A DNA stretch of 63,671 nucleotides, the filler included. It is 3 parts of 3 records of this genome, joined end to end, with 100 filler letters (N's around TTAATTAATTAA, not from the genome) between each part and the next. Parts side by side here need not be neighbours in the genome. Positions count along the whole stretch, not along the records: positions 25,454 to 43,043 come from SRR31156797_4142; 2 more parts are not named here. One strand, written 5' to 3'. Position numbers and translations under genes: made by a program. Positions 1 through 63,671 of the stretch are shown piece by piece. Every line of letters starts with the position of its first letter. Position 1 is the stretch's first letter. A model generated the notes under the pieces. It had not been told where the DNA came from and ran no database searches. It saw only the letters and a program-made list of their open reading frames with translations.

Positions 1-744
1 CATCGTAAAAAAACCTTTTCCTTCCCATAGAGCTTTGAAAGCACATTCTACTTCTCCCTTATCATTCATTACTTCCCCTTCAAAAACAGGTGTCTTTCCA
101 TTTTTTAAATTTCCCTCAAAAGCAACTTTAACAGGAATACCATGTACTAAATACCCACCTTCCGGGAAAAAACGTAAGTTGAAATCCGGAACGGACTTTT
201 TCCCTTTTGAGTTAAGCGAGGTTGATTTTCTTGTTTCCTCTTTTTCTGCCGCTTCAGACGGATTATTTTCACCTACAAGAACATTCGACTTATCTTTATT
301 AATGATGGTAATCGGTTTTTTGAAATAAAAATCAGAACCAATATTTCTCATCCAATTGGTATAACCAAGCAATAAATAATTTCCTGTACATAGCGTATCA
401 GCTAAAACAAACTGTCCGGCACCTCTCCCCGTATTTATGTTATATACTTTTTTAAGAACCGTTTCTCCATGTGGACTAAGCAATTCAACATACACAACTC
501 TTTCTGTTGTGTTAAACTGATTAGTTATCACCTCATTTAAGTACATACTAAACCAAACCGTTTCATTGGTAGAATAGATCGGCTTATCCGTATGCAGGTA
601 CAATTTTTCCTGTCGATTTTGCTTATTGTAACTTATGGTTTTGGTAAGGATATCCTTATTTACAGCAGACCAATTGGCAGTTAGGATGATAGTAGAAATA
701 GCAACAAATGCTAATGCAAAGTAATTTAAAAATTTTGTTTTCAT
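1..744 (-). CDS. Large secreted MG2-domain / TonB-plug-associated protein of Bacteroidota, N-terminal part (runs off the window edge; absent from the ORF track)
   Basis: Manual translation from ATG at 744 gives MKTKFLNYFALAFVAIST...QEKLYLHTDKPIYSTNETVWF...FFPEGGYLV. The EKLYLHTDK and FFPEGG motifs are typical of this family, and the frame is consistent to base 1. Confidence 0.75.
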   Translation of the reverse strand, partial: MKTKFLNYFALAFVAISTIILTANWSAVNKDILTKTISYNKQNRQEKLYLHTDKPIYSTNETVWFSMYLNEVITNQFNTTERVVYVELLSPHGETVLKKVYNINTGRGAGQFVLADTLCTGNYLLLGYTNWMRNIGSDFYFKKPITIINKDKSNVLVGENNPSEAAEKEETRKSTSLNSKGKKSVPDFNLRFFPEGGYLVHGIPVKVAFEGNLKNGKTPVFEGEVMNDKGEVECAFKALWEGKGFFTM

Positions 745-930
745 TAAAGAGATTAGTTTGATTGAAACAAGGTAACGAACATAAGAAAAAACAAAAGAAA
801 ACGAAACGAATTTGACTCTTTTTATCCAATCGTCGAATAATAATTCCTTTTTACTATCAACGAAATAAGCTTCCTATCCACAACGTTTTTATATTGCATC
901 AATTTTTTCTTGTGTCTAAATCGGAATAAA

Positions 931-1016
931 TTCTCTGTTCCTATAGGTTTTATTCACTATTTCTTCACTCATTATACTTTAATCAGTGAAGAAACAGTGA
1001 AGGAATAGTGAAGAAG
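931..1016. repeat. 11-bp-period repeat units in inverted arrangement (17-bp inverted repeat 953-969 / 985-1001)
   Basis: TTCACTATTTCTTCACT ... AGTGAAGAAACAGTGAA with 1 mismatch. AGTGAAG units at 985, 996 and 1007; inverse units at 953 and 964, with a degenerate copy at 931. Confidence 0.7.
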
Positions 1017-1098
1017 AAGTGTTCCAATTGTATTAGAATTCCGAAGTTGATATTTCGTATTTATAAAGTCGCCACCATATATAATCCCGATCAATTCT

Positions 1099-1106
1099 TA
1101 TCTTTG
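1099..1106 (+). promoter_or_regulatory. Bacteroidota primary-sigma -7 element of dnaG
   Basis: TATCTTTG matches TAnnTTTG about 30 nt upstream of the ATG. Confidence 0.6.
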
Positions 1107-1135
1107 TCTTTCTTATTTCAAGATGATTCCATTTC

Positions 1136-3100
1136 ATGATAGATCAGGGTACCGTAGATAGAATTGTAGAGACTTCTCAAGCAAATATTATTGATGTTGT
1201 TTCCGAATTTGTTTCCTTAAGGAGGCGAGGCATCAATTATATTGGTAATTGCCCTTTTCATAATGAGAAAACACCATCATTTACGGTGTCTCCACACAAA
1301 GGAATTTATAAATGTTTTGGATGTGGAAAAGGAGGAAATGCTGTTAATTTCTTAATGGATGTAGAGCAAATATCCTTTATTGATGCCATTAAACAACTCG
1401 GCAAAAAATTCCATATTCATGTTGAAGAAGTTGAACTAAGTCCGGAGCAACAACAGGTAAAAAACGACCGCGAAAGTATGATGGCCGTTTCCAGTTTTGC
1501 CCAAAAGTTCTTCACCGATCAGTTACATAAGTCCGACGAAGGAAGGTCTGTTGGTTTATCCTATTTACGTAGCAGGGGCTTTAGAGACGACATTATTCAA
1601 AAATTTGACTTGGGTTATTCGCCTGAAGCCAAATCTGCTTTTACTGATGAAGCCCTAAAAAATAGCTTTAAAGTAGAGTTTCTTGAAAAAACCGGCTTAA
1701 CCATCGTTAGAGACAATTACAAAGCCGATCGTTTTCGGGGAAGGGTTATTTTTCCAATTCACAGTATTTCGGGAAAGCCTACTGCTTTTGGTGGAAGAAT
1801 TCTGAAAACAGATAAAAAAACAGCCAAATATCTCAACTCTCCGGAATCTGAAATTTATCATAAGAGTAAAATCTTGTATGGTATTTTTCAAGCCAAAACG
1901 GAAATTACTCGTCAGGATCGTTGCTACCTCGTTGAAGGTTATACCGATGTTATTTCTTTTCACCAGGCAGGAATTACCAATGTGGTTGCCTCTTCCGGAA
2001 CAGCACTTACCGTAGATCAAATCAGGCTAATCGCTCGTTTTACACCCAACATCACCATAATTTATGATGGTGACCCGGCAGGTATTAAAGCTTCTTTGCG
2101 AGGAATTGATTTGGTACTGGAACAGGGTATGAATGTAAAAGTATTGCTACTGCCCGAAGGAGAAGATCCTGATTCATTCTCAAAAAACAGGAATGCTAAG
2201 GAGCTGCAGGCATACATTGCAGAACACGAAGGTGACTTTATTAAATTTAAAACCGGTCTTCTTTTAAAAGATGCCGAAAATGATCCGGTAAAACGTGCCG
2301 GTTTATTACAGGATATTGTGAAAACCATTTCCATGATTCCGGATAATATCGTGCGTGGAGAATATGTGAAAGAGTGCAGTGCCCTGATGAATGTGAAAGA
2401 ACAGGTGCTGTATAACGAGATTGGTAAAATAACACGAAAAAACCGTCAGGAACAATATAAAAATAATACACCCAGCATACAGCTAAATCCGGTACATCAT
2501 GTGCCTGATGCAGTGAGTCCTGGTTTTGCTTCTTCCAATCCTTATGAGGTGGAAGAAAAAGAGCTCATTCGAAACATCATCAAGTATGGTGACAAAATAA
2601 TGATTGAGCAACATGAGGATGAGGAAGGGCATACTATTGAAGCCATTACGGTTGGCGATTATATCTTGAATCAGATTCAGGAAGATGAACTGGAAAGTGA
2701 GAATCCTTTATTCAATAAAATATTTACACTTTACGAAGAAAATAAAGGAAGAGAAGGATTTGAGGCGATCAAATTTTTTGTGAGCCATATGGATACGGAA
2801 GTCAGTCAATTATCCTCCGATTTATTAAGCCGGGAATATGCTTTAAGTAAAATTCATCAGCGTTTTGGTTCCGGAGATTTGGATGAATCATTAATTTTAG
2901 ACAAACTTATTCCTAAAGTCGTCAACGAGCTTAAATTGAAAAAGGTAAAAATGTTGGTGGAACAGATGCGAAAAGAGTTAAAAGATGCCGAGGCTCAGCA
3001 AAACGAAGCCCGCTTTTTAGAGATTATGCAAACCATGGTTCGTTTGCAGCAGTTGCAAGCATTATTGTCGAAGGAATTAGGAAACCGGACTATTATTTAA
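1136..3100 (+). CDS. dnaG: DNA primase
   Basis: CHC2 zinc finger CPFHNEKTPSF...CFGC, KYLNSPE, Toprim VEGYTDV and YDGDPAG. Confidence 0.98.
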   Translation: MIDQGTVDRIVETSQANIIDVVSEFVSLRRRGINYIGNCPFHNEKTPSFTVSPHKGIYKCFGCGKGGNAVNFLMDVEQISFIDAIKQLGKKFHIHVEEVELSPEQQQVKNDRESMMAVSSFAQKFFTDQLHKSDEGRSVGLSYLRSRGFRDDIIQKFDLGYSPEAKSAFTDEALKNSFKVEFLEKTGLTIVRDNYKADRFRGRVIFPIHSISGKPTAFGGRILKTDKKTAKYLNSPESEIYHKSKILYGIFQAKTEITRQDRCYLVEGYTDVISFHQAGITNVVASSGTALTVDQIRLIARFTPNITIIYDGDPAGIKASLRGIDLVLEQGMNVKVLLLPEGEDPDSFSKNRNAKELQAYIAEHEGDFIKFKTGLLLKDAENDPVKRAGLLQDIVKTISMIPDNIVRGEYVKECSALMNVKEQVLYNEIGKITRKNRQEQYKNNTPSIQLNPVHHVPDAVSPGFASSNPYEVEEKELIRNIIKYGDKIMIEQHEDEEGHTIEAITVGDYILNQIQEDELESENPLFNKIFTLYEENKGREGFEAIKFFVSHMDTEVSQLSSDLLSREYALSKIHQRFGSGDLDESLILDKLIPKVVNELKLKKVKMLVEQMRKELKDAEAQQNEARFLEIMQTMVRLQQLQALLSKELGNRTII

Positions 3101-3199
3101 ATAAGAAAAACATATAAAATTGATTAAGCTAATTACTTATTTTGAAGATGATTAATTTTATTTGTGAGTTCCATGTAGTAATAAAGAGCAAAATTAAAT

Positions 3200-3703
3200 A
3201 TGAAAACTGTACAACATTTAGATCAGGAAAGAATTGAAACCATCATTAAAAAATGTGATGTTTGTTTTGTAGGCGTAGTGGACGGTGATGTTCCTTATGT
3301 GCTACCCATGAACTTTGGTTACAAGGATAATGTCATTTATCTTCACTCTGCACCAGATGGTAGAATCATTGATATTCTGAATAAAAACAAAAATATCTGC
3401 GTGACTTTTAGTACTGATCACGAATTGGCATTTCAACATCCGGAGGTAGCCTGTAGTTATCGTATGAAATCCAAGAGTGTCGTAGCTTGGGGAAAAGTGA
3501 TTTTTCAGGAGGATTTCGCTAAAAAAGAAGAGGCATTGAATATAATAATGGAGCAATATTCCGAGAAAAAATTTAAGTATTCGGGACCAGCGATTCGCAA
3601 TGTAAAAATTTGGGAGATTCCTATTGATAAGGTAACATGCAAAGAATTTGGTGCTCCACACGAAAAATATAAAAACGACGATTCTGTAAAAAGAACCTTC
3701 TAA
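3200..3703 (+). CDS. Pyridoxamine 5'-phosphate oxidase-like flavin-binding protein (NimA-like)
   Basis: PYVLPMNFGY...IYLHSA..G..I pattern and SVVAWG; 167 aa. Confidence 0.85.
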   Translation: MKTVQHLDQERIETIIKKCDVCFVGVVDGDVPYVLPMNFGYKDNVIYLHSAPDGRIIDILNKNKNICVTFSTDHELAFQHPEVACSYRMKSKSVVAWGKVIFQEDFAKKEEALNIIMEQYSEKKFKYSGPAIRNVKIWEIPIDKVTCKEFGAPHEKYKNDDSVKRTF

Positions 3704-3729
3704 TACATCTTTATTAAAACCCAAATAAC

Positions 3730-4962
3730 ATGGTTCTAAACTACATTTGGATTGCCTTTTTTTTAATTGCCTTTGTAGTCGGATTAATACGACTAATCTT
3801 CTTTGGAGATTTAGAAATTTTTCCTGAATTAATGCAGTCAACGTTTGAAAATGCTAAAACAGGCTTTAGTACTTCTATAGGTTTGACAGGCGTACTAACT
3901 TTATGGCTTGGTTTAATGAAAATAGGAGAAAAGGGCGGTATTGTAAGAGCCTTATCCATATTAATAGGCCCATTATTTAATCGCCTGTTTCCTACATTAC
4001 CCAAAAATCATCCAGTATTTGGTACTATAATGATGAATTTATCTGCCAATATGTTAGGACTGGACAATGCAGCTACTCCCATGGGGTTAAAAGCCATGGA
4101 GCAATTGCAAAAGGAAAATAGAAAAAAAGAAAGTGCCAGTAATGCACAAATCATGTTTTTGGTGTTAAATACTTCTGGATTAACTTTAATTCCTATTAGT
4201 ATAATAACTTTTAGAGTACAAGCAGGAGCTGTCAATCCTTCAGATATTTTTATACCTATATTGTTAGCAACCTTTTTCTCAACTTTAACAGGTATTATCT
4301 CGGTTTCTATTGTCCAAAAAATAAACTTATTTAATAAGGTAATTTTAGGATATTTAGGAAGTATGACTGCGATTGTAGTTGGATTAATTTATTATTTATC
4401 AACATTACCAAAAGAGCAAGTTCAAAATATTTCTTTAGTTTCTTCAAATGTTATCCTTTTTTCAATTATTGTGATTTTCATCGCTTCTGCATTAAGAAAA
4501 AAGGTAAATGTTTATGAGACTTTTATTGAAGGTGCAAAAGAAGGATTTAATATTGCTATCAAAATCATTCCATATCTAGTTGCTATTTTAGTTGCAATAG
4601 GTCTATTCAGAACTTCCGGTGCCATGAATTATTTAACAGATGGCATTAAAGAAATCTGCATTTTCTTTGGCGTTGACACCCGTTTTGTAGATGCACTTCC
4701 TACTGCATTTATGAAGCCATTAAGCGGAAGCGGAGCACGAGGCATGATGGTGGAATCTTTCGAAACTTTTGGTGTTGATTCATTTGCTGCTAAAATTGCC
4801 TCCACCGTTCAAGGGGCTACAGATACAACATTTTATATTATAGCTGTTTATTTTGGTTCTGTTGGAATTAAAAACACACGCCATGCCATTGGTTGTGGTT
4901 TAATTGCTGACCTGGCCGGGATTATTGCATCAATTATAATTGGATACCTGTTTTTTGGATAA
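3730..4962 (+). CDS. Fused SpmA/SpmB nucleoside-recognition (Gate) domain membrane protein
   Basis: ANMLGLDNAATPMGLKAM, KPLSGSGARG, DTTFYIIAVYFGSVGI. Confidence 0.9.
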   Translation: MVLNYIWIAFFLIAFVVGLIRLIFFGDLEIFPELMQSTFENAKTGFSTSIGLTGVLTLWLGLMKIGEKGGIVRALSILIGPLFNRLFPTLPKNHPVFGTIMMNLSANMLGLDNAATPMGLKAMEQLQKENRKKESASNAQIMFLVLNTSGLTLIPISIITFRVQAGAVNPSDIFIPILLATFFSTLTGIISVSIVQKINLFNKVILGYLGSMTAIVVGLIYYLSTLPKEQVQNISLVSSNVILFSIIVIFIASALRKKVNVYETFIEGAKEGFNIAIKIIPYLVAILVAIGLFRTSGAMNYLTDGIKEICIFFGVDTRFVDALPTAFMKPLSGSGARGMMVESFETFGVDSFAAKIASTVQGATDTTFYIIAVYFGSVGIKNTRHAIGCGLIADLAGIIASIIIGYLFFG

Positions 4963-4978
4963 AATTTAACCACAAGCT

Positions 4979-5959
4979 ATGCGATACTCCTTTACTATAT
5001 TTTTTGTTTTTATCTTGATAAGCCCAACGGTATTAGCACAGAATGGAAGTACGGATGACGACAGGTATTCGTCATTAGCTTTTAGTTTAGATTACACATC
5101 TGATAACAGTATCAACGGAAGAACGAGTATTTTCGGCAGTCAACCCAACCTGAGTTCAGTAACCAGTTATTATTTTCCATGGGGATTAGATGTTTCTTTG
5201 ATGTGCACAAACATTTGGAATGCTGATGAAAACGGCTCTAAATCTGCACAGGAATTAGGATTATCATTAGGATACTCCTACGACTTTAACGATTGGCTTA
5301 GTGCCTATACATCTTACAGTCATTTTTCATACAGTAAAAATTCCAATGCCTTAAATTCAGTTTACGAACATGCTTATTCTGCAGGTATTTCTTCTGAACT
5401 CAAATGGTGGACGGCTGATATCACGGGAGGTTATTATACAGGAACAACGAACGAATTATTTCTTTCTTTAGAAACAGGCATTTCTATTGATTTTGATAAT
5501 GTATTTTACAAAGGCAATATGCTTAACTTTGAACCAAGCATATCTGCGTATCTGGGCAATATTAGTTACTACAATACCGAAGCATATAGTAACTATTTAT
5601 TTCTATATAATTACGCCAAGGATTTTCCAAACATAACAGTAGATGAGTTTATTGAGAATATCAAAAACCCTGAAACCAACCGCGATAGAATATTACGAAA
5701 TCGTTTATTAGAAAGACCTCAGAAACTAAAAATGCTGAGTGAACTACCCGGTGATTTAGTTATTTGGGACTTATTTAAGGAGCAGAATGAATTCAATTTC
5801 AACACCATCGGTTTTACTTTTCCTGTTTATTATTACTGGAACGATTTTATGCTGAACATATCTTATTCTGCTTTTAAACCTATCAATCAACCATCCTATA
5901 TAGAAGAAGAGTGGAATAGCTATATCAATATAGGTGTAACTTATATGATAAGTTGGTAA
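4979..5959 (+). CDS. Hypothetical outer-membrane beta-barrel-like protein
   Basis: Signal peptide, alternating aromatic beta-strand pattern, terminal aromatic residue (YMISW). Confidence 0.6.
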   Translation: MRYSFTIFFVFILISPTVLAQNGSTDDDRYSSLAFSLDYTSDNSINGRTSIFGSQPNLSSVTSYYFPWGLDVSLMCTNIWNADENGSKSAQELGLSLGYSYDFNDWLSAYTSYSHFSYSKNSNALNSVYEHAYSAGISSELKWWTADITGGYYTGTTNELFLSLETGISIDFDNVFYKGNMLNFEPSISAYLGNISYYNTEAYSNYLFLYNYAKDFPNITVDEFIENIKNPETNRDRILRNRLLERPQKLKMLSELPGDLVIWDLFKEQNEFNFNTIGFTFPVYYYWNDFMLNISYSAFKPINQPSYIEEEWNSYINIGVTYMISW

Positions 5960-5963
5960 CAGA

Positions 5964-6197
5964 TTAATCCAAACTATTATTAAACTCATCAATTAAAACC
6001 TGCGCTTTTTCTTTATCCTCTTCTAAAATTTCAACTTCAACAGGCTCAAAACCACCGGGAGTAACATGCCATGGTGCAATCGCGCCCATATATTGATTTT
6101 TTAAACTGGCTTTTATACCGTTGTCATTAAGCATTTCGGTTACCAATTCTGAATTCATCGGATTCCCTTTATAGATAACGATTAATTTTGATTCCAT
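5964..6197 (-). CDS. DUF2007-family small protein
   Basis: ELVTEMLNDNGI...VEVEILEEDKEKAQVLI pattern; 77 aa. Confidence 0.75.
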   Translation of the reverse strand: MESKLIVIYKGNPMNSELVTEMLNDNGIKASLKNQYMGAIAPWHVTPGGFEPVEVEILEEDKEKAQVLIDEFNNSLD

Positions 6198-6201
6198 CAG
6201 A

Positions 6202-6588
6202 TTAAACCTTTAAGATTACCTGTTCTAACTTATTTGTAATTTCCATAGCTATCTCTCCCAATTGTTCATTACTAACAGCCTGCATGGAAGCCAATGGGTT
6301 TATGGCTGCGATTTCCACTTGGCCTTCGGACACTTCCTGAACAATAATATTACAAGGTAACATAGTGCCAATTTTATCTTCAGCACTTAAGGATTTGTAG
6401 GCATATGGAGGATTACAGGCGCCTAAAATTCGATACTTCTTAAAATCAACATCTAACTTTTTCTTTAAGGTAGCAGTAACATCAATTTCAGTCAGAACAC
6501 CAAAACCTTCTTTTTGTAACTCCTGAGTTACCTTTTCGATGGCCTCTTCAAACGAGTAAGCGGTGGTTTTGTTAAAATAGTAATTCAT
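6202..6588 (-). CDS. DUF302-family protein
   Basis: GFGVLTEID...YRILGACNP...GTMLPCN. Confidence 0.92.
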   Translation of the reverse strand: MNYYFNKTTAYSFEEAIEKVTQELQKEGFGVLTEIDVTATLKKKLDVDFKKYRILGACNPPYAYKSLSAEDKIGTMLPCNIIVQEVSEGQVEIAAINPLASMQAVSNEQLGEIAMEITNKLEQVILKV

Positions 6589-6703
6589 TTTTCTACAATT
6601 AGGTTATTCTTATTAAATATACCTAAAAGAGAGTTAAATAGCCTTACAAAAAGAAATAATTTAAACCTTAAAAATGAATTTGTAGAAAAAGGCGCAAACT
6701 GTA

Positions 6704-7411
6704 TCAATTACAAAATTCCATCATATAAAAGTCAGCATCCTCATCACCTAATTCTGATGCTTTGCTTAAATCATCACAGGCCGCTTCCTTACTATCTAAA
6801 TTAAAATGAGCAATAGCGCGGTTAAAATAAAAATCAGCTATATCATTTTGTAATTCTATCGCAGTAGTATAATCCAGCACCGCATTCACAAAGTCACCAA
6901 GTTGAAAATATGTATTGGCTCTATCGTAGTATGCAAAACTATATTCAGGATTAATTTTTAATCCGCGACTAAAATCCTCAATCGCCTTCTCATATTCTTG
7001 TAATTGACAATAGGCACTCGCTCTGTCAAAAAAAGCATCGTAGTATTGATTATCAACTCCAATTAAACGATCAAATATTTTAATGGCTTCTTGAAAATCG
7101 TTTTGCTCATAATAAGCATTCGCCATATTATATAATGCATCCTTATAGTTAGAATCGAATTGAACACATTGCTTGTAGTTTTGAATAGCATATTTAAGAT
7201 TTCCTTTATCAAAATAGGCATTCGCCAGATAAAAATATAAGTTAGCATCTTCTGGCTGTTGGTTAACTGCGTTCTTAAATGATACAATGGCCTTATCATA
7301 CTCCTGGTTATCCAGATAAGTATTACCTTCCTTTACCAATTCTGATACTTGTCCGTTTAAAGCAATTTGAATGGCAAGAAATAAGGATAGAATAGATATG
7401 ATTTTATACAT
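6704..7411 (-). CDS. Secreted tetratricopeptide-repeat protein
   Basis: Signal peptide, about 6 TPR units, C-terminal ACDDLSKASELG. Confidence 0.9.
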   Translation of the reverse strand: MYKIISILSLFLAIQIALNGQVSELVKEGNTYLDNQEYDKAIVSFKNAVNQQPEDANLYFYLANAYFDKGNLKYAIQNYKQCVQFDSNYKDALYNMANAYYEQNDFQEAIKIFDRLIGVDNQYYDAFFDRASAYCQLQEYEKAIEDFSRGLKINPEYSFAYYDRANTYFQLGDFVNAVLDYTTAIELQNDIADFYFNRAIAHFNLDSKEAACDDLSKASELGDEDADFYMMEFCN

Positions 7412-7451
7412 AAAGCTTTCAATATTAAATTATAGCACAATAGAAGTTTCG

Positions 7452-7817
7452 TTATCGCCTGATATTCTTTCTTATCTTACGATTTCTTTTCAGCCTCTGC
7501 ATTTTCTTTTTTTGTGCCAAACGTTTCTTTTCTATTGCTTTAGCTTTTGCAGCTCTTCCTTTTTGCTTTAATTGAGCATTCGCTTTGTTTTCTTTTTGCT
7601 TTAGGTTTGATTCTCCCATTTTCATTTTCATTAAACGCATATCTCTTCGTTGATGAAAATTATCTCTTTTTACAAAGGCTTTTTCCCTGCTATTGGTACG
7701 AATAGCTATTTGCGTTGGATTTTCTACCTTTTTCTTCTGCTGAGTTTCCTGCGCATGTACAACCACCCCAATAAAAAAGAAACAAACTAATATTATAAAA
7801 CTCTTCACGCTGTTCAT
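7452..7817 (-). CDS. Hypothetical secreted, very basic (K/R/Q-rich) protein
   Basis: Signal peptide (VVVHA-QE) and an upstream TACATTTG promoter element at 7856-7863. Confidence 0.6.
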   Translation of the reverse strand: MNSVKSFIILVCFFFIGVVVHAQETQQKKKVENPTQIAIRTNSREKAFVKRDNFHQRRDMRLMKMKMGESNLKQKENKANAQLKQKGRAAKAKAIEKKRLAQKKKMQRLKRNRKIRKNIRR

Positions 7818-8159
7818 TTTTTCACCTCATTAATTAGTACTCGGTACTTGGATAACAAATGTAAGAAAAGGTTTAATACCCATCAGAAATTTTAAGGATC
7901 TACCTCGAAAAACCTTTTAACTTTTCCCTAAGATTTATTGTAAAAGATGTTAATGTTCAATTTCAAACCAATTCACAACAGTCATTTTCTCTTAAAACTC
8001 ATTTACAAGCACATAAAAGCAACAAAAACACAAAATATTTGCAACTGGTCGAAAATAATTTGTTAAATGTTTGTTAAAAAATAAAAATAAACTCTATATT
8101 AGTGCTCGGAAAAATTAATACCCTTTTCCCTTAAATCAGATAAAAAAAATCCGGAAAAG

Positions 8160-8189
8160 AAAAGACCTGCTGCCCTCAGGTCTTTTTTT
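8160..8189 (+). terminator. Intrinsic terminator-like hairpin
   Basis: AAAAGACCTG-ctgccct-CAGGTCTTTTTTT. Confidence 0.7.
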
Positions 8190-8194
8190 GTGCC

Positions 8195-8233
8195 CAAAAA
8201 TAAAGGGCAACTTTCCTATTGAAAATTGCCCTT
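8195..8233 (-). terminator. Probable terminator of the Crp/Fnr gene
   Basis: Minus strand AAGGGCAATTTTC-aatag-GAAAGTTGCCCTT followed by TATTTTT, just past the stop codon. Confidence 0.65.
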
Positions 8234-8259
8234 CGTGGTGAATTAATCACATATTTTTA

Positions 8260-8967
8260 TTAAACGTAAACGTTACCTATTTTAATTAGTTTTGGAATAT
8301 TTAGCAGTTTAATTTTTCTTCCGTTTAGCTCTATTAATTTATCCGCTTTAAATTCTGAAAGTAATCGAATGACAGACTCTGTAGCGGTACCTACCATATT
8401 TGCAAGCTCTTCTCTGGTTAACGAAATTTGAAGTGTATGATCCTGATCTAATTCGAAAGTATCCATCAATAACAATAACACTTCTGCTAATCTTTCTCTT
8501 ACCGTTTTTTGTGCAATATCTGTTAAGAACTTATTGGATTCACCTAACTCCTTACAGGTTAACTTCATCAATCCCATTGAAAAAGTTGGATTTTCTTTCA
8601 ATAATTTTGATAAGATATCTCCCGGAAAATAACAAAGAACAGTCTCCTGAATTACTTTGGTGGTACTACAAGCTAACTCATCACTAATTACAGATCTAAA
8701 ACCTATTAAATCCCCGGCTTTAGCAAATCGAATAATCTGCTCCTTCCCGTCAAATCCTGTTTTAAATATTTTCAGTATGCCATCTACTACCAAAAAAGTT
8801 CCATTAATTCTACTCCCCTCATGATAAATTGTACTTCCCCTTTTATGCAATGTAGCAGTCATGGATTGGTTCACTTCATCAACCTCCTCATTCGTTAAAC
8901 CTTTAAATATTTCAAAAGCACGAAGATCAACCGGCTCGTTATATGAAACACTTTGAACGTTCTTCAT
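8260..8967 (-). CDS. Crp/Fnr-family transcriptional regulator
   Basis: cNMP-binding-type domain plus HTH LTREELANMVGTATESVIRLLSEF. Confidence 0.95.
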   Translation of the reverse strand: MKNVQSVSYNEPVDLRAFEIFKGLTNEEVDEVNQSMTATLHKRGSTIYHEGSRINGTFLVVDGILKIFKTGFDGKEQIIRFAKAGDLIGFRSVISDELACSTTKVIQETVLCYFPGDILSKLLKENPTFSMGLMKLTCKELGESNKFLTDIAQKTVRERLAEVLLLLMDTFELDQDHTLQISLTREELANMVGTATESVIRLLSEFKADKLIELNGRKIKLLNIPKLIKIGNVYV

Positions 8968-9286
8968 TCCTTACTCTATTAAATTTATCCTGTAAAAATA
9001 GTGTTATTTCAATATAAATCCATCGTTTTCTTAAAATGTATAAAACATTAAGATACGATTATAGTTAATTAATAAATTTTAGTTGCTAAATTAACTCTGC
9101 AAAGATAGAAATTAAGCTTCAATTGTTTGAGATTTTGATTCAACCATAATAATAAAACCAAACATTGTTTCACCTTAAGGTTTGGAGTTTAAAATACGTA
9201 GGAATTAGTAATTTGTTGTAATAAATCATCTATTACCCTATATTTTTTGCATAAATTAATCATTTATAACCAAAATATAAAAACTC

Positions 9287-9700
9287 ATGAAAACTTCAAT
9301 TGATTTAAAATGGCTGGAAAATATGACTTTTGAGTCAGAAGTTAACGGACATAAAATTAAGGTAGATGCTGGAGAAGAGAGTGGTGGAAATAATGCCGGA
9401 GCAAGACCAAAACCATTAATGTTAGTGGCACTTGCCGGATGTACAGGTATGGATGTGATTTCTATTCTTAAGAAAATGCGCGTAAATATTGATGATTTAA
9501 CCATCTCTGTAGAAGCCAATATGAGAGAAGAACATCCCAAATATTACGATACAATGAAAGTCATTTATCATTTTAAAGGTACCGATTTACCAATGGACAA
9601 ACTCCAACGTGCCGTTCAATTATCTGAAGAACAATATTGCGGTGTTTCTGCCTTATATAAATTGGCCATTCCGGTATCTTTTGAGATAAAAGTAAATTAA
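9287..9700 (+). CDS. OsmC/YhfA-family protein
   Basis: G.RPKPLMLVALAGCTGMDV...SEEQYCGV. Confidence 0.92.
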   Translation: MKTSIDLKWLENMTFESEVNGHKIKVDAGEESGGNNAGARPKPLMLVALAGCTGMDVISILKKMRVNIDDLTISVEANMREEHPKYYDTMKVIYHFKGTDLPMDKLQRAVQLSEEQYCGVSALYKLAIPVSFEIKVN

Positions 9701-9710
9701 TTCAACATAT

Positions 9711-9740
9711 AGCACAAAGGATTAGATTCCTTTGTGCTTA
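9711..9740. terminator. Hairpin between convergent genes
   Basis: AGCACAAAGGA-ttagat-TCCTTTGTGCT. Confidence 0.65.
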
Positions 9741-9872
9741 TTCAATCAATATCTTCAACATCCTAATTGATAGATTATATGACATTAGCAGATTTAGAAA
9801 CCAAAGAGGTAATTATATAATGAGCGTCATGTAAACAAATCACATGTCTTTTGTCCATAGTCCAATGATCCG

Positions 9873-10943
9873 TTATAAAGATAACCTTTGGATTAGATTT
9901 TGCTGAGAAGGATATAAGGCCTCTAATGCTGGTTTGGATGCCAACTCAAAATCACTAAAATCAAACCCAGGTGCAACAGCACAACTTACCAGCGTATATC
10001 CATACCCTTCTTTAATTTCTGCAGCAAACCAGCAATCAGGCTCAACAGTATATTGTAAATGACCATTCATTGTGTCGGAAAGCTCAATATGCTTATAGTC
10101 CCCATTTTTATCAATCATATGAATAATCAGCGGCATACCATGATGGAAATACCATACTTCAGGAGATTTAATTTTGTGAAAGGCAGAAAACTGATTATTA
10201 GCTAACAAATAATATATTGAGGTTAATGCATGACGGTCTCCATTAAAAGACGCTGGCAATCCTGACTGAACAATCTGCATTTCAGATCGGTAAACTTCCT
10301 TATACCAACCCCCTTCCGGGTGTGCCTGAAGTTTTAAATCACCAATAAGCATTTCTGCAATACGACCAACATATTTATCAGGTACAGTTAAATAGTTCGT
10401 ATCAACAAAGTTTTGTAATAAGGATTGTGCTTCTGCCAGCTTTTCTTCCCAGTGTTTAATAGAATTTTGGCCAATAATATCCGTAACACATTTAACACCA
10501 ACAAAAGGGATATCATGCATTTTACAAACTCTGGCTACCGCAAATGATTCCATATCGAACACATCTCCTGTACCATCCGAAGAAGTTAAAAATGTATCCC
10601 CTGTATTACAAGTACTATCAAAATCCCAATCTTTAAAAAAACCACATTTTTCCACCTCATCCGTAAAATCTTCATTAAAAGCCACTCCAAAATTCTGGAG
10701 TTTCTCCATATCTCTGTCAACAAATTGTCTGCACAAATGGATAGAACCTATTTCGTAATCAAGCGTTCCTGCAGTTCCTATATTAAGCACTACATCCGGA
10801 TGATGTTGCTCAATAGCTCTTTCAACTGCTAAAGCCGCAGCTATCTTTCCTACTCCGGTTCTGCAATAATGAAATATACATTGAGGCATGTCAACTTGCA
10901 CGCGCTCTTCTTCAACGGCATATACGATTAAAACATTAAGCAT
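9873..10943 (-). CDS. Fusion of an MTA/SAH-nucleosidase-like (PNP_UDP_1) domain and a DUF985 (Cupin_5) cupin
   Basis: N-terminal TGVGK, NIGTAG, TGDTF, DMES, VKCVTD; C-terminal LQAHPEGGWYKE, TSIYYLL, SAFHKI..PEVWYFH.G, SCAVAPGFDFSDF. ATG start chosen at 10943; TACTTTTG promoter element at 10960-10967. Confidence 0.88.
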   Translation of the reverse strand: MLNVLIVYAVEEERVQVDMPQCIFHYCRTGVGKIAAALAVERAIEQHHPDVVLNIGTAGTLDYEIGSIHLCRQFVDRDMEKLQNFGVAFNEDFTDEVEKCGFFKDWDFDSTCNTGDTFLTSSDGTGDVFDMESFAVARVCKMHDIPFVGVKCVTDIIGQNSIKHWEEKLAEAQSLLQNFVDTNYLTVPDKYVGRIAEMLIGDLKLQAHPEGGWYKEVYRSEMQIVQSGLPASFNGDRHALTSIYYLLANNQFSAFHKIKSPEVWYFHHGMPLIIHMIDKNGDYKHIELSDTMNGHLQYTVEPDCWFAAEIKEGYGYTLVSCAVAPGFDFSDFELASKPALEALYPSQQNLIQRLSL

Positions 10944-11035
10944 AATCTTCAATTTTTATCAAAAGTAAGGATTATTTCAGCAAAATGATGGTCTGCTTTT
11001 TGTTAATTTGCCTGTCTATAATCAAACTTTTATTT

Positions 11036-11824
11036 ATGATGAACAGGTTTTATTTTGTATCCATTCTTCTTATAACTATTCTCTCATCAACTCATGCACA
11101 AGAAGATAAACCACAAAAACACTATATGGGAGTTACATTAGGAATGGATCCTTTTTCTTTAATTAAAGAAACTGCAAAAGCTGCCCTTAATAAAGAAAGC
11201 GATATTTCAGATGACGATTACTCAGAAGAGGACGCTGATCCCCCACTCATATTTATATTAGGAGCATATTACAAATTTAAACCCTTTAACAAACTAGATT
11301 TTGACGCTGGATATAAGCTCTCATTTACCTCAAGAAATGAGAATGAAGTTTGGCTGAATGACACACGCTACTATTATAATGCAGGAGGAGGTCATTCTTT
11401 ATATTCACGTATTAATTTCTCATTCAGAAATATTCATGAAGATGGAGAAGGACATATTTGTACTTCACTGGAAACAGGATACCATTATAGTCCTGCCAAG
11501 TTAAAACTATATAATGCAGATGATGAGCTCCAAAGCATTACAAAACTTAGAGAAAAAAACTTATATGCTGAATTTAAAGTAGGCTATAAATATGGTTGGG
11601 AAGGTCAGGCTATCGCTTTCAATCTTGCCATCAATAACGTACCATATGAAGGTGCCACATACAATGATCGCAAAAATAGAGGGTTTAGTTATGCTGGTAG
11701 AGGTGCTCTGATTTTTAGCATTGATTACGAGTTTAGCTTTAAAGGTAATCAAACCAAAAAACTGCAAAAACAACGAGAAAGAAAGAACAGAAGAATAATT
11801 GATAAGTATGAAGGTAAATATTAA
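11036..11824 (+). CDS. Hypothetical outer-membrane beta-barrel-like protein
   Basis: Signal peptide from MMNRFYF, amphipathic beta-strands, basic tail. Confidence 0.55.
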   Translation: MMNRFYFVSILLITILSSTHAQEDKPQKHYMGVTLGMDPFSLIKETAKAALNKESDISDDDYSEEDADPPLIFILGAYYKFKPFNKLDFDAGYKLSFTSRNENEVWLNDTRYYYNAGGGHSLYSRINFSFRNIHEDGEGHICTSLETGYHYSPAKLKLYNADDELQSITKLREKNLYAEFKVGYKYGWEGQAIAFNLAINNVPYEGATYNDRKNRGFSYAGRGALIFSIDYEFSFKGNQTKKLQKQRERKNRRIIDKYEGKY

Positions 11825-11937
11825 ACCGTGAATCCACCAATTCCATCAAAAAACAAAATCAACAGCTATAAATCAACAAAGTTGTTCTGTACTCCTCACA
11901 TTTTTTAATAATTTGGCAGAGCAAAACACTAGCTGAT

Positions 11938-12675
11938 ATGAACTATTTTTTGATTGTCAACCTGATTATTTTAAATATTCTGGCATGGCTTATAATAAGC
12001 TATTTCTGGAGCTACTGGAATTATAAAATATTTAAACCTTACCTATGGTTAGAAATGGTGAAGCAAAAAAAAGTAGCCAAAATACTATTACAATTAGAGC
12101 GTAAGTTTAAAGATAGAAATCGTTTCTACCATATCTGGTTTACGCTTCATCATATTTCAAAGCAAAATATTCCTGGAGACCTGGCAGAAGTAGGCGTTTT
12201 TAAGGGAGAAACCGCTAAAATCGTTCATCATCAACTACCTGATAGAAAACTTTATTTGTTCGATAGCTTTGAAGGATTACCGAAACAAGTTATCAGAGAG
12301 GACTGTGACGGTACAGTCAGGCCACAAACCGTTAATTTTGAGCAAGCCGACAAACAACAAGTTAAAAAATATATAAGAGGTAATAAGAACATAAGAATCT
12401 ACGAAGGAATTTTTCCGGACACAGCTCAGGACATCACTAACAAGCAGTTTGCCTTTGTTCATCTTGATGCCGATTTGTACCAATCTACTTTGGATGGACT
12501 GCAGTTCTTCTATCCTAAATTAAGTGCCGGAGGAAGCATTCTTGTTCATGATTATAACCATAACTGGGAAGGCGTAGTTAAGGCTGTTGATGAGTTTGAG
12601 AAGACCATCCCAGAGCAATTTATTCCATTAAATGATATGTATGGTTCTGTCATTCTGACCAAAAACAAACAATAA
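11938..12675 (+). CDS. TylF/MycF/NovP-family O-methyltransferase with N-terminal membrane anchor
   Basis: GDLAEVGVFKG, LFDSFEGLP, VHLDADLY, VHDY. Confidence 0.9.
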   Translation: MNYFLIVNLIILNILAWLIISYFWSYWNYKIFKPYLWLEMVKQKKVAKILLQLERKFKDRNRFYHIWFTLHHISKQNIPGDLAEVGVFKGETAKIVHHQLPDRKLYLFDSFEGLPKQVIREDCDGTVRPQTVNFEQADKQQVKKYIRGNKNIRIYEGIFPDTAQDITNKQFAFVHLDADLYQSTLDGLQFFYPKLSAGGSILVHDYNHNWEGVVKAVDEFEKTIPEQFIPLNDMYGSVILTKNKQ

Positions 12676-12690
12676 CAAAACCCTAAACTC

Positions 12691-14964
12691 ATGTATTTAA
12701 GACTTTACCTGATTATTATATGTATAACCATTTCAAGCAACATTTGGAGTCAGGATGATAGTGAACAAAAAAACCGACCGAAAATTGGCTTGGTTTTAAG
12801 TGGTGGTGGAGCCAAAGGTATGGCTCATATAGGTGTTTTAAAAGTGCTTGAAGAGTTAGATATACGTCCGGATTACATTACCGGAACTAGTATGGGTAGC
12901 ATCATGGGTGGATTATACGCCATTGGCTATTCAGCCAATGAGTTGGATTCTATTGTTCGCTTAATGGACTGGAATAACATGCTCAGCGATAAAATTCCGC
13001 TTTCAAGAGTAGTGCAGGAAGAAAAACACGACTACAACCGCTTTTTGTTTCAATTTGATTTAACCCCCAGAGGGCCGGCATTACCTAATGCCATGGTTGT
13101 TGGACAAGGTATTGCAGAAGAAATGAATTACCTCACATGGCATATAACAGGAATCGATAATTTTAATGACTTTCAAACCCCTTTTCAGTGTGTGGCTTCT
13201 GATCTTATTTCTGGGGAAACGCATGTTTTTAAGTCTGGTAATCTGGTAACTGCTATGCGTTCCAGCATGGCCATTCCTTCGGTATTTTCGCCAGTTGTAC
13301 TGGATAGTATGCTGTTGGTAGATGGGGGTGTCTTGGATAATATTCCTGTGCTGGCATGTCGCAAAATGGGGGCTGATATCATCATAGCCGTCAATGTTGG
13401 TTTTAGAGAAAAACCCAATATCAATGATTTCAGTTCTATTGGTGATATATTAATGGGCGCAGCGATGATTCGCAGTAATTTTGAAGCCCAAAGATCGCTT
13501 GATGAAACAGACATACTCATTGCACCGGATTTAGCTAATTACAGTGCTGCCAGTTTTTTTGACGGGGACGCCATTATTGAACTAGGCGAAATTGCAGCTC
13601 GCGAAAGATATGATGAATTAGCTTCATTAGCTGAATTTTTAGATCAGTTTCCTAAAAAGGAAATAGAAAAACCAGAGCTTCTAAGCAAAATTTATATCGA
13701 AGATATTAAAGTAGAGAATCTTAAATACCTGAATGATAAATTTGTGATTGGTAAGTCAGGACTTCAGCCTCATAAGTATTACAGCAAAACCGAAATTAAC
13801 GAAGGCTTGCATCACCTCATTGGAACGCGCTATGTTGATAATGTAAATTACAGATTAGATGAAGGTAACAATGGATTTATTTTGACTTTGCTTCCTACAG
13901 AATCTTATAGAAGCAAATATAATTTCTCCCTTCAATATAATAACACCTATAAAGCCGGAGCCATTTTTAATGTTGTATTTAGAAACCGTATTCTTAAAGG
14001 TTCTAAAATATCCATGAGCGCCAACATTTCCGAGTATCCAATTCTTAACGCTGAATTTATTGATTACAAAGGAAGTAAGCAATTGATTGCAAACTATATA
14101 AAAGCCAGATTTGAGGGAAATTCTATTCCTTATTTCTCAGACAATGGAAATGAAATTGGTAGTTTTAAACAGAACTACACTAACTCGGAAACCGGCTTTT
14201 TATTTACCCCGGATACCAAGCGTATTTTCAGGATGGGTGTGTATTATAAACGTCAGATTAATAATTCGGGTAGAGGATTGCTGGACTTACTGGCTGATAA
14301 TGTGGAGAAAATTGGAAACCATTGGTGGGGTGTAAAATTTAACTACAATAAAAACTCTTTCAACGAACAGTTCTTTGCCAGTACAGGAAACATTTTTGAT
14401 GTAAACCTGGAATATCCAATAGATTTTGGCATCATTTACACAGGATCTGACAGTTCATTTATTAAACTAAACGACCTTGTGGATATTCCTAATGAGAGTT
14501 ATTTAAAATTTAGCGCCTATTACGAACAGCTTATTCCTCTTAACTCAAAACTAAACATATCGTACATGGCTGCTTTAGGAGGGGCAACAAAGGACTTAGG
14601 AAGCACACAATATTTTCATATTGGAGGGTTGAAAGCCACGGCACGATCAGGCGACATTCCGTTTGCCGGGATGATGCCCAAAGAAATTACAGCTCAACAA
14701 TTTTTTATGTCGCAGGTTAATTTGCGATACGAGTTATTCAATAGCACCTACGCCCACTTTTCTGTTGGGGCGATCGATTATCAGTCGAAGTTTGAGTATT
14801 TGAGTTTCGTTCCAGTGCGAGGTTTAGTATCTGAGGATATTGTAGTTGGAGCTAATATTGTTTTATCATATAATTCCATCTTAGGTCCCATTAAGTTTGG
14901 ATATGGACGATCTACATTGCATAAACAAAGCAGATGGTTTTTTACGGCTGGTTTTCCTTTTTAA
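12691..14964 (+). CDS. Patatin-like phospholipase with POTRA and C-terminal beta-barrel (PlpD / type Vd-like)
   Basis: SGGGAKG, GTSMG, DGG motifs; signal peptide; barrel ending in FTAGFPF. Confidence 0.9.
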   Translation: MYLRLYLIIICITISSNIWSQDDSEQKNRPKIGLVLSGGGAKGMAHIGVLKVLEELDIRPDYITGTSMGSIMGGLYAIGYSANELDSIVRLMDWNNMLSDKIPLSRVVQEEKHDYNRFLFQFDLTPRGPALPNAMVVGQGIAEEMNYLTWHITGIDNFNDFQTPFQCVASDLISGETHVFKSGNLVTAMRSSMAIPSVFSPVVLDSMLLVDGGVLDNIPVLACRKMGADIIIAVNVGFREKPNINDFSSIGDILMGAAMIRSNFEAQRSLDETDILIAPDLANYSAASFFDGDAIIELGEIAARERYDELASLAEFLDQFPKKEIEKPELLSKIYIEDIKVENLKYLNDKFVIGKSGLQPHKYYSKTEINEGLHHLIGTRYVDNVNYRLDEGNNGFILTLLPTESYRSKYNFSLQYNNTYKAGAIFNVVFRNRILKGSKISMSANISEYPILNAEFIDYKGSKQLIANYIKARFEGNSIPYFSDNGNEIGSFKQNYTNSETGFLFTPDTKRIFRMGVYYKRQINNSGRGLLDLLADNVEKIGNHWWGVKFNYNKNSFNEQFFASTGNIFDVNLEYPIDFGIIYTGSDSSFIKLNDLVDIPNESYLKFSAYYEQLIPLNSKLNISYMAALGGATKDLGSTQYFHIGGLKATARSGDIPFAGMMPKEITAQQFFMSQVNLRYELFNSTYAHFSVGAIDYQSKFEYLSFVPVRGLVSEDIVVGANIVLSYNSILGPIKFGYGRSTLHKQSRWFFTAGFPF

Positions 14965-15031
14965 TAAAATGTTTAGAATTCAGTAAACTTAAACGCTGAA
15001 TTATCTGTTTATTCTCCACAAAAGCAAAATA

Positions 15032-15664
15032 ATGAACAGAGATTTATCCCATATAAGAAAAGACTTCACTAAAGAATCATTGGATATTCAGCACTTGAAA
15101 GACCACCCTGTAGAGCAATTTAAAATATGGTTACATGATGCCATTGATCAGAAGATACCTGAACCTACTGCCATGACACTGGCAACTGCCTCTGAAAACG
15201 GTATACCTTCTGCCCGAATTATTCTTCTGAAAAAAATTAACGAGAAAGATGGCTTTTGCTTCTTCACCAACTACAAAAGCAAAAAAGGTGCTGACTTAGC
15301 ACAAAACCATCATGCTGCACTTAACTTTTTTTGGCCAGATTTAGAACGCCAGGTTAGAATTAACGGTGTAGTTGAGAAATTAGCAGAACAGGAAAGCGAA
15401 GATTATTTTAAAAGCCGTCCAACTGACAGTCAGTTAAGCGCTATTGCATCACCTCAAAGCCAGATTATCAAAGATCGAGATCAATTGGAAAAATGGTTTC
15501 AGGAGGCTAAATCTAAAGAAATTAAACGTCCTGCTCACTGGGGTGGTTATGCATTATATCCATCTGAAATTGAATTCTGGCAAGGACGTTCCGGAAGATT
15601 ACATGATAGAATCCGATTTCGTTTAGCAAACAATAAATGGATTAAAGAACGTCTTGCGCCTTAA
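15032..15664 (+). CDS. pdxH: Pyridoxine/pyridoxamine 5'-phosphate oxidase
   Basis: PSARIILLK, FTNYKSKKG, IEFWQGRSGRLHDR, RLAP. Confidence 0.97.
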   Translation: MNRDLSHIRKDFTKESLDIQHLKDHPVEQFKIWLHDAIDQKIPEPTAMTLATASENGIPSARIILLKKINEKDGFCFFTNYKSKKGADLAQNHHAALNFFWPDLERQVRINGVVEKLAEQESEDYFKSRPTDSQLSAIASPQSQIIKDRDQLEKWFQEAKSKEIKRPAHWGGYALYPSEIEFWQGRSGRLHDRIRFRLANNKWIKERLAP

Positions 15665-15674
15665 TCAGTCTTCG

Positions 15675-16592
15675 CTATATATTTTTGGCAAGTGTCAGTT
15701 CTCTAAACACATCTTCCATACTTTTTTGATCTTGATTAAGGGTTATTAATTTTAGATTTTCAGCAACAGCTTTATCAAAAATCATTTCCCTAATATCTTC
15801 TTTGGCCGTAATCTGATAAGTTTTTGAATTAATAAGCTGTACATTAATAACCTCTTGCATAGTTGAAAAGAAAGACTCTGCAACAGGCTGAAGAAATTCA
15901 CAGCTAATCTCGTAATTACTTTTCAATGCAGCATTTGTAAGATTACTGGCCATTTCATTGGCTACAATTTCACCCTTATTTATGATAATAACTTTCTCGC
16001 AAATAGCCTGTACTTCTTGCATAATATGTGTTGAAAGCATCACTGTCTTCTGCTCCCCTACTTTTTTAATCAAATCTCGTACCTCAATAATTTGATTTGG
16101 ATCTAGCCCTGTTGTCGGTTCATCCAATATTAAAACCTCCGGATCTGGTAAAAGAGCTTGCGCCAAACCAACACGCTGCCTGTATCCTTTCGATAAAGCC
16201 TTTATTTTTTTTGTTCGTTCAGGAACCAAGCCTGTCATTTCTATAATTTCCTCAACTCTACTTTTAGTTTGTCTTCCTAGTTTATAAATACCGGCAATAT
16301 GATTCAGGTATTCTTTTACATACATATCCAGGTAAAGCGGATTATGCTCCGGCAGATAACCAATCTTTTTACGGTATTCCAGACTATCCTCATCGACATC
16401 CATGCCACAAACCTTTACTATCCCACTCGTTTGAGGAAGATACCCGGTAATAATCTTCATCATTGTTGATTTCCCGGCTCCGTTTGGTCCCAAAAAACCA
16501 ACCACTTCACCGGAAGCAATCTCAAACGATACATTATTTAAAGCTTTCTGTTTACCAAATAAGCGCGATACTTCAGAAACGGATATAGACAT
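15675..16592 (-). CDS. gldA: Gliding-motility ABC transporter ATP-binding protein
   Basis: GPNGAGKSTMMK, GYLPEHNPLYLDMYVKEYL, LSKGYRQRVGLAQA. Confidence 0.9.
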   Translation of the reverse strand: MSISVSEVSRLFGKQKALNNVSFEIASGEVVGFLGPNGAGKSTMMKIITGYLPQTSGIVKVCGMDVDEDSLEYRKKIGYLPEHNPLYLDMYVKEYLNHIAGIYKLGRQTKSRVEEIIEMTGLVPERTKKIKALSKGYRQRVGLAQALLPDPEVLILDEPTTGLDPNQIIEVRDLIKKVGEQKTVMLSTHIMQEVQAICEKVIIINKGEIVANEMASNLTNAALKSNYEISCEFLQPVAESFFSTMQEVINVQLINSKTYQITAKEDIREMIFDKAVAENLKLITLNQDQKSMEDVFRELTLAKNI

Positions 16593-16701
16593 AATCTTAA
16601 ATTTTGATGCGTAAAGTTAATCAACATCATCAAATACTAAATGCTATTTTTTAAAAGATGAAACTAAAAAACGTACTTTTGTGCTCATAAAAGCTATTAA
16701 A

Positions 16702-18501
16702 ATGAGCGCATCAAATTATTGCATAGATCTTTTTCAATACAAACGATATAAAACCTCCGAAGTTAAGATTGGTAATCTATTGATGGGAAATGATCATCCC
16801 ATTGTTGTGCAGTCTATGACTACCACCAATACAAACGATACGGAAGCTACTGTCGAACAAATCAAAACGATTTTTGATGCAGGAGGACAAATGGTTCGTA
16901 TGACCACACAGGGGCAAAAAGAAGCTACTAATCTAAAAAACATAAAGGAAGTACTTACAGAACAAGGATATAACGGCCCTCTGGTTGCCGATATTCACTT
17001 TAATCCTAATGCAGCATCAATTGCCGCACAGCATATTGAAAAAGTACGCATTAATCCAGGTAACTTTGTTGATGGTGCCAAAAAATTTGAAACCATCGAA
17101 TACACTAACGAAACTTATTATGAGGAATTAGAATTGGTTAAACGTAAACTTATTCCTCTCTTAAAAATTTGTAAGAAAAATAACACGGCCATTCGTATTG
17201 GTACCAATCATGGATCTTTATCCGACCGAATTATGAGTCGTTATGGCGATACTCCTAAAGGGATGGTTGAATCCTGTATGGAGTTTTTACGCATTTGCCA
17301 ATCTGAAAATTTCTACAATATAGTACTCAGCATTAAAGCCAGTAATGCACGTATAATGGTTCATACGGTTAGGTTACTAGTTCAAAAAATGCATGAAGAA
17401 GATATGTATTTTCCTTTACACCTTGGCGTTACTGAAGCCGGTGAAGGTGAAGATGGTCGAATTAGATCTGCCGTTGGGATTGGAACCTTACTAGCTGATG
17501 GTATTGGAGATACTATTAGAGTATCCTTAACAGAAAATCCTGAAAATGAAATTCCGGTTGCTGATGCTATCATCCAATACACGCTAGAAAAAGAAAACCA
17601 CCCTCATATAAAACCCGTTGTCGATATATCGTCTTATTCCCCCTTCAATTATGTAAAGCGAAAATCTGCTTCTGTTTTAAATATTGGAGATAATAATGTT
17701 CCCATTGTTATTAGTAATAAAAAATCCATACAAGATACGCCGGATTATATTTTTGAGAACAATAATTTAAATACCAATAATACAGCATATCCATTTTTAG
17801 ATTATCAATCCAGAATTGAAGATATAGCTAAAAAAGATGCTGTCCATTTTGTTTCTGTTTGCTATGATCAATTAGGAGATGAATTTAAAAACTTTATTCT
17901 TGAACATGAGAATGCCATCCTCATTCTAAAAAGTAAGCATATGAATAGTGTGGCTGAACAGAGAGCGGCATTTCTATGGTTCAATAACCATGAGATTAAA
18001 AATCCGGTTATTCTACACAAAAAATACAGCGAAACATTTAATCATCAAACACAAATAAAAGCGTCTTGTGATTTTGGCCCTTTGTTAATGGATGGTTTTG
18101 GTGATGGAATCTGGATAGAAGCAGATGGAGAAGTGGAAGAAGGTTTGATGAATAAAACGGCCTTTTCAATTTTACAAGCAGCACGAGTAAGATTCGAAAA
18201 ACCAGATTATATCTCTTGTCCGGGATGTGGAAGAACACTTTTTGGTCTTCAGGAAACAACTGCAAAAGTAAAATCAAAAACATCTCATTTAAAAGGACTT
18301 AAAATTGCAGTCATGGGTTGTATCGTAAATGGTCCGGGAGAAATGGCAGATGCAGATTATGGTTATGTTGGGTCTGGCCCTGGTAAAATCACCTTATATC
18401 ATCAAAAAGAAGTAGTTAAAAGAAATATCGACGAACAAGATGCAGTTAACGAGCTAATTCAACTCATCAAAGAAAATGGAGATTGGGTTGATCCTGTATA
18501 A
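16702..18501 (+). CDS. ispG: 4-hydroxy-3-methylbut-2-en-1-yl diphosphate synthase, long form with inserted domain
   Basis: VQSMTTT, VRINPGN, RIGTNHGSLS, PLHLGVTEAG, SCPGCGR, MGCIVNGPGE; TACTTTTG promoter element at 16674-16681. Confidence 0.97.
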   Translation: MSASNYCIDLFQYKRYKTSEVKIGNLLMGNDHPIVVQSMTTTNTNDTEATVEQIKTIFDAGGQMVRMTTQGQKEATNLKNIKEVLTEQGYNGPLVADIHFNPNAASIAAQHIEKVRINPGNFVDGAKKFETIEYTNETYYEELELVKRKLIPLLKICKKNNTAIRIGTNHGSLSDRIMSRYGDTPKGMVESCMEFLRICQSENFYNIVLSIKASNARIMVHTVRLLVQKMHEEDMYFPLHLGVTEAGEGEDGRIRSAVGIGTLLADGIGDTIRVSLTENPENEIPVADAIIQYTLEKENHPHIKPVVDISSYSPFNYVKRKSASVLNIGDNNVPIVISNKKSIQDTPDYIFENNNLNTNNTAYPFLDYQSRIEDIAKKDAVHFVSVCYDQLGDEFKNFILEHENAILILKSKHMNSVAEQRAAFLWFNNHEIKNPVILHKKYSETFNHQTQIKASCDFGPLLMDGFGDGIWIEADGEVEEGLMNKTAFSILQAARVRFEKPDYISCPGCGRTLFGLQETTAKVKSKTSHLKGLKIAVMGCIVNGPGEMADADYGYVGSGPGKITLYHQKEVVKRNIDEQDAVNELIQLIKENGDWVDPV

Positions 18502-18675
18502 TTTTTTATAGGTTCATCCGACCCTTTTGAAGTCCTTTTGTATTAAAAAGTTATTCATTTGTCACGTCCAATGAAATAATTATGTATTTTTAATACCCAT
18601 TGCCGATCTTTTTTTGGACGGTAAATTATGTTTTTCTAAATTGCAGAACCTTAGATAAACCCGATTTTAAGATAC

Positions 18676-19461
18676 ATGAAACGACTTTTATACCTTACAT
18701 TGCTCCTTATTTTTGCAGTTGCATCTGTAAAATCTGAAGAAATAGTTCTCAATGGTACTTTTCAGGGAGACAATTTATTTGTAAAAAATCCTTTTGCTCC
18801 TAGCGGGGTTGGATTTTGTGTATATGAAGTTACTGTAAACGGACTTACATCTACCGACGAAATAAATTCCAGTGCTTTTGAAGTTGATTTAACAGTATAT
18901 GGATTTAAAGTAGGAGATCCATTAACAGTAGCTATTAAATACAAAGAAGGATGTCAACCTATTGTATTAAATCCTGAAGTGCTTAATGCTCGTGCTACCT
19001 TTGAAATAACTAAACTTGAAGTGAAAGACAATAAAGTTATTTGGAACACTGCAAAAGAATCAGGTAGCCTTCCGTTTATTGTTGAGCAATTCAGATGGAA
19101 CAAATGGGTAGAAGTTGGTAGAGTAAATGGTAACGGAACAATGGATGCAAACTCTTATCAAGCTCAGGTTCGTTTCCACTCTGGTGAAAATCGTTTTAGA
19201 ATTAAGCAATCGGACTACAGAGGAAAATCTAAATACTCAGAGGAAATAACTTTTGCTTCAACTAAACCTGAAGTAACTTTTGCACCACAAAGGGTAGATG
19301 ATTTAATTACCTTCTCTGCACCTACCATGTATGAGATTTATGATGAATATGGAGGTATTATTTTTAAAGGTTACGGAGCTACCATTAAAGTATCAGGTTT
19401 AAATAAAGGTAAGTACTATATGAATATGGATAATAAATTGGCCATTTTCAACAAAAAGTAA
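18676..19461 (+). CDS. Hypothetical secreted all-beta protein with a T9SS-CTD-like C-terminus
   Basis: Signal peptide; C-terminus YEIYDEYGGII...VSGLNKGKYY...FNKK. Confidence 0.6.
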   Translation: MKRLLYLTLLLIFAVASVKSEEIVLNGTFQGDNLFVKNPFAPSGVGFCVYEVTVNGLTSTDEINSSAFEVDLTVYGFKVGDPLTVAIKYKEGCQPIVLNPEVLNARATFEITKLEVKDNKVIWNTAKESGSLPFIVEQFRWNKWVEVGRVNGNGTMDANSYQAQVRFHSGENRFRIKQSDYRGKSKYSEEITFASTKPEVTFAPQRVDDLITFSAPTMYEIYDEYGGIIFKGYGATIKVSGLNKGKYYMNMDNKLAIFNKK

Positions 19462-19491
19462 GATTATAATTCAATAAGAAATAAGATATGT

Positions 19492-19519
19492 AAGCCGGAG
19501 TAATTTCCGGCTTTTTTTT
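19492..19519 (+). terminator. Intrinsic terminator
   Basis: AAGCCGGA-gtaatt-TCCGGCTTTTTTTT. Confidence 0.85.
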
Positions 19520-19657
19520 GCACCAAACCATTATTATACCCTTAGTTTTACAGATATTCGTTAAAAAAATTCAATAATTATCATATCTGCTTAATGATTA
19601 GCGAACAATTCACTAATTTTACGGCCTTTAAAAATTAAGAATTATTAAATAGAACAT

Positions 19658-21097
19658 ATGCGCAGAACTAAAATCGCCGCAATTCTTAAAGATCCGGAAT
19701 TCGGCAAAGAAGTAAATGTAAAGGGATGGGTAAGAACTCGAAGAGGTAATAAATTCGTTAATTTCATCGCTCTTAACGATGGTTCATCTATTCATAATTT
19801 GCAAATAGTTGCAGATGTTCCAAAGTTTGATGAAGAATTAATTAAAAGAATTACAACAGGATCAGCGATTTCTGTAGTAGGTAAAATGACAGAATCAAGC
19901 GGTAGTGGTCAAAAAGTTGAAATTCAGGCAGAATCAATAGAAGTAATCGGTGATTGTAATGCAGATGAATATCCATTACAACCGAAAAAACACTCCTTGG
20001 AATTTTTAAGAGAAATAGCGCATTTGCGTTTTAGAACCAATACTTTTGGTGCTATTACACGTGTGCGTCATGCCATGATTTTTGCAGTGCACAAGTTTTT
20101 CTCGGAAAAAGGTTTTTACAATATTCACACACCTATTATTACAGCATCTGATGCTGAAGGTGCCGGTGAAATGTTCAGAGTTACCACATTAGACGTTAAT
20201 AATATCCCGAAAACGGAAGAAGGAGAAGTTGATTTTGATAAAGACTTCTTTGGAAAATCAACCAACCTGACTGTTTCAGGTCAGTTAGAAGGAGAATTAG
20301 CTGCTTTAGCCATGTCTGAAATCTACACATTCGGACCTACTTTTAGAGCTGAAAACTCCAATACAACTCGTCACCTGGCTGAGTTTTGGATGATTGAACC
20401 TGAAATGGCTTTTTATGACCTGAACGACAATATGGATTTGGCTGAAGAGTTTACTAAATACCTAATCAGCTATGCATTAGAAAACTGCATGGAAGATTTA
20501 GAATTCTTAAGTAAGCGTTTGCAGGAAGAAGAAAAGAATAAAAAGGCTGATGAAAAATCAATGGAACTGATTGAGAAACTTCGATTTGTTGCAGAGAACG
20601 ATTACGTTCGCCTAACCTATTCTGAAGCCATTGATATTTTAATGAATTCAAAACCGCATAAAAAAGGTAAATTCCAATATCCAATTAATGGTTTTGGAAG
20701 TGATTTACAAGCGGAGCACGAACGCTTTTTGGTTGAAAAGCACTTTAAAAAGCCGGTTATCTTAACAGATTACCCAATGTCGATTAAAGCTTTTTACATG
20801 AAGCAAAGTGAAGATGGAAAAACCGTAAGAGCTATGGATGTGTTGTTCCCGCAAATTGGTGAGATTATTGGTGGATCACAACGTGAGGAAAGCTACGATA
20901 AATTAGTAGAAAGAATGCGTGCTTTAGATTTACCAGAGAAAGAAATGTACTGGTATTTAGATACACGTAGATTTGGATCAGTACCACACAGTGGATTTGG
21001 TTTAGGTTTTGAAAGATTAATGTTGTTTGTAACTGGAATGACCAATATTAGAGACGTAATTCCATTTCCAAGATCACCAAAGAATGCAGAATTTTAA
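19658..21097 (+). CDS. asnS: Asparagine--tRNA ligase (Bacteroidota contig)
   Basis: [44 protein letters not shown]. Confidence 0.98.
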
Positions 21098-21131
21098 GTT
21101 AATTGCTTAATTAGTTATAAAACAATAATAC

Positions 21132-21164
21132 AAAGCAGCTTGTCCATGGATAAGCTGCTTTTTT
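21132..21164 (+). terminator. Intrinsic terminator of asnS
   Basis: AAAGCAGCTTGTCC-at-GGATAAGCTGCTTTTTT. Confidence 0.85.
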
Positions 21165-21252
21165 CTTACAAAAATCAAACCACAATACCCCTTAAAGTTG
21201 TATGCTATTAAAAAAACGGCATAACAGTTGTACATTATTGCTCGAATTATCT

Positions 21253-21260
21253 TAATTTTG
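21253..21260 (+). promoter_or_regulatory. Bacteroidota -7 promoter element upstream of rpoN
   Basis: TAATTTTG matches TAnnTTTG. Confidence 0.5.
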
Positions 21261-21359
21261 TTGTGTACTCAAAGCTTCTGGTATTACTGTATTTTAACAG
21301 TTATACAGCACTCTTACAGATTATAGTTCTTATAACACAACAGGCTGAAGAAAGATTAT

Positions 21360-22808
21360 ATGTTAAAACAAAGCTTACAACAAAAGTTACTTCAAAAATT
21401 ATCACCATTACAAATTCAGGTGATAAAACTGTTGGAAATACCGGCAGCACAGTTGGAGCAGCGCATAAAAAAGGAGATTGAGGAGAATCCTGTTTTAGAA
21501 TTGGACGGAGAAGGTCGAGAGACGGAAAATGGTGAACCTGAAGTAAAAGAACAGGAAGTTGAAAAAGATGAACTCTCCATTGATGACTATATTCAAAACG
21601 AGGATATACCCGCATATAAGCTGCAATCCCGAAATTTCTCAAAAGATGATAAACACGAAGATATCCCTTTTTCGGAAGGAACTACTTTTCATGAGCACCT
21701 TACCGATCAGCTTTCCCTTCGTATTTTAAATGATGATCAAAAGATTGTTGCAGAATATATTGTAGGTAATATTGATGAAGATGGATACCTACGTCGAGAG
21801 ATTGATGAAATTATAGACGATATCGCTTTTAGTCAAAACCTGGAAGTTGATGAACGTGAAGCCCTTGACGTATTAGAAATAGTACAGGATTTTGAACCGG
21901 CTGGTGTAGGCGCACGAGATTTACAAGAATGCCTGCTTCTACAACTCGACAGAAAAGATCGTTCCTTTCCTGCTGTTAATGATGCTTATAACATCATCAA
22001 ACATCATTTTGAAGAATTTACCAAAAAGCATTACGATAAAATAACGAAACGTCTTCATTTAGAAGAGGAAGACGTGAAGGATGCCATGGAGGAAATTCTA
22101 AAATTAAATCCGAAACCAGGCAGCTCATATAGCAATCCAATGCATAGGGCTGTTCAGCATATTATACCAGATTTTATTTTAGAAATTAAAGAAGGTAAAC
22201 CTGAGCTTTCATTAAATACAAGGAACGTTCCTGAACTTAGAATTAGTCAAACTTATTCTAATATGCTGCAGGATTACTCAACTAATAAAAAGAATCGCTC
22301 CAAGGATAAGAAAGAAGCCGTGATGTTTGTAAAGCAAAAGTTGGATTCAGCCAAGTGGTTTATTGATGCCATCAAACAGCGCCAGAACACCTTGATGATG
22401 ACCATGAATGCTATTCTGGAATATCAAAAAGAGTATTTTATCGAAGGTGATGAAACCAAGCTTCGACCAATGATTTTAAAAGATATTGCTGAGGTGACAA
22501 ACCTGGATATATCTACTATTTCAAGGGTTTCGAATAGTAAATACATTCAAACTCACTTTGGAATATTTGCCTTAAAATATTTCTTTTCGGAAGGAATGCA
22601 AACAGAATCGGGAGAAGAAGTATCTACCAGAGAAATTAAGAAAATCCTGCAAGAATGTATTGAAAGTGAGGATAAGAGAAAGCCATTAACTGACGATAAA
22701 CTTTCTCAGATCTTAAAGGAAAAATCATATAACATTGCACGAAGAACAGTTGCTAAATACAGAGAGCAATTAAATATTCCTGTAGCGAGATTAAGAAAAG
22801 AATTGTAA
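21360..22808 (+). CDS. rpoN: RNA polymerase sigma-54 factor
   Basis: Q-rich region I, DISTISRV HTH, RpoN box ARRTVAKYRE. Confidence 0.98.
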   Translation: MLKQSLQQKLLQKLSPLQIQVIKLLEIPAAQLEQRIKKEIEENPVLELDGEGRETENGEPEVKEQEVEKDELSIDDYIQNEDIPAYKLQSRNFSKDDKHEDIPFSEGTTFHEHLTDQLSLRILNDDQKIVAEYIVGNIDEDGYLRREIDEIIDDIAFSQNLEVDEREALDVLEIVQDFEPAGVGARDLQECLLLQLDRKDRSFPAVNDAYNIIKHHFEEFTKKHYDKITKRLHLEEEDVKDAMEEILKLNPKPGSSYSNPMHRAVQHIIPDFILEIKEGKPELSLNTRNVPELRISQTYSNMLQDYSTNKKNRSKDKKEAVMFVKQKLDSAKWFIDAIKQRQNTLMMTMNAILEYQKEYFIEGDETKLRPMILKDIAEVTNLDISTISRVSNSKYIQTHFGIFALKYFFSEGMQTESGEEVSTREIKKILQECIESEDKRKPLTDDKLSQILKEKSYNIARRTVAKYREQLNIPVARLRKEL

Positions 22809-22829
22809 GAAAGATCACCTGAATTTAAG

Positions 22830-23435
22830 ATGGGAAAAAGAATTGCTACTATTATTTCAACCGTATTTCACCCTTTACTACTGCCAACATTAGGTTTATT
22901 GGTTATTTTCAGCACACAAAGCCATTTAACTTTTATACCATTTGAATACCGCAGGTTAGTAACCATCATTGTATTTGTAAGCACTTGCATTTTGCCACTA
23001 AGTATTATGCCATTATTTTTACAAATAGGCTTAATAAAATCCCTACAGATGGAAAGCACCAGAGAGCGAATTATTCCACTATTAACAACAGCGGGATTCT
23101 TTGTGTTAGGTTACTTTTTCCTTAAAAAGTTTCCTCTACCTTCATTTATTCCCTTGTTCTTTTTAGCAACTATTATCACCGTTCTCTTATCTATTCTCAT
23201 CACTTTTTTTTGGAAGATAAGTATTCATATGGTAGGAATCGGAGGTCTTTTAGGAGCCGTAATTTCGATGGCTTTGAAATACAATGTGAATACGGCAATA
23301 TGGGTTATACTTATTACAGCTATTGCTGGAATAATTGGCAGTGCAAGACTTTTTTTGGAAGCGCATAACTCCAAACAAGTATATGCCGGATTTTTACTTG
23401 GACTAGTAGTGATCAGCTTTATGATTATCGCATAA
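22830..23435 (+). CDS. PAP2-superfamily-like membrane protein
   Basis: About 6 TM segments, WKISIH, SARLFLEAH...VYAG. Confidence 0.75.
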   Translation: MGKRIATIISTVFHPLLLPTLGLLVIFSTQSHLTFIPFEYRRLVTIIVFVSTCILPLSIMPLFLQIGLIKSLQMESTRERIIPLLTTAGFFVLGYFFLKKFPLPSFIPLFFLATIITVLLSILITFFWKISIHMVGIGGLLGAVISMALKYNVNTAIWVILITAIAGIIGSARLFLEAHNSKQVYAGFLLGLVVISFMIIA

Positions 23436-23465
23436 AAAAAGCTGCCTTAACCAAGACAGCTTTTC
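23434..23465. terminator. Bidirectional terminator between convergent genes
   Basis: AAAAAAAGCTG-ccttaaccaaga-CAGCTTTT. Confidence 0.7.
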
Positions 23466-23487
23466 CTATTAATTTTCTTTCTGCATT

Positions 23488-23805
23488 TTACATTAATGCA
23501 TCTAGTTTTGATGCTAATATAGTTTTTGGAACAGCTCCTACTTGCTTATCAACAACTTCCCCATTCTTAAAGAATAATATAGTAGGGATGTTTCTAATAC
23601 CAAATTTTACTGAAGTTCCTGGATTGCTATCTACATCCATTTTAGTAATAACCGCTCTTTCACCGTACTCCTCAGCCAACTCAGCTACTACTGGCGCTAC
23701 CATTCTACATGGTCCACACCATTCTGCCCAAAAGTCAACTAATACTGGTTTATCCGAGTTTAATACTACTTCTTCAAAGTTTGCGTCTGTTACTTCAATA
23801 GCCAT
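23488..23805 (-). CDS. trxA: Thioredoxin
   Basis: [10 protein letters not shown]. Confidence 0.98.
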
Positions 23806-24110
23806 AACGAAATATTATAAAATTTATACTTTAATTCTTTATTCTGAACTAACACAAAAATAACAATTTAGTTTTGCTTCATTGCGTGTAGTTCAGTTTT
23901 TAGATATCTATATCTTGATCAATTGTTTACAACTAAAATAGCATATAACTGTTTAATGGCCTAAAAAAAGGGGCAATAAATTTCAACAAGTTATAAGCTC
24001 ACAAAAATAATTTTAAAATTCAATTTTACACCATGCAACTTCTCACCCCTTCTTACATTCTTTTTTATATACACCTAGCAACAACAATGTAAAATAGTAT
24101 TTAATTAGCA

Positions 24111-25352
24111 TTACGACAAAGTAAATGAAATTTCCGGATGTCCCTCCAAATAATCCACAATCTCATCTGTTAAACTTATTTTTGTTGATCGGGAATAAAA
24201 CTGAGCATGATTCATCTTATCTTCTTTATCGTAAATAGAAAACTTCAAAGAAACATTTCCATCCACTTCGCTAGATAAAGAAGCCAATTCCGTCACTAAA
24301 GCTTCATCTAAAGATTGTAAAGGAATTTGAATATTTATACCGGACACTCTGGATTCCCGAACTCCATCCAGCATTTCAATTTTATTGACCTTTACTTCCA
24401 GCTCTCCATCTTTTGTCCAGGCTTTTTCCTGCACTTTAGCCTTAATCATAATATAATAACCCTCAACCATATACTTGGCAAAATCAGGATAATCCTTGCC
24501 AAAGAAGGCAAATTCGTAAGAACCCGTATAATCATCCACAGTCATAATGCCATATGGATTTCCCTTTTTGGTTGTCCCCGATCGGGAAGCCGTAACCATA
24601 CCTCCTACAGTAACATCCCTGCCTTTCATCTTTTCCAAATCTTCCAGTTCAGAAAATTTAGTAGTACAAAAATGATTAATCTCTAGTTTGTATACATCCA
24701 ATGGATGCGCAGATAAATAAATACCAATTAAATCTTTCTCGCGTGCAAGCTTTTCAAGTATTGAAAATTCCTCGCAAACCGGGATGGTTGGTTTTGTAAT
24801 AGCGGCACTTGCGCCAACAGCACCAAATAATGAGTTAGCAGCAGACACCTTATCTTGCTGATATAAGTTACCATATCTGATCAGGTTCTCTATAAATGAA
24901 AACTCTTCTCCTTGTTGCGAAGCAAACATTTGTGCTCTGTGCACACCTTCAAAGCCATCAAAACCTCCTGCCGCAGCCAAGGCTTCAAGGTTTTTCTTAT
25001 TCACCGTTTGTAAGTTCACACGTTCTACAAAATCGTAGATATCTTTAAATGGCCCGCCTTCTTCTCGTATCCTGATAATTTCTTCTACGGCTCCAGCCCC
25101 AACACCTTTTACACCAGCCATTCCAAAACGAATCGCACCTTCTTTGTTTACCGTAAACTTACGGTAACTTTCATTTACATCAGGCCCCAATACATCCAAT
25201 CCCATCCTTTTACATTCTTCCATAAAAGTGGTGATCTTGGTAATATCACTTAAGTTACGAGAAAGAACCCCCGCCATAAATTCGGCAGGATAATGGGCTT
25301 TTAAGTATCCCGATTGGTAGGCCACATAGGCATAGCAAACCGAGTGCGATTT
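24111..25352 (-). CDS. dnaE: DNA polymerase III alpha subunit, C-terminal part (truncated by contig end)
   Basis: KSHSVCYAYVAYQSGYLKAHYPAEF, PDVNES, IRFG, HhH, YLSAHPL, OB fold. Confidence 0.97.
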   Translation of the reverse strand, partial: KSHSVCYAYVAYQSGYLKAHYPAEFMAGVLSRNLSDITKITTFMEECKRMGLDVLGPDVNESYRKFTVNKEGAIRFGMAGVKGVGAGAVEEIIRIREEGGPFKDIYDFVERVNLQTVNKKNLEALAAAGGFDGFEGVHRAQMFASQQGEEFSFIENLIRYGNLYQQDKVSAANSLFGAVGASAAITKPTIPVCEEFSILEKLAREKDLIGIYLSAHPLDVYKLEINHFCTTKFSELEDLEKMKGRDVTVGGMVTASRSGTTKKGNPYGIMTVDDYTGSYEFAFFGKDYPDFAKYMVEGYYIMIKAKVQEKAWTKDGELEVKVNKIEMLDGVRESRVSGINIQIPLQSLDEALVTELASLSSEVDGNVSLKFSIYDKEDKMNHAQFYSRSTKISLTDEIVDYLEGHPEISFTLS

Positions 25353-25353
25353 A

Positions 25354-25453
25354 NNNNNNNNNNNNNNNNNNNNNNNNNNNNNNNNNNNNNNNNNNNNTTA
25401 ATTAATTAANNNNNNNNNNNNNNNNNNNNNNNNNNNNNNNNNNNNNNNNNNNN
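25354..25453. other. Artificial contig-joining spacer
   Basis: 44 N + TTAATTAATTAA (stops in all six frames) + 44 N; the genes on both sides are truncated and composition changes. Confidence 0.97.
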
Positions 25454-27227
25454 TGTTGTTGATCGTTATGCTGCCGTTGTATTTGGTTATGATCGCATGG
25501 CAAATGGACAGTCCCAGGCCGCTGATCTTATCGACCTGTTTCGTCGAATAAAAGGGAACGAAAAGGTTGCGGTTCTCCTCTATTCCGGTTCCCGTATCCT
25601 TAAAACTTATGCATAGGTTCTTCCTTTTCCCGGCATAGTGAGTGGATGTTTCGATGGTCAGGATGCCGCCGTCGGGCATGGCCTCAAAACTGTTTTTGAA
25701 GAGATTGAGTAAGACCTGCTTCAGTTCGTTCCTATTGATGGTGATATCAAAGTCATCGCCCTTTTCATCAAAGTTGATCTTTACCCGCCCCTTGAAGGCA
25801 TTGTAGTTGATGAGATCAATGACTTCCTTGATTTGACGATTGATGCTGATCTCCTCGACCGTCAGCTTCTCACCGCCGAAATCCTGCAGGTTGCTGACGA
25901 TATGGGTGATGTAATCAAGTTCACTCTGAATCTTTTTTAAGATTTCCTGCAGCTCTTTTGAACCGAACTTAAAGCGCATATTTGTGAGGTAATTATAGAT
26001 AATTTCCAGAGGATTGTTTATTTCATGGGCCACCCCGGCAGCCAGAAGTCCAAGTGATGCCAGCTTCTCGGAAATTATGTCCTTCTTTTGAAGATTGCTA
26101 TACTCCGTGATATCCTCAAATAGAATGATGCAGCCCAGTAGAAAGCCATCGTCTTTAACGGGAAACAGCCTGACATTGAATATCCCTTCAATATCGTTAA
26201 TTGTCAGATTAAAATGGAAAAACTGTTCTTCCTGAAAGTCGTTAATGCTTCTGATGATCGTATCTGTCTGAGTTCCGGGTGTCCCCTTGAACAATTCCAG
26301 GATCTGCTTCCCGAAGTATTCCTCTTGTTGAATATTAAAGTTCTTCATGCAGAATTGATTAACAAGTCGAATGCTTTTCATCGTATCGATGATCAGAAGA
26401 TTTACCGGCAGATTCACCAGAATGGCTTCGTTGTATTTGATCAGTTCATAGAAATCAGAGAAGTGGCTTTCGGATTCGTCGAGTTCTGAAATCTGGGTAT
26501 AGGCCATCTTGATCAGCTGGATCTTGTCTACCTGTCCGATTTCATCTGAATAGAAATTCTGACCGTTCCTTATAATGGTTATTCTGTCTGCCAGATCATA
26601 TATACCGTCTACCTTATGGGTAATGATCAGGATGGTAGAGCCCTGTTCTTTCAAAGTGAAGATAATATCAAGGATTTTTGGCAGGGCGGCAGTGGAAACA
26701 TTCTCAAGGCTTTCATCCAGAATAAGGATATTCGGGTTCTCTTTTATGTTCGCAAGGATTTCCAAGACCGTCCTATCCGATCTGTTCAAGGATCTGGTTT
26801 CCTGTTTCGGATCCAATTTGAAACCGTATTCCTTCAAGAATCTTTCCGCGTTTTCTATCAGAAGGCTTTTGTGTCTCCATGAGAAGAAGGGTATCTTTTT
26901 ATCTGAATAAAATAAATTTTCCGCAACGGTGAAATAAGGATTGAGAGTGGGATTCTGATAGACCATATGAACTTTTTTGCTGCGAGCTTCTTTGAGACTG
27001 AATGCTTCATAATAGCTGTCCAGGATATTGATATACCCTGACTGGGGAGACACATATCCGGTGATCAGTTTCGCCAGGCTGGACTTTCCGGCGCCATGTT
27101 CTCCCAGCACAGCATGAATTTCCCCTGCGTTCAGTTTCAGGTTCAGGTTATTAAGGACCTGAAGTGAACCGTATGAAAGATTTATATTATGAAGGGAAAC
27201 GGTAGGAGTCAAAAAGTGGCCCTTCAT
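25454..27227 (-). CDS. Soluble hybrid sensor kinase: CUT2/MglA-type ABC ATPase domain + PAS + HisKA/HATPase_c (extreme C-terminus cut by contig end)
   Basis: Walker A GEHGAGKSS, Q-loop MVYQ, Walker B ILILDES, H-loop IITHK; PAS-like NEAILVNLPVNLLIID...VNQ; H-box AAGVAHEINNPL, N-box QVLLNLFKNS, DTGTGI, FVPFYSTK, GLGLSIC; no hydrophobic TM stretch. Confidence 0.9.
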
Positions 27228-28558
27228 TATGCTATCCCGTATTTTTTCATTTTCTGGTACAGGGTGTTACGGCTCATATTCAGGATTCTGGCAGATTCGG
27301 ATTTGTTGCTGCCCGTTAACGAAAGGGTTTTCTTGATGAGTTCCATTTCCTGATTTTCCCTCAGACTGAAAGCATTCTCCTCGGCACTGTCCGATTCGTA
27401 AAATCTGATGGAGGGGGGCAAATCGATAAGCCCGATTAAATTGGATGAACAGATTGTCGCTGCGTAATTGAGAACGTTTTTCAACTCACGGATGTTGCCT
27501 GGCCATTTATACTGTTTGAACAGGGAGTCCACTTCCGGAGACAGGGTTTTGAGATCCTGATTGTTCTTTCTGGAAAAATCAGTAAGAAAGTAATTCGTAA
27601 GAGCGGGCAAGTCCATCAGCCTTTCCCGGAGCGGTGGGATCCTGAGTATGGCCGTGTTCAGTCGGTAGTACAGATCCTCCCTAAAATCACCCTTGGAAAT
27701 CATCTTTTCCAGATTCTTGTTGGTGGCCCCGATAAAACGGACATTGATCTTCGTCGTCGCATCTCCGCCAATACGGCGAACCTCCTGGTTCTGGAGAACC
27801 CGGAGGATTTTGACCTGAATGGTCTCGGGCATGTCTCCGATTTCATCTAGAAAAAGTGTTCCATTATCCGACTGTTCGAAAATACCTTTAAAGCTGGAGG
27901 ACGCGCCGGTATAGGCTCCCTTTTCATGTCCGAAAAGCTCATTGTCCAGCAGCGACTCGGTGAAGGCGGCGCAGTTTATCTTATTCAGTTTCTCAGCCAC
28001 TCTGTTGGAATGGCGGTAGATATAATCGACAAGGAGCTCCTTGCCCGTTCCGTTCTCTCCTTGAATGAGGAGGGGGAAATCTGTTGAGGCCAGCTTTCTG
28101 GCCCTGCTGATCGTCTCAGAAAAATGGGGGTTTAATGAGGACAGGGGCGGAAGGTCTTCGATCATCCTCTCCTTCAGAGCTTTGTTCTCTTTTTTGATCC
28201 TGGATGTGTCATATGCCTTTTCTGTCAGCTGGCTCAAACGTTCAAATTTCAGAGGCTTCTTCAGATAATCAAAGGCTCCGAGTTTCATGGTCAGCACAGC
28301 GGTTTCTACGGTGGCGTATCCCGTGATCATTATAACAGGAAGATCGGGGAGCCTTTTTTTGATGAGCTTCAGAGTCTCAACCCCGTTATCCTGTCCCAGC
28401 ATGATATCCAGCAGAACGACGTCTATCTTCTGGGAATTGAGCGTCTTCAAGCATTCATTTTGAGAAGCTGAATAAAGCAGGGTATGTCCGGTGAACTCAA
28501 AGTTCTCTCTCATCACAGAGTAAATACCCTCTTTATCATCAACGAGCAGAATATTCAT
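27227..28558 (-). CDS. Sigma54-dependent response regulator (REC-AAA+-Fis HTH, NtrC family)
   Basis: LLVDD/LLDIML receiver, GENGTGKE, ELFGHEKGAYTGA, LFLDEIG, WPGNIREL, HTH SESARILNMSRNTLY; its stop overlaps the kinase start (TAATG). Confidence 0.96.
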   Translation of the reverse strand: MNILLVDDKEGIYSVMRENFEFTGHTLLYSASQNECLKTLNSQKIDVVLLDIMLGQDNGVETLKLIKKRLPDLPVIMITGYATVETAVLTMKLGAFDYLKKPLKFERLSQLTEKAYDTSRIKKENKALKERMIEDLPPLSSLNPHFSETISRARKLASTDFPLLIQGENGTGKELLVDYIYRHSNRVAEKLNKINCAAFTESLLDNELFGHEKGAYTGASSSFKGIFEQSDNGTLFLDEIGDMPETIQVKILRVLQNQEVRRIGGDATTKINVRFIGATNKNLEKMISKGDFREDLYYRLNTAILRIPPLRERLMDLPALTNYFLTDFSRKNNQDLKTLSPEVDSLFKQYKWPGNIRELKNVLNYAATICSSNLIGLIDLPPSIRFYESDSAEENAFSLRENQEMELIKKTLSLTGSNKSESARILNMSRNTLYQKMKKYGIA

Positions 28559-28586
28559 ATAATCCTCTTCAGTGAGTTCAGTAAAG

Positions 28587-28633
28587 TGTCCTGAATCAGG
28601 ACAATCGGATGACAGCTGTCCTGTTTTAGGACA
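28587..28633. promoter_or_regulatory. Tandem palindromic upstream activator sequences for the NtrC-type regulator
   Basis: TGTCCTGAATCAGGACA (28587-28603) and TGTCCTGTTTTAGGACA (28617-28633), both TGT-N11-ACA, 30 bp apart. Confidence 0.8.
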
Positions 28634-28755
28634 GTTATTATCATACCATGGTTCTGTAAATCGAAAAGAAAAAAATAGTTAAATCAAATTTTGAGATTGA
28701 TAAACTGTTTTCAAGTAAGGAAATAAATCTGTGTGAGATTTTACATCCTGAGTTT

Positions 28756-28771
28756 TGGCATCAAATTTGCA
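28756..28771 (+). promoter_or_regulatory. Sigma54 (-24/-12) promoter of the ABC/catabolic operon
   Basis: TGGCATCAAATTTGCA = TGGCA-N6-TTGCA with exact GG-N10-GC spacing, 27 nt before the ATG at 28799. Confidence 0.88.
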
Positions 28772-28798
28772 ATAATTAATATGAAAAAAGGAATGTGT

Positions 28799-30286
28799 AT
28801 GAGTTTATTGTTGGAAGCCAAAGATATATGTAAATCCTTTCCCGGCGTCAAAGCCTTGAAGGACGTTTCTTTTCAGCTGGAGCCGGGGACCGTGCATGCC
28901 TTAATGGGCGAAAACGGCGCCGGTAAATCAACTCTGGTGAAATGCTTTATGGGAATCAATCTCCATGATAAGGGCGTGCTGACGGTTCTCGGAAAGGAGC
29001 ATAGGTTCCTTCATCCCAGACAAGCCATTGATGCCGGAATCGCGATGATCGAACAGGAGCTGACACCGGTGGATGAGATGACTGTCGCGGAGAATATCTA
29101 TCTGGGAAGGGAGAGCACGAAGAACGGTTTTTTTCTGGATTACGATGCTATGAATCTGAATGCCGAAGAGATGATGAAAGAGCTTGACCTGAACATCGAT
29201 GTTACCAGAAAGATGAGGGAACTGAGCCTGGCGGAAGTCCAGATGGTTGAGATCGCAAAAGCGTTTTCCTATGACTCTCAGATCATCATTATGGATGAGC
29301 CCACAAGTGCGATAGGCGAAAAGGAAGTTGAGAATCTGTTCAGGATTATCAGAATTCTGAAACAGCAGGGTAAGGGAATCATCTATGTTTCTCATAGGAT
29401 GGAAGAGATATTCGCGATTACAGATAAAATTACAATACTGAGAGATGGCGAGTATATCGACACAGTCGTCACGGCGGACACGGACAGATCGGAAGTCATT
29501 GAAAAGATGGTCGGACGCCGGGTGGATGAGGAGTATCAATCATCTAATGAACCTGAGGATGAGCTTATCCTGCAGGCAGTCGGATTTTCTCAAGCGAATG
29601 TGCTCAAAGACATATCCCTCGATCTCTATAAAGGTGAAATCCTGGGGATTTTCGGTCTGATGGGAGCCGGCAGAAGTGAATTTTGCGATCTTCTGTTCGG
29701 CGTAACGAAAAAAGATGAGGGAAAGCTGTTCATCCAAGGGAAAGAAGTGCCTGTAAACACTCCGAAGGATGCTATGAGAAATGGAATAGCCTATGTTACG
29801 GAGGATCGGAAGAACAGCGGATTGTTTCTGAAGGGAAGCGTAAAAGAGAACATCGCTTTGGCCTCTTTGAGAGAACTGAGTCGTTACGGGTTTATTGATG
29901 AGAGATCCGAGAGGGTCCGTGTTCATAAAATGGTTGATTTGTTCAGAGTGAAATCAAGCGGGCTTGATCATCTGGCTGTCAATCTGAGCGGGGGAAACCA
30001 GCAGAAGGTCGTACTGGGAAAATGGGTTTCCCGGGAACCGAAGATATTGATCCTCGATGAACCTACAAGGGGAATCGACGTCGGTGCCAAGCGAGAGATC
30101 TACGAGTTTATGACCCGTTACGCAAACCAGGGAAATTCGATCATCTTAATCTCATCGGAAATCCCTGAAATCCTTAAGATGAGCAATCGGATCATTGTAT
30201 TTAAAGACGGGGAAATTCAAAAAGAGCTCACTAGATCTGAGGCAAATCAGAATAACGTCATGCATTATGCCTCGGTGAGCGTATAA
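28799..30286 (+). CDS. Monosaccharide/polyol ABC transporter ATP-binding protein (RbsA/MglA type, two NBDs)
   Basis: GENGAGKST, IMDEPT, LSGGNQQK, DEPTRGIDVGAK. Start moved to ATG 28799, downstream of the sigma54 promoter. Confidence 0.96.
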   Translation: MSLLLEAKDICKSFPGVKALKDVSFQLEPGTVHALMGENGAGKSTLVKCFMGINLHDKGVLTVLGKEHRFLHPRQAIDAGIAMIEQELTPVDEMTVAENIYLGRESTKNGFFLDYDAMNLNAEEMMKELDLNIDVTRKMRELSLAEVQMVEIAKAFSYDSQIIIMDEPTSAIGEKEVENLFRIIRILKQQGKGIIYVSHRMEEIFAITDKITILRDGEYIDTVVTADTDRSEVIEKMVGRRVDEEYQSSNEPEDELILQAVGFSQANVLKDISLDLYKGEILGIFGLMGAGRSEFCDLLFGVTKKDEGKLFIQGKEVPVNTPKDAMRNGIAYVTEDRKNSGLFLKGSVKENIALASLRELSRYGFIDERSERVRVHKMVDLFRVKSSGLDHLAVNLSGGNQQKVVLGKWVSREPKILILDEPTRGIDVGAKREIYEFMTRYANQGNSIILISSEIPEILKMSNRIIVFKDGEIQKELTRSEANQNNVMHYASVSV

Positions 30287-30300
30287 AAATGGAGGAATAT

Positions 30301-31284
30301 ATGCAAACGGCAGAATTGAAAGGATCGATGAATAGGGAGTTTTTGATAAAAAAGGCAAGCGAGTATGCGATTGTTTTAGTCTTCTTCCTTTTCTGCGTCA
30401 TACTTTCGTTTATCAGTCCCTACTTTCTAACCAAACAGAATATTCTGAATGTTTTCAGACAGATATCCATTAACGGCCTGCTTTCGATCGGAATGACCTT
30501 CGTCATTCTAACGGGGGGGATAGATCTTTCCGTCGGATCGGTTCTGGCTTTCGGCGGCGTCGTGGCCGCCAGTCTGGCAAGTCCCGCATACGGAGGAGTC
30601 GTCGCTCCGACTGCGGTAAGCTACGGCGTGGCCGTTCTGGCGGGCGTCGTCCTCGGCGCCGTTACAGGCGGAATCATTGCCAAGTGGAACGTCGCGCCCT
30701 TTGTCGTCACCCTCGGGATGATGAGCATCGCCAGAGGTTTTACCTTCATTTACACCAACGGAATGCCTGTCCCTCAGATCGACAAGGGCTTCCTTTTCAT
30801 CGGAAAAGGATCCTTCCTGGGTCTGCCCATGCCCGTCGTCGTCTTCGCCTTGATCTTTGTCCTCGCCTGGATCGCTCTGTATAAGACGAGGTTCGGCCGC
30901 TATGTATACGCCGTCGGCGGTAGCGAAAAGAGTGCGAAAATTTCTGGAATCAACACAAGGTTCATCATCTTTATGGTCTATGTCATTTGCGGCTTCCTGT
31001 CCTCTCTGGCCGGTGTCATTCTGACGGCCCGGACGACGGCCGGATTGCCCCAGGCCGGCACGTCTTATGAGCTCGACGCCATCGCCGCCGTCGTTATCGG
31101 AGGCACGAGTCTGTCCGGTGGCCAGGGGAGGCTGGTGGGAACCATTTTCGGAGTCCTGATCATCGGTGTTATCAGTAACGGTCTGGATATTCTGGGCGTG
31201 TCATCCTATTACCAGCAGGTCGCCAAGGGCATGATCATCGTGGCGGCTGTCCTGCTGGATTCATTTCGGAAGGTGAAGAGCTGA
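30301..31284 (+). CDS. Sugar ABC transporter permease (RbsC family)
   Basis: GGIDLSVG, TRFGRYVYAVG, YELDAIAAVVIGG; GGAGG RBS before ATG 30301. Confidence 0.96.
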   Translation: MQTAELKGSMNREFLIKKASEYAIVLVFFLFCVILSFISPYFLTKQNILNVFRQISINGLLSIGMTFVILTGGIDLSVGSVLAFGGVVAASLASPAYGGVVAPTAVSYGVAVLAGVVLGAVTGGIIAKWNVAPFVVTLGMMSIARGFTFIYTNGMPVPQIDKGFLFIGKGSFLGLPMPVVVFALIFVLAWIALYKTRFGRYVYAVGGSEKSAKISGINTRFIIFMVYVICGFLSSLAGVILTARTTAGLPQAGTSYELDAIAAVVIGGTSLSGGQGRLVGTIFGVLIIGVISNGLDILGVSSYYQQVAKGMIIVAAVLLDSFRKVKS

Positions 31285-31329
31285 TCGGGCTTTTCATTAA
31301 ATATTTATTTTATCCTAAGGGAGGTTTCT

Positions 31330-32355
31330 ATGAAAACTTTGAAGAAGGCTGTCGTATCGGCACTGCTTATCGCCGGGCTTTGCAGCATGGCATTTGCCAA
31401 CGGTCAACAGGATGCGGACGGCCCTCAGAAGTACAGAGTCGGTGCTGCGGTTTACGGTCTCAAAGGAGAGTATATGAGACTATGGGCTACGGCGCTCGAA
31501 CGCCATCCCGCTGTCACAAGCGGTCTCGTGGACGTAACCGTATATGACGGCCAGTATGACGCCGGTGTTCAGCAGTCCCAGTTTGAGACTATGGCTTCTC
31601 AGCAGTTTGATGCCATCCTTTTCGTTCCCATCGATATCGAGGCCGGAGCTGCTGCTGTAGAGGTCGCTGCGGAGGCTGGTATTCCCGTAATCGGTTCCAA
31701 TACCAGAGTCAACAGCGACAAGCTGACCTCTTATATCGGATCCAATGACGTAAAGTCCGGATACATGGAAGCGAAAGCCGTTATCGAAGCCATGGGCGGT
31801 TCCGGCAATGTCGTTATCATCGAAGGCCCCATCGGTCAGTCTGCCCAGATTGAAAGAAGAAAGGGCAATATGAAAGCTATCGAGGAGTACTCGGGCGTCA
31901 ATGTCATCGAAATGAAAACCGCCAACTGGTCCAGAGCCGAGGCCATGAGCCTTATGGAAAACTGGCTGAGCGCCCATCCCGGGGAGATCGACGGAATCAT
32001 CGGACAGAATGACGAAATGGCCCTTGGCGCCATCCAGGCTGTGAAAGACGCCGGACTGGATATTTCTGACTTCCCGACCGCCGGTATAGACGGTGTAACC
32101 GATGCTATGCTGGCTGTTAAGAATAATGAGATGGTCAGTATTCTTCAGAATGCAGTAGGACAGGCACAGGGCGCCCTCGACCTCGCTCTGAGAGCTGTTA
32201 TCGGAGAATCTTATACCCCTGAAGCCGCGTGCTGGGAAAGCATGGAATGGGGAAGCACTATGCAGGACGTCTATAACGTGCCCTGGGTTCCCATTACCCT
32301 GGATAACGTAGACGGACTTCTTCAGGAAAGAGAAGCTCTGACAACCAGAAATTAA
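31330..32355 (+). CDS. Sugar/polyol ABC substrate-binding protein (periplasmic binding protein type 1; threitol/xylitol-binder-like)
   Basis: Spirochaete-style signal ...AFANGQQD; ANWSRAEA, QNDEMALGA, GIDG. The ligand is an inference from neighbouring genes. Confidence 0.9.
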   Translation: MKTLKKAVVSALLIAGLCSMAFANGQQDADGPQKYRVGAAVYGLKGEYMRLWATALERHPAVTSGLVDVTVYDGQYDAGVQQSQFETMASQQFDAILFVPIDIEAGAAAVEVAAEAGIPVIGSNTRVNSDKLTSYIGSNDVKSGYMEAKAVIEAMGGSGNVVIIEGPIGQSAQIERRKGNMKAIEEYSGVNVIEMKTANWSRAEAMSLMENWLSAHPGEIDGIIGQNDEMALGAIQAVKDAGLDISDFPTAGIDGVTDAMLAVKNNEMVSILQNAVGQAQGALDLALRAVIGESYTPEAACWESMEWGSTMQDVYNVPWVPITLDNVDGLLQEREALTTRN

Positions 32356-32361
32356 CAAAGC

Positions 32362-32393
32362 GGCACTATCGGCCCTGCACGGCCGGTAGTGCC
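32362..32393 (+). other. Intra-operon stem-loop after the SBP gene (no U-tract)
   Basis: GGCACTATCGGCC-ctgcac-GGCCGGTAGTGCC. Confidence 0.7.
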
Positions 32394-32413
32394 TGACAAC
32401 ATGGGGTGTTGCT

Positions 32414-33190
32414 ATGATTCAATATAAAGACTTTGATAAAAATTTCAACCTGAATGGAAAAAACGCCGTGATTACCGGCGGCGCGAAGGGCATTGGCAAG
32501 GCCATCGCGACAATGTATGCGGAAAAAGGCGCAGACCTTTGCCTATTCGATATCTCTGATTCCGGAATGGACACGGCCTGGGAGCTTGAAGAAAAATATA
32601 ATATAAAATGCTTCTTTGCTAAAACAGATATTACCGACATGGAAAATCTGAAAAACTCTGCGGACTACGCTGAAGAGAAGCTTGGTTCAATAGATATATT
32701 GGTGAATAACGCCGGCGTCGTTTTTCTGGATAATGCTGAAAAACTGAGTGAAGAGGAATGGGACAAAACCATCGCCGTTAATCAGAAATCCGTGTTTTTA
32801 GCGTCCCAGGTTATCGGAAACAGAATGATCGCCAGAGGCGGCGGAAAGATCGTCAATATGGCCTCTCAGGCGGGGGTCATCGCTCTTGATAAACACATCG
32901 CCTACTGCGCGACCAAGGCTGCCGTTATTTCCATGACGAAAGTGCTTGCCTTCGAATGGGCAAAATACGGTATCAACGTCAATGCTATTTCTCCCACCGT
33001 TGTGCTTACGGAGCTGGGCAAGAAGGCCTGGGCCGGTGAGGTCGGCGAGGAAATGAAGAAGCTCATACCCAATGGCAGATTCGCCTATCCTGATGAGATC
33101 GCGGGAGTCGCCCTGTTCCTGGCAAGCGATGCGGCCGCGATGATCAATGGCGAGAACATTATGATCGATGGCGGCTATTCAATCAAGTAG
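32414..33190 (+). CDS. SDR dehydrogenase, GolD/DthD (D-threitol dehydrogenase-like) family
   Basis: TGGAKGIG, NNAG, YCATK, and the family-typical ASQAGVIAL..H.AY and SPTVVLTELGKKAW.G..GE. Confidence 0.85.
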   Translation: MIQYKDFDKNFNLNGKNAVITGGAKGIGKAIATMYAEKGADLCLFDISDSGMDTAWELEEKYNIKCFFAKTDITDMENLKNSADYAEEKLGSIDILVNNAGVVFLDNAEKLSEEEWDKTIAVNQKSVFLASQVIGNRMIARGGGKIVNMASQAGVIALDKHIAYCATKAAVISMTKVLAFEWAKYGINVNAISPTVVLTELGKKAWAGEVGEEMKKLIPNGRFAYPDEIAGVALFLASDAAAMINGENIMIDGGYSIK

Positions 33191-33210
33191 TAACGGGAGG
33201 GTCTCAATAT

Positions 33211-33666
33211 ATGAATATCGCAATCGGATGTGATGAAGCCGGGTTTGAATTGAAAGAAGTCATCCTGAACTATTTGAACGATGCCGGTTTTGAAGTCGAA
33301 GACTATGGCGTATACGATGTCAATCCTGTCTTGTATCCCGACATAGCTCTGAAGGTAGCCGAGGCAGTTGCTGAAGGAAAACAGGAAAGAGGAATTCTAA
33401 TCTGCGGTACGGGTATCGGCATGGCGATTACGGCGAACAAAGTGCCGGGAATCCGGGCTGCCCAGTGTCATGATACTTTTTCCGCCGAAAGGGCGCAGCT
33501 GAGCAACAATGCCCAGATCATAACCTTTGGAGCCCGGGTGATCGGTCCTGAACTGGCCAAGAAGATCGTCAATACATGGGTGAACCTTAGCTATAAAGAC
33601 GGCAGATCCACGCCAAAAATCCAAAGGATCACGGATATCGATCAGAAATATCATGGTTTCGGTTAA
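33211..33666 (+). CDS. RpiB/LacAB-family sugar-phosphate isomerase (DerI-like, erythrulose-4-P isomerase candidate)
   Basis: CGTGIGMAITANKVPGIRAA, HDTFSAERA, GARVIG. Confidence 0.9.
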   Translation: MNIAIGCDEAGFELKEVILNYLNDAGFEVEDYGVYDVNPVLYPDIALKVAEAVAEGKQERGILICGTGIGMAITANKVPGIRAAQCHDTFSAERAQLSNNAQIITFGARVIGPELAKKIVNTWVNLSYKDGRSTPKIQRITDIDQKYHGFG

Positions 33667-33684
33667 TTAAAAAAGGAGATTCGA

Positions 33685-34689
33685 ATGCAGAGAATTATAA
33701 ATGATCCCAATCTTGTCGTAGAAGATATGCTGAAAGGCTTTCTCAAGACCCACAAAGACATTGTTTCCCCCACGGAGCATGAACGGGTTGTTAAATATAG
33801 AGAGGCCCCCGTAGACGGAAAAGTCGGTGTTATTACCGGGGGAGGATCAGGGCACAAGCCTGCCTTTGTCGGGTATGTGGGAAAGAACATGGTTGATGCA
33901 GTTGCAGTGGGAGAGGTGTTCGCCTCTCCCACTGCGAAAGCCTTCTTCCAGGCCATGAAAGAGGCGGACTCAGGAGAGGGCGTCGCCTGTCTGTATGGAA
34001 ATTATGCCGGCGACAACATGAATGTCAAAATGGCCGTCCGTATGGCTGAAAAGGCCGGCATAACCGTCAGGACTGTAGTGGCCAACGACGATGCCGCCTC
34101 CGCTCCCAAGGCTGAGATGGAAAAAAGACGCGGCGTCGCCGGTGAGATCCTGATGTGGAAGGCCGGAGGGGCCAAAGCCGCTCTGGGCGGCTCCCTGGAC
34201 GAGGTTATCGCTGCAGCCCAGAAGGCTATCGATAATACAAGAAGCGTGGGAATAGGCCTCAGCTCCTGTACCATTCCCGCGGTGGGGCACCCCAACTTCT
34301 CCATTGAAGAAGGGAAGATGGAGGTCGGCATCGGGCACCATGGAGAGCCCGGTATCAAGGTCGAGGAGCTGACGTCAGCCGATGAGATGGCGGCATCCAT
34401 GCTGGATGTGATCCTTCCCGATCTTCCCTTCGAGAAGGGGGACGACGTTGTTGTGCTCTTATCAGGACTCGGCGCGACGCCTGTGATGGAACAGTATATC
34501 CTGTTCAACAAAGTGGAAGAGCTCCTTAGTGAAAAAGGTATATCCATCCACAGGTCCTATGTGGGAAACTACTTCACTTCTCTTGAGATGATGGGAGCGA
34601 CCCTTACCGTTATGAAACTGGATAATGAGCTGAAAACCCTCGTGGATATGGAAGTGGATACCATGGGTCTGAAGCAGTTCGGAGTATAA
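33685..34689 (+). CDS. DhaK-family kinase substrate-binding subunit (erythrulose/dihydroxyacetone kinase)
   Basis: GGGSGHKPAF.GYVG, NYAGD.MN, RRGVAG, GIGHHGEPG, TSLEM. Confidence 0.93.
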   Translation: MQRIINDPNLVVEDMLKGFLKTHKDIVSPTEHERVVKYREAPVDGKVGVITGGGSGHKPAFVGYVGKNMVDAVAVGEVFASPTAKAFFQAMKEADSGEGVACLYGNYAGDNMNVKMAVRMAEKAGITVRTVVANDDAASAPKAEMEKRRGVAGEILMWKAGGAKAALGGSLDEVIAAAQKAIDNTRSVGIGLSSCTIPAVGHPNFSIEEGKMEVGIGHHGEPGIKVEELTSADEMAASMLDVILPDLPFEKGDDVVVLLSGLGATPVMEQYILFNKVEELLSEKGISIHRSYVGNYFTSLEMMGATLTVMKLDNELKTLVDMEVDTMGLKQFGV

Positions 34690-34699
34690 GGATTAAGCT

Positions 34700-35344
34700 A
34701 TGGCGGATACGTTTAATAACAGTGGGGCTCAGGTCGTCGTTGAGGATCTGGTGGAATGTATAAAGAACAATGTCGACTACCTGAGCGAAGTGGACGGTAA
34801 GATAGCCGACGGAGATCACGGAATCAATATGCAGAAGGGGTTTGCCATCACGGGGAGGCGAATCGAGGGCAAGTCTCTGAGCTTTACAGACGCGATGAAT
34901 GTCCTGTCCGATGTGCTTCTGACAGAAATCGGAGGCTCTATGGGACCGATTTACGGAAGCTGCTTCCTGGAGCTCGGCGATGGCTGCGCCGGTATTGAGA
35001 GCGTGGATAAACAGACTTATCTCAAATCCTTCGAATCGGCGCTGGACGCTGTCGTATCCCTCGGAGGCGCAAAGCTGGGTGACAAAACCATGCTGGACGC
35101 CATGATCCCCGGAGTGGAGGCTCTGAGGGCCGCCGTCGAGGCCGATAAGCCTTTTGCGGTTTGCCTTGATGAGATGTCTGCTGCGGCAAAGGCGGGGATG
35201 GAATCAACAGAGGATATGATCGCGAAGATCGGTAGATCGGCCCGGTTGGGGGAGCGGTCCAGAGGTGTTCTGGATGCGGGGGCCCTATCCTGTTCTCTTA
35301 TCATCGAGAGCATGGGTAATACCATTAAAGGATTGATAGATTAG
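34700..35344 (+). CDS. DhaL-family kinase nucleotide-binding subunit
   Basis: DGDHGINM.KGF, GGSMGPIYG, GDKTMLDA, A.IGRSARLGERS.G.LDAG. Confidence 0.93.
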   Translation: MADTFNNSGAQVVVEDLVECIKNNVDYLSEVDGKIADGDHGINMQKGFAITGRRIEGKSLSFTDAMNVLSDVLLTEIGGSMGPIYGSCFLELGDGCAGIESVDKQTYLKSFESALDAVVSLGGAKLGDKTMLDAMIPGVEALRAAVEADKPFAVCLDEMSAAAKAGMESTEDMIAKIGRSARLGERSRGVLDAGALSCSLIIESMGNTIKGLID

Positions 35345-35380
35345 CAGTTGGGAACCGCATCTTCTTATCTCTCTCGCAAG

Positions 35381-35426
35381 ACTTCAAAGCTCTGAACCGT
35401 CATTCGATATGCCAGAGCTTTGAAGT
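35381..35426. repeat. Perfect 14-bp inverted repeat at the operon end (possible terminator)
   Basis: ACTTCAAAGCTCTG-N18-CAGAGCTTTGAAGT. Confidence 0.7.
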
Positions 35427-35574
35427 TTGAAGCACTATTGTTCTTCGTAGGAGTTCTTTTCTCTTATAAAGTCTTGTAAGTGTATCAACGATCCGGCAAC
35501 ATGGAACGCAAATAAGGATGCCCATGCAAAAGCGGGGATTGATTAATACCCTTATCCCGGCGGATGATGGTCCT

Positions 35575-36357
35575 ATGAGTGAATACAGAGAGTTTCTTAA
35601 TAAGACCATATTGAAAGCCGGCTCCATTGCCATGGACTACCGGAGAGACCTGAAAAAAATAAGGGTGGAAAGCAAAAACACCAGCAAGGATATCGTCACC
35701 GAGGCGGATAAAGCGGTAGAGCGCTTTATCCGGGAGGAGCTTGCCAGGGAGTATCCCGAGCATGCGATAACGGGTGAGGAAGAGGGCGCGTCCGGGGATC
35801 ATGAGTACCGCTGGATCATCGATCCCATCGACGGTACGGTCTCCTATCTTCATGAACAGCCCTTTTTCGCCGTGTCCATCGCCTTGAGCCGGAAAGACGA
35901 GGTCGTGCTGGGAGCGGTCTACGCTCCCGTTCTGGGCGAACTGTTCTTCGCTGAGAAGGGCAGGGGAGCCACCCTGAATGGTGAACCCATCCGTGTCAGC
36001 GGGGAGGCTCAACTGGACCAGTCTGTGGTCGCCACAGGCTTCATCTGCCTGCGGGACAATCATGAGAAAAACAATCTTCCGGCCTTCAATGCGGTGGCTC
36101 CCAGAGTACGGGGGGTAAGGCGTTTCGGCGCGGCTTCTCTCGACCTCTGCTATGTGGCGGCCGGCCGGCTCGAGGCCTACTGGGAAGGCAATCTGAATCT
36201 CTACGACATCGCTGCCGGGGCCCTGATCGTGAAGGAAGCCGGGGGGGCGGTGACGAACTACGACGGCTGTCAGGCCGGGGTTCCGCAGGAGATGATCGCC
36301 AGCAACGGCTCGGTTCATGAAAGCCTGTGCGATCTGATCCGGCCCTGCTGGAGATAG
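35575..36357 (+). CDS. Inositol monophosphatase family protein (SuhB-like)
   Basis: [34 protein letters not shown]. Confidence 0.93.
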
Positions 36358-36410
36358 GATCTGATTATCGCCGGCAATCTAACGTAGCTCCCATTTCCAA
36401 TAATATCCTA

Positions 36411-36440
36411 TTGCCAGTTGGCGGGCGTGGGGATTATACT
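36411..36440 (+). promoter_or_regulatory. Sigma70 promoter of asnS (probably leaderless transcript)
   Basis: TTGCCA-N18-TATACT, then 6 nt to the ATG, with no Shine-Dalgarno. Confidence 0.7.
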
Positions 36441-36446
36441 GCCGCT

Positions 36447-37829
<1,383 letters not shown>

Positions 37830-37858
37830 TCCGTCTGATTCGCATGTAAGCTGAGACG

Positions 37859-38911
37859 ATGTTTGAGTTTCTGAACTATTCCTATCCCCGCCTTCTGGAC
37901 TATGTTCATGCGTCCAGGGGGAAGAAGAGCGCCTACGGGGACGCCCTGTTCCGTCAGCTCTACGGAAGCCCCAAGGGCCGGACCGGCTTCCCCGAATCGA
38001 TGGCCTTCAAGGCCTTTCTGGACGAGGTCCTGCAGGATGATCTGCCGCCCCTTGCCGGCCGGCAGGAGGAAGGGGGGACGGTTAAGTTCCTTCTCCGGAT
38101 GGATGACGAAGGGGAGACGGGGGTCGGCAGCGAGTCGGTGATCATCCCCATGCGGGGGCACAGCACCCTCTGCGTCTCTTCCCAGCTCGGCTGCCGCTAC
38201 GGCTGTTCCTTCTGCGCCACGGGCCAGCTCGGACTGATCAGGGATCTCAGCGCCGCCGAGATCGTGGCCCAGGTCCTCAGAGCCGGGCAGCAGCCCGAGG
38301 GAAAGGGGCTGCGGAACATCGTCTTCATGGGCATGGGCGAGCCCCTGGACAACTTTGAAAACCTGATAGAGGCCCTGAGGATCCTTTCCGACGAGAGGGG
38401 GCTGGACATCCCCAAGAGGCGGATATCCGTCTCAACGGCGGGGCATGCGGAGGGGATCAGACGGCTCAGCGCCCTATGCCGGGAAAAGAGAGAGGAGAAC
38501 TTCCATACCCTCCATCTTTCCCTGAGCCTGCACAGCGCCGTTGAGGAGATCCGCAGGGAATTGATGCCCATTACCCGAGTCTATCCCCTTCGGGATCTGA
38601 AGGAGGCCCTTGAGGATTCTCCCTACGCCTCATTGAAAGACGGCCTCTATATCGAGTACCTGCATATCCCCGGCGTAACGGACCGGGAAAGGGATCTGGA
38701 CGCCCTGAAGGGCTTTCTGGATGGCTTGAGAGCCAATATCAACCTGATTCCTTACAATCCCGTTAAAGGAAGCCCCTGGAGGGCACCGACAAGTGAAGAG
38801 ACGGATAGTCTCTGGAGCCTTATCCGGGAAGAGGGCTATGCCTGCCGGACCCGGAAGAGCAAAGGAGAGTCCATGATGGCCGCCTGCGGGCAGTTGGGAT
38901 CAAGGAGCTGA
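37859..38911 (+). CDS. RlmN/Cfr-family radical SAM RNA methyltransferase (divergent)
   Basis: CVSSQLGCRYGCSFC, VFMGMGEP, SLH, NLIPYN, AACGQL. Confidence 0.9.
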   Translation: MFEFLNYSYPRLLDYVHASRGKKSAYGDALFRQLYGSPKGRTGFPESMAFKAFLDEVLQDDLPPLAGRQEEGGTVKFLLRMDDEGETGVGSESVIIPMRGHSTLCVSSQLGCRYGCSFCATGQLGLIRDLSAAEIVAQVLRAGQQPEGKGLRNIVFMGMGEPLDNFENLIEALRILSDERGLDIPKRRISVSTAGHAEGIRRLSALCREKREENFHTLHLSLSLHSAVEEIRRELMPITRVYPLRDLKEALEDSPYASLKDGLYIEYLHIPGVTDRERDLDALKGFLDGLRANINLIPYNPVKGSPWRAPTSEETDSLWSLIREEGYACRTRKSKGESMMAACGQLGSRS

Positions 38912-38920
38912 AGGATTATT

Positions 38921-39568
38921 ATGGGGCAGACAGACAGCAGCAATACGTTTAACAAGATGGCGCAGAACATTCCCATCAACACCGTGATCTTCCGGGAGGG
39001 AGAGATGGGACGGGAGATGTATGTCATCATGGAAGGGGAGGTGGAGATCCGCAAGAAGACGGGGAAGAACTCTTACAAAACCCTGGTCATCCTGAAGAAG
39101 GGTGATTTCTTCGGAGAGATGGCCATTATAGAGAACAAGCCCCGAACCGCCACGGCCGTCGCCAAGAGCGCCACCCGGCTCCTGAAACTGGATACGGAGG
39201 CCTTCTACAATATGGTGGAGAAGAGCTCGGACTTCGGGGTCAAGATGATCAAAACCCTGTCGTCCAGGCTCCGTCGGGCGGATCATCTGATCGAGTACCT
39301 TCTGGGTTCCAACGAGGAGAAGCAGGTCATTATGGGACTGGCCTCCTATGTGAAGAGCCGTCCCGAGACCGATACGGGCAGCGGAGAGTACAGGATCGTC
39401 CTGCGCGACTTCCTCCGCTGGTCCTCCCAGAGCCTCGGCTATCCCGATCAGATGGTGCAGGACGCCATCAAGCGCCTTATCAGCCGCAAGGTGGTCACCG
39501 TTTATGATCCTCCCGGACGGATCACCGAGATCTTCCTGGCGCAGAATCTGATGAACCGGCTCCTTTAG
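38921..39568 (+). CDS. Cyclic-nucleotide-binding domain protein (Crp-like)
   Basis: IFREG, MYVI.EG.V, GDFFGEMA, PRTATA. Confidence 0.88.
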   Translation: MGQTDSSNTFNKMAQNIPINTVIFREGEMGREMYVIMEGEVEIRKKTGKNSYKTLVILKKGDFFGEMAIIENKPRTATAVAKSATRLLKLDTEAFYNMVEKSSDFGVKMIKTLSSRLRRADHLIEYLLGSNEEKQVIMGLASYVKSRPETDTGSGEYRIVLRDFLRWSSQSLGYPDQMVQDAIKRLISRKVVTVYDPPGRITEIFLAQNLMNRLL

Positions 39569-39604
39569 TCGGATCCATCGGATAAAGGCCGACTCCCCTT
39601 CGTT

Positions 39605-40519
39605 TCAGGACATGTATCGCTTCTGAATAAAGGACAGCTGGTCCCTGAGCATCCTGGTCGCCTTCATCTCATAGCCGGCGGCCGCCGCCTCGGCAATGGG
39701 CCTGTCGTACATATATTCTATCTCCATGGGACGCTTCGCCAGATAGTCCAGCTTCATGCTGGGTTCGTAGGGGGTCATGATCTTTGTGAACTGAAGCATC
39801 TTCTCCATGGCATCTTCCTCTATGGAACAGCCGCAGGCGGCGGCTCCGCCCAGAACCTCTCCCATCAGCACTCTCACCATATCCACGGATGAGGGGGTGT
39901 TCATGATCTCCCCCGTATCGCTGTCCAGGGCGACGGAAAGGCCGTTGTAGGGGATGTTCCAGAGCAGTTTGCGCCAGCGGGCCTCATGCAGATCGTCGAT
40001 CAGGGTAACGGGGACGGAGGCCTCTTCAAAACGCTTCCCGATCGCATCCCGCAGGCCGTCGTCCTTCCGGTCCAGGCTGCCCAGGGTGATGGCGCCCTTG
40101 TCCTGATGCTCTATGATGCCCGGCTCCTTCTTGCGGGAGCAGATAAAACACATCCCGCCGATCACGGGATTACGAGGGAACCAGGACTTGAACTCCTCCT
40201 CCATGCCGAGGCCGTTCTGGAGAACCAGAAGGGCCGTTCCCCCGCGAACGAGCGGGGCGATCTGTTCCTTCAGCCCCCTGTTGCCCGTGGTCTTGAGGGC
40301 CACCAGGACCACATCCGCTGGAGGGATGTCCGAGACCTTGCTGTATACATCGGGGCTGTCCAGATGGATATCGCCCCGGGGAGAGAGGACGGTCAGCCCC
40401 TTCTCCTTGATGGTCTTGTAGTCGCTTCTTGCCAGAAAGTTGACTCTGTGTCCGAGATCGGCCAGACGGGCGCCGTAGTAGGCCCCTACGGCTCCCGTGC
40501 CGAATACTGTAAAGGTCAT
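39605..40519 (-). CDS. panE: Ketopantoate reductase family protein (putative 2-dehydropantoate 2-reductase)
   Basis: GTGAVGAYYG, LQNGLG, WRKLLWN, PSMKLD...E. Confidence 0.85.
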   Translation of the reverse strand: MTFTVFGTGAVGAYYGARLADLGHRVNFLARSDYKTIKEKGLTVLSPRGDIHLDSPDVYSKVSDIPPADVVLVALKTTGNRGLKEQIAPLVRGGTALLVLQNGLGMEEEFKSWFPRNPVIGGMCFICSRKKEPGIIEHQDKGAITLGSLDRKDDGLRDAIGKRFEEASVPVTLIDDLHEARWRKLLWNIPYNGLSVALDSDTGEIMNTPSSVDMVRVLMGEVLGGAAACGCSIEEDAMEKMLQFTKIMTPYEPSMKLDYLAKRPMEIEYMYDRPIAEAAAAGYEMKATRMLRDQLSFIQKRYMS

Positions 40520-40547
40520 GGTCTCTCCTGATTTCTTTCTATTTTAT

Positions 40548-41435
40548 CTATTCCAACCCGTCTTCCAGGAGCTCGCAGAGGCTCATGTTCTCCGGGGTCA
40601 TCAGCTGGTAAAGGGACTTCTCCATAAGAACCCCCTCCCTCTGGGGGGTGTTGTGGCCGAAGGTGTTCCTGATGGCGTGGGATACGAAATGGACAGCCCT
40701 GTCTATGGCCGCCGGGAGGCTGTCCCCCAGAAGGAGACGGCCCGTGATCACGCTGGCGAACATATCCCCCGTTCCGGGATAGGTGGCGGGGATATGGGGC
40801 GCGCTCAGCTTCCATATGCGTTTGAAGCGTTTTTCGTAGGCCAGGACCGTGTTGGTCCTCTCCCTGTCCCTCAGGGGCAGGCTCGTTATCACCACCATCT
40901 TCGGTCCCCTGTCCGCCAGAAGACGGAGCAGGTCCTTCGCCTCTTCCATATTCAAGTCTTCCGAATAGGGCTTGTCCGTCAGGAAACAGGCCTCCGTGAA
41001 GTTGGGGGTGATAAGGTCGGCCCTGCGGACCAGATCCTTCATCCCCTCTATCATACGGGCGTCCATGGGGCCGTAGAACTCTCCGTCATCCCCCAGTACG
41101 GGATCCACCGTCACCAGCTGCCCTTCCCTGCGGAAGTGGGAGATCAGTTCTTCCATGATACTGATCTGGCGGGGAGACCCGAGAAAACCGGAGTATACGG
41201 CATCGAAGTCCAGGGGAAGGGTCTTCCAGTGGGCCAGGGTTTTGTCCATCACATCGGTCAGATCGTGGAAGACATAGTCCTCGAAGCCGCTGGTCTGGGT
41301 CGAGAGAACCGCCGTGGGAAGAGGACAGACATTGATGCCCATGGCGGAGAGTACGGGCATGACTATGGTCAGGGAAGAGCGGCCGTAGCCGGACAGGTCG
41401 TGGATCGCCGCCACCCGTGGAATAGGATTTTTCAT
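40548..41435 (-). CDS. pdxK: Pyridoxal/pyridoxamine kinase
   Basis: AIHDLSGYGRSSL, SGFLGS, VDPVLGD, TPNFTEA, PGTGD; start reassigned to ATG 41435. Confidence 0.88.
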   Translation of the reverse strand: MKNPIPRVAAIHDLSGYGRSSLTIVMPVLSAMGINVCPLPTAVLSTQTSGFEDYVFHDLTDVMDKTLAHWKTLPLDFDAVYSGFLGSPRQISIMEELISHFRREGQLVTVDPVLGDDGEFYGPMDARMIEGMKDLVRRADLITPNFTEACFLTDKPYSEDLNMEEAKDLLRLLADRGPKMVVITSLPLRDRERTNTVLAYEKRFKRIWKLSAPHIPATYPGTGDMFASVITGRLLLGDSLPAAIDRAVHFVSHAIRNTFGHNTPQREGVLMEKSLYQLMTPENMSLCELLEDGLE

Positions 41436-41528
41436 AGTATTGAGTGTAATATAAGGAATGGGGATTGAGAAGATCTTAACAAAAATCTGTTCCTGTCGAT
41501 TATAATAGAGTATAGGAGGTCGCATCAG

Positions 41529-42443
41529 GTGCAATTGACGCTTACGGCAGAGGAACAAAAAGCCTTTTTTTTACTGATGGGAATCCCGGGGAAGGGTGTG
41601 AACACCGCCGACGAGGATTCTCTGAAAAAGGCCTTTCGCAGCAAGGCTAAAAACTCACATCCCGATATGGCCGTTAGCCTGGGGAAGGATCCCCGCCTGA
41701 TGCAGATGCGTTTTCAAGAGCTGAACGACGCCTTCAATATCCTAATGGAGAGGATCCAGAGGGAGAAGAACAGCTTCAAGGTCTACAGTCCTCCCAGGCA
41801 GAACAGAGGCGCCCAGGGCAAGGCGACTCAGGGCAAGGCGACTCAGGGCCGCAGCAGCCAGACAAGACACTCCCAAAGCAGAAAAAGCGGTTCCACCGCC
41901 CGAAAGGCCTCCAAAAAGACCCGAAGCGCCGAACAGGCCGCATATCGATCCGACCAGAAGCACGCCCAGCATACGGCGAGGCGCAAGGCCGCCTCCTCAG
42001 CCTCCGGCCCGGCCTCGGGAAAGAAAAAGGCCCGTTCCTTCGGTGACGAACTGTACTACAGTGGAAGAACCCCCGCGAGGAACCTCCGATTCGCCGAATA
42101 CCTCTACTACTCGGGAAGCATCTCCTGGACCGATCTGGTTCACGCCCTGGTCTGGCAGTACCGCAACAGGCCCAAACTGGGAGAACTGGCCACCACAAGC
42201 GGCCTGCTCTGCTTCGAAGACGTTCTGGAGATCATCAGGCTGAAGACGAGCGGCGAACTGTTCGGAGAGGCGGCCGTCCGCCTCGGCTACCTGGACGCGG
42301 CGAAGCTGGACTCCCTGGTTAGGGAGCAGAAGAAGCTGGGCATGCCCATCGGCCGTTATTTCACGGCCGAGGGAAAGATGACCCAGGAGGATCTCTATAA
42401 GAAGCTGATGGAGATGCGGCGGCACAACATCATCTTCGAATAG
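41529..42443 (+). CDS. J-domain protein with low-complexity linker and four C-terminal MshEN-like repeats
   Basis: LKKAFRSKAKNSHPD...FQELNDAF J-domain; four 24-residue xxGxxxxxxGxxxxxxLxxxLxxQ-like units; TATAAT and AGGAGG upstream of a GTG start. Confidence 0.85.
   Translation: MQLTLTAEEQKAFFLLMGIPGKGVNTADEDSLKKAFRSKAKNSHPDMAVSLGKDPRLMQMRFQELNDAFNILMERIQREKNSFKVYSPPRQNRGAQGKATQGKATQGRSSQTRHSQSRKSGSTARKASKKTRSAEQAAYRSDQKHAQHTARRKAASSASGPASGKKKARSFGDELYYSGRTPARNLRFAEYLYYSGSISWTDLVHALVWQYRNRPKLGELATTSGLLCFEDVLEIIRLKTSGELFGEAAVRLGYLDAAKLDSLVREQKKLGMPIGRYFTAEGKMTQEDLYKKLMEMRRHNIIFE
41814..41849 (+). repeat. In-frame 15-bp tandem repeat (QGKAT x2 plus partial copy)
   Basis: CAGGGCAAGGCGACT CAGGGCAAGGCGACT CAGGGC. 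Confidence 0.85.
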
Positions 42444-42491
42444 ACCGCCTCCCGCTCCGTCCGGAGCGTACCCCGATCCATGGCTCTCATC

Positions 42492-43043
42492 TCATTTGCG
42501 CACAAGGCTCATGAACTCTTCTCTGGTGGCGGATGAGGAGTGGAAGCTCCCCAGAACGGATGACGTGACCATAGAGGAGTGCTGCTTCTGCACCCCCCGC
42601 ATCATCATGCACATATGACGGCATTCCATGACCACGCCGACCCCCTCGGCGCCCACCTCATCCTTGATGGTGTGGGCGATCTGGGAGGTCAGCCGCTCCT
42701 GGATCTGAAGACGGCGGGCGTAGAAGTCGGCGATCCGGGCCAGCTTGCTTACCCCCAGGACCTTGTCCTTGGCGATATAGCCGATATGGCAGACTCCGTA
42801 GAAGGGGAGCATGTGGTGCTCGCAGAGGCTGTAGATCTCGATATCCTTGCAGACGATCATGTTGTTGGCCTCCGATTCGAAGACCGCCCCGTTGATCACC
42901 TTGTCCAGCTCCTGGCTGTAGCCTCTGGTCAGGTACCTGTAGGCCTCTGCCACCCTCTCAGGCGTCTTCGCAAGGCCCTCTCTGTCGGGATCTTCCCCTA
43001 TCTCGATCAGAAGCTCCCTGATCAGGGCGCTCACTCGTTCTTT
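42492..43043 (-). CDS. folE: GTP cyclohydrolase I (N-terminus possibly clipped by contig end)
   Basis: [51 protein letters not shown]. Confidence 0.97.
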
Positions 43044-43143
43044 NNNNNNNNNNNNNNNNNNNNNNNNNNNNNNNNNNNNNNNNNNNNTTAATTAATTAAN
43101 NNNNNNNNNNNNNNNNNNNNNNNNNNNNNNNNNNNNNNNNNNN
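43044..43143. other. Artificial contig-joining spacer
   Basis: Same 44 N + TTAATTAATTAA + 44 N layout as 25354-25453. Confidence 0.97.
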
Positions 43144-43173
43144 CACCGCCGGATACCGCCGGACACCGCCGGA
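43144..43173 (+). repeat. 10-bp tandem repeat (YACCGCCGGA x3) at the contig start, within a coding frame
   Basis: CACCGCCGGA TACCGCCGGA CACCGCCGGA. Confidence 0.9.
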
Positions 43174-43366
43174 ATATGATGCTCAGGATCATGAAGTAGC
43201 GGTTCTGGACTATATTGAGCAGGAAGGCTCAATTACGAATAAGAAAGCGCAAGAGTTACTTGAACTAAAAGAAAGTCGTATAAAAGAGATTTTTCGTGAG
43301 ATGAGAAGCAAAGAATTGATTGATATTAAGGGTCGCGGTAGCAAAACGTACTATGTCGCCAAATAA
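43145..43366 (+). CDS. C-terminal winged-helix domain of a truncated protein (resembles tails of AlbA_2/HATPase_c_4 'RecG-like' or Fic proteins; absent from the ORF track)
   Basis: Manual translation TAGYRRTPPEYDAQDHEVAVLDYIEQEGSITNKKAQELLELKESRIKEIFREMRSKELIDIKGRGSKTYYVAK*. Confidence 0.7.
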   Translation, partial: TAGYRRTPPEYDAQDHEVAVLDYIEQEGSITNKKAQELLELKESRIKEIFREMRSKELIDIKGRGSKTYYVAK

Positions 43367-44267
43367 CATAGAGAAAATAATTGAGTTAACAGTTGAAGGT
43401 GACGGGGGCAGGCTCGATGCGTATATCGCAGATAATAGTGATATCAGCCGGTCATTTGCGGAGCGCCTTGTCGCAGATAAGATGGTCACTGTTAACGGTG
43501 AAATTAAACTTAAAAAGTATAAAGTAAAAAATGGTGACTATATATATGTAGAGATTCCGAAAGAAGAGGTTCCTGATCTCACCCCTGTTAAAATGGATAT
43601 TGACATTATTTTCGACTGTGGCGACTTCGCTGTGATAGATAAGCCGGCAGGGGTAACTGTTCACCCTGCGCCCGGGCACGCAGAGGATACCATAGTCAAT
43701 GCTATGTTAGCTGAATTTGAGATAAACGATGAAAATGACCTTCGACCGGGGATAGTCCACCGATTAGATAAAGATACTTCCGGAGTTATGCTAATAGCTA
43801 AAAACAGAAAGGCACGTGAGGAACTTGCGAAGATTTTTGCAGATAGAAAGATAGATAAAAGATACCTGGCGATCTGCTGGGGAAATCCTAAAAAAGATCA
43901 CTTCATTATCGAAGAACCTATAGGTCGACACCATAAAGACAGGAAGAAGATGTGTGTCCGTGAAGATGGTCGTCATGCCAAAAGTGAAATCACTGTTTTA
44001 AAACGTGGTAATAGTTCTTTTCTTGCCGAGATTAGAATTTATACTGGACGAACTCACCAGATAAGGGTACATATGAGCCATGCAGGTTATCCCTTAGCAG
44101 GGGATGAGGTTTACGGAAACAGGCTGTCTTTGAAAATGCCTATCAACAGGCAGGCGTTACACTCCGCACGGCTGACGTTTGTAAACCCCTTCACAAACGA
44201 AATGGTTAAGTATGAGTCTTCTATACCGGAAGATATGAGGGAACTTATAAAAAGACTGAAATTATAG
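43353..44267 (+). CDS. rluD: RluA-family 23S rRNA pseudouridine synthase with S4 domain
   Basis: RLDAYI S4 domain, DKPAG..VHP, RPGIVHRLDKDTSG, TGRTHQIRVH, RQALH; ATG at 43353. Confidence 0.93.
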   Translation: MSPNNIEKIIELTVEGDGGRLDAYIADNSDISRSFAERLVADKMVTVNGEIKLKKYKVKNGDYIYVEIPKEEVPDLTPVKMDIDIIFDCGDFAVIDKPAGVTVHPAPGHAEDTIVNAMLAEFEINDENDLRPGIVHRLDKDTSGVMLIAKNRKAREELAKIFADRKIDKRYLAICWGNPKKDHFIIEEPIGRHHKDRKKMCVREDGRHAKSEITVLKRGNSSFLAEIRIYTGRTHQIRVHMSHAGYPLAGDEVYGNRLSLKMPINRQALHSARLTFVNPFTNEMVKYESSIPEDMRELIKRLKL

Positions 44268-44356
44268 TATTTTTTTGAACGTCTGCTTATTTAAATTCTT
44301 TGTGAAAGTAGGGTGGTTAAACCTGAAAAGTTTTAATCCTAAAACGATGTTTCTTG

Positions 44357-44410
44357 TTGACACCCTTGCTATGTTCGTGATAGATACTGCATACTGTATA
44401 CAAAATACAG
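44357..44410 (+). promoter_or_regulatory. nuo operon promoter and adjacent operator-like repeats
   Basis: TTGACA (44357-44362), imperfect extended -10 TGaTAGATA, then ATACTGC ATACTGT ATACA and the palindrome CTGTAT-N5-ATACAG (44394-44410). Confidence 0.55.
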
Positions 44411-44419
44411 AGGTGATGT

Positions 44420-44773
44420 ATGAATGGATATTTGCCTATAGTGCTGTTTCTTTTGATCGCTTCAACGCTCGGTATCATAGTTATGTTTGCCGGTGCCATT
44501 GTCCGACCTAAGAAATATGAGAAAATGAAGTTTAGTGTCTATGAGTGCGGTATGCCGTCACTCGACGAGAACAGAAAGCGTCTTAATGTTAGATTTTACA
44601 TTATCGCTATGCTGTTTGTTATCTTTGACGTGGAGACAGTGTTCCTGTTTCCGTGGGCCGTGGCGTTTGATATGATCGGCCTGTTTGGACTTATCGAGAT
44701 GATATTATTTCTCGTAATACTTGTCTTTGGCTATTTTTATGCTTGGCAAAAAGGAGCGTTAGAATGGGCTTAA
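44420..44773 (+). CDS. nuoA: NADH-quinone oxidoreductase subunit A
   Basis: YECG, FVIFDVE, KGALEW. Confidence 0.97.
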
Positions 44774-45240
44774 TTGATGGTAAATTACCAGACAATGTAT
44801 TGACTACAACAGTTGACTCAGTAATCAACTATTGTAGGAAATCCTCTTTGTGGCCTATGACCTTTGGTCTGGCTTGTTGTGCTATTGAGATGATGGCCTG
44901 TGGTGCGGCGAAGTTCGACTTCGACCGTATGGGTATTATCTTCCGTGCTACACCAAGACAGGCAGACGTTATGATCGTCGCTGGTACGGTTACAAGAAAG
45001 ATGGCTCCTGTTGTTAGAAAAGTATATCTTCAAATGCCAGAGCCTAAGTGGGTTATCGCCATGGGTAGCTGTGCTACTTCCGGTGGTATCTATAACACAT
45101 ACTCTACAGTTCAGGGTGTGGACGAAGTTGTTCCTGTGGATTTTTACATCCCGGGATGTCCTCCAAGACCAGAAGCACTGTACGATGCAATAGTAGCTCT
45201 CCAGTCAAAGATTATGACTGAGAAAGTTCTCAGGAAATAA
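44764..45240 (+). CDS. nuoB: NADH-quinone oxidoreductase subunit B
   Basis: [25 protein letters not shown]. Confidence 0.97.
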
Positions 45241-45251
45241 GGGGATATACT

Positions 45252-45749
45252 ATGACATTCGAACAGCTTACTGAAAAACTGTCAGCACAGTTCCCTGAAA
45301 AGCTTAACTGCTACTCAGAGTTTAAGTGTAATTTTATCAAAGTGAAGGATATGGCTGTCTATAAGGAAGTGCTTGCTGCGCTTCACGACGAGTTCTCCTT
45401 CAAGTATATGGTCGACGTTGTCGCAACTCACTGGCCTAAAAAGCGCGAGAAGTTTGAAATAACAAACAATCTCTTCTCTGTTGAGAACAAGCTTAGGGTT
45501 TTCGTGAAAGTTGGCAGCGAAGAGAACAAATTCCCAACCATCACAGATCTTTGGATCGGTGCAAACCTGATGGAAAGGGAGCAGTACGACCTTGTCGGTG
45601 TTATATTCGAAGGACATCCAGATCTCAGAAGAGTACTTCTGCCTGAATTCTTTGAAGGACACCCTCTTAGAAAAGACTTTCCACTTAAGGAGAGATCCTG
45701 GTTCAACAATGCTGATGAACAAGGTCTCGGACTTAAGTTTACAAGGTAG
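45252..45749 (+). CDS. nuoC: NADH-quinone oxidoreductase subunit C
   Basis: ERE.YDL.GV.FEGHPDLRR, GHPLRKDFP. Confidence 0.96.
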   Translation: MTFEQLTEKLSAQFPEKLNCYSEFKCNFIKVKDMAVYKEVLAALHDEFSFKYMVDVVATHWPKKREKFEITNNLFSVENKLRVFVKVGSEENKFPTITDLWIGANLMEREQYDLVGVIFEGHPDLRRVLLPEFFEGHPLRKDFPLKERSWFNNADEQGLGLKFTR

Positions 45750-45758
45750 GGGCTGAAT

Positions 45759-46946
45759 ATGAGTAGGATAGAAAACGTATCAGAAGTAGTAACCGTAAAC
45801 ATGGGGCCTCAGCACCCCTCAACACACGGTGTTTTGAGACTCGTTGTAGACCTTGACGGTGAGACTATCGTCAATGTTGACCCTGATGTAGGCTTTCTAC
45901 ACAGGGGAACTGAGAAGCTTGCTGAAAACAGAACTTATCATCAGACAATTCCGCTTACAGACAGGCTCGACTACTTATCACCTCTTTCAAATAACCTTGC
46001 TTATTGTCTTGCTGTTGAAAAGTTCTTTGACGTAAAGATTCCTGAGAGAGCAGAATACCTCAGAGTTATCCTCGCAGAAATGTCGAGAATAGCTTCCCAC
46101 CTTGTATGGATCGCGACACACGCGCTCGATATCGGTGCGATGACTGTATTCCTTTATGCTTTCCGTGAGCGTGAAGAGATCCTTGACCTTTTCGAAATGG
46201 GAACTGGTCAGCGTATGACATCTTCATGGATGAGAATCGGTGGCGTTAGAGAAGATATGCCGGAGGAGTTTTACACTACTCTCGCAGACTTCGTTAGCAG
46301 ATTTGAAGCAAACGTTGATACATATGAGAACCTTCTTACAACTAACAGAATCTGGATGGGACGTACAATCGACATCGGTATCCTTACTGGTGAAGAGACA
46401 CAGCATTACGGAACATCAGGTCCTCTTATGAGAGGTTCAGGTATAGACTTCGACCTTAGAAGAGACGAAGGTTACGGTATCTATGACAGATTCGATTACG
46501 AAATTCCTGTTGAAGATGCATGTGACACTTATGCTAGATACAAAGTAAGAATGAAAGAAATGCGCGAATCTAACAAAATCCTCGCACAGGCTCTCGAGCA
46601 GATGCCAGCAGAGGGTGATGTTATGACTGACGACCCTAGGGTTGCTCTCCCATCTCACGAAGATGTTTACGAGCGCATGGAATCACTTATCAGAAGATTC
46701 TACATCGTTTCCAAAGGTTTCAGACCACCAAAAGGTGAAACATATCAAGGTATAGAGGCTCCTAAAGGCGAGCTTGGATTCTACCTTATCAGTGAAGGGG
46801 AAGAGCGTCCTTACAGAATGAAGATTCGCTCACCGTCCTATGTTAACCTTGGCGTTCTCAACAAAATGGCTAAAGGCCACATGCTGGCTGACCTTGTTGC
46901 TATCATCGGTACAAACGACGTTGTACTCGGTGAGATCGATAGGTAA
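45759..46946 (+). CDS. nuoD: NADH-quinone oxidoreductase subunit D
   Basis: NMGPQHPSTHGVLR, HRGTEK, DRLDY, GEIDR. Confidence 0.98.
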   Translation: MSRIENVSEVVTVNMGPQHPSTHGVLRLVVDLDGETIVNVDPDVGFLHRGTEKLAENRTYHQTIPLTDRLDYLSPLSNNLAYCLAVEKFFDVKIPERAEYLRVILAEMSRIASHLVWIATHALDIGAMTVFLYAFREREEILDLFEMGTGQRMTSSWMRIGGVREDMPEEFYTTLADFVSRFEANVDTYENLLTTNRIWMGRTIDIGILTGEETQHYGTSGPLMRGSGIDFDLRRDEGYGIYDRFDYEIPVEDACDTYARYKVRMKEMRESNKILAQALEQMPAEGDVMTDDPRVALPSHEDVYERMESLIRRFYIVSKGFRPPKGETYQGIEAPKGELGFYLISEGEERPYRMKIRSPSYVNLGVLNKMAKGHMLADLVAIIGTNDVVLGEIDR

Positions 46947-46957
46947 GGGGAGCTAAA

Positions 46958-47476
46958 ATGGCAGAGAATGAAGTAATTGAAACCCAAGAGGAAGAAAAGA
47001 AAGAATTCGATCCAGCTATGTGTGATGAGATCTGTGCAAAGTATCAGGATTGGCCGGGAGCTACTATCCCTGTCCTTCAGGAAACACAAGATGCATACGG
47101 ATATCTCTTCCCGGAATTAGTTGAGAGAATTGCTGATGACATGAATATGTCAGCACATCAGATTTATGGCGTTATCACCTTTTACGCACAGTTCTATACA
47201 AAACCACGTGGTAAATACATCATTAGGGTTTGTAGAGGAACTGCTTGTCACGTTCAGGGTTCAGGTCGTATCTCTGAGATTGTTGGCGAAGAATTCGGTA
47301 TTGGAGACGGTGAAACAAGTCCTGACCTCAAGTTTACTTTGGAAGAAGTATCTTGCATTGGTGCTTGCGGAATGGCTCCTGTTATCATGATAAACAATAG
47401 TACTTACGGTAACCTTAAGCCTGAAGATGCGAGAAAAATCTTCAAGGATTACGCAAGTCTTCCGGATGAGGAGTAG
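46958..47476 (+). CDS. nuoE: NADH-quinone oxidoreductase subunit E (HydC-like [2Fe-2S])
   Basis: VCRGTACH, SCIGACGMAP. Confidence 0.95.
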   Translation: MAENEVIETQEEEKKEFDPAMCDEICAKYQDWPGATIPVLQETQDAYGYLFPELVERIADDMNMSAHQIYGVITFYAQFYTKPRGKYIIRVCRGTACHVQGSGRISEIVGEEFGIGDGETSPDLKFTLEEVSCIGACGMAPVIMINNSTYGNLKPEDARKIFKDYASLPDEE

Positions 47477-47479
47477 GTT

Positions 47480-49276
47480 ATGAATGACTATATAGTAGAT
47501 CACGTTGAAGTTCACGTCTGTATGGGGACCGCTGGGGTTGCCTCAGGCGCGAAAGAGGTTATGACTGCTCTCGATGAAGAATTCGAGAAGCATGGCCTCA
47601 AAAACGCTGAATCTAAAGAAAGAAACTGTGAAGCTAAGCAGACAGGCTGTAGAGGTCTTTGCGCACGTGACGTGCTTATCGACATCTATATCCCTGGTGC
47701 TGAAAAAGCTATCACTTATGAGCATGTTACTGCAGAGATGGTTCCTACAATTGTAGAGGAGCACATCGTTGGTGGTAATATTGTTGAGAAGTGGGCTGCT
47801 AAGAAAGACTACTTCCAGTTTTACGATAAACAAAAACGCTACGTTCTTGCAGACTGTGGTCGAGTAGACCCAGAAGACCTTCCAGACTACGTGAAAGTTG
47901 GTGGCTACGACGCTATCAAAAAAGCTCTCACTATGAAGCCTGAAGAGGTTATTGAAGAAGTTAAAGCGTCTGGACTTCGCGGTCGTGGGGGCGGTGGTTT
48001 CCCTACTGGTCTTAAATGGACTTTCTGTCGCGGAGCTAAAACAGAAGATCACAAATACCTTATCTGTAATGCGGATGAGGGTGACCCTGGAGCTTTCATG
48101 GATCGCTCTATTATTGAGGGTAACCCGCACGCAGTTATCGAAGGTATGCTCATAGCAGCATATGCAATCGGTTGTGACGAAGGTTACATCTACTGCCGTG
48201 CTGAGTATCCTCTTGCTATCGAAAGAGTTATAAAAGCGATCGCAGATGCTGGAGAAGCTGGCTACTTAGGTAAAGGCGTTTTCGGCAGTGACTTCAACTT
48301 TAAACTTAAGCTTAAGGCTGGTGCCGGTGCTTTCGTTTGTGGTGAAGAGACAGCTCTTATCGCTTCTATCGAAGGCGAGAGAGGAATGCCAAGACCAAGA
48401 CCTCCTTTCCCTGCTGTTAAAGGACTTTGGGACAAGCCGTCTAACGTTAACAACGTTGAGACATTCGCTAACCTCCCGAATATCATCCTTCAGGGCTCTG
48501 AGTGGTACGCAAATATTGGTACTGAGAAATCAAAAGGTACTAAGATTTTCGCACTCTCTGGAAAGATTAAGTCTTCCGGACTTGTTGAAGTTCCTATGGG
48601 AATTACAGTACGCGAACTCATTTATGACGTTGGTGGCGGTATCCCTAAGAAGAGAAAATTCAAAGCTGTTCAGCTTGGTGGCCCATCTGGTGGTTGCCTT
48701 ACACCTGATCACCTTGAAACACCAATCGACTACGACTCACTTATCCAGGCGGGAGCTATGATGGGTTCCGGTGGTGTGGTTGTAATGGACGAAACAAACT
48801 GCATGGTTAACGTTGCGCAGTTCTTCCTTACTTTCACACAGAGAGAGTCTTGTGGTAAATGTATACCATGTCGAATCGGTACTAAAACAATGCTTAACAT
48901 CCTCGATAGAATTACTACTGGCGGCGGTCGCGAAGGCGATATCGAACTCCTCCAGCAGATCGGTGAGGATATTAAGACATCATCTCTCTGCGGTCTCGGA
49001 CAAACTGCTCCGAACCCAGTTCTTACTACAATTAAATACTTCCGCCATGAGTATGAAGCTCATATCCATGATAAGAAGTGTCCTGCAAGGGAATGTGCAG
49101 AGCTCATTGAGTTTGTAGTAGTTAACGAAAGATGTAAAAAATGCGGTCTTTGCAAGAAAGCTTGTCCTGTAGATGCTATCTACTGGGAGAAGAAAGAGTA
49201 TGCAATTATCGACAACGAAAAATGCGTTAAGTGTCGCGAGTGTATCGTGAACTGTCCATTTAACGCGATAGATTAG
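47480..49276 (+). CDS. nuoF: NADH-quinone oxidoreductase subunit F, long HydB/BfuB-type
   Basis: N-terminal thioredoxin-like domain, GRGGGGFP, NADEGDPGAFMDR, CGEETAL, GGPSGG, ESCGKCIPCR, C-terminal 2x CxxCxxCxxxCP. Confidence 0.95.
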   Translation: MNDYIVDHVEVHVCMGTAGVASGAKEVMTALDEEFEKHGLKNAESKERNCEAKQTGCRGLCARDVLIDIYIPGAEKAITYEHVTAEMVPTIVEEHIVGGNIVEKWAAKKDYFQFYDKQKRYVLADCGRVDPEDLPDYVKVGGYDAIKKALTMKPEEVIEEVKASGLRGRGGGGFPTGLKWTFCRGAKTEDHKYLICNADEGDPGAFMDRSIIEGNPHAVIEGMLIAAYAIGCDEGYIYCRAEYPLAIERVIKAIADAGEAGYLGKGVFGSDFNFKLKLKAGAGAFVCGEETALIASIEGERGMPRPRPPFPAVKGLWDKPSNVNNVETFANLPNIILQGSEWYANIGTEKSKGTKIFALSGKIKSSGLVEVPMGITVRELIYDVGGGIPKKRKFKAVQLGGPSGGCLTPDHLETPIDYDSLIQAGAMMGSGGVVVMDETNCMVNVAQFFLTFTQRESCGKCIPCRIGTKTMLNILDRITTGGGREGDIELLQQIGEDIKTSSLCGLGQTAPNPVLTTIKYFRHEYEAHIHDKKCPARECAELIEFVVVNERCKKCGLCKKACPVDAIYWEKKEYAIIDNEKCVKCRECIVNCPFNAID

Positions 49277-49295
49277 GACCGAGGAGAATTTCAGT

Positions 49296-51542
49296 ATGTT
49301 TACTGTAAAAATAAACGGAAAAGAGGTTGAGGTTCCAGCAGGAACTACGATACTCGATGCCGCAAAAGAGGCTGGAGTTCATATTCCCGTGCTTTGCCAC
49401 GACTCCAGACTGAATCCATTCGGTGCTTGCAGGGTTTGCCTTGTAGAGCAGGTTGGTATGCCTAAGCTTCAGGCTGCGTGTACAACACCTGTAACCGATA
49501 AAATGGAAATCGTAACTGAATCTGAAAAGCTTGCAAGAGTTCGTAAGACAGCAATTGAGCTGCTTCTTATCAACCACCCGCTTGATTGTCCTGTTTGTGA
49601 CAAGGGTGGAGAGTGTACTCTTCAAGATCTTACATATGAAGTTGGGGTTACTAAAGTTCGTTTCGACGCTGTTCCGAACGATACACCAGTCGATCACACA
49701 AACCCTTTTATCGAAAGGGATATCGACAGATGTGTACTTTGCGGACGCTGCGTACGTATATGTGACGAGGTTGTAAATATTCAGGCTATTTCATTCCTGA
49801 ACAGAGGTACAGACACACAGATCGGTACTTCATTTGATCAGCCTTGGAACTGTGAATACTGCGGTCAGTGTATCAGCGTATGTCCAGTCGGCTCACTCAA
49901 TAACAGGGTTTATCTTTTCAAGAACAGACCTTGGAACCTTGAAAGTGAGAAGACAGTTTGCGGTCTCTGCTCATGCGGATGTACTGTAAGCATCGACTAC
50001 GAAGGGAACGAAGTATTCCGTATGAACGAAATGCCTGAAGAAGGCGTAAACCACGGATATATGTGTGCTAAAGGCCGTTTCGGTTTCGACTTTATGAACT
50101 CCGTAAAGCGTGAAACTGAGGCTCAGATCACTGTATCAGGTGAGGCGAAGAAAGTTTCCACACAGGAAGCTGTTGACTATGCCGCTGAGAAACTTAAAGG
50201 TGCTGCCGCTGATAGCGTAGCAATCGTAGTTTCACCAAGACTTACTAACGAGGAAGCTTTCCTCGCAACTAAGCTTGCTGCAAAGGTCGGTACAGAAAAT
50301 GTCTTCTCTACTGAGACAGATGATATCATGCCGGAAGCCACATACGAAGATGTTGAGAACTCTGACGCTGTTGCAGTTCTTAATATTAACGTTACAGAAT
50401 CCAATCCAATTCTCGGACTCGCTGTCAGAGTTGCTGCAAGAAAGGGCGAAGCCCCTCTTACAGTTTTCTATCCAAGTGAAACTGCACTCAAAAGAGTTGC
50501 AACTAAGCTTGTGACTGGAAATCCTGATGCACTCGCTGGCGAGATGGAGAAATTCTGCGCTGCTATAGGTGGAGCGGACAACGAATACGCTGTAGAAGCT
50601 AAGCAAATGCTTGAAGCTGAAAAGCCTGTCGTTGTTTTCGATCCATACAATAAAGCGGACGCTTACATAGCTCAAGAGATCAAGAAAGCTTGTGACAAGA
50701 TTAAACTTGTTCCTGCTAAGTCCAAAAACAACTCCGTTGGTGTTGTAGATATGGGCTGCGGTGCTAAAGATCCTGCTGAGTTTGCTGCTGGTGTTGAATC
50801 CGGCAAAATCAAGTCTGTTATCTGCCTCGGTGAAAACATCGCTGCAAGAACAGGCTGGAGCAAACTTACAGGCGCTCTCGCTAAGCTTGATCTGCTTGTT
50901 GTTACTGATCCTTTCATGAGCGACACTGCTAAACTCGCTAATGTCTACATCCCGGTAGCTACATTTGCTGAGAAGAGCGGTTCCTTCACTAACCTTGAAG
51001 GAAGAGTTCAGCTCGTAAGCAAGGCTGTTGACAAGGGTGTCGTAACTGACGCTGACGTTATCGCAGGACTTGCAAAAGGACTCGGTGAAGAGTTGCCTAC
51101 GGATGCATATCCGGTACAGCAGCTCATTAAGAAAGAGGTGAAACTTTACTCCGGTGTCGAGTTTGACGGCGGCGTAGTTGCTTACCCATCTGTTTTCAAA
51201 ACAGAAGTGGCGAAAGCTTCTGCTACTGCTCAAGGCAACGGCAAGTTCTACCTTTATCCCGCTAGCCTCAGGCTGCATTCAGGTTCTTACACAAGATGGT
51301 CCCCAGACCTCGCAAAAGTATACGGTTCACCGATACTTGAGGTAAGCGTTGACGACGCTAAAGAGATGGAGCTCGAAAGTGGTGCGAAAGTAACACTTAA
51401 GGGTGACGGTTTCTCTGGTGAGTTTGTTGTTGAGATAGATAAGCAAATGACAAAGGGTTGTGTTTCACTCCCGGAGGACTTTGCTGATACAGCCGATATC
51501 TTCTCACTTGGAAGATATTTAAAAGCGGAAATAATTAAGTAA
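49296..51542 (+). CDS. nuoG: NADH-quinone oxidoreductase subunit G
   Basis: LCH...GACRVC, HPLDCPVCDKGGEC, CVLCGRCVRIC, CEYCGQCISVCPVG, CGLCSCGC...CAKG. Confidence 0.95.
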   Translation: MFTVKINGKEVEVPAGTTILDAAKEAGVHIPVLCHDSRLNPFGACRVCLVEQVGMPKLQAACTTPVTDKMEIVTESEKLARVRKTAIELLLINHPLDCPVCDKGGECTLQDLTYEVGVTKVRFDAVPNDTPVDHTNPFIERDIDRCVLCGRCVRICDEVVNIQAISFLNRGTDTQIGTSFDQPWNCEYCGQCISVCPVGSLNNRVYLFKNRPWNLESEKTVCGLCSCGCTVSIDYEGNEVFRMNEMPEEGVNHGYMCAKGRFGFDFMNSVKRETEAQITVSGEAKKVSTQEAVDYAAEKLKGAAADSVAIVVSPRLTNEEAFLATKLAAKVGTENVFSTETDDIMPEATYEDVENSDAVAVLNINVTESNPILGLAVRVAARKGEAPLTVFYPSETALKRVATKLVTGNPDALAGEMEKFCAAIGGADNEYAVEAKQMLEAEKPVVVFDPYNKADAYIAQEIKKACDKIKLVPAKSKNNSVGVVDMGCGAKDPAEFAAGVESGKIKSVICLGENIAARTGWSKLTGALAKLDLLVVTDPFMSDTAKLANVYIPVATFAEKSGSFTNLEGRVQLVSKAVDKGVVTDADVIAGLAKGLGEELPTDAYPVQQLIKKEVKLYSGVEFDGGVVAYPSVFKTEVAKASATAQGNGKFYLYPASLRLHSGSYTRWSPDLAKVYGSPILEVSVDDAKEMELESGAKVTLKGDGFSGEFVVEIDKQMTKGCVSLPEDFADTADIFSLGRYLKAEIIK

Positions 51543-51569
51543 TGAAAGTTATAGATAAGAGGTAGGGGA

Positions 51570-52556
51570 ATGGTACTCGCGATTGTCTTCACACTAATCA
51601 AGATACTGATTATAGTTGTGTGCACACTCATTGGTGTAGCCTACATGACCTATGCAGAACGTAAAGTTATTGGTCATATGCAGGTTCGCCTCGGTCCGTC
51701 ACACACCGGTCCTAAAGGACTCCTTCAACCCTTAGCTGATGGTCTGAAACTTTTTACTAAGGAAGATATAACTCCAGACATGGTTGATAAACCTGTCTTC
51801 TATGTTGCACCTTTCCTTGGTATGGTTCCTGGACTCGCAGCTTTTGCGGTTATACCTTTTGCTGATGAGATGACTCTCTTCGGCATGAAGGTTCAGCCTT
51901 ACGTATCTGATATCAACGTAGGACTACTTTATCTGTTAGCACTCTCTTCAGTAGGTGTTTACGGTATAATTATGTCCGGTTGGGCTTCTAACTCGAAGTA
52001 CTCTACACTGGGTTCACTTCGTTCGACAGCTCAGGTTATCAGTTACGAGACAGCTCTGGGACTCTCACTTGTCGGTCCTGTTCTTCTTGCAGGCTCACTT
52101 AGCCTCAAGAGCATCACTGATGCACAGGCCGGAATGTGGTTTATTGTTCCACAGTTCGTAGCATTTATAGTATTCGTAATTTCAGCGGTGGCTGAAACAA
52201 ACAGGGCACCTTTTGACCTTGCAGAGGCAGAGACAGAGATTGTCTCAGGTTTCCACACAGAGTATTCATCCATGAGATTTGCAATGTTCTTCCTCGGAGA
52301 GTATGCATCCATGTGGGCGATTGCTTCTATGTGCGCAATCATGTTCCTCGGCGGTTACACAGGCCCTTTCCTTCCGCCACTCGTTTGGTTCCTTCTTAAG
52401 GTTTGTGCTTTTATGTTCTTCTATCTCTGGTTGAGAGCTACTCTCCCAAGACTTAGATACGATCAGCTTATGAACCTTGGATGGAAAATACTTATTCCAG
52501 TCGCACTTGCCAACCTGTTCATCACGAGCATCGTTGTCTATGCGATCAGGAATTAA
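51570..52556 (+). CDS. nuoH: NADH-quinone oxidoreductase subunit H
   Basis: ERKV.GHMQ.R.GP, AETNRAPFDL.EAE.E. Confidence 0.98.
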   Translation: MVLAIVFTLIKILIIVVCTLIGVAYMTYAERKVIGHMQVRLGPSHTGPKGLLQPLADGLKLFTKEDITPDMVDKPVFYVAPFLGMVPGLAAFAVIPFADEMTLFGMKVQPYVSDINVGLLYLLALSSVGVYGIIMSGWASNSKYSTLGSLRSTAQVISYETALGLSLVGPVLLAGSLSLKSITDAQAGMWFIVPQFVAFIVFVISAVAETNRAPFDLAEAETEIVSGFHTEYSSMRFAMFFLGEYASMWAIASMCAIMFLGGYTGPFLPPLVWFLLKVCAFMFFYLWLRATLPRLRYDQLMNLGWKILIPVALANLFITSIVVYAIRN

Positions 52557-52567
52557 GGGGTGATGTA

Positions 52568-53065
52568 ATGAGAAAAAGTATATTTGAAACAATCTTCTTT
52601 TCAGAAATTCTGAAAGGACTCAGCATCACTATGAAGCACATGTTTACTAAACCTGTGACTTACAAGTACCCTTACGAAGCTACTCCTATTCAGGATAGAT
52701 TCAGAGGTGTACAGTACATAAAAACCCATGAAGACGGCAGCACAAAGTGTGTTGGATGTTATCTCTGTCAAAAGGTTTGTCCTTCAGAGTGTATCCACAT
52801 CGAAACTGACTGTGGTCCTAAAGGTGAGAGGCTTATCAGAAAGTATGAGCTCGACCTTTCCAGATGTATCTACTGTGGATACTGTGAAGAGGTTTGCCCT
52901 GTTGACGCCATCCATATGGGATGGGAGTGGAACATCGTTGCTCCTAACAGAGACGGCTATGTAATCAACATGAAAACACTTTCTCAGAACTACAAGGATA
53001 ACCTTGAAGGTAACTGGAAAAACAAGCACCTCAAAAAGAAACTTGTTGAAGGGGTGAAGCAATGA
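52568..53065 (+). CDS. nuoI: NADH-quinone oxidoreductase subunit I
   Basis: CVGCYLCQKVCP, CIYCGYCEEVCP; start ATG 52568 after RBS. Confidence 0.96.
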   Translation: MRKSIFETIFFSEILKGLSITMKHMFTKPVTYKYPYEATPIQDRFRGVQYIKTHEDGSTKCVGCYLCQKVCPSECIHIETDCGPKGERLIRKYELDLSRCIYCGYCEEVCPVDAIHMGWEWNIVAPNRDGYVINMKTLSQNYKDNLEGNWKNKHLKKKLVEGVKQ

Positions 53066-53574
53066 TGGACATTCTGACAAACATTGGATTCTGGGTACTT
53101 GGAATCACTGCGGTAGTATCTGCACTGTTTCTTGTAACTAGAGAAAACCCTGTTCATTCTGCACTATGGATGCTGCTCACATTTTTCTGTGTAGCTGGTA
53201 TCTTCGTACAGCTTGATGCCGAATATATTGCGGCTATTCAGGTAATGGTATATGCAGGTGCGATTCTCGTACTGTATATGTTCGTTGTGATGCTTCTCAA
53301 CCCTAAGTCAAACGGCTTCATTAAGATGCCATTTAAAGTTATCCTCGGTGGAATCGTATCTCTGATCGTTTTCCTTCAGGTGATTATGACTCTTATGGGT
53401 GCAGACGTTATCAAAACATCAAAGCTTACCGGCATTGCGGATCCTAACAACTTTGGAAACGCTAAACTGTTCGGTATGGACCTTTTTACAAAATACCTTG
53501 TGCCATTTGAGATAGTTTCTATCTTGCTCCTCGTAGCGATGATCGGCGCAATCGTAATAGCGAAAAAGGATTAG
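53062..53574 (+). CDS. nuoJ: NADH-quinone oxidoreductase subunit J
   Basis: NPVHSAL, QVMVYAGAI, PFE.VSILLL. Confidence 0.96.
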   Translation: MMDILTNIGFWVLGITAVVSALFLVTRENPVHSALWMLLTFFCVAGIFVQLDAEYIAAIQVMVYAGAILVLYMFVVMLLNPKSNGFIKMPFKVILGGIVSLIVFLQVIMTLMGADVIKTSKLTGIADPNNFGNAKLFGMDLFTKYLVPFEIVSILLLVAMIGAIVIAKKD

Positions 53575-53583
53575 GGGGAAAAG

Positions 53584-53886
53584 ATGCTTACTCTCGCACA
53601 TTATCTTGTTTTGAGCGGTATCATCTTTGCCATCGGTATGGCTGGCGTTCTGGTTCGCAGGAACCTCATCGTTATGTTCATGTCTTTGGAATTGATGCTT
53701 AACGCTGTTAACATCAACCTTGCAGCCTTTTCAAACCATTTACAGCAAATGGACGGACAGATTTTTATCGTGTTCGTTATGGCTGTAGCTGCAGCTGAAG
53801 CCGCTGTTGGTCTTGCTCTGATCATTACAATGTTCAGAAATAAGCAGACCATTAACGCTGACGAAATTAATACAATGAGAGGATAG
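53584..53886 (+). CDS. nuoK: NADH-quinone oxidoreductase subunit K
   Basis: [19 protein letters not shown]. Confidence 0.97.
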
Positions 53887-53894
53887 AGGTAGTT

Positions 53895-55811
53895 ATGATT
53901 TTTGCAGTATTAACACTTCTCGGGCCACTTGTTGCCTTTTTGATTAACGGTCTTCTTGGTAGAAGATACATCAAAAACTTCGCACCTATCGTGGCTATTG
54001 CTGGTGTTAGTGTTTCCTTTGTCTGCGCTCTGATATTGTTCTACCTTGTTTCTCAAGGTTTCAGTGTAGACGGCACACTTTACACCTGGGTTATTGCGGA
54101 TAAACTTGTTGTACCTTTTGGTATACTTATCGATCCGCTGTCATCCATCATGCTTATCGTTGTTACAACAATTTCTCTGATGGTACATATATACTCCATC
54201 GGATACATGCACGGAGATCCTGGCTTCTGGAGATTTTTTACATATCTCTCAGTGTTCACACTCTCCATGCTGATACTTGTTCTTGGTAACAACTTCCTTA
54301 TGCTCTTCTGTGGTTGGGAACTTGTGGGTCTTTCTTCGTACCTGCTTATCGGTTTCTGGTTCCACAAAAAGAGTGCAGCTGATGCATGTAAGAAAGCTTT
54401 TGTTATGAACAGAGTCGGTGACTTTGGTTTCTACGTTGGTCTCCTCCTTGTGATCGTGACCTTCAGATCCCTTAACTACTCTGACGCTTTTAACACAGAA
54501 GCTATACACCATATTAAAGAGGCAGGCTTTGTTGTCTTCGGCATGAAGCTCTCCCTCATCGACCTTATGACATTCGGTCTCTTCTGCGGTGCTATGGGTA
54601 AATCTGCCCAGTTCCCACTGCATACTTGGCTTCCGGATGCGATGGAAGGTCCTACACCGGTTTCCGCACTTATTCACGCGGCTACAATGGTAACAGCCGG
54701 TGTTTACATGGTTGCTAGATGTAACGCTCTCTTTTCTGAAGCGCACATGACTTCACAGTTCATCGTGTTCGCGGGTGCTATGACAGCATTCCTCGGTGCT
54801 TCAATCGGTCTTACTCAGTTCGACCTTAAGAGAATCCTTGCTTATTCAACAGTATCGCAGCTTGGTTATATGATCATGGCTACTGGTGTTGGAGCATATG
54901 TTGCAGCTATCTTCCACCTTTTCACACACGCTATGTTCAAAGGACTTCTTTTCCTTTGCTCAGGTTCAGTTATGCACGCTATGCACGACGACCTTGACGT
55001 TAGAAACATGGGTGGACTGAAAAAGAAGATGCCAATCACGCATTGGACATACCTTATAGGTTGTATCGCAATTGCAGGTATCCCACCACTCGCTGGTTTC
55101 TGGTCTAAGGACGAGATTCTCGCTATGACATTCGCTGGTGGACATACTATTGCATGGTTTGTTGGTACATCTGTAGCTGGTATGACCGCTTTCTATATGT
55201 TCAGATCCTACTTCCTCGTGTTCCAGGGAACACCAAGAAATCAGCATCTGCACGATCATGCTCACGAGTCCCCTTGGACAATGGCAGGACCGCTTGTATT
55301 CCTTGCGTTCCTCTCCATATTCGTTGGTATGGTATTCGGTTATCCGCTTGAAAACGGATACATCCACTCTTTCCTCGGGCCAGTGCTTACACCTGCACAC
55401 GCTCACCCACACCATATGGAGCATTCAACAGCGCTTATGCTTATGCTGCTCTCAATCGGTGTTGCTGTAGCGGGTATATTTGTTTCTTACCTGTTCTACA
55501 TTAAGAACTACCCAGCACTTCCTGAGAAGACAGTTAAAACATTTAAGCCTATCCACAAGTTCTTCTTTAACAAGTGGTTCTTCGATGAGCTTTATGATTT
55601 TCTCTTCGTACACCCTATCGTAATGCTTTCAAACATACTTTGGAGAGCATTTGATGTTAACGTTGTTGACTTCATTGTGAACGCATTTGGTCGAGTACCT
55701 ATGTGGTTCTCTGGTGTTGTCAGACACGTACAGACTGGTCGTATACAGACATACATCTTTACGATGGTTGTCGGTGTAATCGTACTGGTCACAATTTTCT
55801 ATACAGTGTAA
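53895..55811 (+). CDS. nuoL: NADH-quinone oxidoreductase subunit L
   Basis: GKSAQFPLHTWLPDAMEGPTPVSALIHAATM, YSTVSQLGYM. Confidence 0.98.
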   Translation: MIFAVLTLLGPLVAFLINGLLGRRYIKNFAPIVAIAGVSVSFVCALILFYLVSQGFSVDGTLYTWVIADKLVVPFGILIDPLSSIMLIVVTTISLMVHIYSIGYMHGDPGFWRFFTYLSVFTLSMLILVLGNNFLMLFCGWELVGLSSYLLIGFWFHKKSAADACKKAFVMNRVGDFGFYVGLLLVIVTFRSLNYSDAFNTEAIHHIKEAGFVVFGMKLSLIDLMTFGLFCGAMGKSAQFPLHTWLPDAMEGPTPVSALIHAATMVTAGVYMVARCNALFSEAHMTSQFIVFAGAMTAFLGASIGLTQFDLKRILAYSTVSQLGYMIMATGVGAYVAAIFHLFTHAMFKGLLFLCSGSVMHAMHDDLDVRNMGGLKKKMPITHWTYLIGCIAIAGIPPLAGFWSKDEILAMTFAGGHTIAWFVGTSVAGMTAFYMFRSYFLVFQGTPRNQHLHDHAHESPWTMAGPLVFLAFLSIFVGMVFGYPLENGYIHSFLGPVLTPAHAHPHHMEHSTALMLMLLSIGVAVAGIFVSYLFYIKNYPALPEKTVKTFKPIHKFFFNKWFFDELYDFLFVHPIVMLSNILWRAFDVNVVDFIVNAFGRVPMWFSGVVRHVQTGRIQTYIFTMVVGVIVLVTIFYTV

Positions 55812-55824
55812 GGGGGATGCAAAG

Positions 55825-57324
55825 ATGATGGAAAATATCCTAAGTTTACTTATTTTCTTCCCGCTGGTAGCGGCACTTTTCATCCTTATATTCTTCAAGG
55901 ACGGAAAGACCACAATGTGGGCTGCATTTGCGGCTTCAATAGTTGAATTTATATTCACTATTCCGCTTATGACAAATTTCGACAAAGCTAACCCTGCTAT
56001 GCAGTTTGTTGAGAAGATGGATTGGATTCCGGCACTCGGTATCCAGTACTCTGTAGGTGTGGATGGTATATCCGTACTTATGGTCTTCCTCACAACAATG
56101 CTTACAGCGATAGCTATCCTTGGCTCATTCACTTATATCCAGAAGAGACAGAAAGAGTTCTATATCTCCATGCTTATCCTTCAGACAGGTATGGTCGGAA
56201 CATTCCTCGCTATGGACTTCTTCCTCTTCTACATATTTTGGGAAGCAATGCTCATCCCAATGTATCTGATCATCGGTGTTTGGGGCGGTAAGAGAAGAAT
56301 ATACGCTGCTGTAAAGTTCTTCCTGTATACTTTTGCTGGTTCCGTACTTATGCTGCTCGCGATTATCGCGCTCTACTTTAAGCACGGTGCTATCACTGGC
56401 GAATATACTTTTGACATAATGAAGATCACAGCTCAGTACGCTGCATACAGCGTTCCGTTCCAGATGCTCGTTTGCTCAGCATTCTTCCTCGGATTCGCTA
56501 TCAAAGTTCCTATGTTTCCAGTACACACTTGGCTTCCTGACGCACACGTTGAGGCGCCTACAGCAGGATCTGTTATCCTTGCTGGTGTACTTCTTAAGAT
56601 GGGTACTTACGGTATGCTTCGTTTCTGTCTGCCGATCACACCAATCGCATCTATTAAGATGATGCCGTTCGTAGCTATAATGTCTGTTATCGCTATTATA
56701 TACGGTGCTCTTGTTGCGATGGTGCAAAAGGATATAAAGAAGCTTGTTGCTTACTCATCTGTTTCACACATGGGTTTTGTAACACTCGGTATATATGCTC
56801 TTAATGTTTCCGGTATTGAAGGCGGTATCCTCCAGATGTTTAACCACGGTATAATCACTGGTGCACTCTTCCTTCTGATCGGTCTGATATACGAGAGAAC
56901 ACATACAAGAGAGATAGCTGACTACGGTGGTATCGCTAAAAGCGTTCCAGTGTTTGCTACTATCTTCCTTATCTTTACAATGGGTTCCATAGGCCTTCCA
57001 TCTATGGGTGCTTTCGTTGGTGAATTCCTTGTACTTGTTGGTGCATTTCAGGCATTCTCCGACTGGGCAATCCTCGCTGCTATCGGTGTGATTTTCTCCG
57101 CCGTATACATGCTTTGGGTTTACCAGAGAGTGCTCTATCAGTCACTTAACACTAAGTGGGAGAACCTTAAGGATATGAACGTGAGAGAAGTAATATACAT
57201 CTTCCCTCTTCTCATTGTAGTGTTCTGGATCGGTGTATATCCTGAGACCTTCACCGAATACATGCACGCAAGCGTGAAAAACCTCGTTGACCACATGCAG
57301 AATGTTGCTGTGGCGATGAAGTAG
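55825..57324 (+). CDS. nuoM: NADH-quinone oxidoreductase subunit M
   Basis: KVPMFPVHTWLPDAHVEAPT.GS, AYSSVSHMG. Confidence 0.98.
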   Translation: MMENILSLLIFFPLVAALFILIFFKDGKTTMWAAFAASIVEFIFTIPLMTNFDKANPAMQFVEKMDWIPALGIQYSVGVDGISVLMVFLTTMLTAIAILGSFTYIQKRQKEFYISMLILQTGMVGTFLAMDFFLFYIFWEAMLIPMYLIIGVWGGKRRIYAAVKFFLYTFAGSVLMLLAIIALYFKHGAITGEYTFDIMKITAQYAAYSVPFQMLVCSAFFLGFAIKVPMFPVHTWLPDAHVEAPTAGSVILAGVLLKMGTYGMLRFCLPITPIASIKMMPFVAIMSVIAIIYGALVAMVQKDIKKLVAYSSVSHMGFVTLGIYALNVSGIEGGILQMFNHGIITGALFLLIGLIYERTHTREIADYGGIAKSVPVFATIFLIFTMGSIGLPSMGAFVGEFLVLVGAFQAFSDWAILAAIGVIFSAVYMLWVYQRVLYQSLNTKWENLKDMNVREVIYIFPLLIVVFWIGVYPETFTEYMHASVKNLVDHMQNVAVAMK

Positions 57325-57338
57325 GGGAGGTTAAAGAT

Positions 57339-58778
57339 ATGACACCAAACGCAATAATGAACCTTCTTTCTATCTACCCAGAGGCGATAATGACTATGTT
57401 CGGTCTCGTCCTTGTTGTTCTTGATGTAATGACAAAGGATGAGAAGAAATCTATGGTAGGGTACTTCGGTATCGCTTTCATAGTAATTACTGTACTTATC
57501 TCATGGCCTCCGGTTGGTAAGAAATTCCTCGGTTTCGGCAATATGGTAATGTGGGACTCATACTCCTTTGTATTCTTCCTCATCTTCGGCGTAGCATACA
57601 CACTGACTTCACTCGGTTCTGTAAGCTATCTGAAAGAGAATGGAATCCTCAAAGGTGAGTTCTTCTCAATTATGTTCTTCAGCGTAATTGGTATGATGTT
57701 CATGGTATCCGCATTCGACCTTACAGTGTTCTACGCTGGTATGGAAACAATGGCGATCTCCATGTATGTTCTTGCCGGATTTAATAAAAGATGTGTAAGA
57801 TCAACTGAAGCTGGTATTAAGTACTTTATCATTGGTGCTTTCTCTTCCGGTCTCTTCCTTTACGGTCTTACATTTGTATACGGATCTACAGGCTCCCTTA
57901 ACTACCTCGAGATAGCATCTGCTCTCGCTGGTGACGCTAAAGGGCTTACAACTTTCAAGCTTGGTCTTGTACTTATGCTTGCTGGTTTTGCTTTCAAGAT
58001 TTCTGCTGTACCTTTCCATATGTGGGCTCCTGATGTTTATCAGGGCGCACCGACACCTGCTACAGGTTTCATGACAGTTGCTCCAAAGGCTGCTGCAATG
58101 GGTGCACTCATCAGATTTGCTTGGATCGCACTTGAGCCTGTTGGTGATGTGTGGGCTATGTTCTTCTCAATCCTCGCAGTGATTACAATGACATATGGTA
58201 ACCTCGTTGCTCTTGCACAGAACAACGTTAAGAGAATGCTCGGTTACTCTGCCATTGCACACGCTGGATTCATGTTGATCGGTCTTGTTTCAATGAACCC
58301 TGAAGGCTACCAGTCAGTTGCTCTTTACGCACTGATTTATGCTTTCATGAACATCGGAGCATTTACACTCCTCGGCGTGGTTAAGAACAAAGGTATGATC
58401 GATGACGAGAGACTTGAGAGTTTTGCTGGGCTTTCCAAAAAGAGTCCAATGTTTGCTCTCGGCATGCTTATATTCATGTTCTCTCTTGCTGGTATCCCAC
58501 CACTTGCGGGATTCATCGGTAAATTCCAGATACTCATGGCTGCTATGAAATCCGAGCTTTACTGGCTCGCTATCATCGGTGGTCTTAACAGTGCACTCGC
58601 TTGTTACTACTACATGCGTGTCACAATATTCATGTACTTCAAAGAGCCAGAGTACGAAGTTGAAGCTACTGTTTCACGCTCAGCATTCATTACATCCTTC
58701 ATAGGAGCTGTAATGGTTATCGTGATAGGTTTCTTCCCATCGTTCTTTGTTAACCTTGTGAAGACACTGCTTGTATAG
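57339..58778 (+). CDS. nuoN: NADH-quinone oxidoreductase subunit N
   Basis: EAGIKYF, FK.SAVPFHMWAPDVYQGAPT, SLAGIPP. Confidence 0.98.
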   Translation: MTPNAIMNLLSIYPEAIMTMFGLVLVVLDVMTKDEKKSMVGYFGIAFIVITVLISWPPVGKKFLGFGNMVMWDSYSFVFFLIFGVAYTLTSLGSVSYLKENGILKGEFFSIMFFSVIGMMFMVSAFDLTVFYAGMETMAISMYVLAGFNKRCVRSTEAGIKYFIIGAFSSGLFLYGLTFVYGSTGSLNYLEIASALAGDAKGLTTFKLGLVLMLAGFAFKISAVPFHMWAPDVYQGAPTPATGFMTVAPKAAAMGALIRFAWIALEPVGDVWAMFFSILAVITMTYGNLVALAQNNVKRMLGYSAIAHAGFMLIGLVSMNPEGYQSVALYALIYAFMNIGAFTLLGVVKNKGMIDDERLESFAGLSKKSPMFALGMLIFMFSLAGIPPLAGFIGKFQILMAAMKSELYWLAIIGGLNSALACYYYMRVTIFMYFKEPEYEVEATVSRSAFITSFIGAVMVIVIGFFPSFFVNLVKTLLV

Positions 58779-58787
58779 GAGAGTTAA

Positions 58788-59249
58788 ATGGAAGCAACAG
58801 TTGTAGAGGCTTTGAAAGAAGCCGCACAGAAAGAACAGCTTACATATGACTTCTATGAGAAACTTCTCTCACTTGTAGCCGAACTTAGCTCTAAGGCTAT
58901 TATCAAGGAGCTGATGGATACAAAGCAGAGGTTCAAGAAGGACATAGAAGACTCTATCATGTGTGGATGCCTGGATAAACTGGGGCTTGACTCTACATGT
59001 AAGCTTAGAGACCTTGGAATTGGTAAGACAGGACATTCAGAAGTTGTTACAGCTGATCTGAATGTTCAGGAGCTGCTCCTCATAGCTATCAGGCACGAGG
59101 ACACTTCTATGAAGTTTTATGAGAAGATGTCTGAGAAGTTCACCGGCACAGAAGCTGGTGAGGCTTTCCAGAGACTTGCATACGACGTAGCTTGCCATAA
59201 AAAGGATATACAGTATCTGTACGACGATATTGTAAACCTCGAAAACTAA
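58788..59249 (+). CDS. Ferritin-like / rubrerythrin-family four-helix protein with degenerate metal ligands
   Basis: Duplicated pattern A...E...Y.FY; starts 9 nt after the nuoN stop with an AGGAG RBS. Confidence 0.75.
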   Translation: MEATVVEALKEAAQKEQLTYDFYEKLLSLVAELSSKAIIKELMDTKQRFKKDIEDSIMCGCLDKLGLDSTCKLRDLGIGKTGHSEVVTADLNVQELLLIAIRHEDTSMKFYEKMSEKFTGTEAGEAFQRLAYDVACHKKDIQYLYDDIVNLEN

Positions 59250-59299
59250 ATCTGGGAGAGGTTGGGGCGATAGCTCTGGCTGATCTTAGCAATAGATTT

Positions 59300-59330
59300 A
59301 AAAGGCTGTCCATTTGGGCAGCCTTTTTTT
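59300..59330. terminator. Bidirectional intrinsic terminator closing the nuo operon
   Basis: AAAAGGCTGTCC-attt-GGGCAGCCTTTTTTT. Confidence 0.88.
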
Positions 59331-59339
59331 ATGAGACAA

Positions 59340-60023
59340 TTACTTGCATATTAGTTTATAGAAGGCTGAAACAGAAATTTTTACATCTGATTGGTCAGGC
59401 GGAGTTATATTAATTTTTGCAGACCTGAGAGAACCTGATTCCAAGCGAGGAGCAGAGTAGTTGCTGTTAGTATAGTCTATCAAAGCGAGGGAGCACTCTT
59501 TTTCAGATGCAATACTATAGTCCACTGCTTTAAGTGAGAGGAGTTTAATAATTTCATCTTTTAAGGTGTGCAGCATAGATTCATATGCATCTTCAGACAA
59601 ACGCCAACTTACATTGCTCATAGATATTTTGAAAATATTTGTTTCAGAATTAAGAGAATTAATATCTTCCAGAAAAGAGTTATAATCAGCTATCTTTTTG
59701 AATTTAAAAGGGATTGATAAATAGGCTGTATAGCCTGTCAGGACACGCTCATTGTTAAGGTATTTATAGGTCGGATTAATTCTGTAGCTGTTGTATTCAG
59801 CGATTCCAGAGTAACTCTTAACAATAGAAACTGCCTTCTCAATCCTTGCCGATACAGATTTAAAATCATCATCATCCACAGTGACAGTGACAGTGACTGA
59901 TGAGGTCATGATATCGGGTATGGCAGTTTTAGATGAAGTAATACTGTCTTTGATAATAAGTCTGCCATCAGCAAAAGCGGTGGCTGAAAGTAGTAGAGCA
60001 ATAATAATAAGTAACAGACGCAT
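59340..60023 (-). CDS. Secreted SIMPL/DUF541-like protein
   Basis: Signal peptide MRLLLIIIALLLSATAFA; PD near the N-terminus, INPTYKY...GY pattern. Confidence 0.65.
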   Translation of the reverse strand: MRLLLIIIALLLSATAFADGRLIIKDSITSSKTAIPDIMTSSVTVTVTVDDDDFKSVSARIEKAVSIVKSYSGIAEYNSYRINPTYKYLNNERVLTGYTAYLSIPFKFKKIADYNSFLEDINSLNSETNIFKISMSNVSWRLSEDAYESMLHTLKDEIIKLLSLKAVDYSIASEKECSLALIDYTNSNYSAPRLESGSLRSAKINITPPDQSDVKISVSAFYKLICK

Positions 60024-60030
60024 AATAACC

Positions 60031-60471
60031 TCACTTATATGAACTATCAGAGAATGTATAAGTGACACCATCAGCTTCTATATCACGATAGCCGTTGGTG
60101 ACACTGGTAAGCACTTTAATATTCATAGGTGAGACAAAAGGCTGGGGTGAAAGTTCTAAATAGCTGTATTCCTGTTTGATGAAAGCATGAAGCTTAAACT
60201 TGCCGTCTTTGCTAAATTTATAGTGATTAATTATAGCGAGTATGTCGTATTTTCCGTCATTATTAAGGTCGACAGATGATGTTAAGTAGTCATCTTCAGC
60301 AGGACGTAAAGATGCTGGCATACGGTCTATCTCACGTTGTAAGCTGGGTGTGAATACATGCTGTGAAACAATAGTATTATTATGAACTTGATAAAGTGAA
60401 AGACCACTTTGCTGCATAGTGGGTGCACATGAAATTGTAAAAAGCAAAATGCCGAAGACTAAATAACGCAT
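60031..60471 (-). CDS. Hypothetical lipoprotein
   Basis: Lipobox FTISC; DLNNDGKYD Ca-binding-like loop. Confidence 0.65.
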   Translation of the reverse strand: MRYLVFGILLFTISCAPTMQQSGLSLYQVHNNTIVSQHVFTPSLQREIDRMPASLRPAEDDYLTSSVDLNNDGKYDILAIINHYKFSKDGKFKLHAFIKQEYSYLELSPQPFVSPMNIKVLTSVTNGYRDIEADGVTYTFSDSSYK

Positions 60472-60528
60472 AAGCCCCTCCGTAAGTTTAATATAGGTAA
60501 AACCGACGGAGGAGCAATATATTAATAG

Positions 60529-61053
60529 TTATTCAAGCTTCATGTCATCAGATTCAAGTTCATCAAAAGCGTCGTTAGCACGCTTGTGGGTGAGCTCGTA
60601 AGCGATTTTATCTGAGCGCACCTGCTGATAGGCGATGATGGTATCCTTATCGATACAGCCGCCGACAAAAGCTATGCTGAGTTTCTTTTTGTATTCGATA
60701 CCAGGAAATTTCATATTTTTGCGGATGAAAACAGGAGCATCAGCGTCATTTTTGAACATCATTACAAATTTTTTCTCTTTAGGATCTTTAAGTTTAGAGT
60801 AGTTTTCATAAATGACAGCTTCGATAATGTTAGAGAGTTCAGTCTCCATCTTAGGATAGGTATTAGCCTTCGCCTTATCAACTGCGCCGTAGCCGCCAGT
60901 TTGGTGGTCGTAAACGCAAACCTGCGAAGATGAAGGGTTCATATACCACTTAGGAGCGCCTTCTATATTAACCTTAGACTGCATAAGAACGTAATTTTTG
61001 AAAAGATAAGTAGCAAGAGTTTTCATTAACGCAAGAGCGATACCTTCTATCAT
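60529..61053 (-). CDS. Hypothetical protein
   Basis: 174-aa ORF with a GGGGA-type RBS; APKWY motif reminiscent of LPP20-like proteins. Confidence 0.6.
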   Translation of the reverse strand: MIEGIALALMKTLATYLFKNYVLMQSKVNIEGAPKWYMNPSSSQVCVYDHQTGGYGAVDKAKANTYPKMETELSNIIEAVIYENYSKLKDPKEKKFVMMFKNDADAPVFIRKNMKFPGIEYKKKLSIAFVGGCIDKDTIIAYQQVRSDKIAYELTHKRANDAFDELESDDMKLE

Positions 61054-61115
61054 AACAATTCCCCCGAATTAGTATTATATATAGGATAACACTCAATAAT
61101 GAAAAATGAAGTGAA

Positions 61116-61643
61116 TTATTCCATACCTGTTACAATATAATCGCCTTCAGTAATTCTGCGTTTGATAGATTTTTTAAGGGTATCACGTTTAAAAGAAGGG
61201 ATTCTATCTATGAAAAGCTTACCGTCAAGGTGGTCAATCTCATGCTGGAAAATGCGGGCAAGGAAACCTTCCGCTTCCATAGTATACTCATTCCCTTTTT
61301 CGTCGACAGCTTTAATAGTTACCTTTTCAGCTCTGCGAACAGACTCATATTCACCGGGAACACTGAGGCAGCCTTCCTCGCCGAGTTGTTCACCCTCTTC
61401 AGTGAGTATTTCAGGATTGATCACACGCATCACCATACCGTTATCCTCACCAGCGGATGAGTCTAATACTATGATACGCTTGCTGACTCCAACCTGTGGC
61501 GCAGCGAGACCGACACCGTTCTGGGAGTGCATGGTCTGAACCATATTATCCAGCAGTGCGATAATCTCTTCATTTATATCAGTGACAGGTTTGGCAACTT
61601 TGCGCAAAACTTTGTCAGGGAATGTCTTAACTTCGAGAATCAT
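61116..61643 (-). CDS. def: Peptide deformylase
   Basis: GVGLAAPQVG, EGCLS, QHEIDHLDG. Confidence 0.98.
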   Translation of the reverse strand: MILEVKTFPDKVLRKVAKPVTDINEEIIALLDNMVQTMHSQNGVGLAAPQVGVSKRIIVLDSSAGEDNGMVMRVINPEILTEEGEQLGEEGCLSVPGEYESVRRAEKVTIKAVDEKGNEYTMEAEGFLARIFQHEIDHLDGKLFIDRIPSFKRDTLKKSIKRRITEGDYIVTGME

Positions 61644-61697
61644 GGTTTCCTCCTAAGAGTAAAATAATCATAAATTATAAAATATAAAGTAGATAAA

Positions 61698-62141
61698 TCA
61701 ACAGTTTAAATAGTCATCCAAGGTGTGAACAGTAAAATAAGCGTAAATTGCACGTCTGAAAGGTTCACGAAGGTCAGGGCTGTCTATAGAATCAACAAGT
61801 CTGTCAGCGAGTTTTTTCTCTTTATCTGTCATCTCTTTACGATTTGGGATAGCTTTTGAAGCTTCTGAGGTCGGGCGTGATTTGTAATAGAAGTTGATGT
61901 TTTTAATATTCATGCCGCCAGCATTCAGTCTGCTGATGAACTCACCTTTCATGAAGCCGATCTCAGTGACCCACATCTGATCGTGGACAGCGACATTTAG
62001 TACACCGTCCTTAACAGAACCGGGGGTGGTGATAAATGCGATAGTATCGCCAGTGCAGTCACGCCACAGCTTTTTAACTTTCAGATATGATTGAAAGTTA
62101 GCCGGCATTGAGTTTGGAATTAGATCAGAAAGTTTCTTCAT
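61698..62141 (-). CDS. DUF721 / DciA-family protein
   Basis: W....G..IA....P...KDGVL.V.V....W..E pattern; start MKKLSDLI overlaps the obgE end. Confidence 0.75.
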   Translation of the reverse strand: MKKLSDLIPNSMPANFQSYLKVKKLWRDCTGDTIAFITTPGSVKDGVLNVAVHDQMWVTEIGFMKGEFISRLNAGGMNIKNINFYYKSRPTSEASKAIPNRKEMTDKEKKLADRLVDSIDSPDLREPFRRAIYAYFTVHTLDDYLNC

Positions 62142-63150
62142 CCCCGTCACCAAAGTGTTTAGAAAGCTGGTCGTCAAGATGTTTGATGAGCTCTTCCGTT
62201 CCCTGTTTTGCAATAGAGGAAATTTTGAAAAGCTTAGTGTCCGGGTATTTATCAGCTAAATACTCTTCAAACTCATCAAGCTTTTCCTGATATACAGAGT
62301 CCATCTTAGTTACAGCAATAACCTCAGGCTTAGCTGCAACATCCTCAGAGAATTTAATAAGCTCATTACGGAGTTTTTCATAACGCTCTACCATAGATTC
62401 TTCATCAGATGAATCGATAAGGTGGAGAAGAAGCTTTGTCCTCTCGATATGTCTGAGAAACTGGATACCAAGTCCGATACCTTCGTGTGCGCCCTCTATA
62501 AGTCCGGGCATATCAGCCATTACAAAAGCGTTACCGTATACACCTTTGATAACACCCAGGTTAGGAGTAAGTGTTGTGAAAGGGTAATCAGCAACTTTCG
62601 GCTTAGCAGCGGAGACAGTAGATATGAAGGTGGATTTACCAGCGTTAGGAAATCCGATGATACCAACATCAGCGATAAGCTTAAGCTCGAGTGCGAGCCT
62701 AACTTCCTGACCAGGTTCACCATCGTCCTTACGGCGGGGTGCTCTCTGTGTTGGTGAAACGAAAGCAGCATTGCCTCGTCCGCCACGACCGCCCTTAGCA
62801 ACGATAAGAGTCTCATCCTGCTCGGTAAGGTCAGCTATCTGTTCACCAGTGTCAGCGTTACGCACAATGGTACCGATAGGAACGATAACAATAGCATCCT
62901 CGCCTCTGCGACCGTGCATGTCTTTACCTTTTCCGTGTACGCCTCGTTCCGCTTTTCTATGATAGATGTATCGTACGTCCATAAGTGTGTGCTTAGTGCT
63001 GTCAGCTCTGAGTACAACATTGCCGCCAGCTCCGCCGTTACCGCCGTCTGGTCCGCCCCTAGGGACAAACTTTTCTCTGCGGAAGCTCATACATCCGTCA
63101 CCGCCTTTTCCGGCGATAGCCAATATCTCACAGGTATCTATAAATTTCAT
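62125..63150 (-). CDS. obgE: GTPase ObgE/CgtA
   Basis: FRREKFVPRGGPDGGNGG, GFPNAGKST, YPFTTL.PNLG, DMPGLIEGA, TKMD. Confidence 0.98.
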   Translation of the reverse strand: MKFIDTCEILAIAGKGGDGCMSFRREKFVPRGGPDGGNGGAGGNVVLRADSTKHTLMDVRYIYHRKAERGVHGKGKDMHGRRGEDAIVIVPIGTIVRNADTGEQIADLTEQDETLIVAKGGRGGRGNAAFVSPTQRAPRRKDDGEPGQEVRLALELKLIADVGIIGFPNAGKSTFISTVSAAKPKVADYPFTTLTPNLGVIKGVYGNAFVMADMPGLIEGAHEGIGLGIQFLRHIERTKLLLHLIDSSDEESMVERYEKLRNELIKFSEDVAAKPEVIAVTKMDSVYQEKLDEFEEYLADKYPDTKLFKISSIAKQGTEELIKHLDDQLSKHFGDGDEETF

Positions 63151-63332
63151 ATCATCTCAATTTGCGTTATCAAGCACAGAGTGCTCTCAGACGCTGTTAA
63201 TTTCTTAAATGGTACTAGCCGAAGGATGAACGAGACAACAGTGTTGAGAAACGAAATCAAAACACTGAAGCGTCCAAGGTACGGCTACTTATTTTGGTGT
63301 CAAAAGCGACAAAAATGCAGCAGACACCACAT

Positions 63333-63341
63333 ATTATAGCA
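63333..63341 (-). promoter_or_regulatory. Extended -10 promoter for obgE
   Basis: Minus strand TGCTATAAT, an exact TGnTATAAT. Confidence 0.7.
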
Positions 63342-63345
63342 CAAT

Positions 63346-63372
63346 AAAAAAGCCCACCAAAGGTGAGCCTTT
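63346..63372 (-). terminator. Intrinsic terminator of rpmA
   Basis: Minus strand AAAGGCTCACC-ttt-GGTGGGCTTTTTT. Confidence 0.8.
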
Positions 63373-63407
63373 AAATTTCATATTCGATTGAGAAGAAGTT
63401 ATTAAAC

Positions 63408-63668
63408 TTACACTCTCTCTTCTACGATGTTAACGAATTTACCTTTGGTGCCTCTGTCCTGAAATTTAACAAATCCAGGTGTGAGAGCGAAGAGTGTATC
63501 GTCGTTACCACGGCCGACATTTACGCCAGCTTTGATTTTTGTACCACGCTGTCTAACAATAATGTTACCTGCGAGCACTTCTTCACCATCGTACTTTTTA
63601 ACGCCGAGGCGTTTAGAGTTCGAATCTCTTCCGTTTCTGGTACTACCACCAGCTTTTTTATGAGCCAT
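63408..63668 (-). CDS. rpmA: 50S ribosomal protein L27
   Basis: [23 protein letters not shown]. Confidence 0.99.
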
Positions 63669-63671
63669 TGT

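Follow-up and report, generated by a model that had tools for sequence, protein, structure and literature searches.

A soluble histidine kinase carrying a CUT2-type ABC nucleotide-binding domain, encoded beside a sugar importer to which it may be coupled

Introduction

Transporter-coupled sensing is, to our knowledge, known only with separate proteins, as in the Bce systems, PstSCAB-PhoU-PhoR, and MalK-MalT, and how the state of the transporter is conveyed in these systems is still debated. The Bce kinase BceS is a membrane protein with two transmembrane helices and makes contact with the permease BceB within the membrane; the permease is of the FtsX type and the regulator of the OmpR type. 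Two reports on the ‘flux-sensing’ BceRS-BceAB systems of Firmicutes describe a kinase that lacks a sensor domain of its own and is proposed to read its cognate ABC transporter, a resistance transporter whose operon the same kinase controls (PMC4513084, PMC10314905). The kinase described here follows that outline, being proposed to read an ABC transporter and to control the transporter operon. It differs in having no membrane helix and a nucleotide-binding domain (NBD) of its own, in its neighboring transporter, a CUT2 importer that depends on a binding protein and has a BPD_transp_2 permease, and in its regulator, which is NtrC-type (REC + Sigma54_activat + HTH_8) and acts via sigma-54.

In the Pst system, the PstB NBD, the PhoU adaptor, and the kinase PhoR are three proteins, and PhoR is membrane-anchored. 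According to two papers, the state of this ABC importer reaches the PAS domain of the kinase via its cytoplasmic face (PMC13577022, PMC5775613). The resulting order, NBD to PAS to DHp-CA, is that of the fusion reported here; the NBD and PAS domain are in our case part of one polypeptide, and the kinase is soluble. No PhoU was found among the 10 locus proteins scanned against Pfam.

The kinase core, its regulator, and the target promoter resemble the AtoS, NtrB, and ZraS systems, which share the PAS-HisKA-HATPase_c core, the REC-AAA+-HTH_8 partner, and a -24/-12 promoter. AtoS and ZraS possess membrane or periplasmic input modules; the present kinase possesses an N-terminal NBD and no membrane helix. 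In LuxP-LuxQ, TorT-TorS, and ChvE-VirA, a periplasmic binding protein is the primary receptor and is contacted directly by a membrane-spanning kinase. In the system described here, the ligand would likewise be recognized by a binding protein with a fold of this class, but an ABC permease would act as the transducer across the membrane. Here, we describe a kinase in which a transporter-type ATP-binding domain is covalently wired to a PAS domain and a kinase core.

Results

A histidine kinase with an N-terminal ABC domain

The window, that is, the whole stretch of 63,671 nucleotides analyzed, consists of three contigs joined by artificial spacers, one adjoining the kinase gene (Table 1) and the second at 43044-43143; an Rfam search of the window returned no match. 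The kinase gene was called as a minus-strand ORF of 609 aa that runs from 27227 down to 25398, the terminal ‘LIN*’ of which is derived from the spacer and is not kinase sequence. The initial annotation placed the end of the gene at 25454. This position is instead the end of the contig, beside the spacer, and the stop codon and the last ~15–20 residues of the kinase are therefore missing.

Table 1 Features of the kinase locus, with positions counted along the window
Feature	Position	Strand	Basis or remark
Artificial contig-joining spacer, 44 N + TTAATTAATTAA + 44 N	25354..25453	.	Non-biological
Kinase gene (NBD-PAS-HisKA-HATPase_c, soluble)	25454..27227	-	ORF, translation, Pfam; 3' end cut by contig end at 25454
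DHp/HisKA, residues 376-450 (H401), and HATPase_c, residues 451-591 onward, end missing	25454..26102	-	Pfam, invariant boxes
PAS domain, residues 267-375	26103..26429	-	PF08448; median pairwise identity 32%
Linker, residues 244-266	26430..26498	-	Alignments; low pLDDT at residues 245-256
ABC NBD, CUT2 N1 type, residues 8-243	26499..27206	-	Pfam, NCBIfam, motif table, tree, AF2 model
NtrC-type response regulator, REC + sigma-54 AAA+ + HTH_8	27227..28558	-	Pfam; stop codon overlaps kinase start by 1 nt
Two 17-bp palindromes TGTCCT-N5-AGGACA (28587-28603 and 28617-28633), 30 bp apart	28587..28633	.	Pattern search
Sigma-54 -24/-12 element TGGCATCAAATTTGCA (TGGCAT-N5-TTGCA)	28756..28771	+	Ends 28 nt before ATPase ATG
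CUT2 (RbsA/AraG-like) ABC ATPase, two NBDs, N1 catalytic, N2 with canonical signature	28799..30286	+	Pfam, NCBIfam, motifs
BPD_transp_2 (PF02653, RbsC-like) permease; coupling loop at residues 195-221	30289..31284	+	Pfam, complex prediction, loop conservation
Periplasmic sugar-binding protein (Peripla_BP_4)	31330..32355	+	Pfam
SDR dehydrogenase	32414-33190	+	Pfam
RpiB/LacAB-type isomerase	33211-33666	+	Pfam
DhaK-like Dak1	33685-34689	+	Pfam
DhaL-like Dak2	34700-35344	+	Pfam

Pfam models detect ABC_tran at kinase residues 25-173 (E 1.3e-22), PAS_4 at residues 272-375 (30 bits, cutoff 23.1), HisKA (PF00512) at residues 392-450 (39 bits, cutoff 26.9), and HATPase_c (PF02518) at residues 499-591 (54.4 bits, cutoff 26.4). 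The boxes of the kinase core are invariant in a 41-sequence family alignment, comprising H401 (H-box HEINNPL), N508/N512, D544-G546-G548, F556/F559, and G570-G572; the annotated succession of an ABC NBD, a PAS segment, and a complete H/N/G1/F/G2 core in one ORF is thereby borne out. The DHp/HATPase_c region finds its best PDB sequence match in 3a0r and its best fold match in 4gcz, and the NCBIfam AtoS model (NF008468) matches residues 259-592 only, at 182.6 bits against a cutoff of 646. In the AF2 model, the NBD is predicted with pLDDT values of 80-91. The linker follows a conserved LIKMAYTQ helix, holds an invariant YNEA motif, and begins at the point at which CUT2 ATPases start their second NBD in the alignments. 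Median identity among the kinases differs by domain and is lowest for the PAS domain (32%), followed by the NBD (40%) and the DHp domain (53%). The highest hydropathy of any 19-residue segment is 1.46, below that of a membrane helix, and the AF2 model likewise contains none; the kinase therefore lacks a membrane helix, in agreement with the first description. Taken together, the sequence features support well a soluble class I (HisKA) histidine kinase, which is presumably dimeric.

The fusion of NBD and kinase is real. A 2027-nt contig from run X1, which may itself be the source of the window sequence, matches 25454-27480 with 0 differences, and an 848-nt contig from run X2, which belongs to a separate study, matches 25945-26792 with 3 differences and hence bridges the NBD-PAS joint; mapping across this joint (~26400-26550) had been proposed as a check on the fusion. 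All of the best 120 homologs (40-76% identity, 595-634 aa) carry both PF00005 and PF02518, which disposes of the concern that the protein is a singleton or an artefact. A spurious fusion created by the assembly or by a frameshift, or a decaying, functionless pseudogene, is practically untenable as an explanation: the gene is indeed 3'-incomplete and the window joins three contigs, but the cut falls at a contig end and spares the domain joint, which is crossed by contigs from two runs of separate studies. The 120 homologs share the architecture, and the catalytic motifs of both halves are 95-100% conserved.

The NBD descends from the first NBD of CUT2 ATPases

As the initial annotation had noted, the kinase NBD resembles the N-terminal half of the neighboring ATPase (27% identity, E 2e-31), and its similarity to the C-terminal half is weaker (22%, E 8e-13). 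In phylogenetic analysis, all 30 kinase NBDs included fall into a single clade (SH-aLRT 98), which is placed with the first NBDs (N1) of CUT2 ATPases at a support of 85; the second NBDs (N2) make up a clade of their own (98). Descent of the kinase NBD from the N1 of a CUT2 sugar-importer ATPase is thus well supported, as is the finding that the PAS-DHp-CA portion occupies the exact place of N2. The N1 of the CUT2 ATPases (TC 3.A.1.2: RbsA, AraG, MglA, XylG, and YtfR) is the nearest kin of the kinase NBD; the kinase differs from these ATPases in possessing a single ABC_tran stretch, the tandem NBDs being absent and N2 being replaced by PAS-HisKA-HATPase_c. Its scores against the NCBIfam CUT2 models lie far under the cutoffs (YtfR 144.3/850, AraG 136.5/689, RbsA 107.2/745).

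The Walker A motif (GEHGAGKSS, K48), Q-loop glutamine (Q91), Walker B residues (D171-E172), and H-switch (H204) are retained in the kinase, as had been stated; the signature (LNRSDR, 147-152) and the D-loop are non-canonical. Motifs were tabulated for 63 kinase NBDs, 48 N1, and 48 N2. Among the kinase NBDs, the Walker A Lys, Q-loop Gln, A-loop aromatic residue, and Walker B Asp and Glu are each conserved at 98%, and the H-switch His at 95%. N1 shares with the kinase NBD both the canonical Walker A, Q-loop, Walker B, and H-switch and the non-canonical signature, while N2 carries the LSGGNQQK signature and the D-loop Asp in 100% of the 48 sequences each. The degeneracy of signature and D-loop that had been annotated is therefore present, but not as a trait particular to the kinase, since N1 shares it; judged by sequence, it is the ancestral N1 state and not kinase-specific decay. 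With a median identity of 40%, compared to 42% and 41% for the transporter's own NBDs, the kinase NBD evolves about as slowly as the NBDs of the transporter.

A probable sigma-54 circuit for the divergent transporter operon

Co-transcription of the kinase with the NtrC-type regulator is well supported. The two TGTCCT-N5-AGGACA palindromes are the only matches to this pattern within the window, against 0.14 expected by chance, and likely represent upstream activator sites for the regulator. The promoter that the initial annotation had placed at 28756 is a sigma-54 -24/-12 element: of 31 divergent intergenic regions from related loci, 25 have an equivalent on the transporter strand and 0 on the opposite strand, with about 1% in shuffles. 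Most likely, to judge from these sequence elements, the regulator binds both palindromes and activates the promoter at 28756. That this promoter drives the divergent operon, encoding the CUT2 transporter and four catabolic enzymes, is well supported. The same four catabolic genes adjoin kinase relatives in L002, L090, L109, L114, L122, L146, and L148. With a REC + AAA+ + HTH regulator, a -24/-12 target promoter, and rpoN, which is encoded at 21360-22808, on a different contig of this record, the window contains the elements of a sigma-54 two-component system, and the regulatory circuit overall is well supported.

The palindromes vary among related loci. Contigs of the RNA run X5 cover only a portion of the regulator gene together with the promoter region, and offer no evidence of transcription.

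Kinase relatives are encoded with CUT2 importers and NtrC-type regulators

The genomic context was assessed in 71 non-redundant kinase genes in 85 loci. A scan of contigs yielded 80 loci, mostly with generic kinases that match the pattern VAHEINNP, of which the 6 with full-length members (L001-L005, L017) were kept and 74 were dropped from the context counts. An NtrC-type regulator lies directly upstream of the kinase in 62 of the 62 genes with at least 1400 nt of upstream sequence, and all 10 neighboring regulators sampled possess REC and Sigma54_activat domains. Upstream sequence of 6 kb or more is available for 37 kinase genes; 36 of these have a complete tandem-NBD CUT2 ATPase within 5 kb, and the loci of all 37 encode a BPD_transp_2 permease. 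The linkage to CUT2 transporters and NtrC-type regulators that had been anticipated for the relatives thus holds in this sample.

Since the family is encoded beside CUT2 importers, the kinase probably reads the transporter itself. That it is the NBD that reads the state of the transporter is our preferred reading, to which we would give slightly less than an even chance. The two NBDs of the kinase dimer would take up the position of the transport ATPase by docking at the coupling loops of the homodimeric permease. Engagement of the permease by the sugar-loaded binding protein would move the coupling loops, and ATP-dependent closing of both kinase NBDs would pass through the conserved linker and the PAS domain to the DHp helices, where the signal would switch autophosphorylation. 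The binding protein and permease would together be the receptor. The ATP site of the NBD would serve as a conformational switch and not as a motor, because an N1-type homodimer lacks a canonical LSGGQ at either site.

Predicted docking of the NBD on the permease

Complex prediction for the permease and NBD residues 1-250 returned a score of 0.65, as compared to 0.00 for the best of 3 controls. The docking mark is reached by 58 of 80 solved complexes and by 2 of 110 mismatched pairs, a calibration that is only rough here as our own alignments were used. At least 94% of contacts are common to the three runs, and the pLDDT of the partner is 80 or higher. The predicted interface is composed of permease residues 195-221, the conserved coupling loop, and 278-279, and of NBD residues 88, 94-99, 103-104, and 107-119, which line the groove behind the Q-loop. 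The Q-loop Gln and the segment following it couple NBDs to membrane domains. A search for solved structures related in sequence to the permease found none. The model supports binding of the NBD to the permease and does not show it; the score may mirror a resemblance that any NBD would have to ABC importer complexes of known structure.

Conservation does not single out this surface. In the kinase NBD, the 22 columns predicted to form the interface have an entropy of 2.56, versus 2.11 for other non-motif columns; the corresponding values are 2.06 versus 1.94 for N1 and 2.02 versus 2.02 for N2, so the kinase is relatively less constrained at these positions. The docking on the cognate permease proposed in the initial annotation passes a controlled prediction, with the canonical contact of Q-loop groove and coupling loop, and the predicted interface shows no extra conservation. 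A comparison of the predicted kinase interface residues with those of cognate and non-cognate N1 or N2 gives no sign of a closer likeness to the cognate ones (p 0.55, 0.90, 0.97, and 0.13), in a test that has no power in either direction, as its positive control, N1 against N2, is equally null (p 0.21 and 0.61). Inspection by eye shows covariation, at the level of subfamilies, of kinase residues 88/96/99 with permease residues 204/207/208/211; as it tracks subfamily clades, we do not count it as evidence.

Competing readings and implications of the transporter-reading model

The absence of extra conservation on the permease-facing surface would fit a reading in which the NBD makes no contact with the transporter. 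The PAS domain would then be the real sensor, detecting the imported sugar or its first metabolite in the cytoplasm, the NBD would gate the kinase by ATP-dependent dimerization or in response to energy charge, and adjacency to the CUT2 genes would reflect the regulon only. The PAS domain is the most variable domain, as expected of a ligand-specific cytoplasmic sensor, and its variability fits differing ligands, the binding proteins of related loci scoring between 35 and 493 bits against that of the window; the AtoS-like kinase core is also in keeping with this reading. It does not account, however, for an input domain that is invariably an N1-type CUT2 NBD from a single clade, or for the absence of this NBD beside any other transporter type in the 37 assessable loci. 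The retained Q-loop Gln and the segment after it, and an NBD-permease model that passes its controls, likewise speak against it, and we regard it as unlikely, if still a serious contender.

The motif distribution invites a different proposal, in which the kinase NBD pairs with the transport ATPase, for instance with the LSGGNQQK signature and D-loop of N2 completing the kinase ATP site, such that the kinase senses or throttles the ATPase cycle. The kinase NBD is a catalytic half-site, with Walker A, Q-loop, Walker B, and H-switch and no canonical signature, and within the loci it is only N2 that provides the canonical signature and D-loop Asp; the complete ATPase is moreover kept in all but one of the assessable loci. 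N2 is, however, covalently tethered to its own N1, so that the site is already filled, and no free N2-like gene occurs among the BLAST-labelled ORFs of the loci. Such pairing is accordingly improbable.

The preferred reading, that the NBD docks on the permease and reports its state, faces difficulties of its own. Retention of the complete ATPase means that the kinase NBD is not needed for transport, and that the kinase would have to compete with the ATPase for the permease. The lack of a canonical signature and D-loop Asp in an N1-type homodimer means that the ATP sandwich may form poorly, and the conserved catalytic Glu and His are odd in a pure switch. A more elaborate form of this model, which we consider possible but somewhat short of an even chance, is a second assembly, sensory in function, in which the binding protein and the permease dimer join with a kinase dimer, the ligand triggers an ATP-dependent closing of the two N1-type NBDs that is converted directly into histidine autophosphorylation, and the kinase may serve as a weak starter motor before induction of the ATPase.

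If docking takes place, the signaling path would be fixed by the polypeptide and could be dissected via point mutations in well-understood ABC motifs, and extracellular ligands would come within reach of a soluble kinase that itself has no membrane segment. Specificity could then be reprogrammed by swapping the binding protein, which would be useful for biosensor design. The use of an ABC importer scaffold as a transmembrane receptor would constitute a new class of sensor input module, and would offer a natural, genetically simple system in which to study signaling from ABC membrane domains to NBDs.

Distribution of the NBD-kinase family

The expectation that such architectures already exist uncharacterized in databases proved correct: the domains are shared by the best homologs described above, and we found no published description. 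Searches of openly accessible main texts found no description of an ABC NBD-histidine kinase fusion, nor did a term look-up in the 2005 signal-transduction census (PMC1183210) reveal one. The NBD-kinase family is conserved and, as far as literature searches reach, undescribed and unstudied.

A query with the family-specific linker and PAS segment matched 87 cluster representatives (clusters at 50% identity, E<=1e-10); among those listed, 60 are 585-646 aa long with the match at the same position. Longer fused forms were sought in proteins 1067-3045 aa in length; the 8 hits are generic ABC fusions that lack a kinase domain, which is weak evidence for absence of such forms. Members of the family occur widely in Spirochaetota, candidate division KSB3, and further anaerobic groups. 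Five genomes that hold sampled loci encode 1-3 full-length kinase paralogs each, and three loci (L017, L092, and L099) contain two kinase-regulator modules each, with one transporter per module in L017.

Architecture and authenticity of the NBD-kinase

The window kinase joins an N-terminal ABC nucleotide-binding domain (NBD) to a PAS domain and a HisKA-HATPase_c core. This fusion is genuine: the architecture read in the initial annotation was recovered by Pfam, and PF00005 and PF02518 were both present in 120/120 best homologs (40–76% identity, 595–634 aa) drawn from a 5.8-billion-protein collection. That annotation had also called for a check of the assembly across the fusion joint, and a contig from sequencing run X2, a different study, covers 25945–26792 with 3 differences and bridges the NBD–PAS joint; a contig from run X1, possibly the window's own source, spans 25454–27480 with 0 differences. 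An artefactual fusion accordingly merits almost no credence.

The spacers at 25354–25453 and 43044–43143 are identical, and the window therefore comprises three artificially joined contigs. Genes beside a spacer are truncated at contig ends, and no genomic adjacency across it is implied. The boundary first placed at 25454 is such a contig end rather than a gene end, at which the last ~15–20 kinase residues are missing, and the fragment beyond the spacer opens mid-protein at what we take to be a conserved DnaE-like motif.

Features of the window and domains of the kinase
Feature	Position	Strand	Remarks
rpoN	21360–22808	+	Sigma54_AID + CBD + DBD; first contig
DnaE C-terminal fragment	24111–25325		"downstream" of kinase; different gene cut by contig end
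Artificial spacer	25354–25453		44 N + TTAATTAATTAA + 44 N
NBD-PAS-HisKA-HATPase_c kinase ORF	27227 down to 25398	−	609 aa
ABC_tran	kinase residues 25–173		Pfam, E 1.3e-22
PAS_4	kinase residues 272–375		Pfam, 30 bits (cutoff 23.1)
HisKA	kinase residues 392–450		Pfam
HATPase_c	kinase residues 499–591		Pfam
NtrC-type response regulator	27227–28558		Pfam: REC + Sigma54_activat + AAA_lid + HTH_8
−24/−12 sigma-54 promoter element	28756–28771		TGGCATCAAATTTGCA; intergenic, 28 nt ahead of ATPase ATG
Tandem-NBD CUT2 ATPase	28799–30286		first in divergent operon
BPD_transp_2 permease	30289–31284		divergent operon
Peripla_BP_4 binding protein	31330–32355		divergent operon
SDR dehydrogenase, RpiB-type isomerase, DhaK-like and DhaL-like kinase subunits	32414–35344	+	divergent operon
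Second artificial spacer	43044–43143		44 N + TTAATTAATTAA + 44 N, identical to the first

An AF2 model of the kinase built on 41 family members (mean pLDDT 75) was confident for NBD residues 8–243 (pLDDT 80–91) and of low confidence for linker 245–256, followed by a PAS fold at 267–372, two long DHp helices at 374–448 and the catalytic domain. Hydropathy in 19-residue windows peaked at 1.46, below membrane-helix level. Foldseek against the PDB returned PAS-kinase 4gcz and LptB-type NBDs as top matches, with no chain spanning both halves (TMq ≤0.37). The kinase did not reach the curated AtoS cutoff, nor those of any CUT2 ATPase model.

With the linker and PAS segment as a family-specific query, 87 matches at E≤1e-10 were obtained among 1.84 billion cluster representatives; 60 of these, by our count, are 585–646 aa long and match at an identical position, and the remaining 27 are mostly fragments. 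Source names of homologs include Spirochaetia, Sphaerochaetaceae, candidate division KSB3/Vecturithrix, Desulfomarina and Spartobacteria. In the phylum of contig locus L004, at least 13 of 301 sampled genomes encode a match at E≤1e-80, a lower bound because four candidates per genome were scored, and five genomes holding sampled loci carry 1–3 full-length paralogs each. The family appears unstudied, as no ABC NBD–histidine kinase fusion was described in a 2005 signalling-protein census or in the openly accessible full texts searched.

Genomic neighbourhood and probable sigma-54 control

The regulator stop codon and kinase start overlap by 1 nt, and a tightly spaced CUT2 uptake operon diverges from this pair. 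A promoter had initially been placed at 28756, where a sigma-54 −24/−12 element indeed lies; two perfect copies of the palindrome TGTCCT-N5-AGGACA, at 28587 and 28617, are the sole matches in the window (2 versus 0.14 expected). In sequence, element and palindromes are laid out as expected for upstream activator sites serving a sigma-54 promoter. The record contains rpoN, so the organism has the sigma factor required by regulator and promoter. Contigs from X5, a microbial mat metatranscriptome, match 27945–28406 (part of the regulator) and 28646–28830 (promoter and 5′ region) at 95–99+% identity; being RNA-library contigs, they are no proof of transcription, and their organism may be a relative. 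Class II aminoacyl-tRNA synthetases of the Asp/Asn/Lys type (tRNA-synt_2 plus OB fold) were seen on two different contigs, at 19658–21097 (+) and 36327–37829 (+).

We queried this arrangement in loci from genome contigs (6, after 74 generic kinases of that scan were dropped) and metagenome contigs (79), labelling ORFs by BLASTP against the window proteins. The 88 NBD-bearing kinase genes formed 71 clusters at 95% identity. The anticipated linkage to CUT2 transporters and NtrC-type regulators was borne out: a regulator lies immediately upstream on the same strand in 62/62 clusters with at least 1400 nt upstream, and REC and Sigma54_activat were found in all ten neighbouring regulators sampled by Pfam. 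Among the 37 clusters with at least 6 kb upstream, all have a permease in the locus, 36 a complete CUT2 ATPase with tandem NBDs no more than 5 kb away and 29 the divergent arrangement of the window; in the one lacking the ATPase in range (L153), a permease gene directly adjoins the kinase, and its contig stops 2 kb beyond. A −24/−12 element with at most 2 mismatches occurs on the transporter strand in 25 of 31 divergent intergenic regions of ≤800 nt, versus 0/31 on the opposite strand and ~1% of shuffles. The pair of kinase and NtrC-type regulator very probably governs the neighbouring operon for CUT2 uptake and catabolism via a sigma-54 promoter.

Three loci (L017, L092, L099) hold two kinase–regulator modules apiece. 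Those of L017 stand back to back, each with a separate binding protein, ATPase and permease set, which suggests that one module serves one transporter. In L133 (8405–9397, −), L124 and L126/L128/L130, a lone second BPD_transp_2 permease gene lies tail-to-tail with the kinase gene, apart from the upstream ATPase–permease–binding protein operon and followed by unrelated genes (DUF1349, MFS). Such a paralog, kept beside the kinase with no ATPase of its own, might be a permease specialised for sensing; these loci are mutually related, so a single event is possible. In L149–L152, the kinase is accompanied by a CUT2 ATPase ORF of 728–837 aa, ~300 aa above the usual length, which may reflect an extended start call or fusion to another domain.

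Origin of the NBD

The window NBD matches the first NBD (N1) of its neighbouring CUT2 ATPase at 27% identity (E 2e-31) and the second (N2) at 22% (E 8e-13). The N1 match extends to the LIKMAYTQ helix, counterpart of the N1–N2 linking helix; the PAS domain therefore begins exactly at the place of N2. In a quick IQ-TREE phylogeny of 30 kinase NBDs, 24 N1, 24 N2 and 9 single-NBD outgroups (subsampled from 63, 48, 48 and 11), the kinase NBDs come together in a single clade (SH-aLRT 98), as do the N2 domains (98), and kinase NBDs cluster with N1 (85), nested within or sister to it.

Across the 63 kinase NBDs, the Walker A Lys, Q-loop Gln, Walker B Asp and Glu, and A-loop Tyr/Phe are each retained in 98% and the H-switch His in 95%; the signature reads L-(N/T)-x-(S/A)-(D/E)-(R/Q), and the D-loop Asp is absent. 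N1 (n=48) likewise combines canonical catalytic motifs with a non-canonical signature, LS(V/I)(A/G)(Q/E)QQ. The pattern is reversed in N2 (n=48), which has Arg in place of the Walker A Lys (77%), Glu in place of the Q-loop Gln (77%) and Ser in place of the H-switch His (89%), but an LSGGNQQK signature and a D-loop Asp that are each 100% conserved. These complementary motifs imply one consensus ATP site per CUT2 ATPase, made of the N1 catalytic half and the N2 signature, and by its motifs the kinase inherited the catalytic half alone. The degenerate signature and D-loop first remarked upon are hence real, but already ancestral to N1 rather than specific to the kinase. Median pairwise identity is 40% for the kinase NBD, 42% for N1 and 41% for N2, which indicates a similarly slow rate of evolution in the kinase NBD and in the NBDs of working transporters.

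Proposed transporter docking and signal relay

A single complex prediction, pairing the permease (22-row alignment) with kinase residues 1–250 (41-row alignment), scored 0.65, and the best of three controls 0.00. In a benchmark, that mark was reached by 58/80 solved complexes and 2/110 mismatched pairs, counts only roughly valid here because our own alignments were used. Three runs shared at least 94% of contacts, with partner pLDDT ≥80. The predicted interface is canonical: the permease coupling loop (residues 195–221 and 278–279, with conserved T200, R204, Y207, A208, G211, N212, A215, S219 and G220) meets the NBD groove after the Q-loop (residues 88, 94–99, 103–104 and 107–119). The model supports, short of proving, binding of the permease by the kinase NBD, as originally proposed, but conservation does not: the 22 interface columns are no more conserved than other non-motif columns (entropy 2.56 versus 2.11), and are relatively looser than in N1 (2.06 versus 1.94) and N2 (2.02 versus 2.02). 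A comparison of interface residues for convergence specific to cognate pairs lacked power, giving no signal even in its positive control. No solved structure with sequence kinship to the permease was found; even so, the passing score may arise from a broad resemblance that any NBD bears to ABC importers of solved structure.

A structural model for signalling can be formulated, to which we give somewhat less than an even chance. Both NBDs of the dimeric kinase would replace the ATPase on the coupling loops of a permease homodimer; engagement of the permease by liganded binding protein would move these loops, and ATP-dependent NBD closing would act on the DHp helices by way of the conserved linker and the PAS domain. 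Since nearly all loci retain a complete ATPase, the kinase would need either to share the permease with it or to compete with it. The original flux-sensing case stands as an observation and in part as an interpretation, with operon control strongly favoured and docking tentative.

A less likely reading is that the PAS domain senses a cytoplasmic sugar or metabolite, with the NBD as an ATP or dimerisation gate. It is favoured by the lack of extra conservation at the interface columns and by the PAS being the least conserved kinase domain (32% median identity); the expectation of a conserved PAS acting as mere transmitter failed on this variability, and a ligand-binding PAS is possible. From its motifs, a kinase NBD homodimer would lack a canonical signature at both sites; pairing with the transport ATPase, thereby borrowing the N2 signature, is improbable.

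Under the docking model, the NBD-kinase would be a new form of transporter-coupled two-component sensor, working like Bce-type flux sensing (PMC4513084, PMC10314905) and the Pst-PhoU-PhoR system, in which, according to the abstracts of PMC13577022 and PMC5775613, PhoU bridges the transporter and the PhoR PAS domain. It belongs to neither: the kinase lacks a membrane helix, the permease is of another family, an NtrC-type regulator stands in place of an OmpR-type one, and the kinase locus has no PhoU gene.

Possible operon substrate

The window enzymes at 32414–35344, with their split DhaK/DhaL-type kinase, resemble a tetritol-route set, erythrulose kinases being presumably Dak-type. As outlined in part of PMC10733421 (citing Huang et al. 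2015), such routes employ a dehydrogenase, then an erythrulose kinase, then an RpiB-like isomerase to yield erythrose-4-P. By analogy, a tetritol, for instance D-threitol, is a possible substrate. Kinase relatives in at least seven loci (L002, L090, L109, L114, L122, L146 and L148) adjoin the same SDR/RpiB/DhaK/DhaL set.
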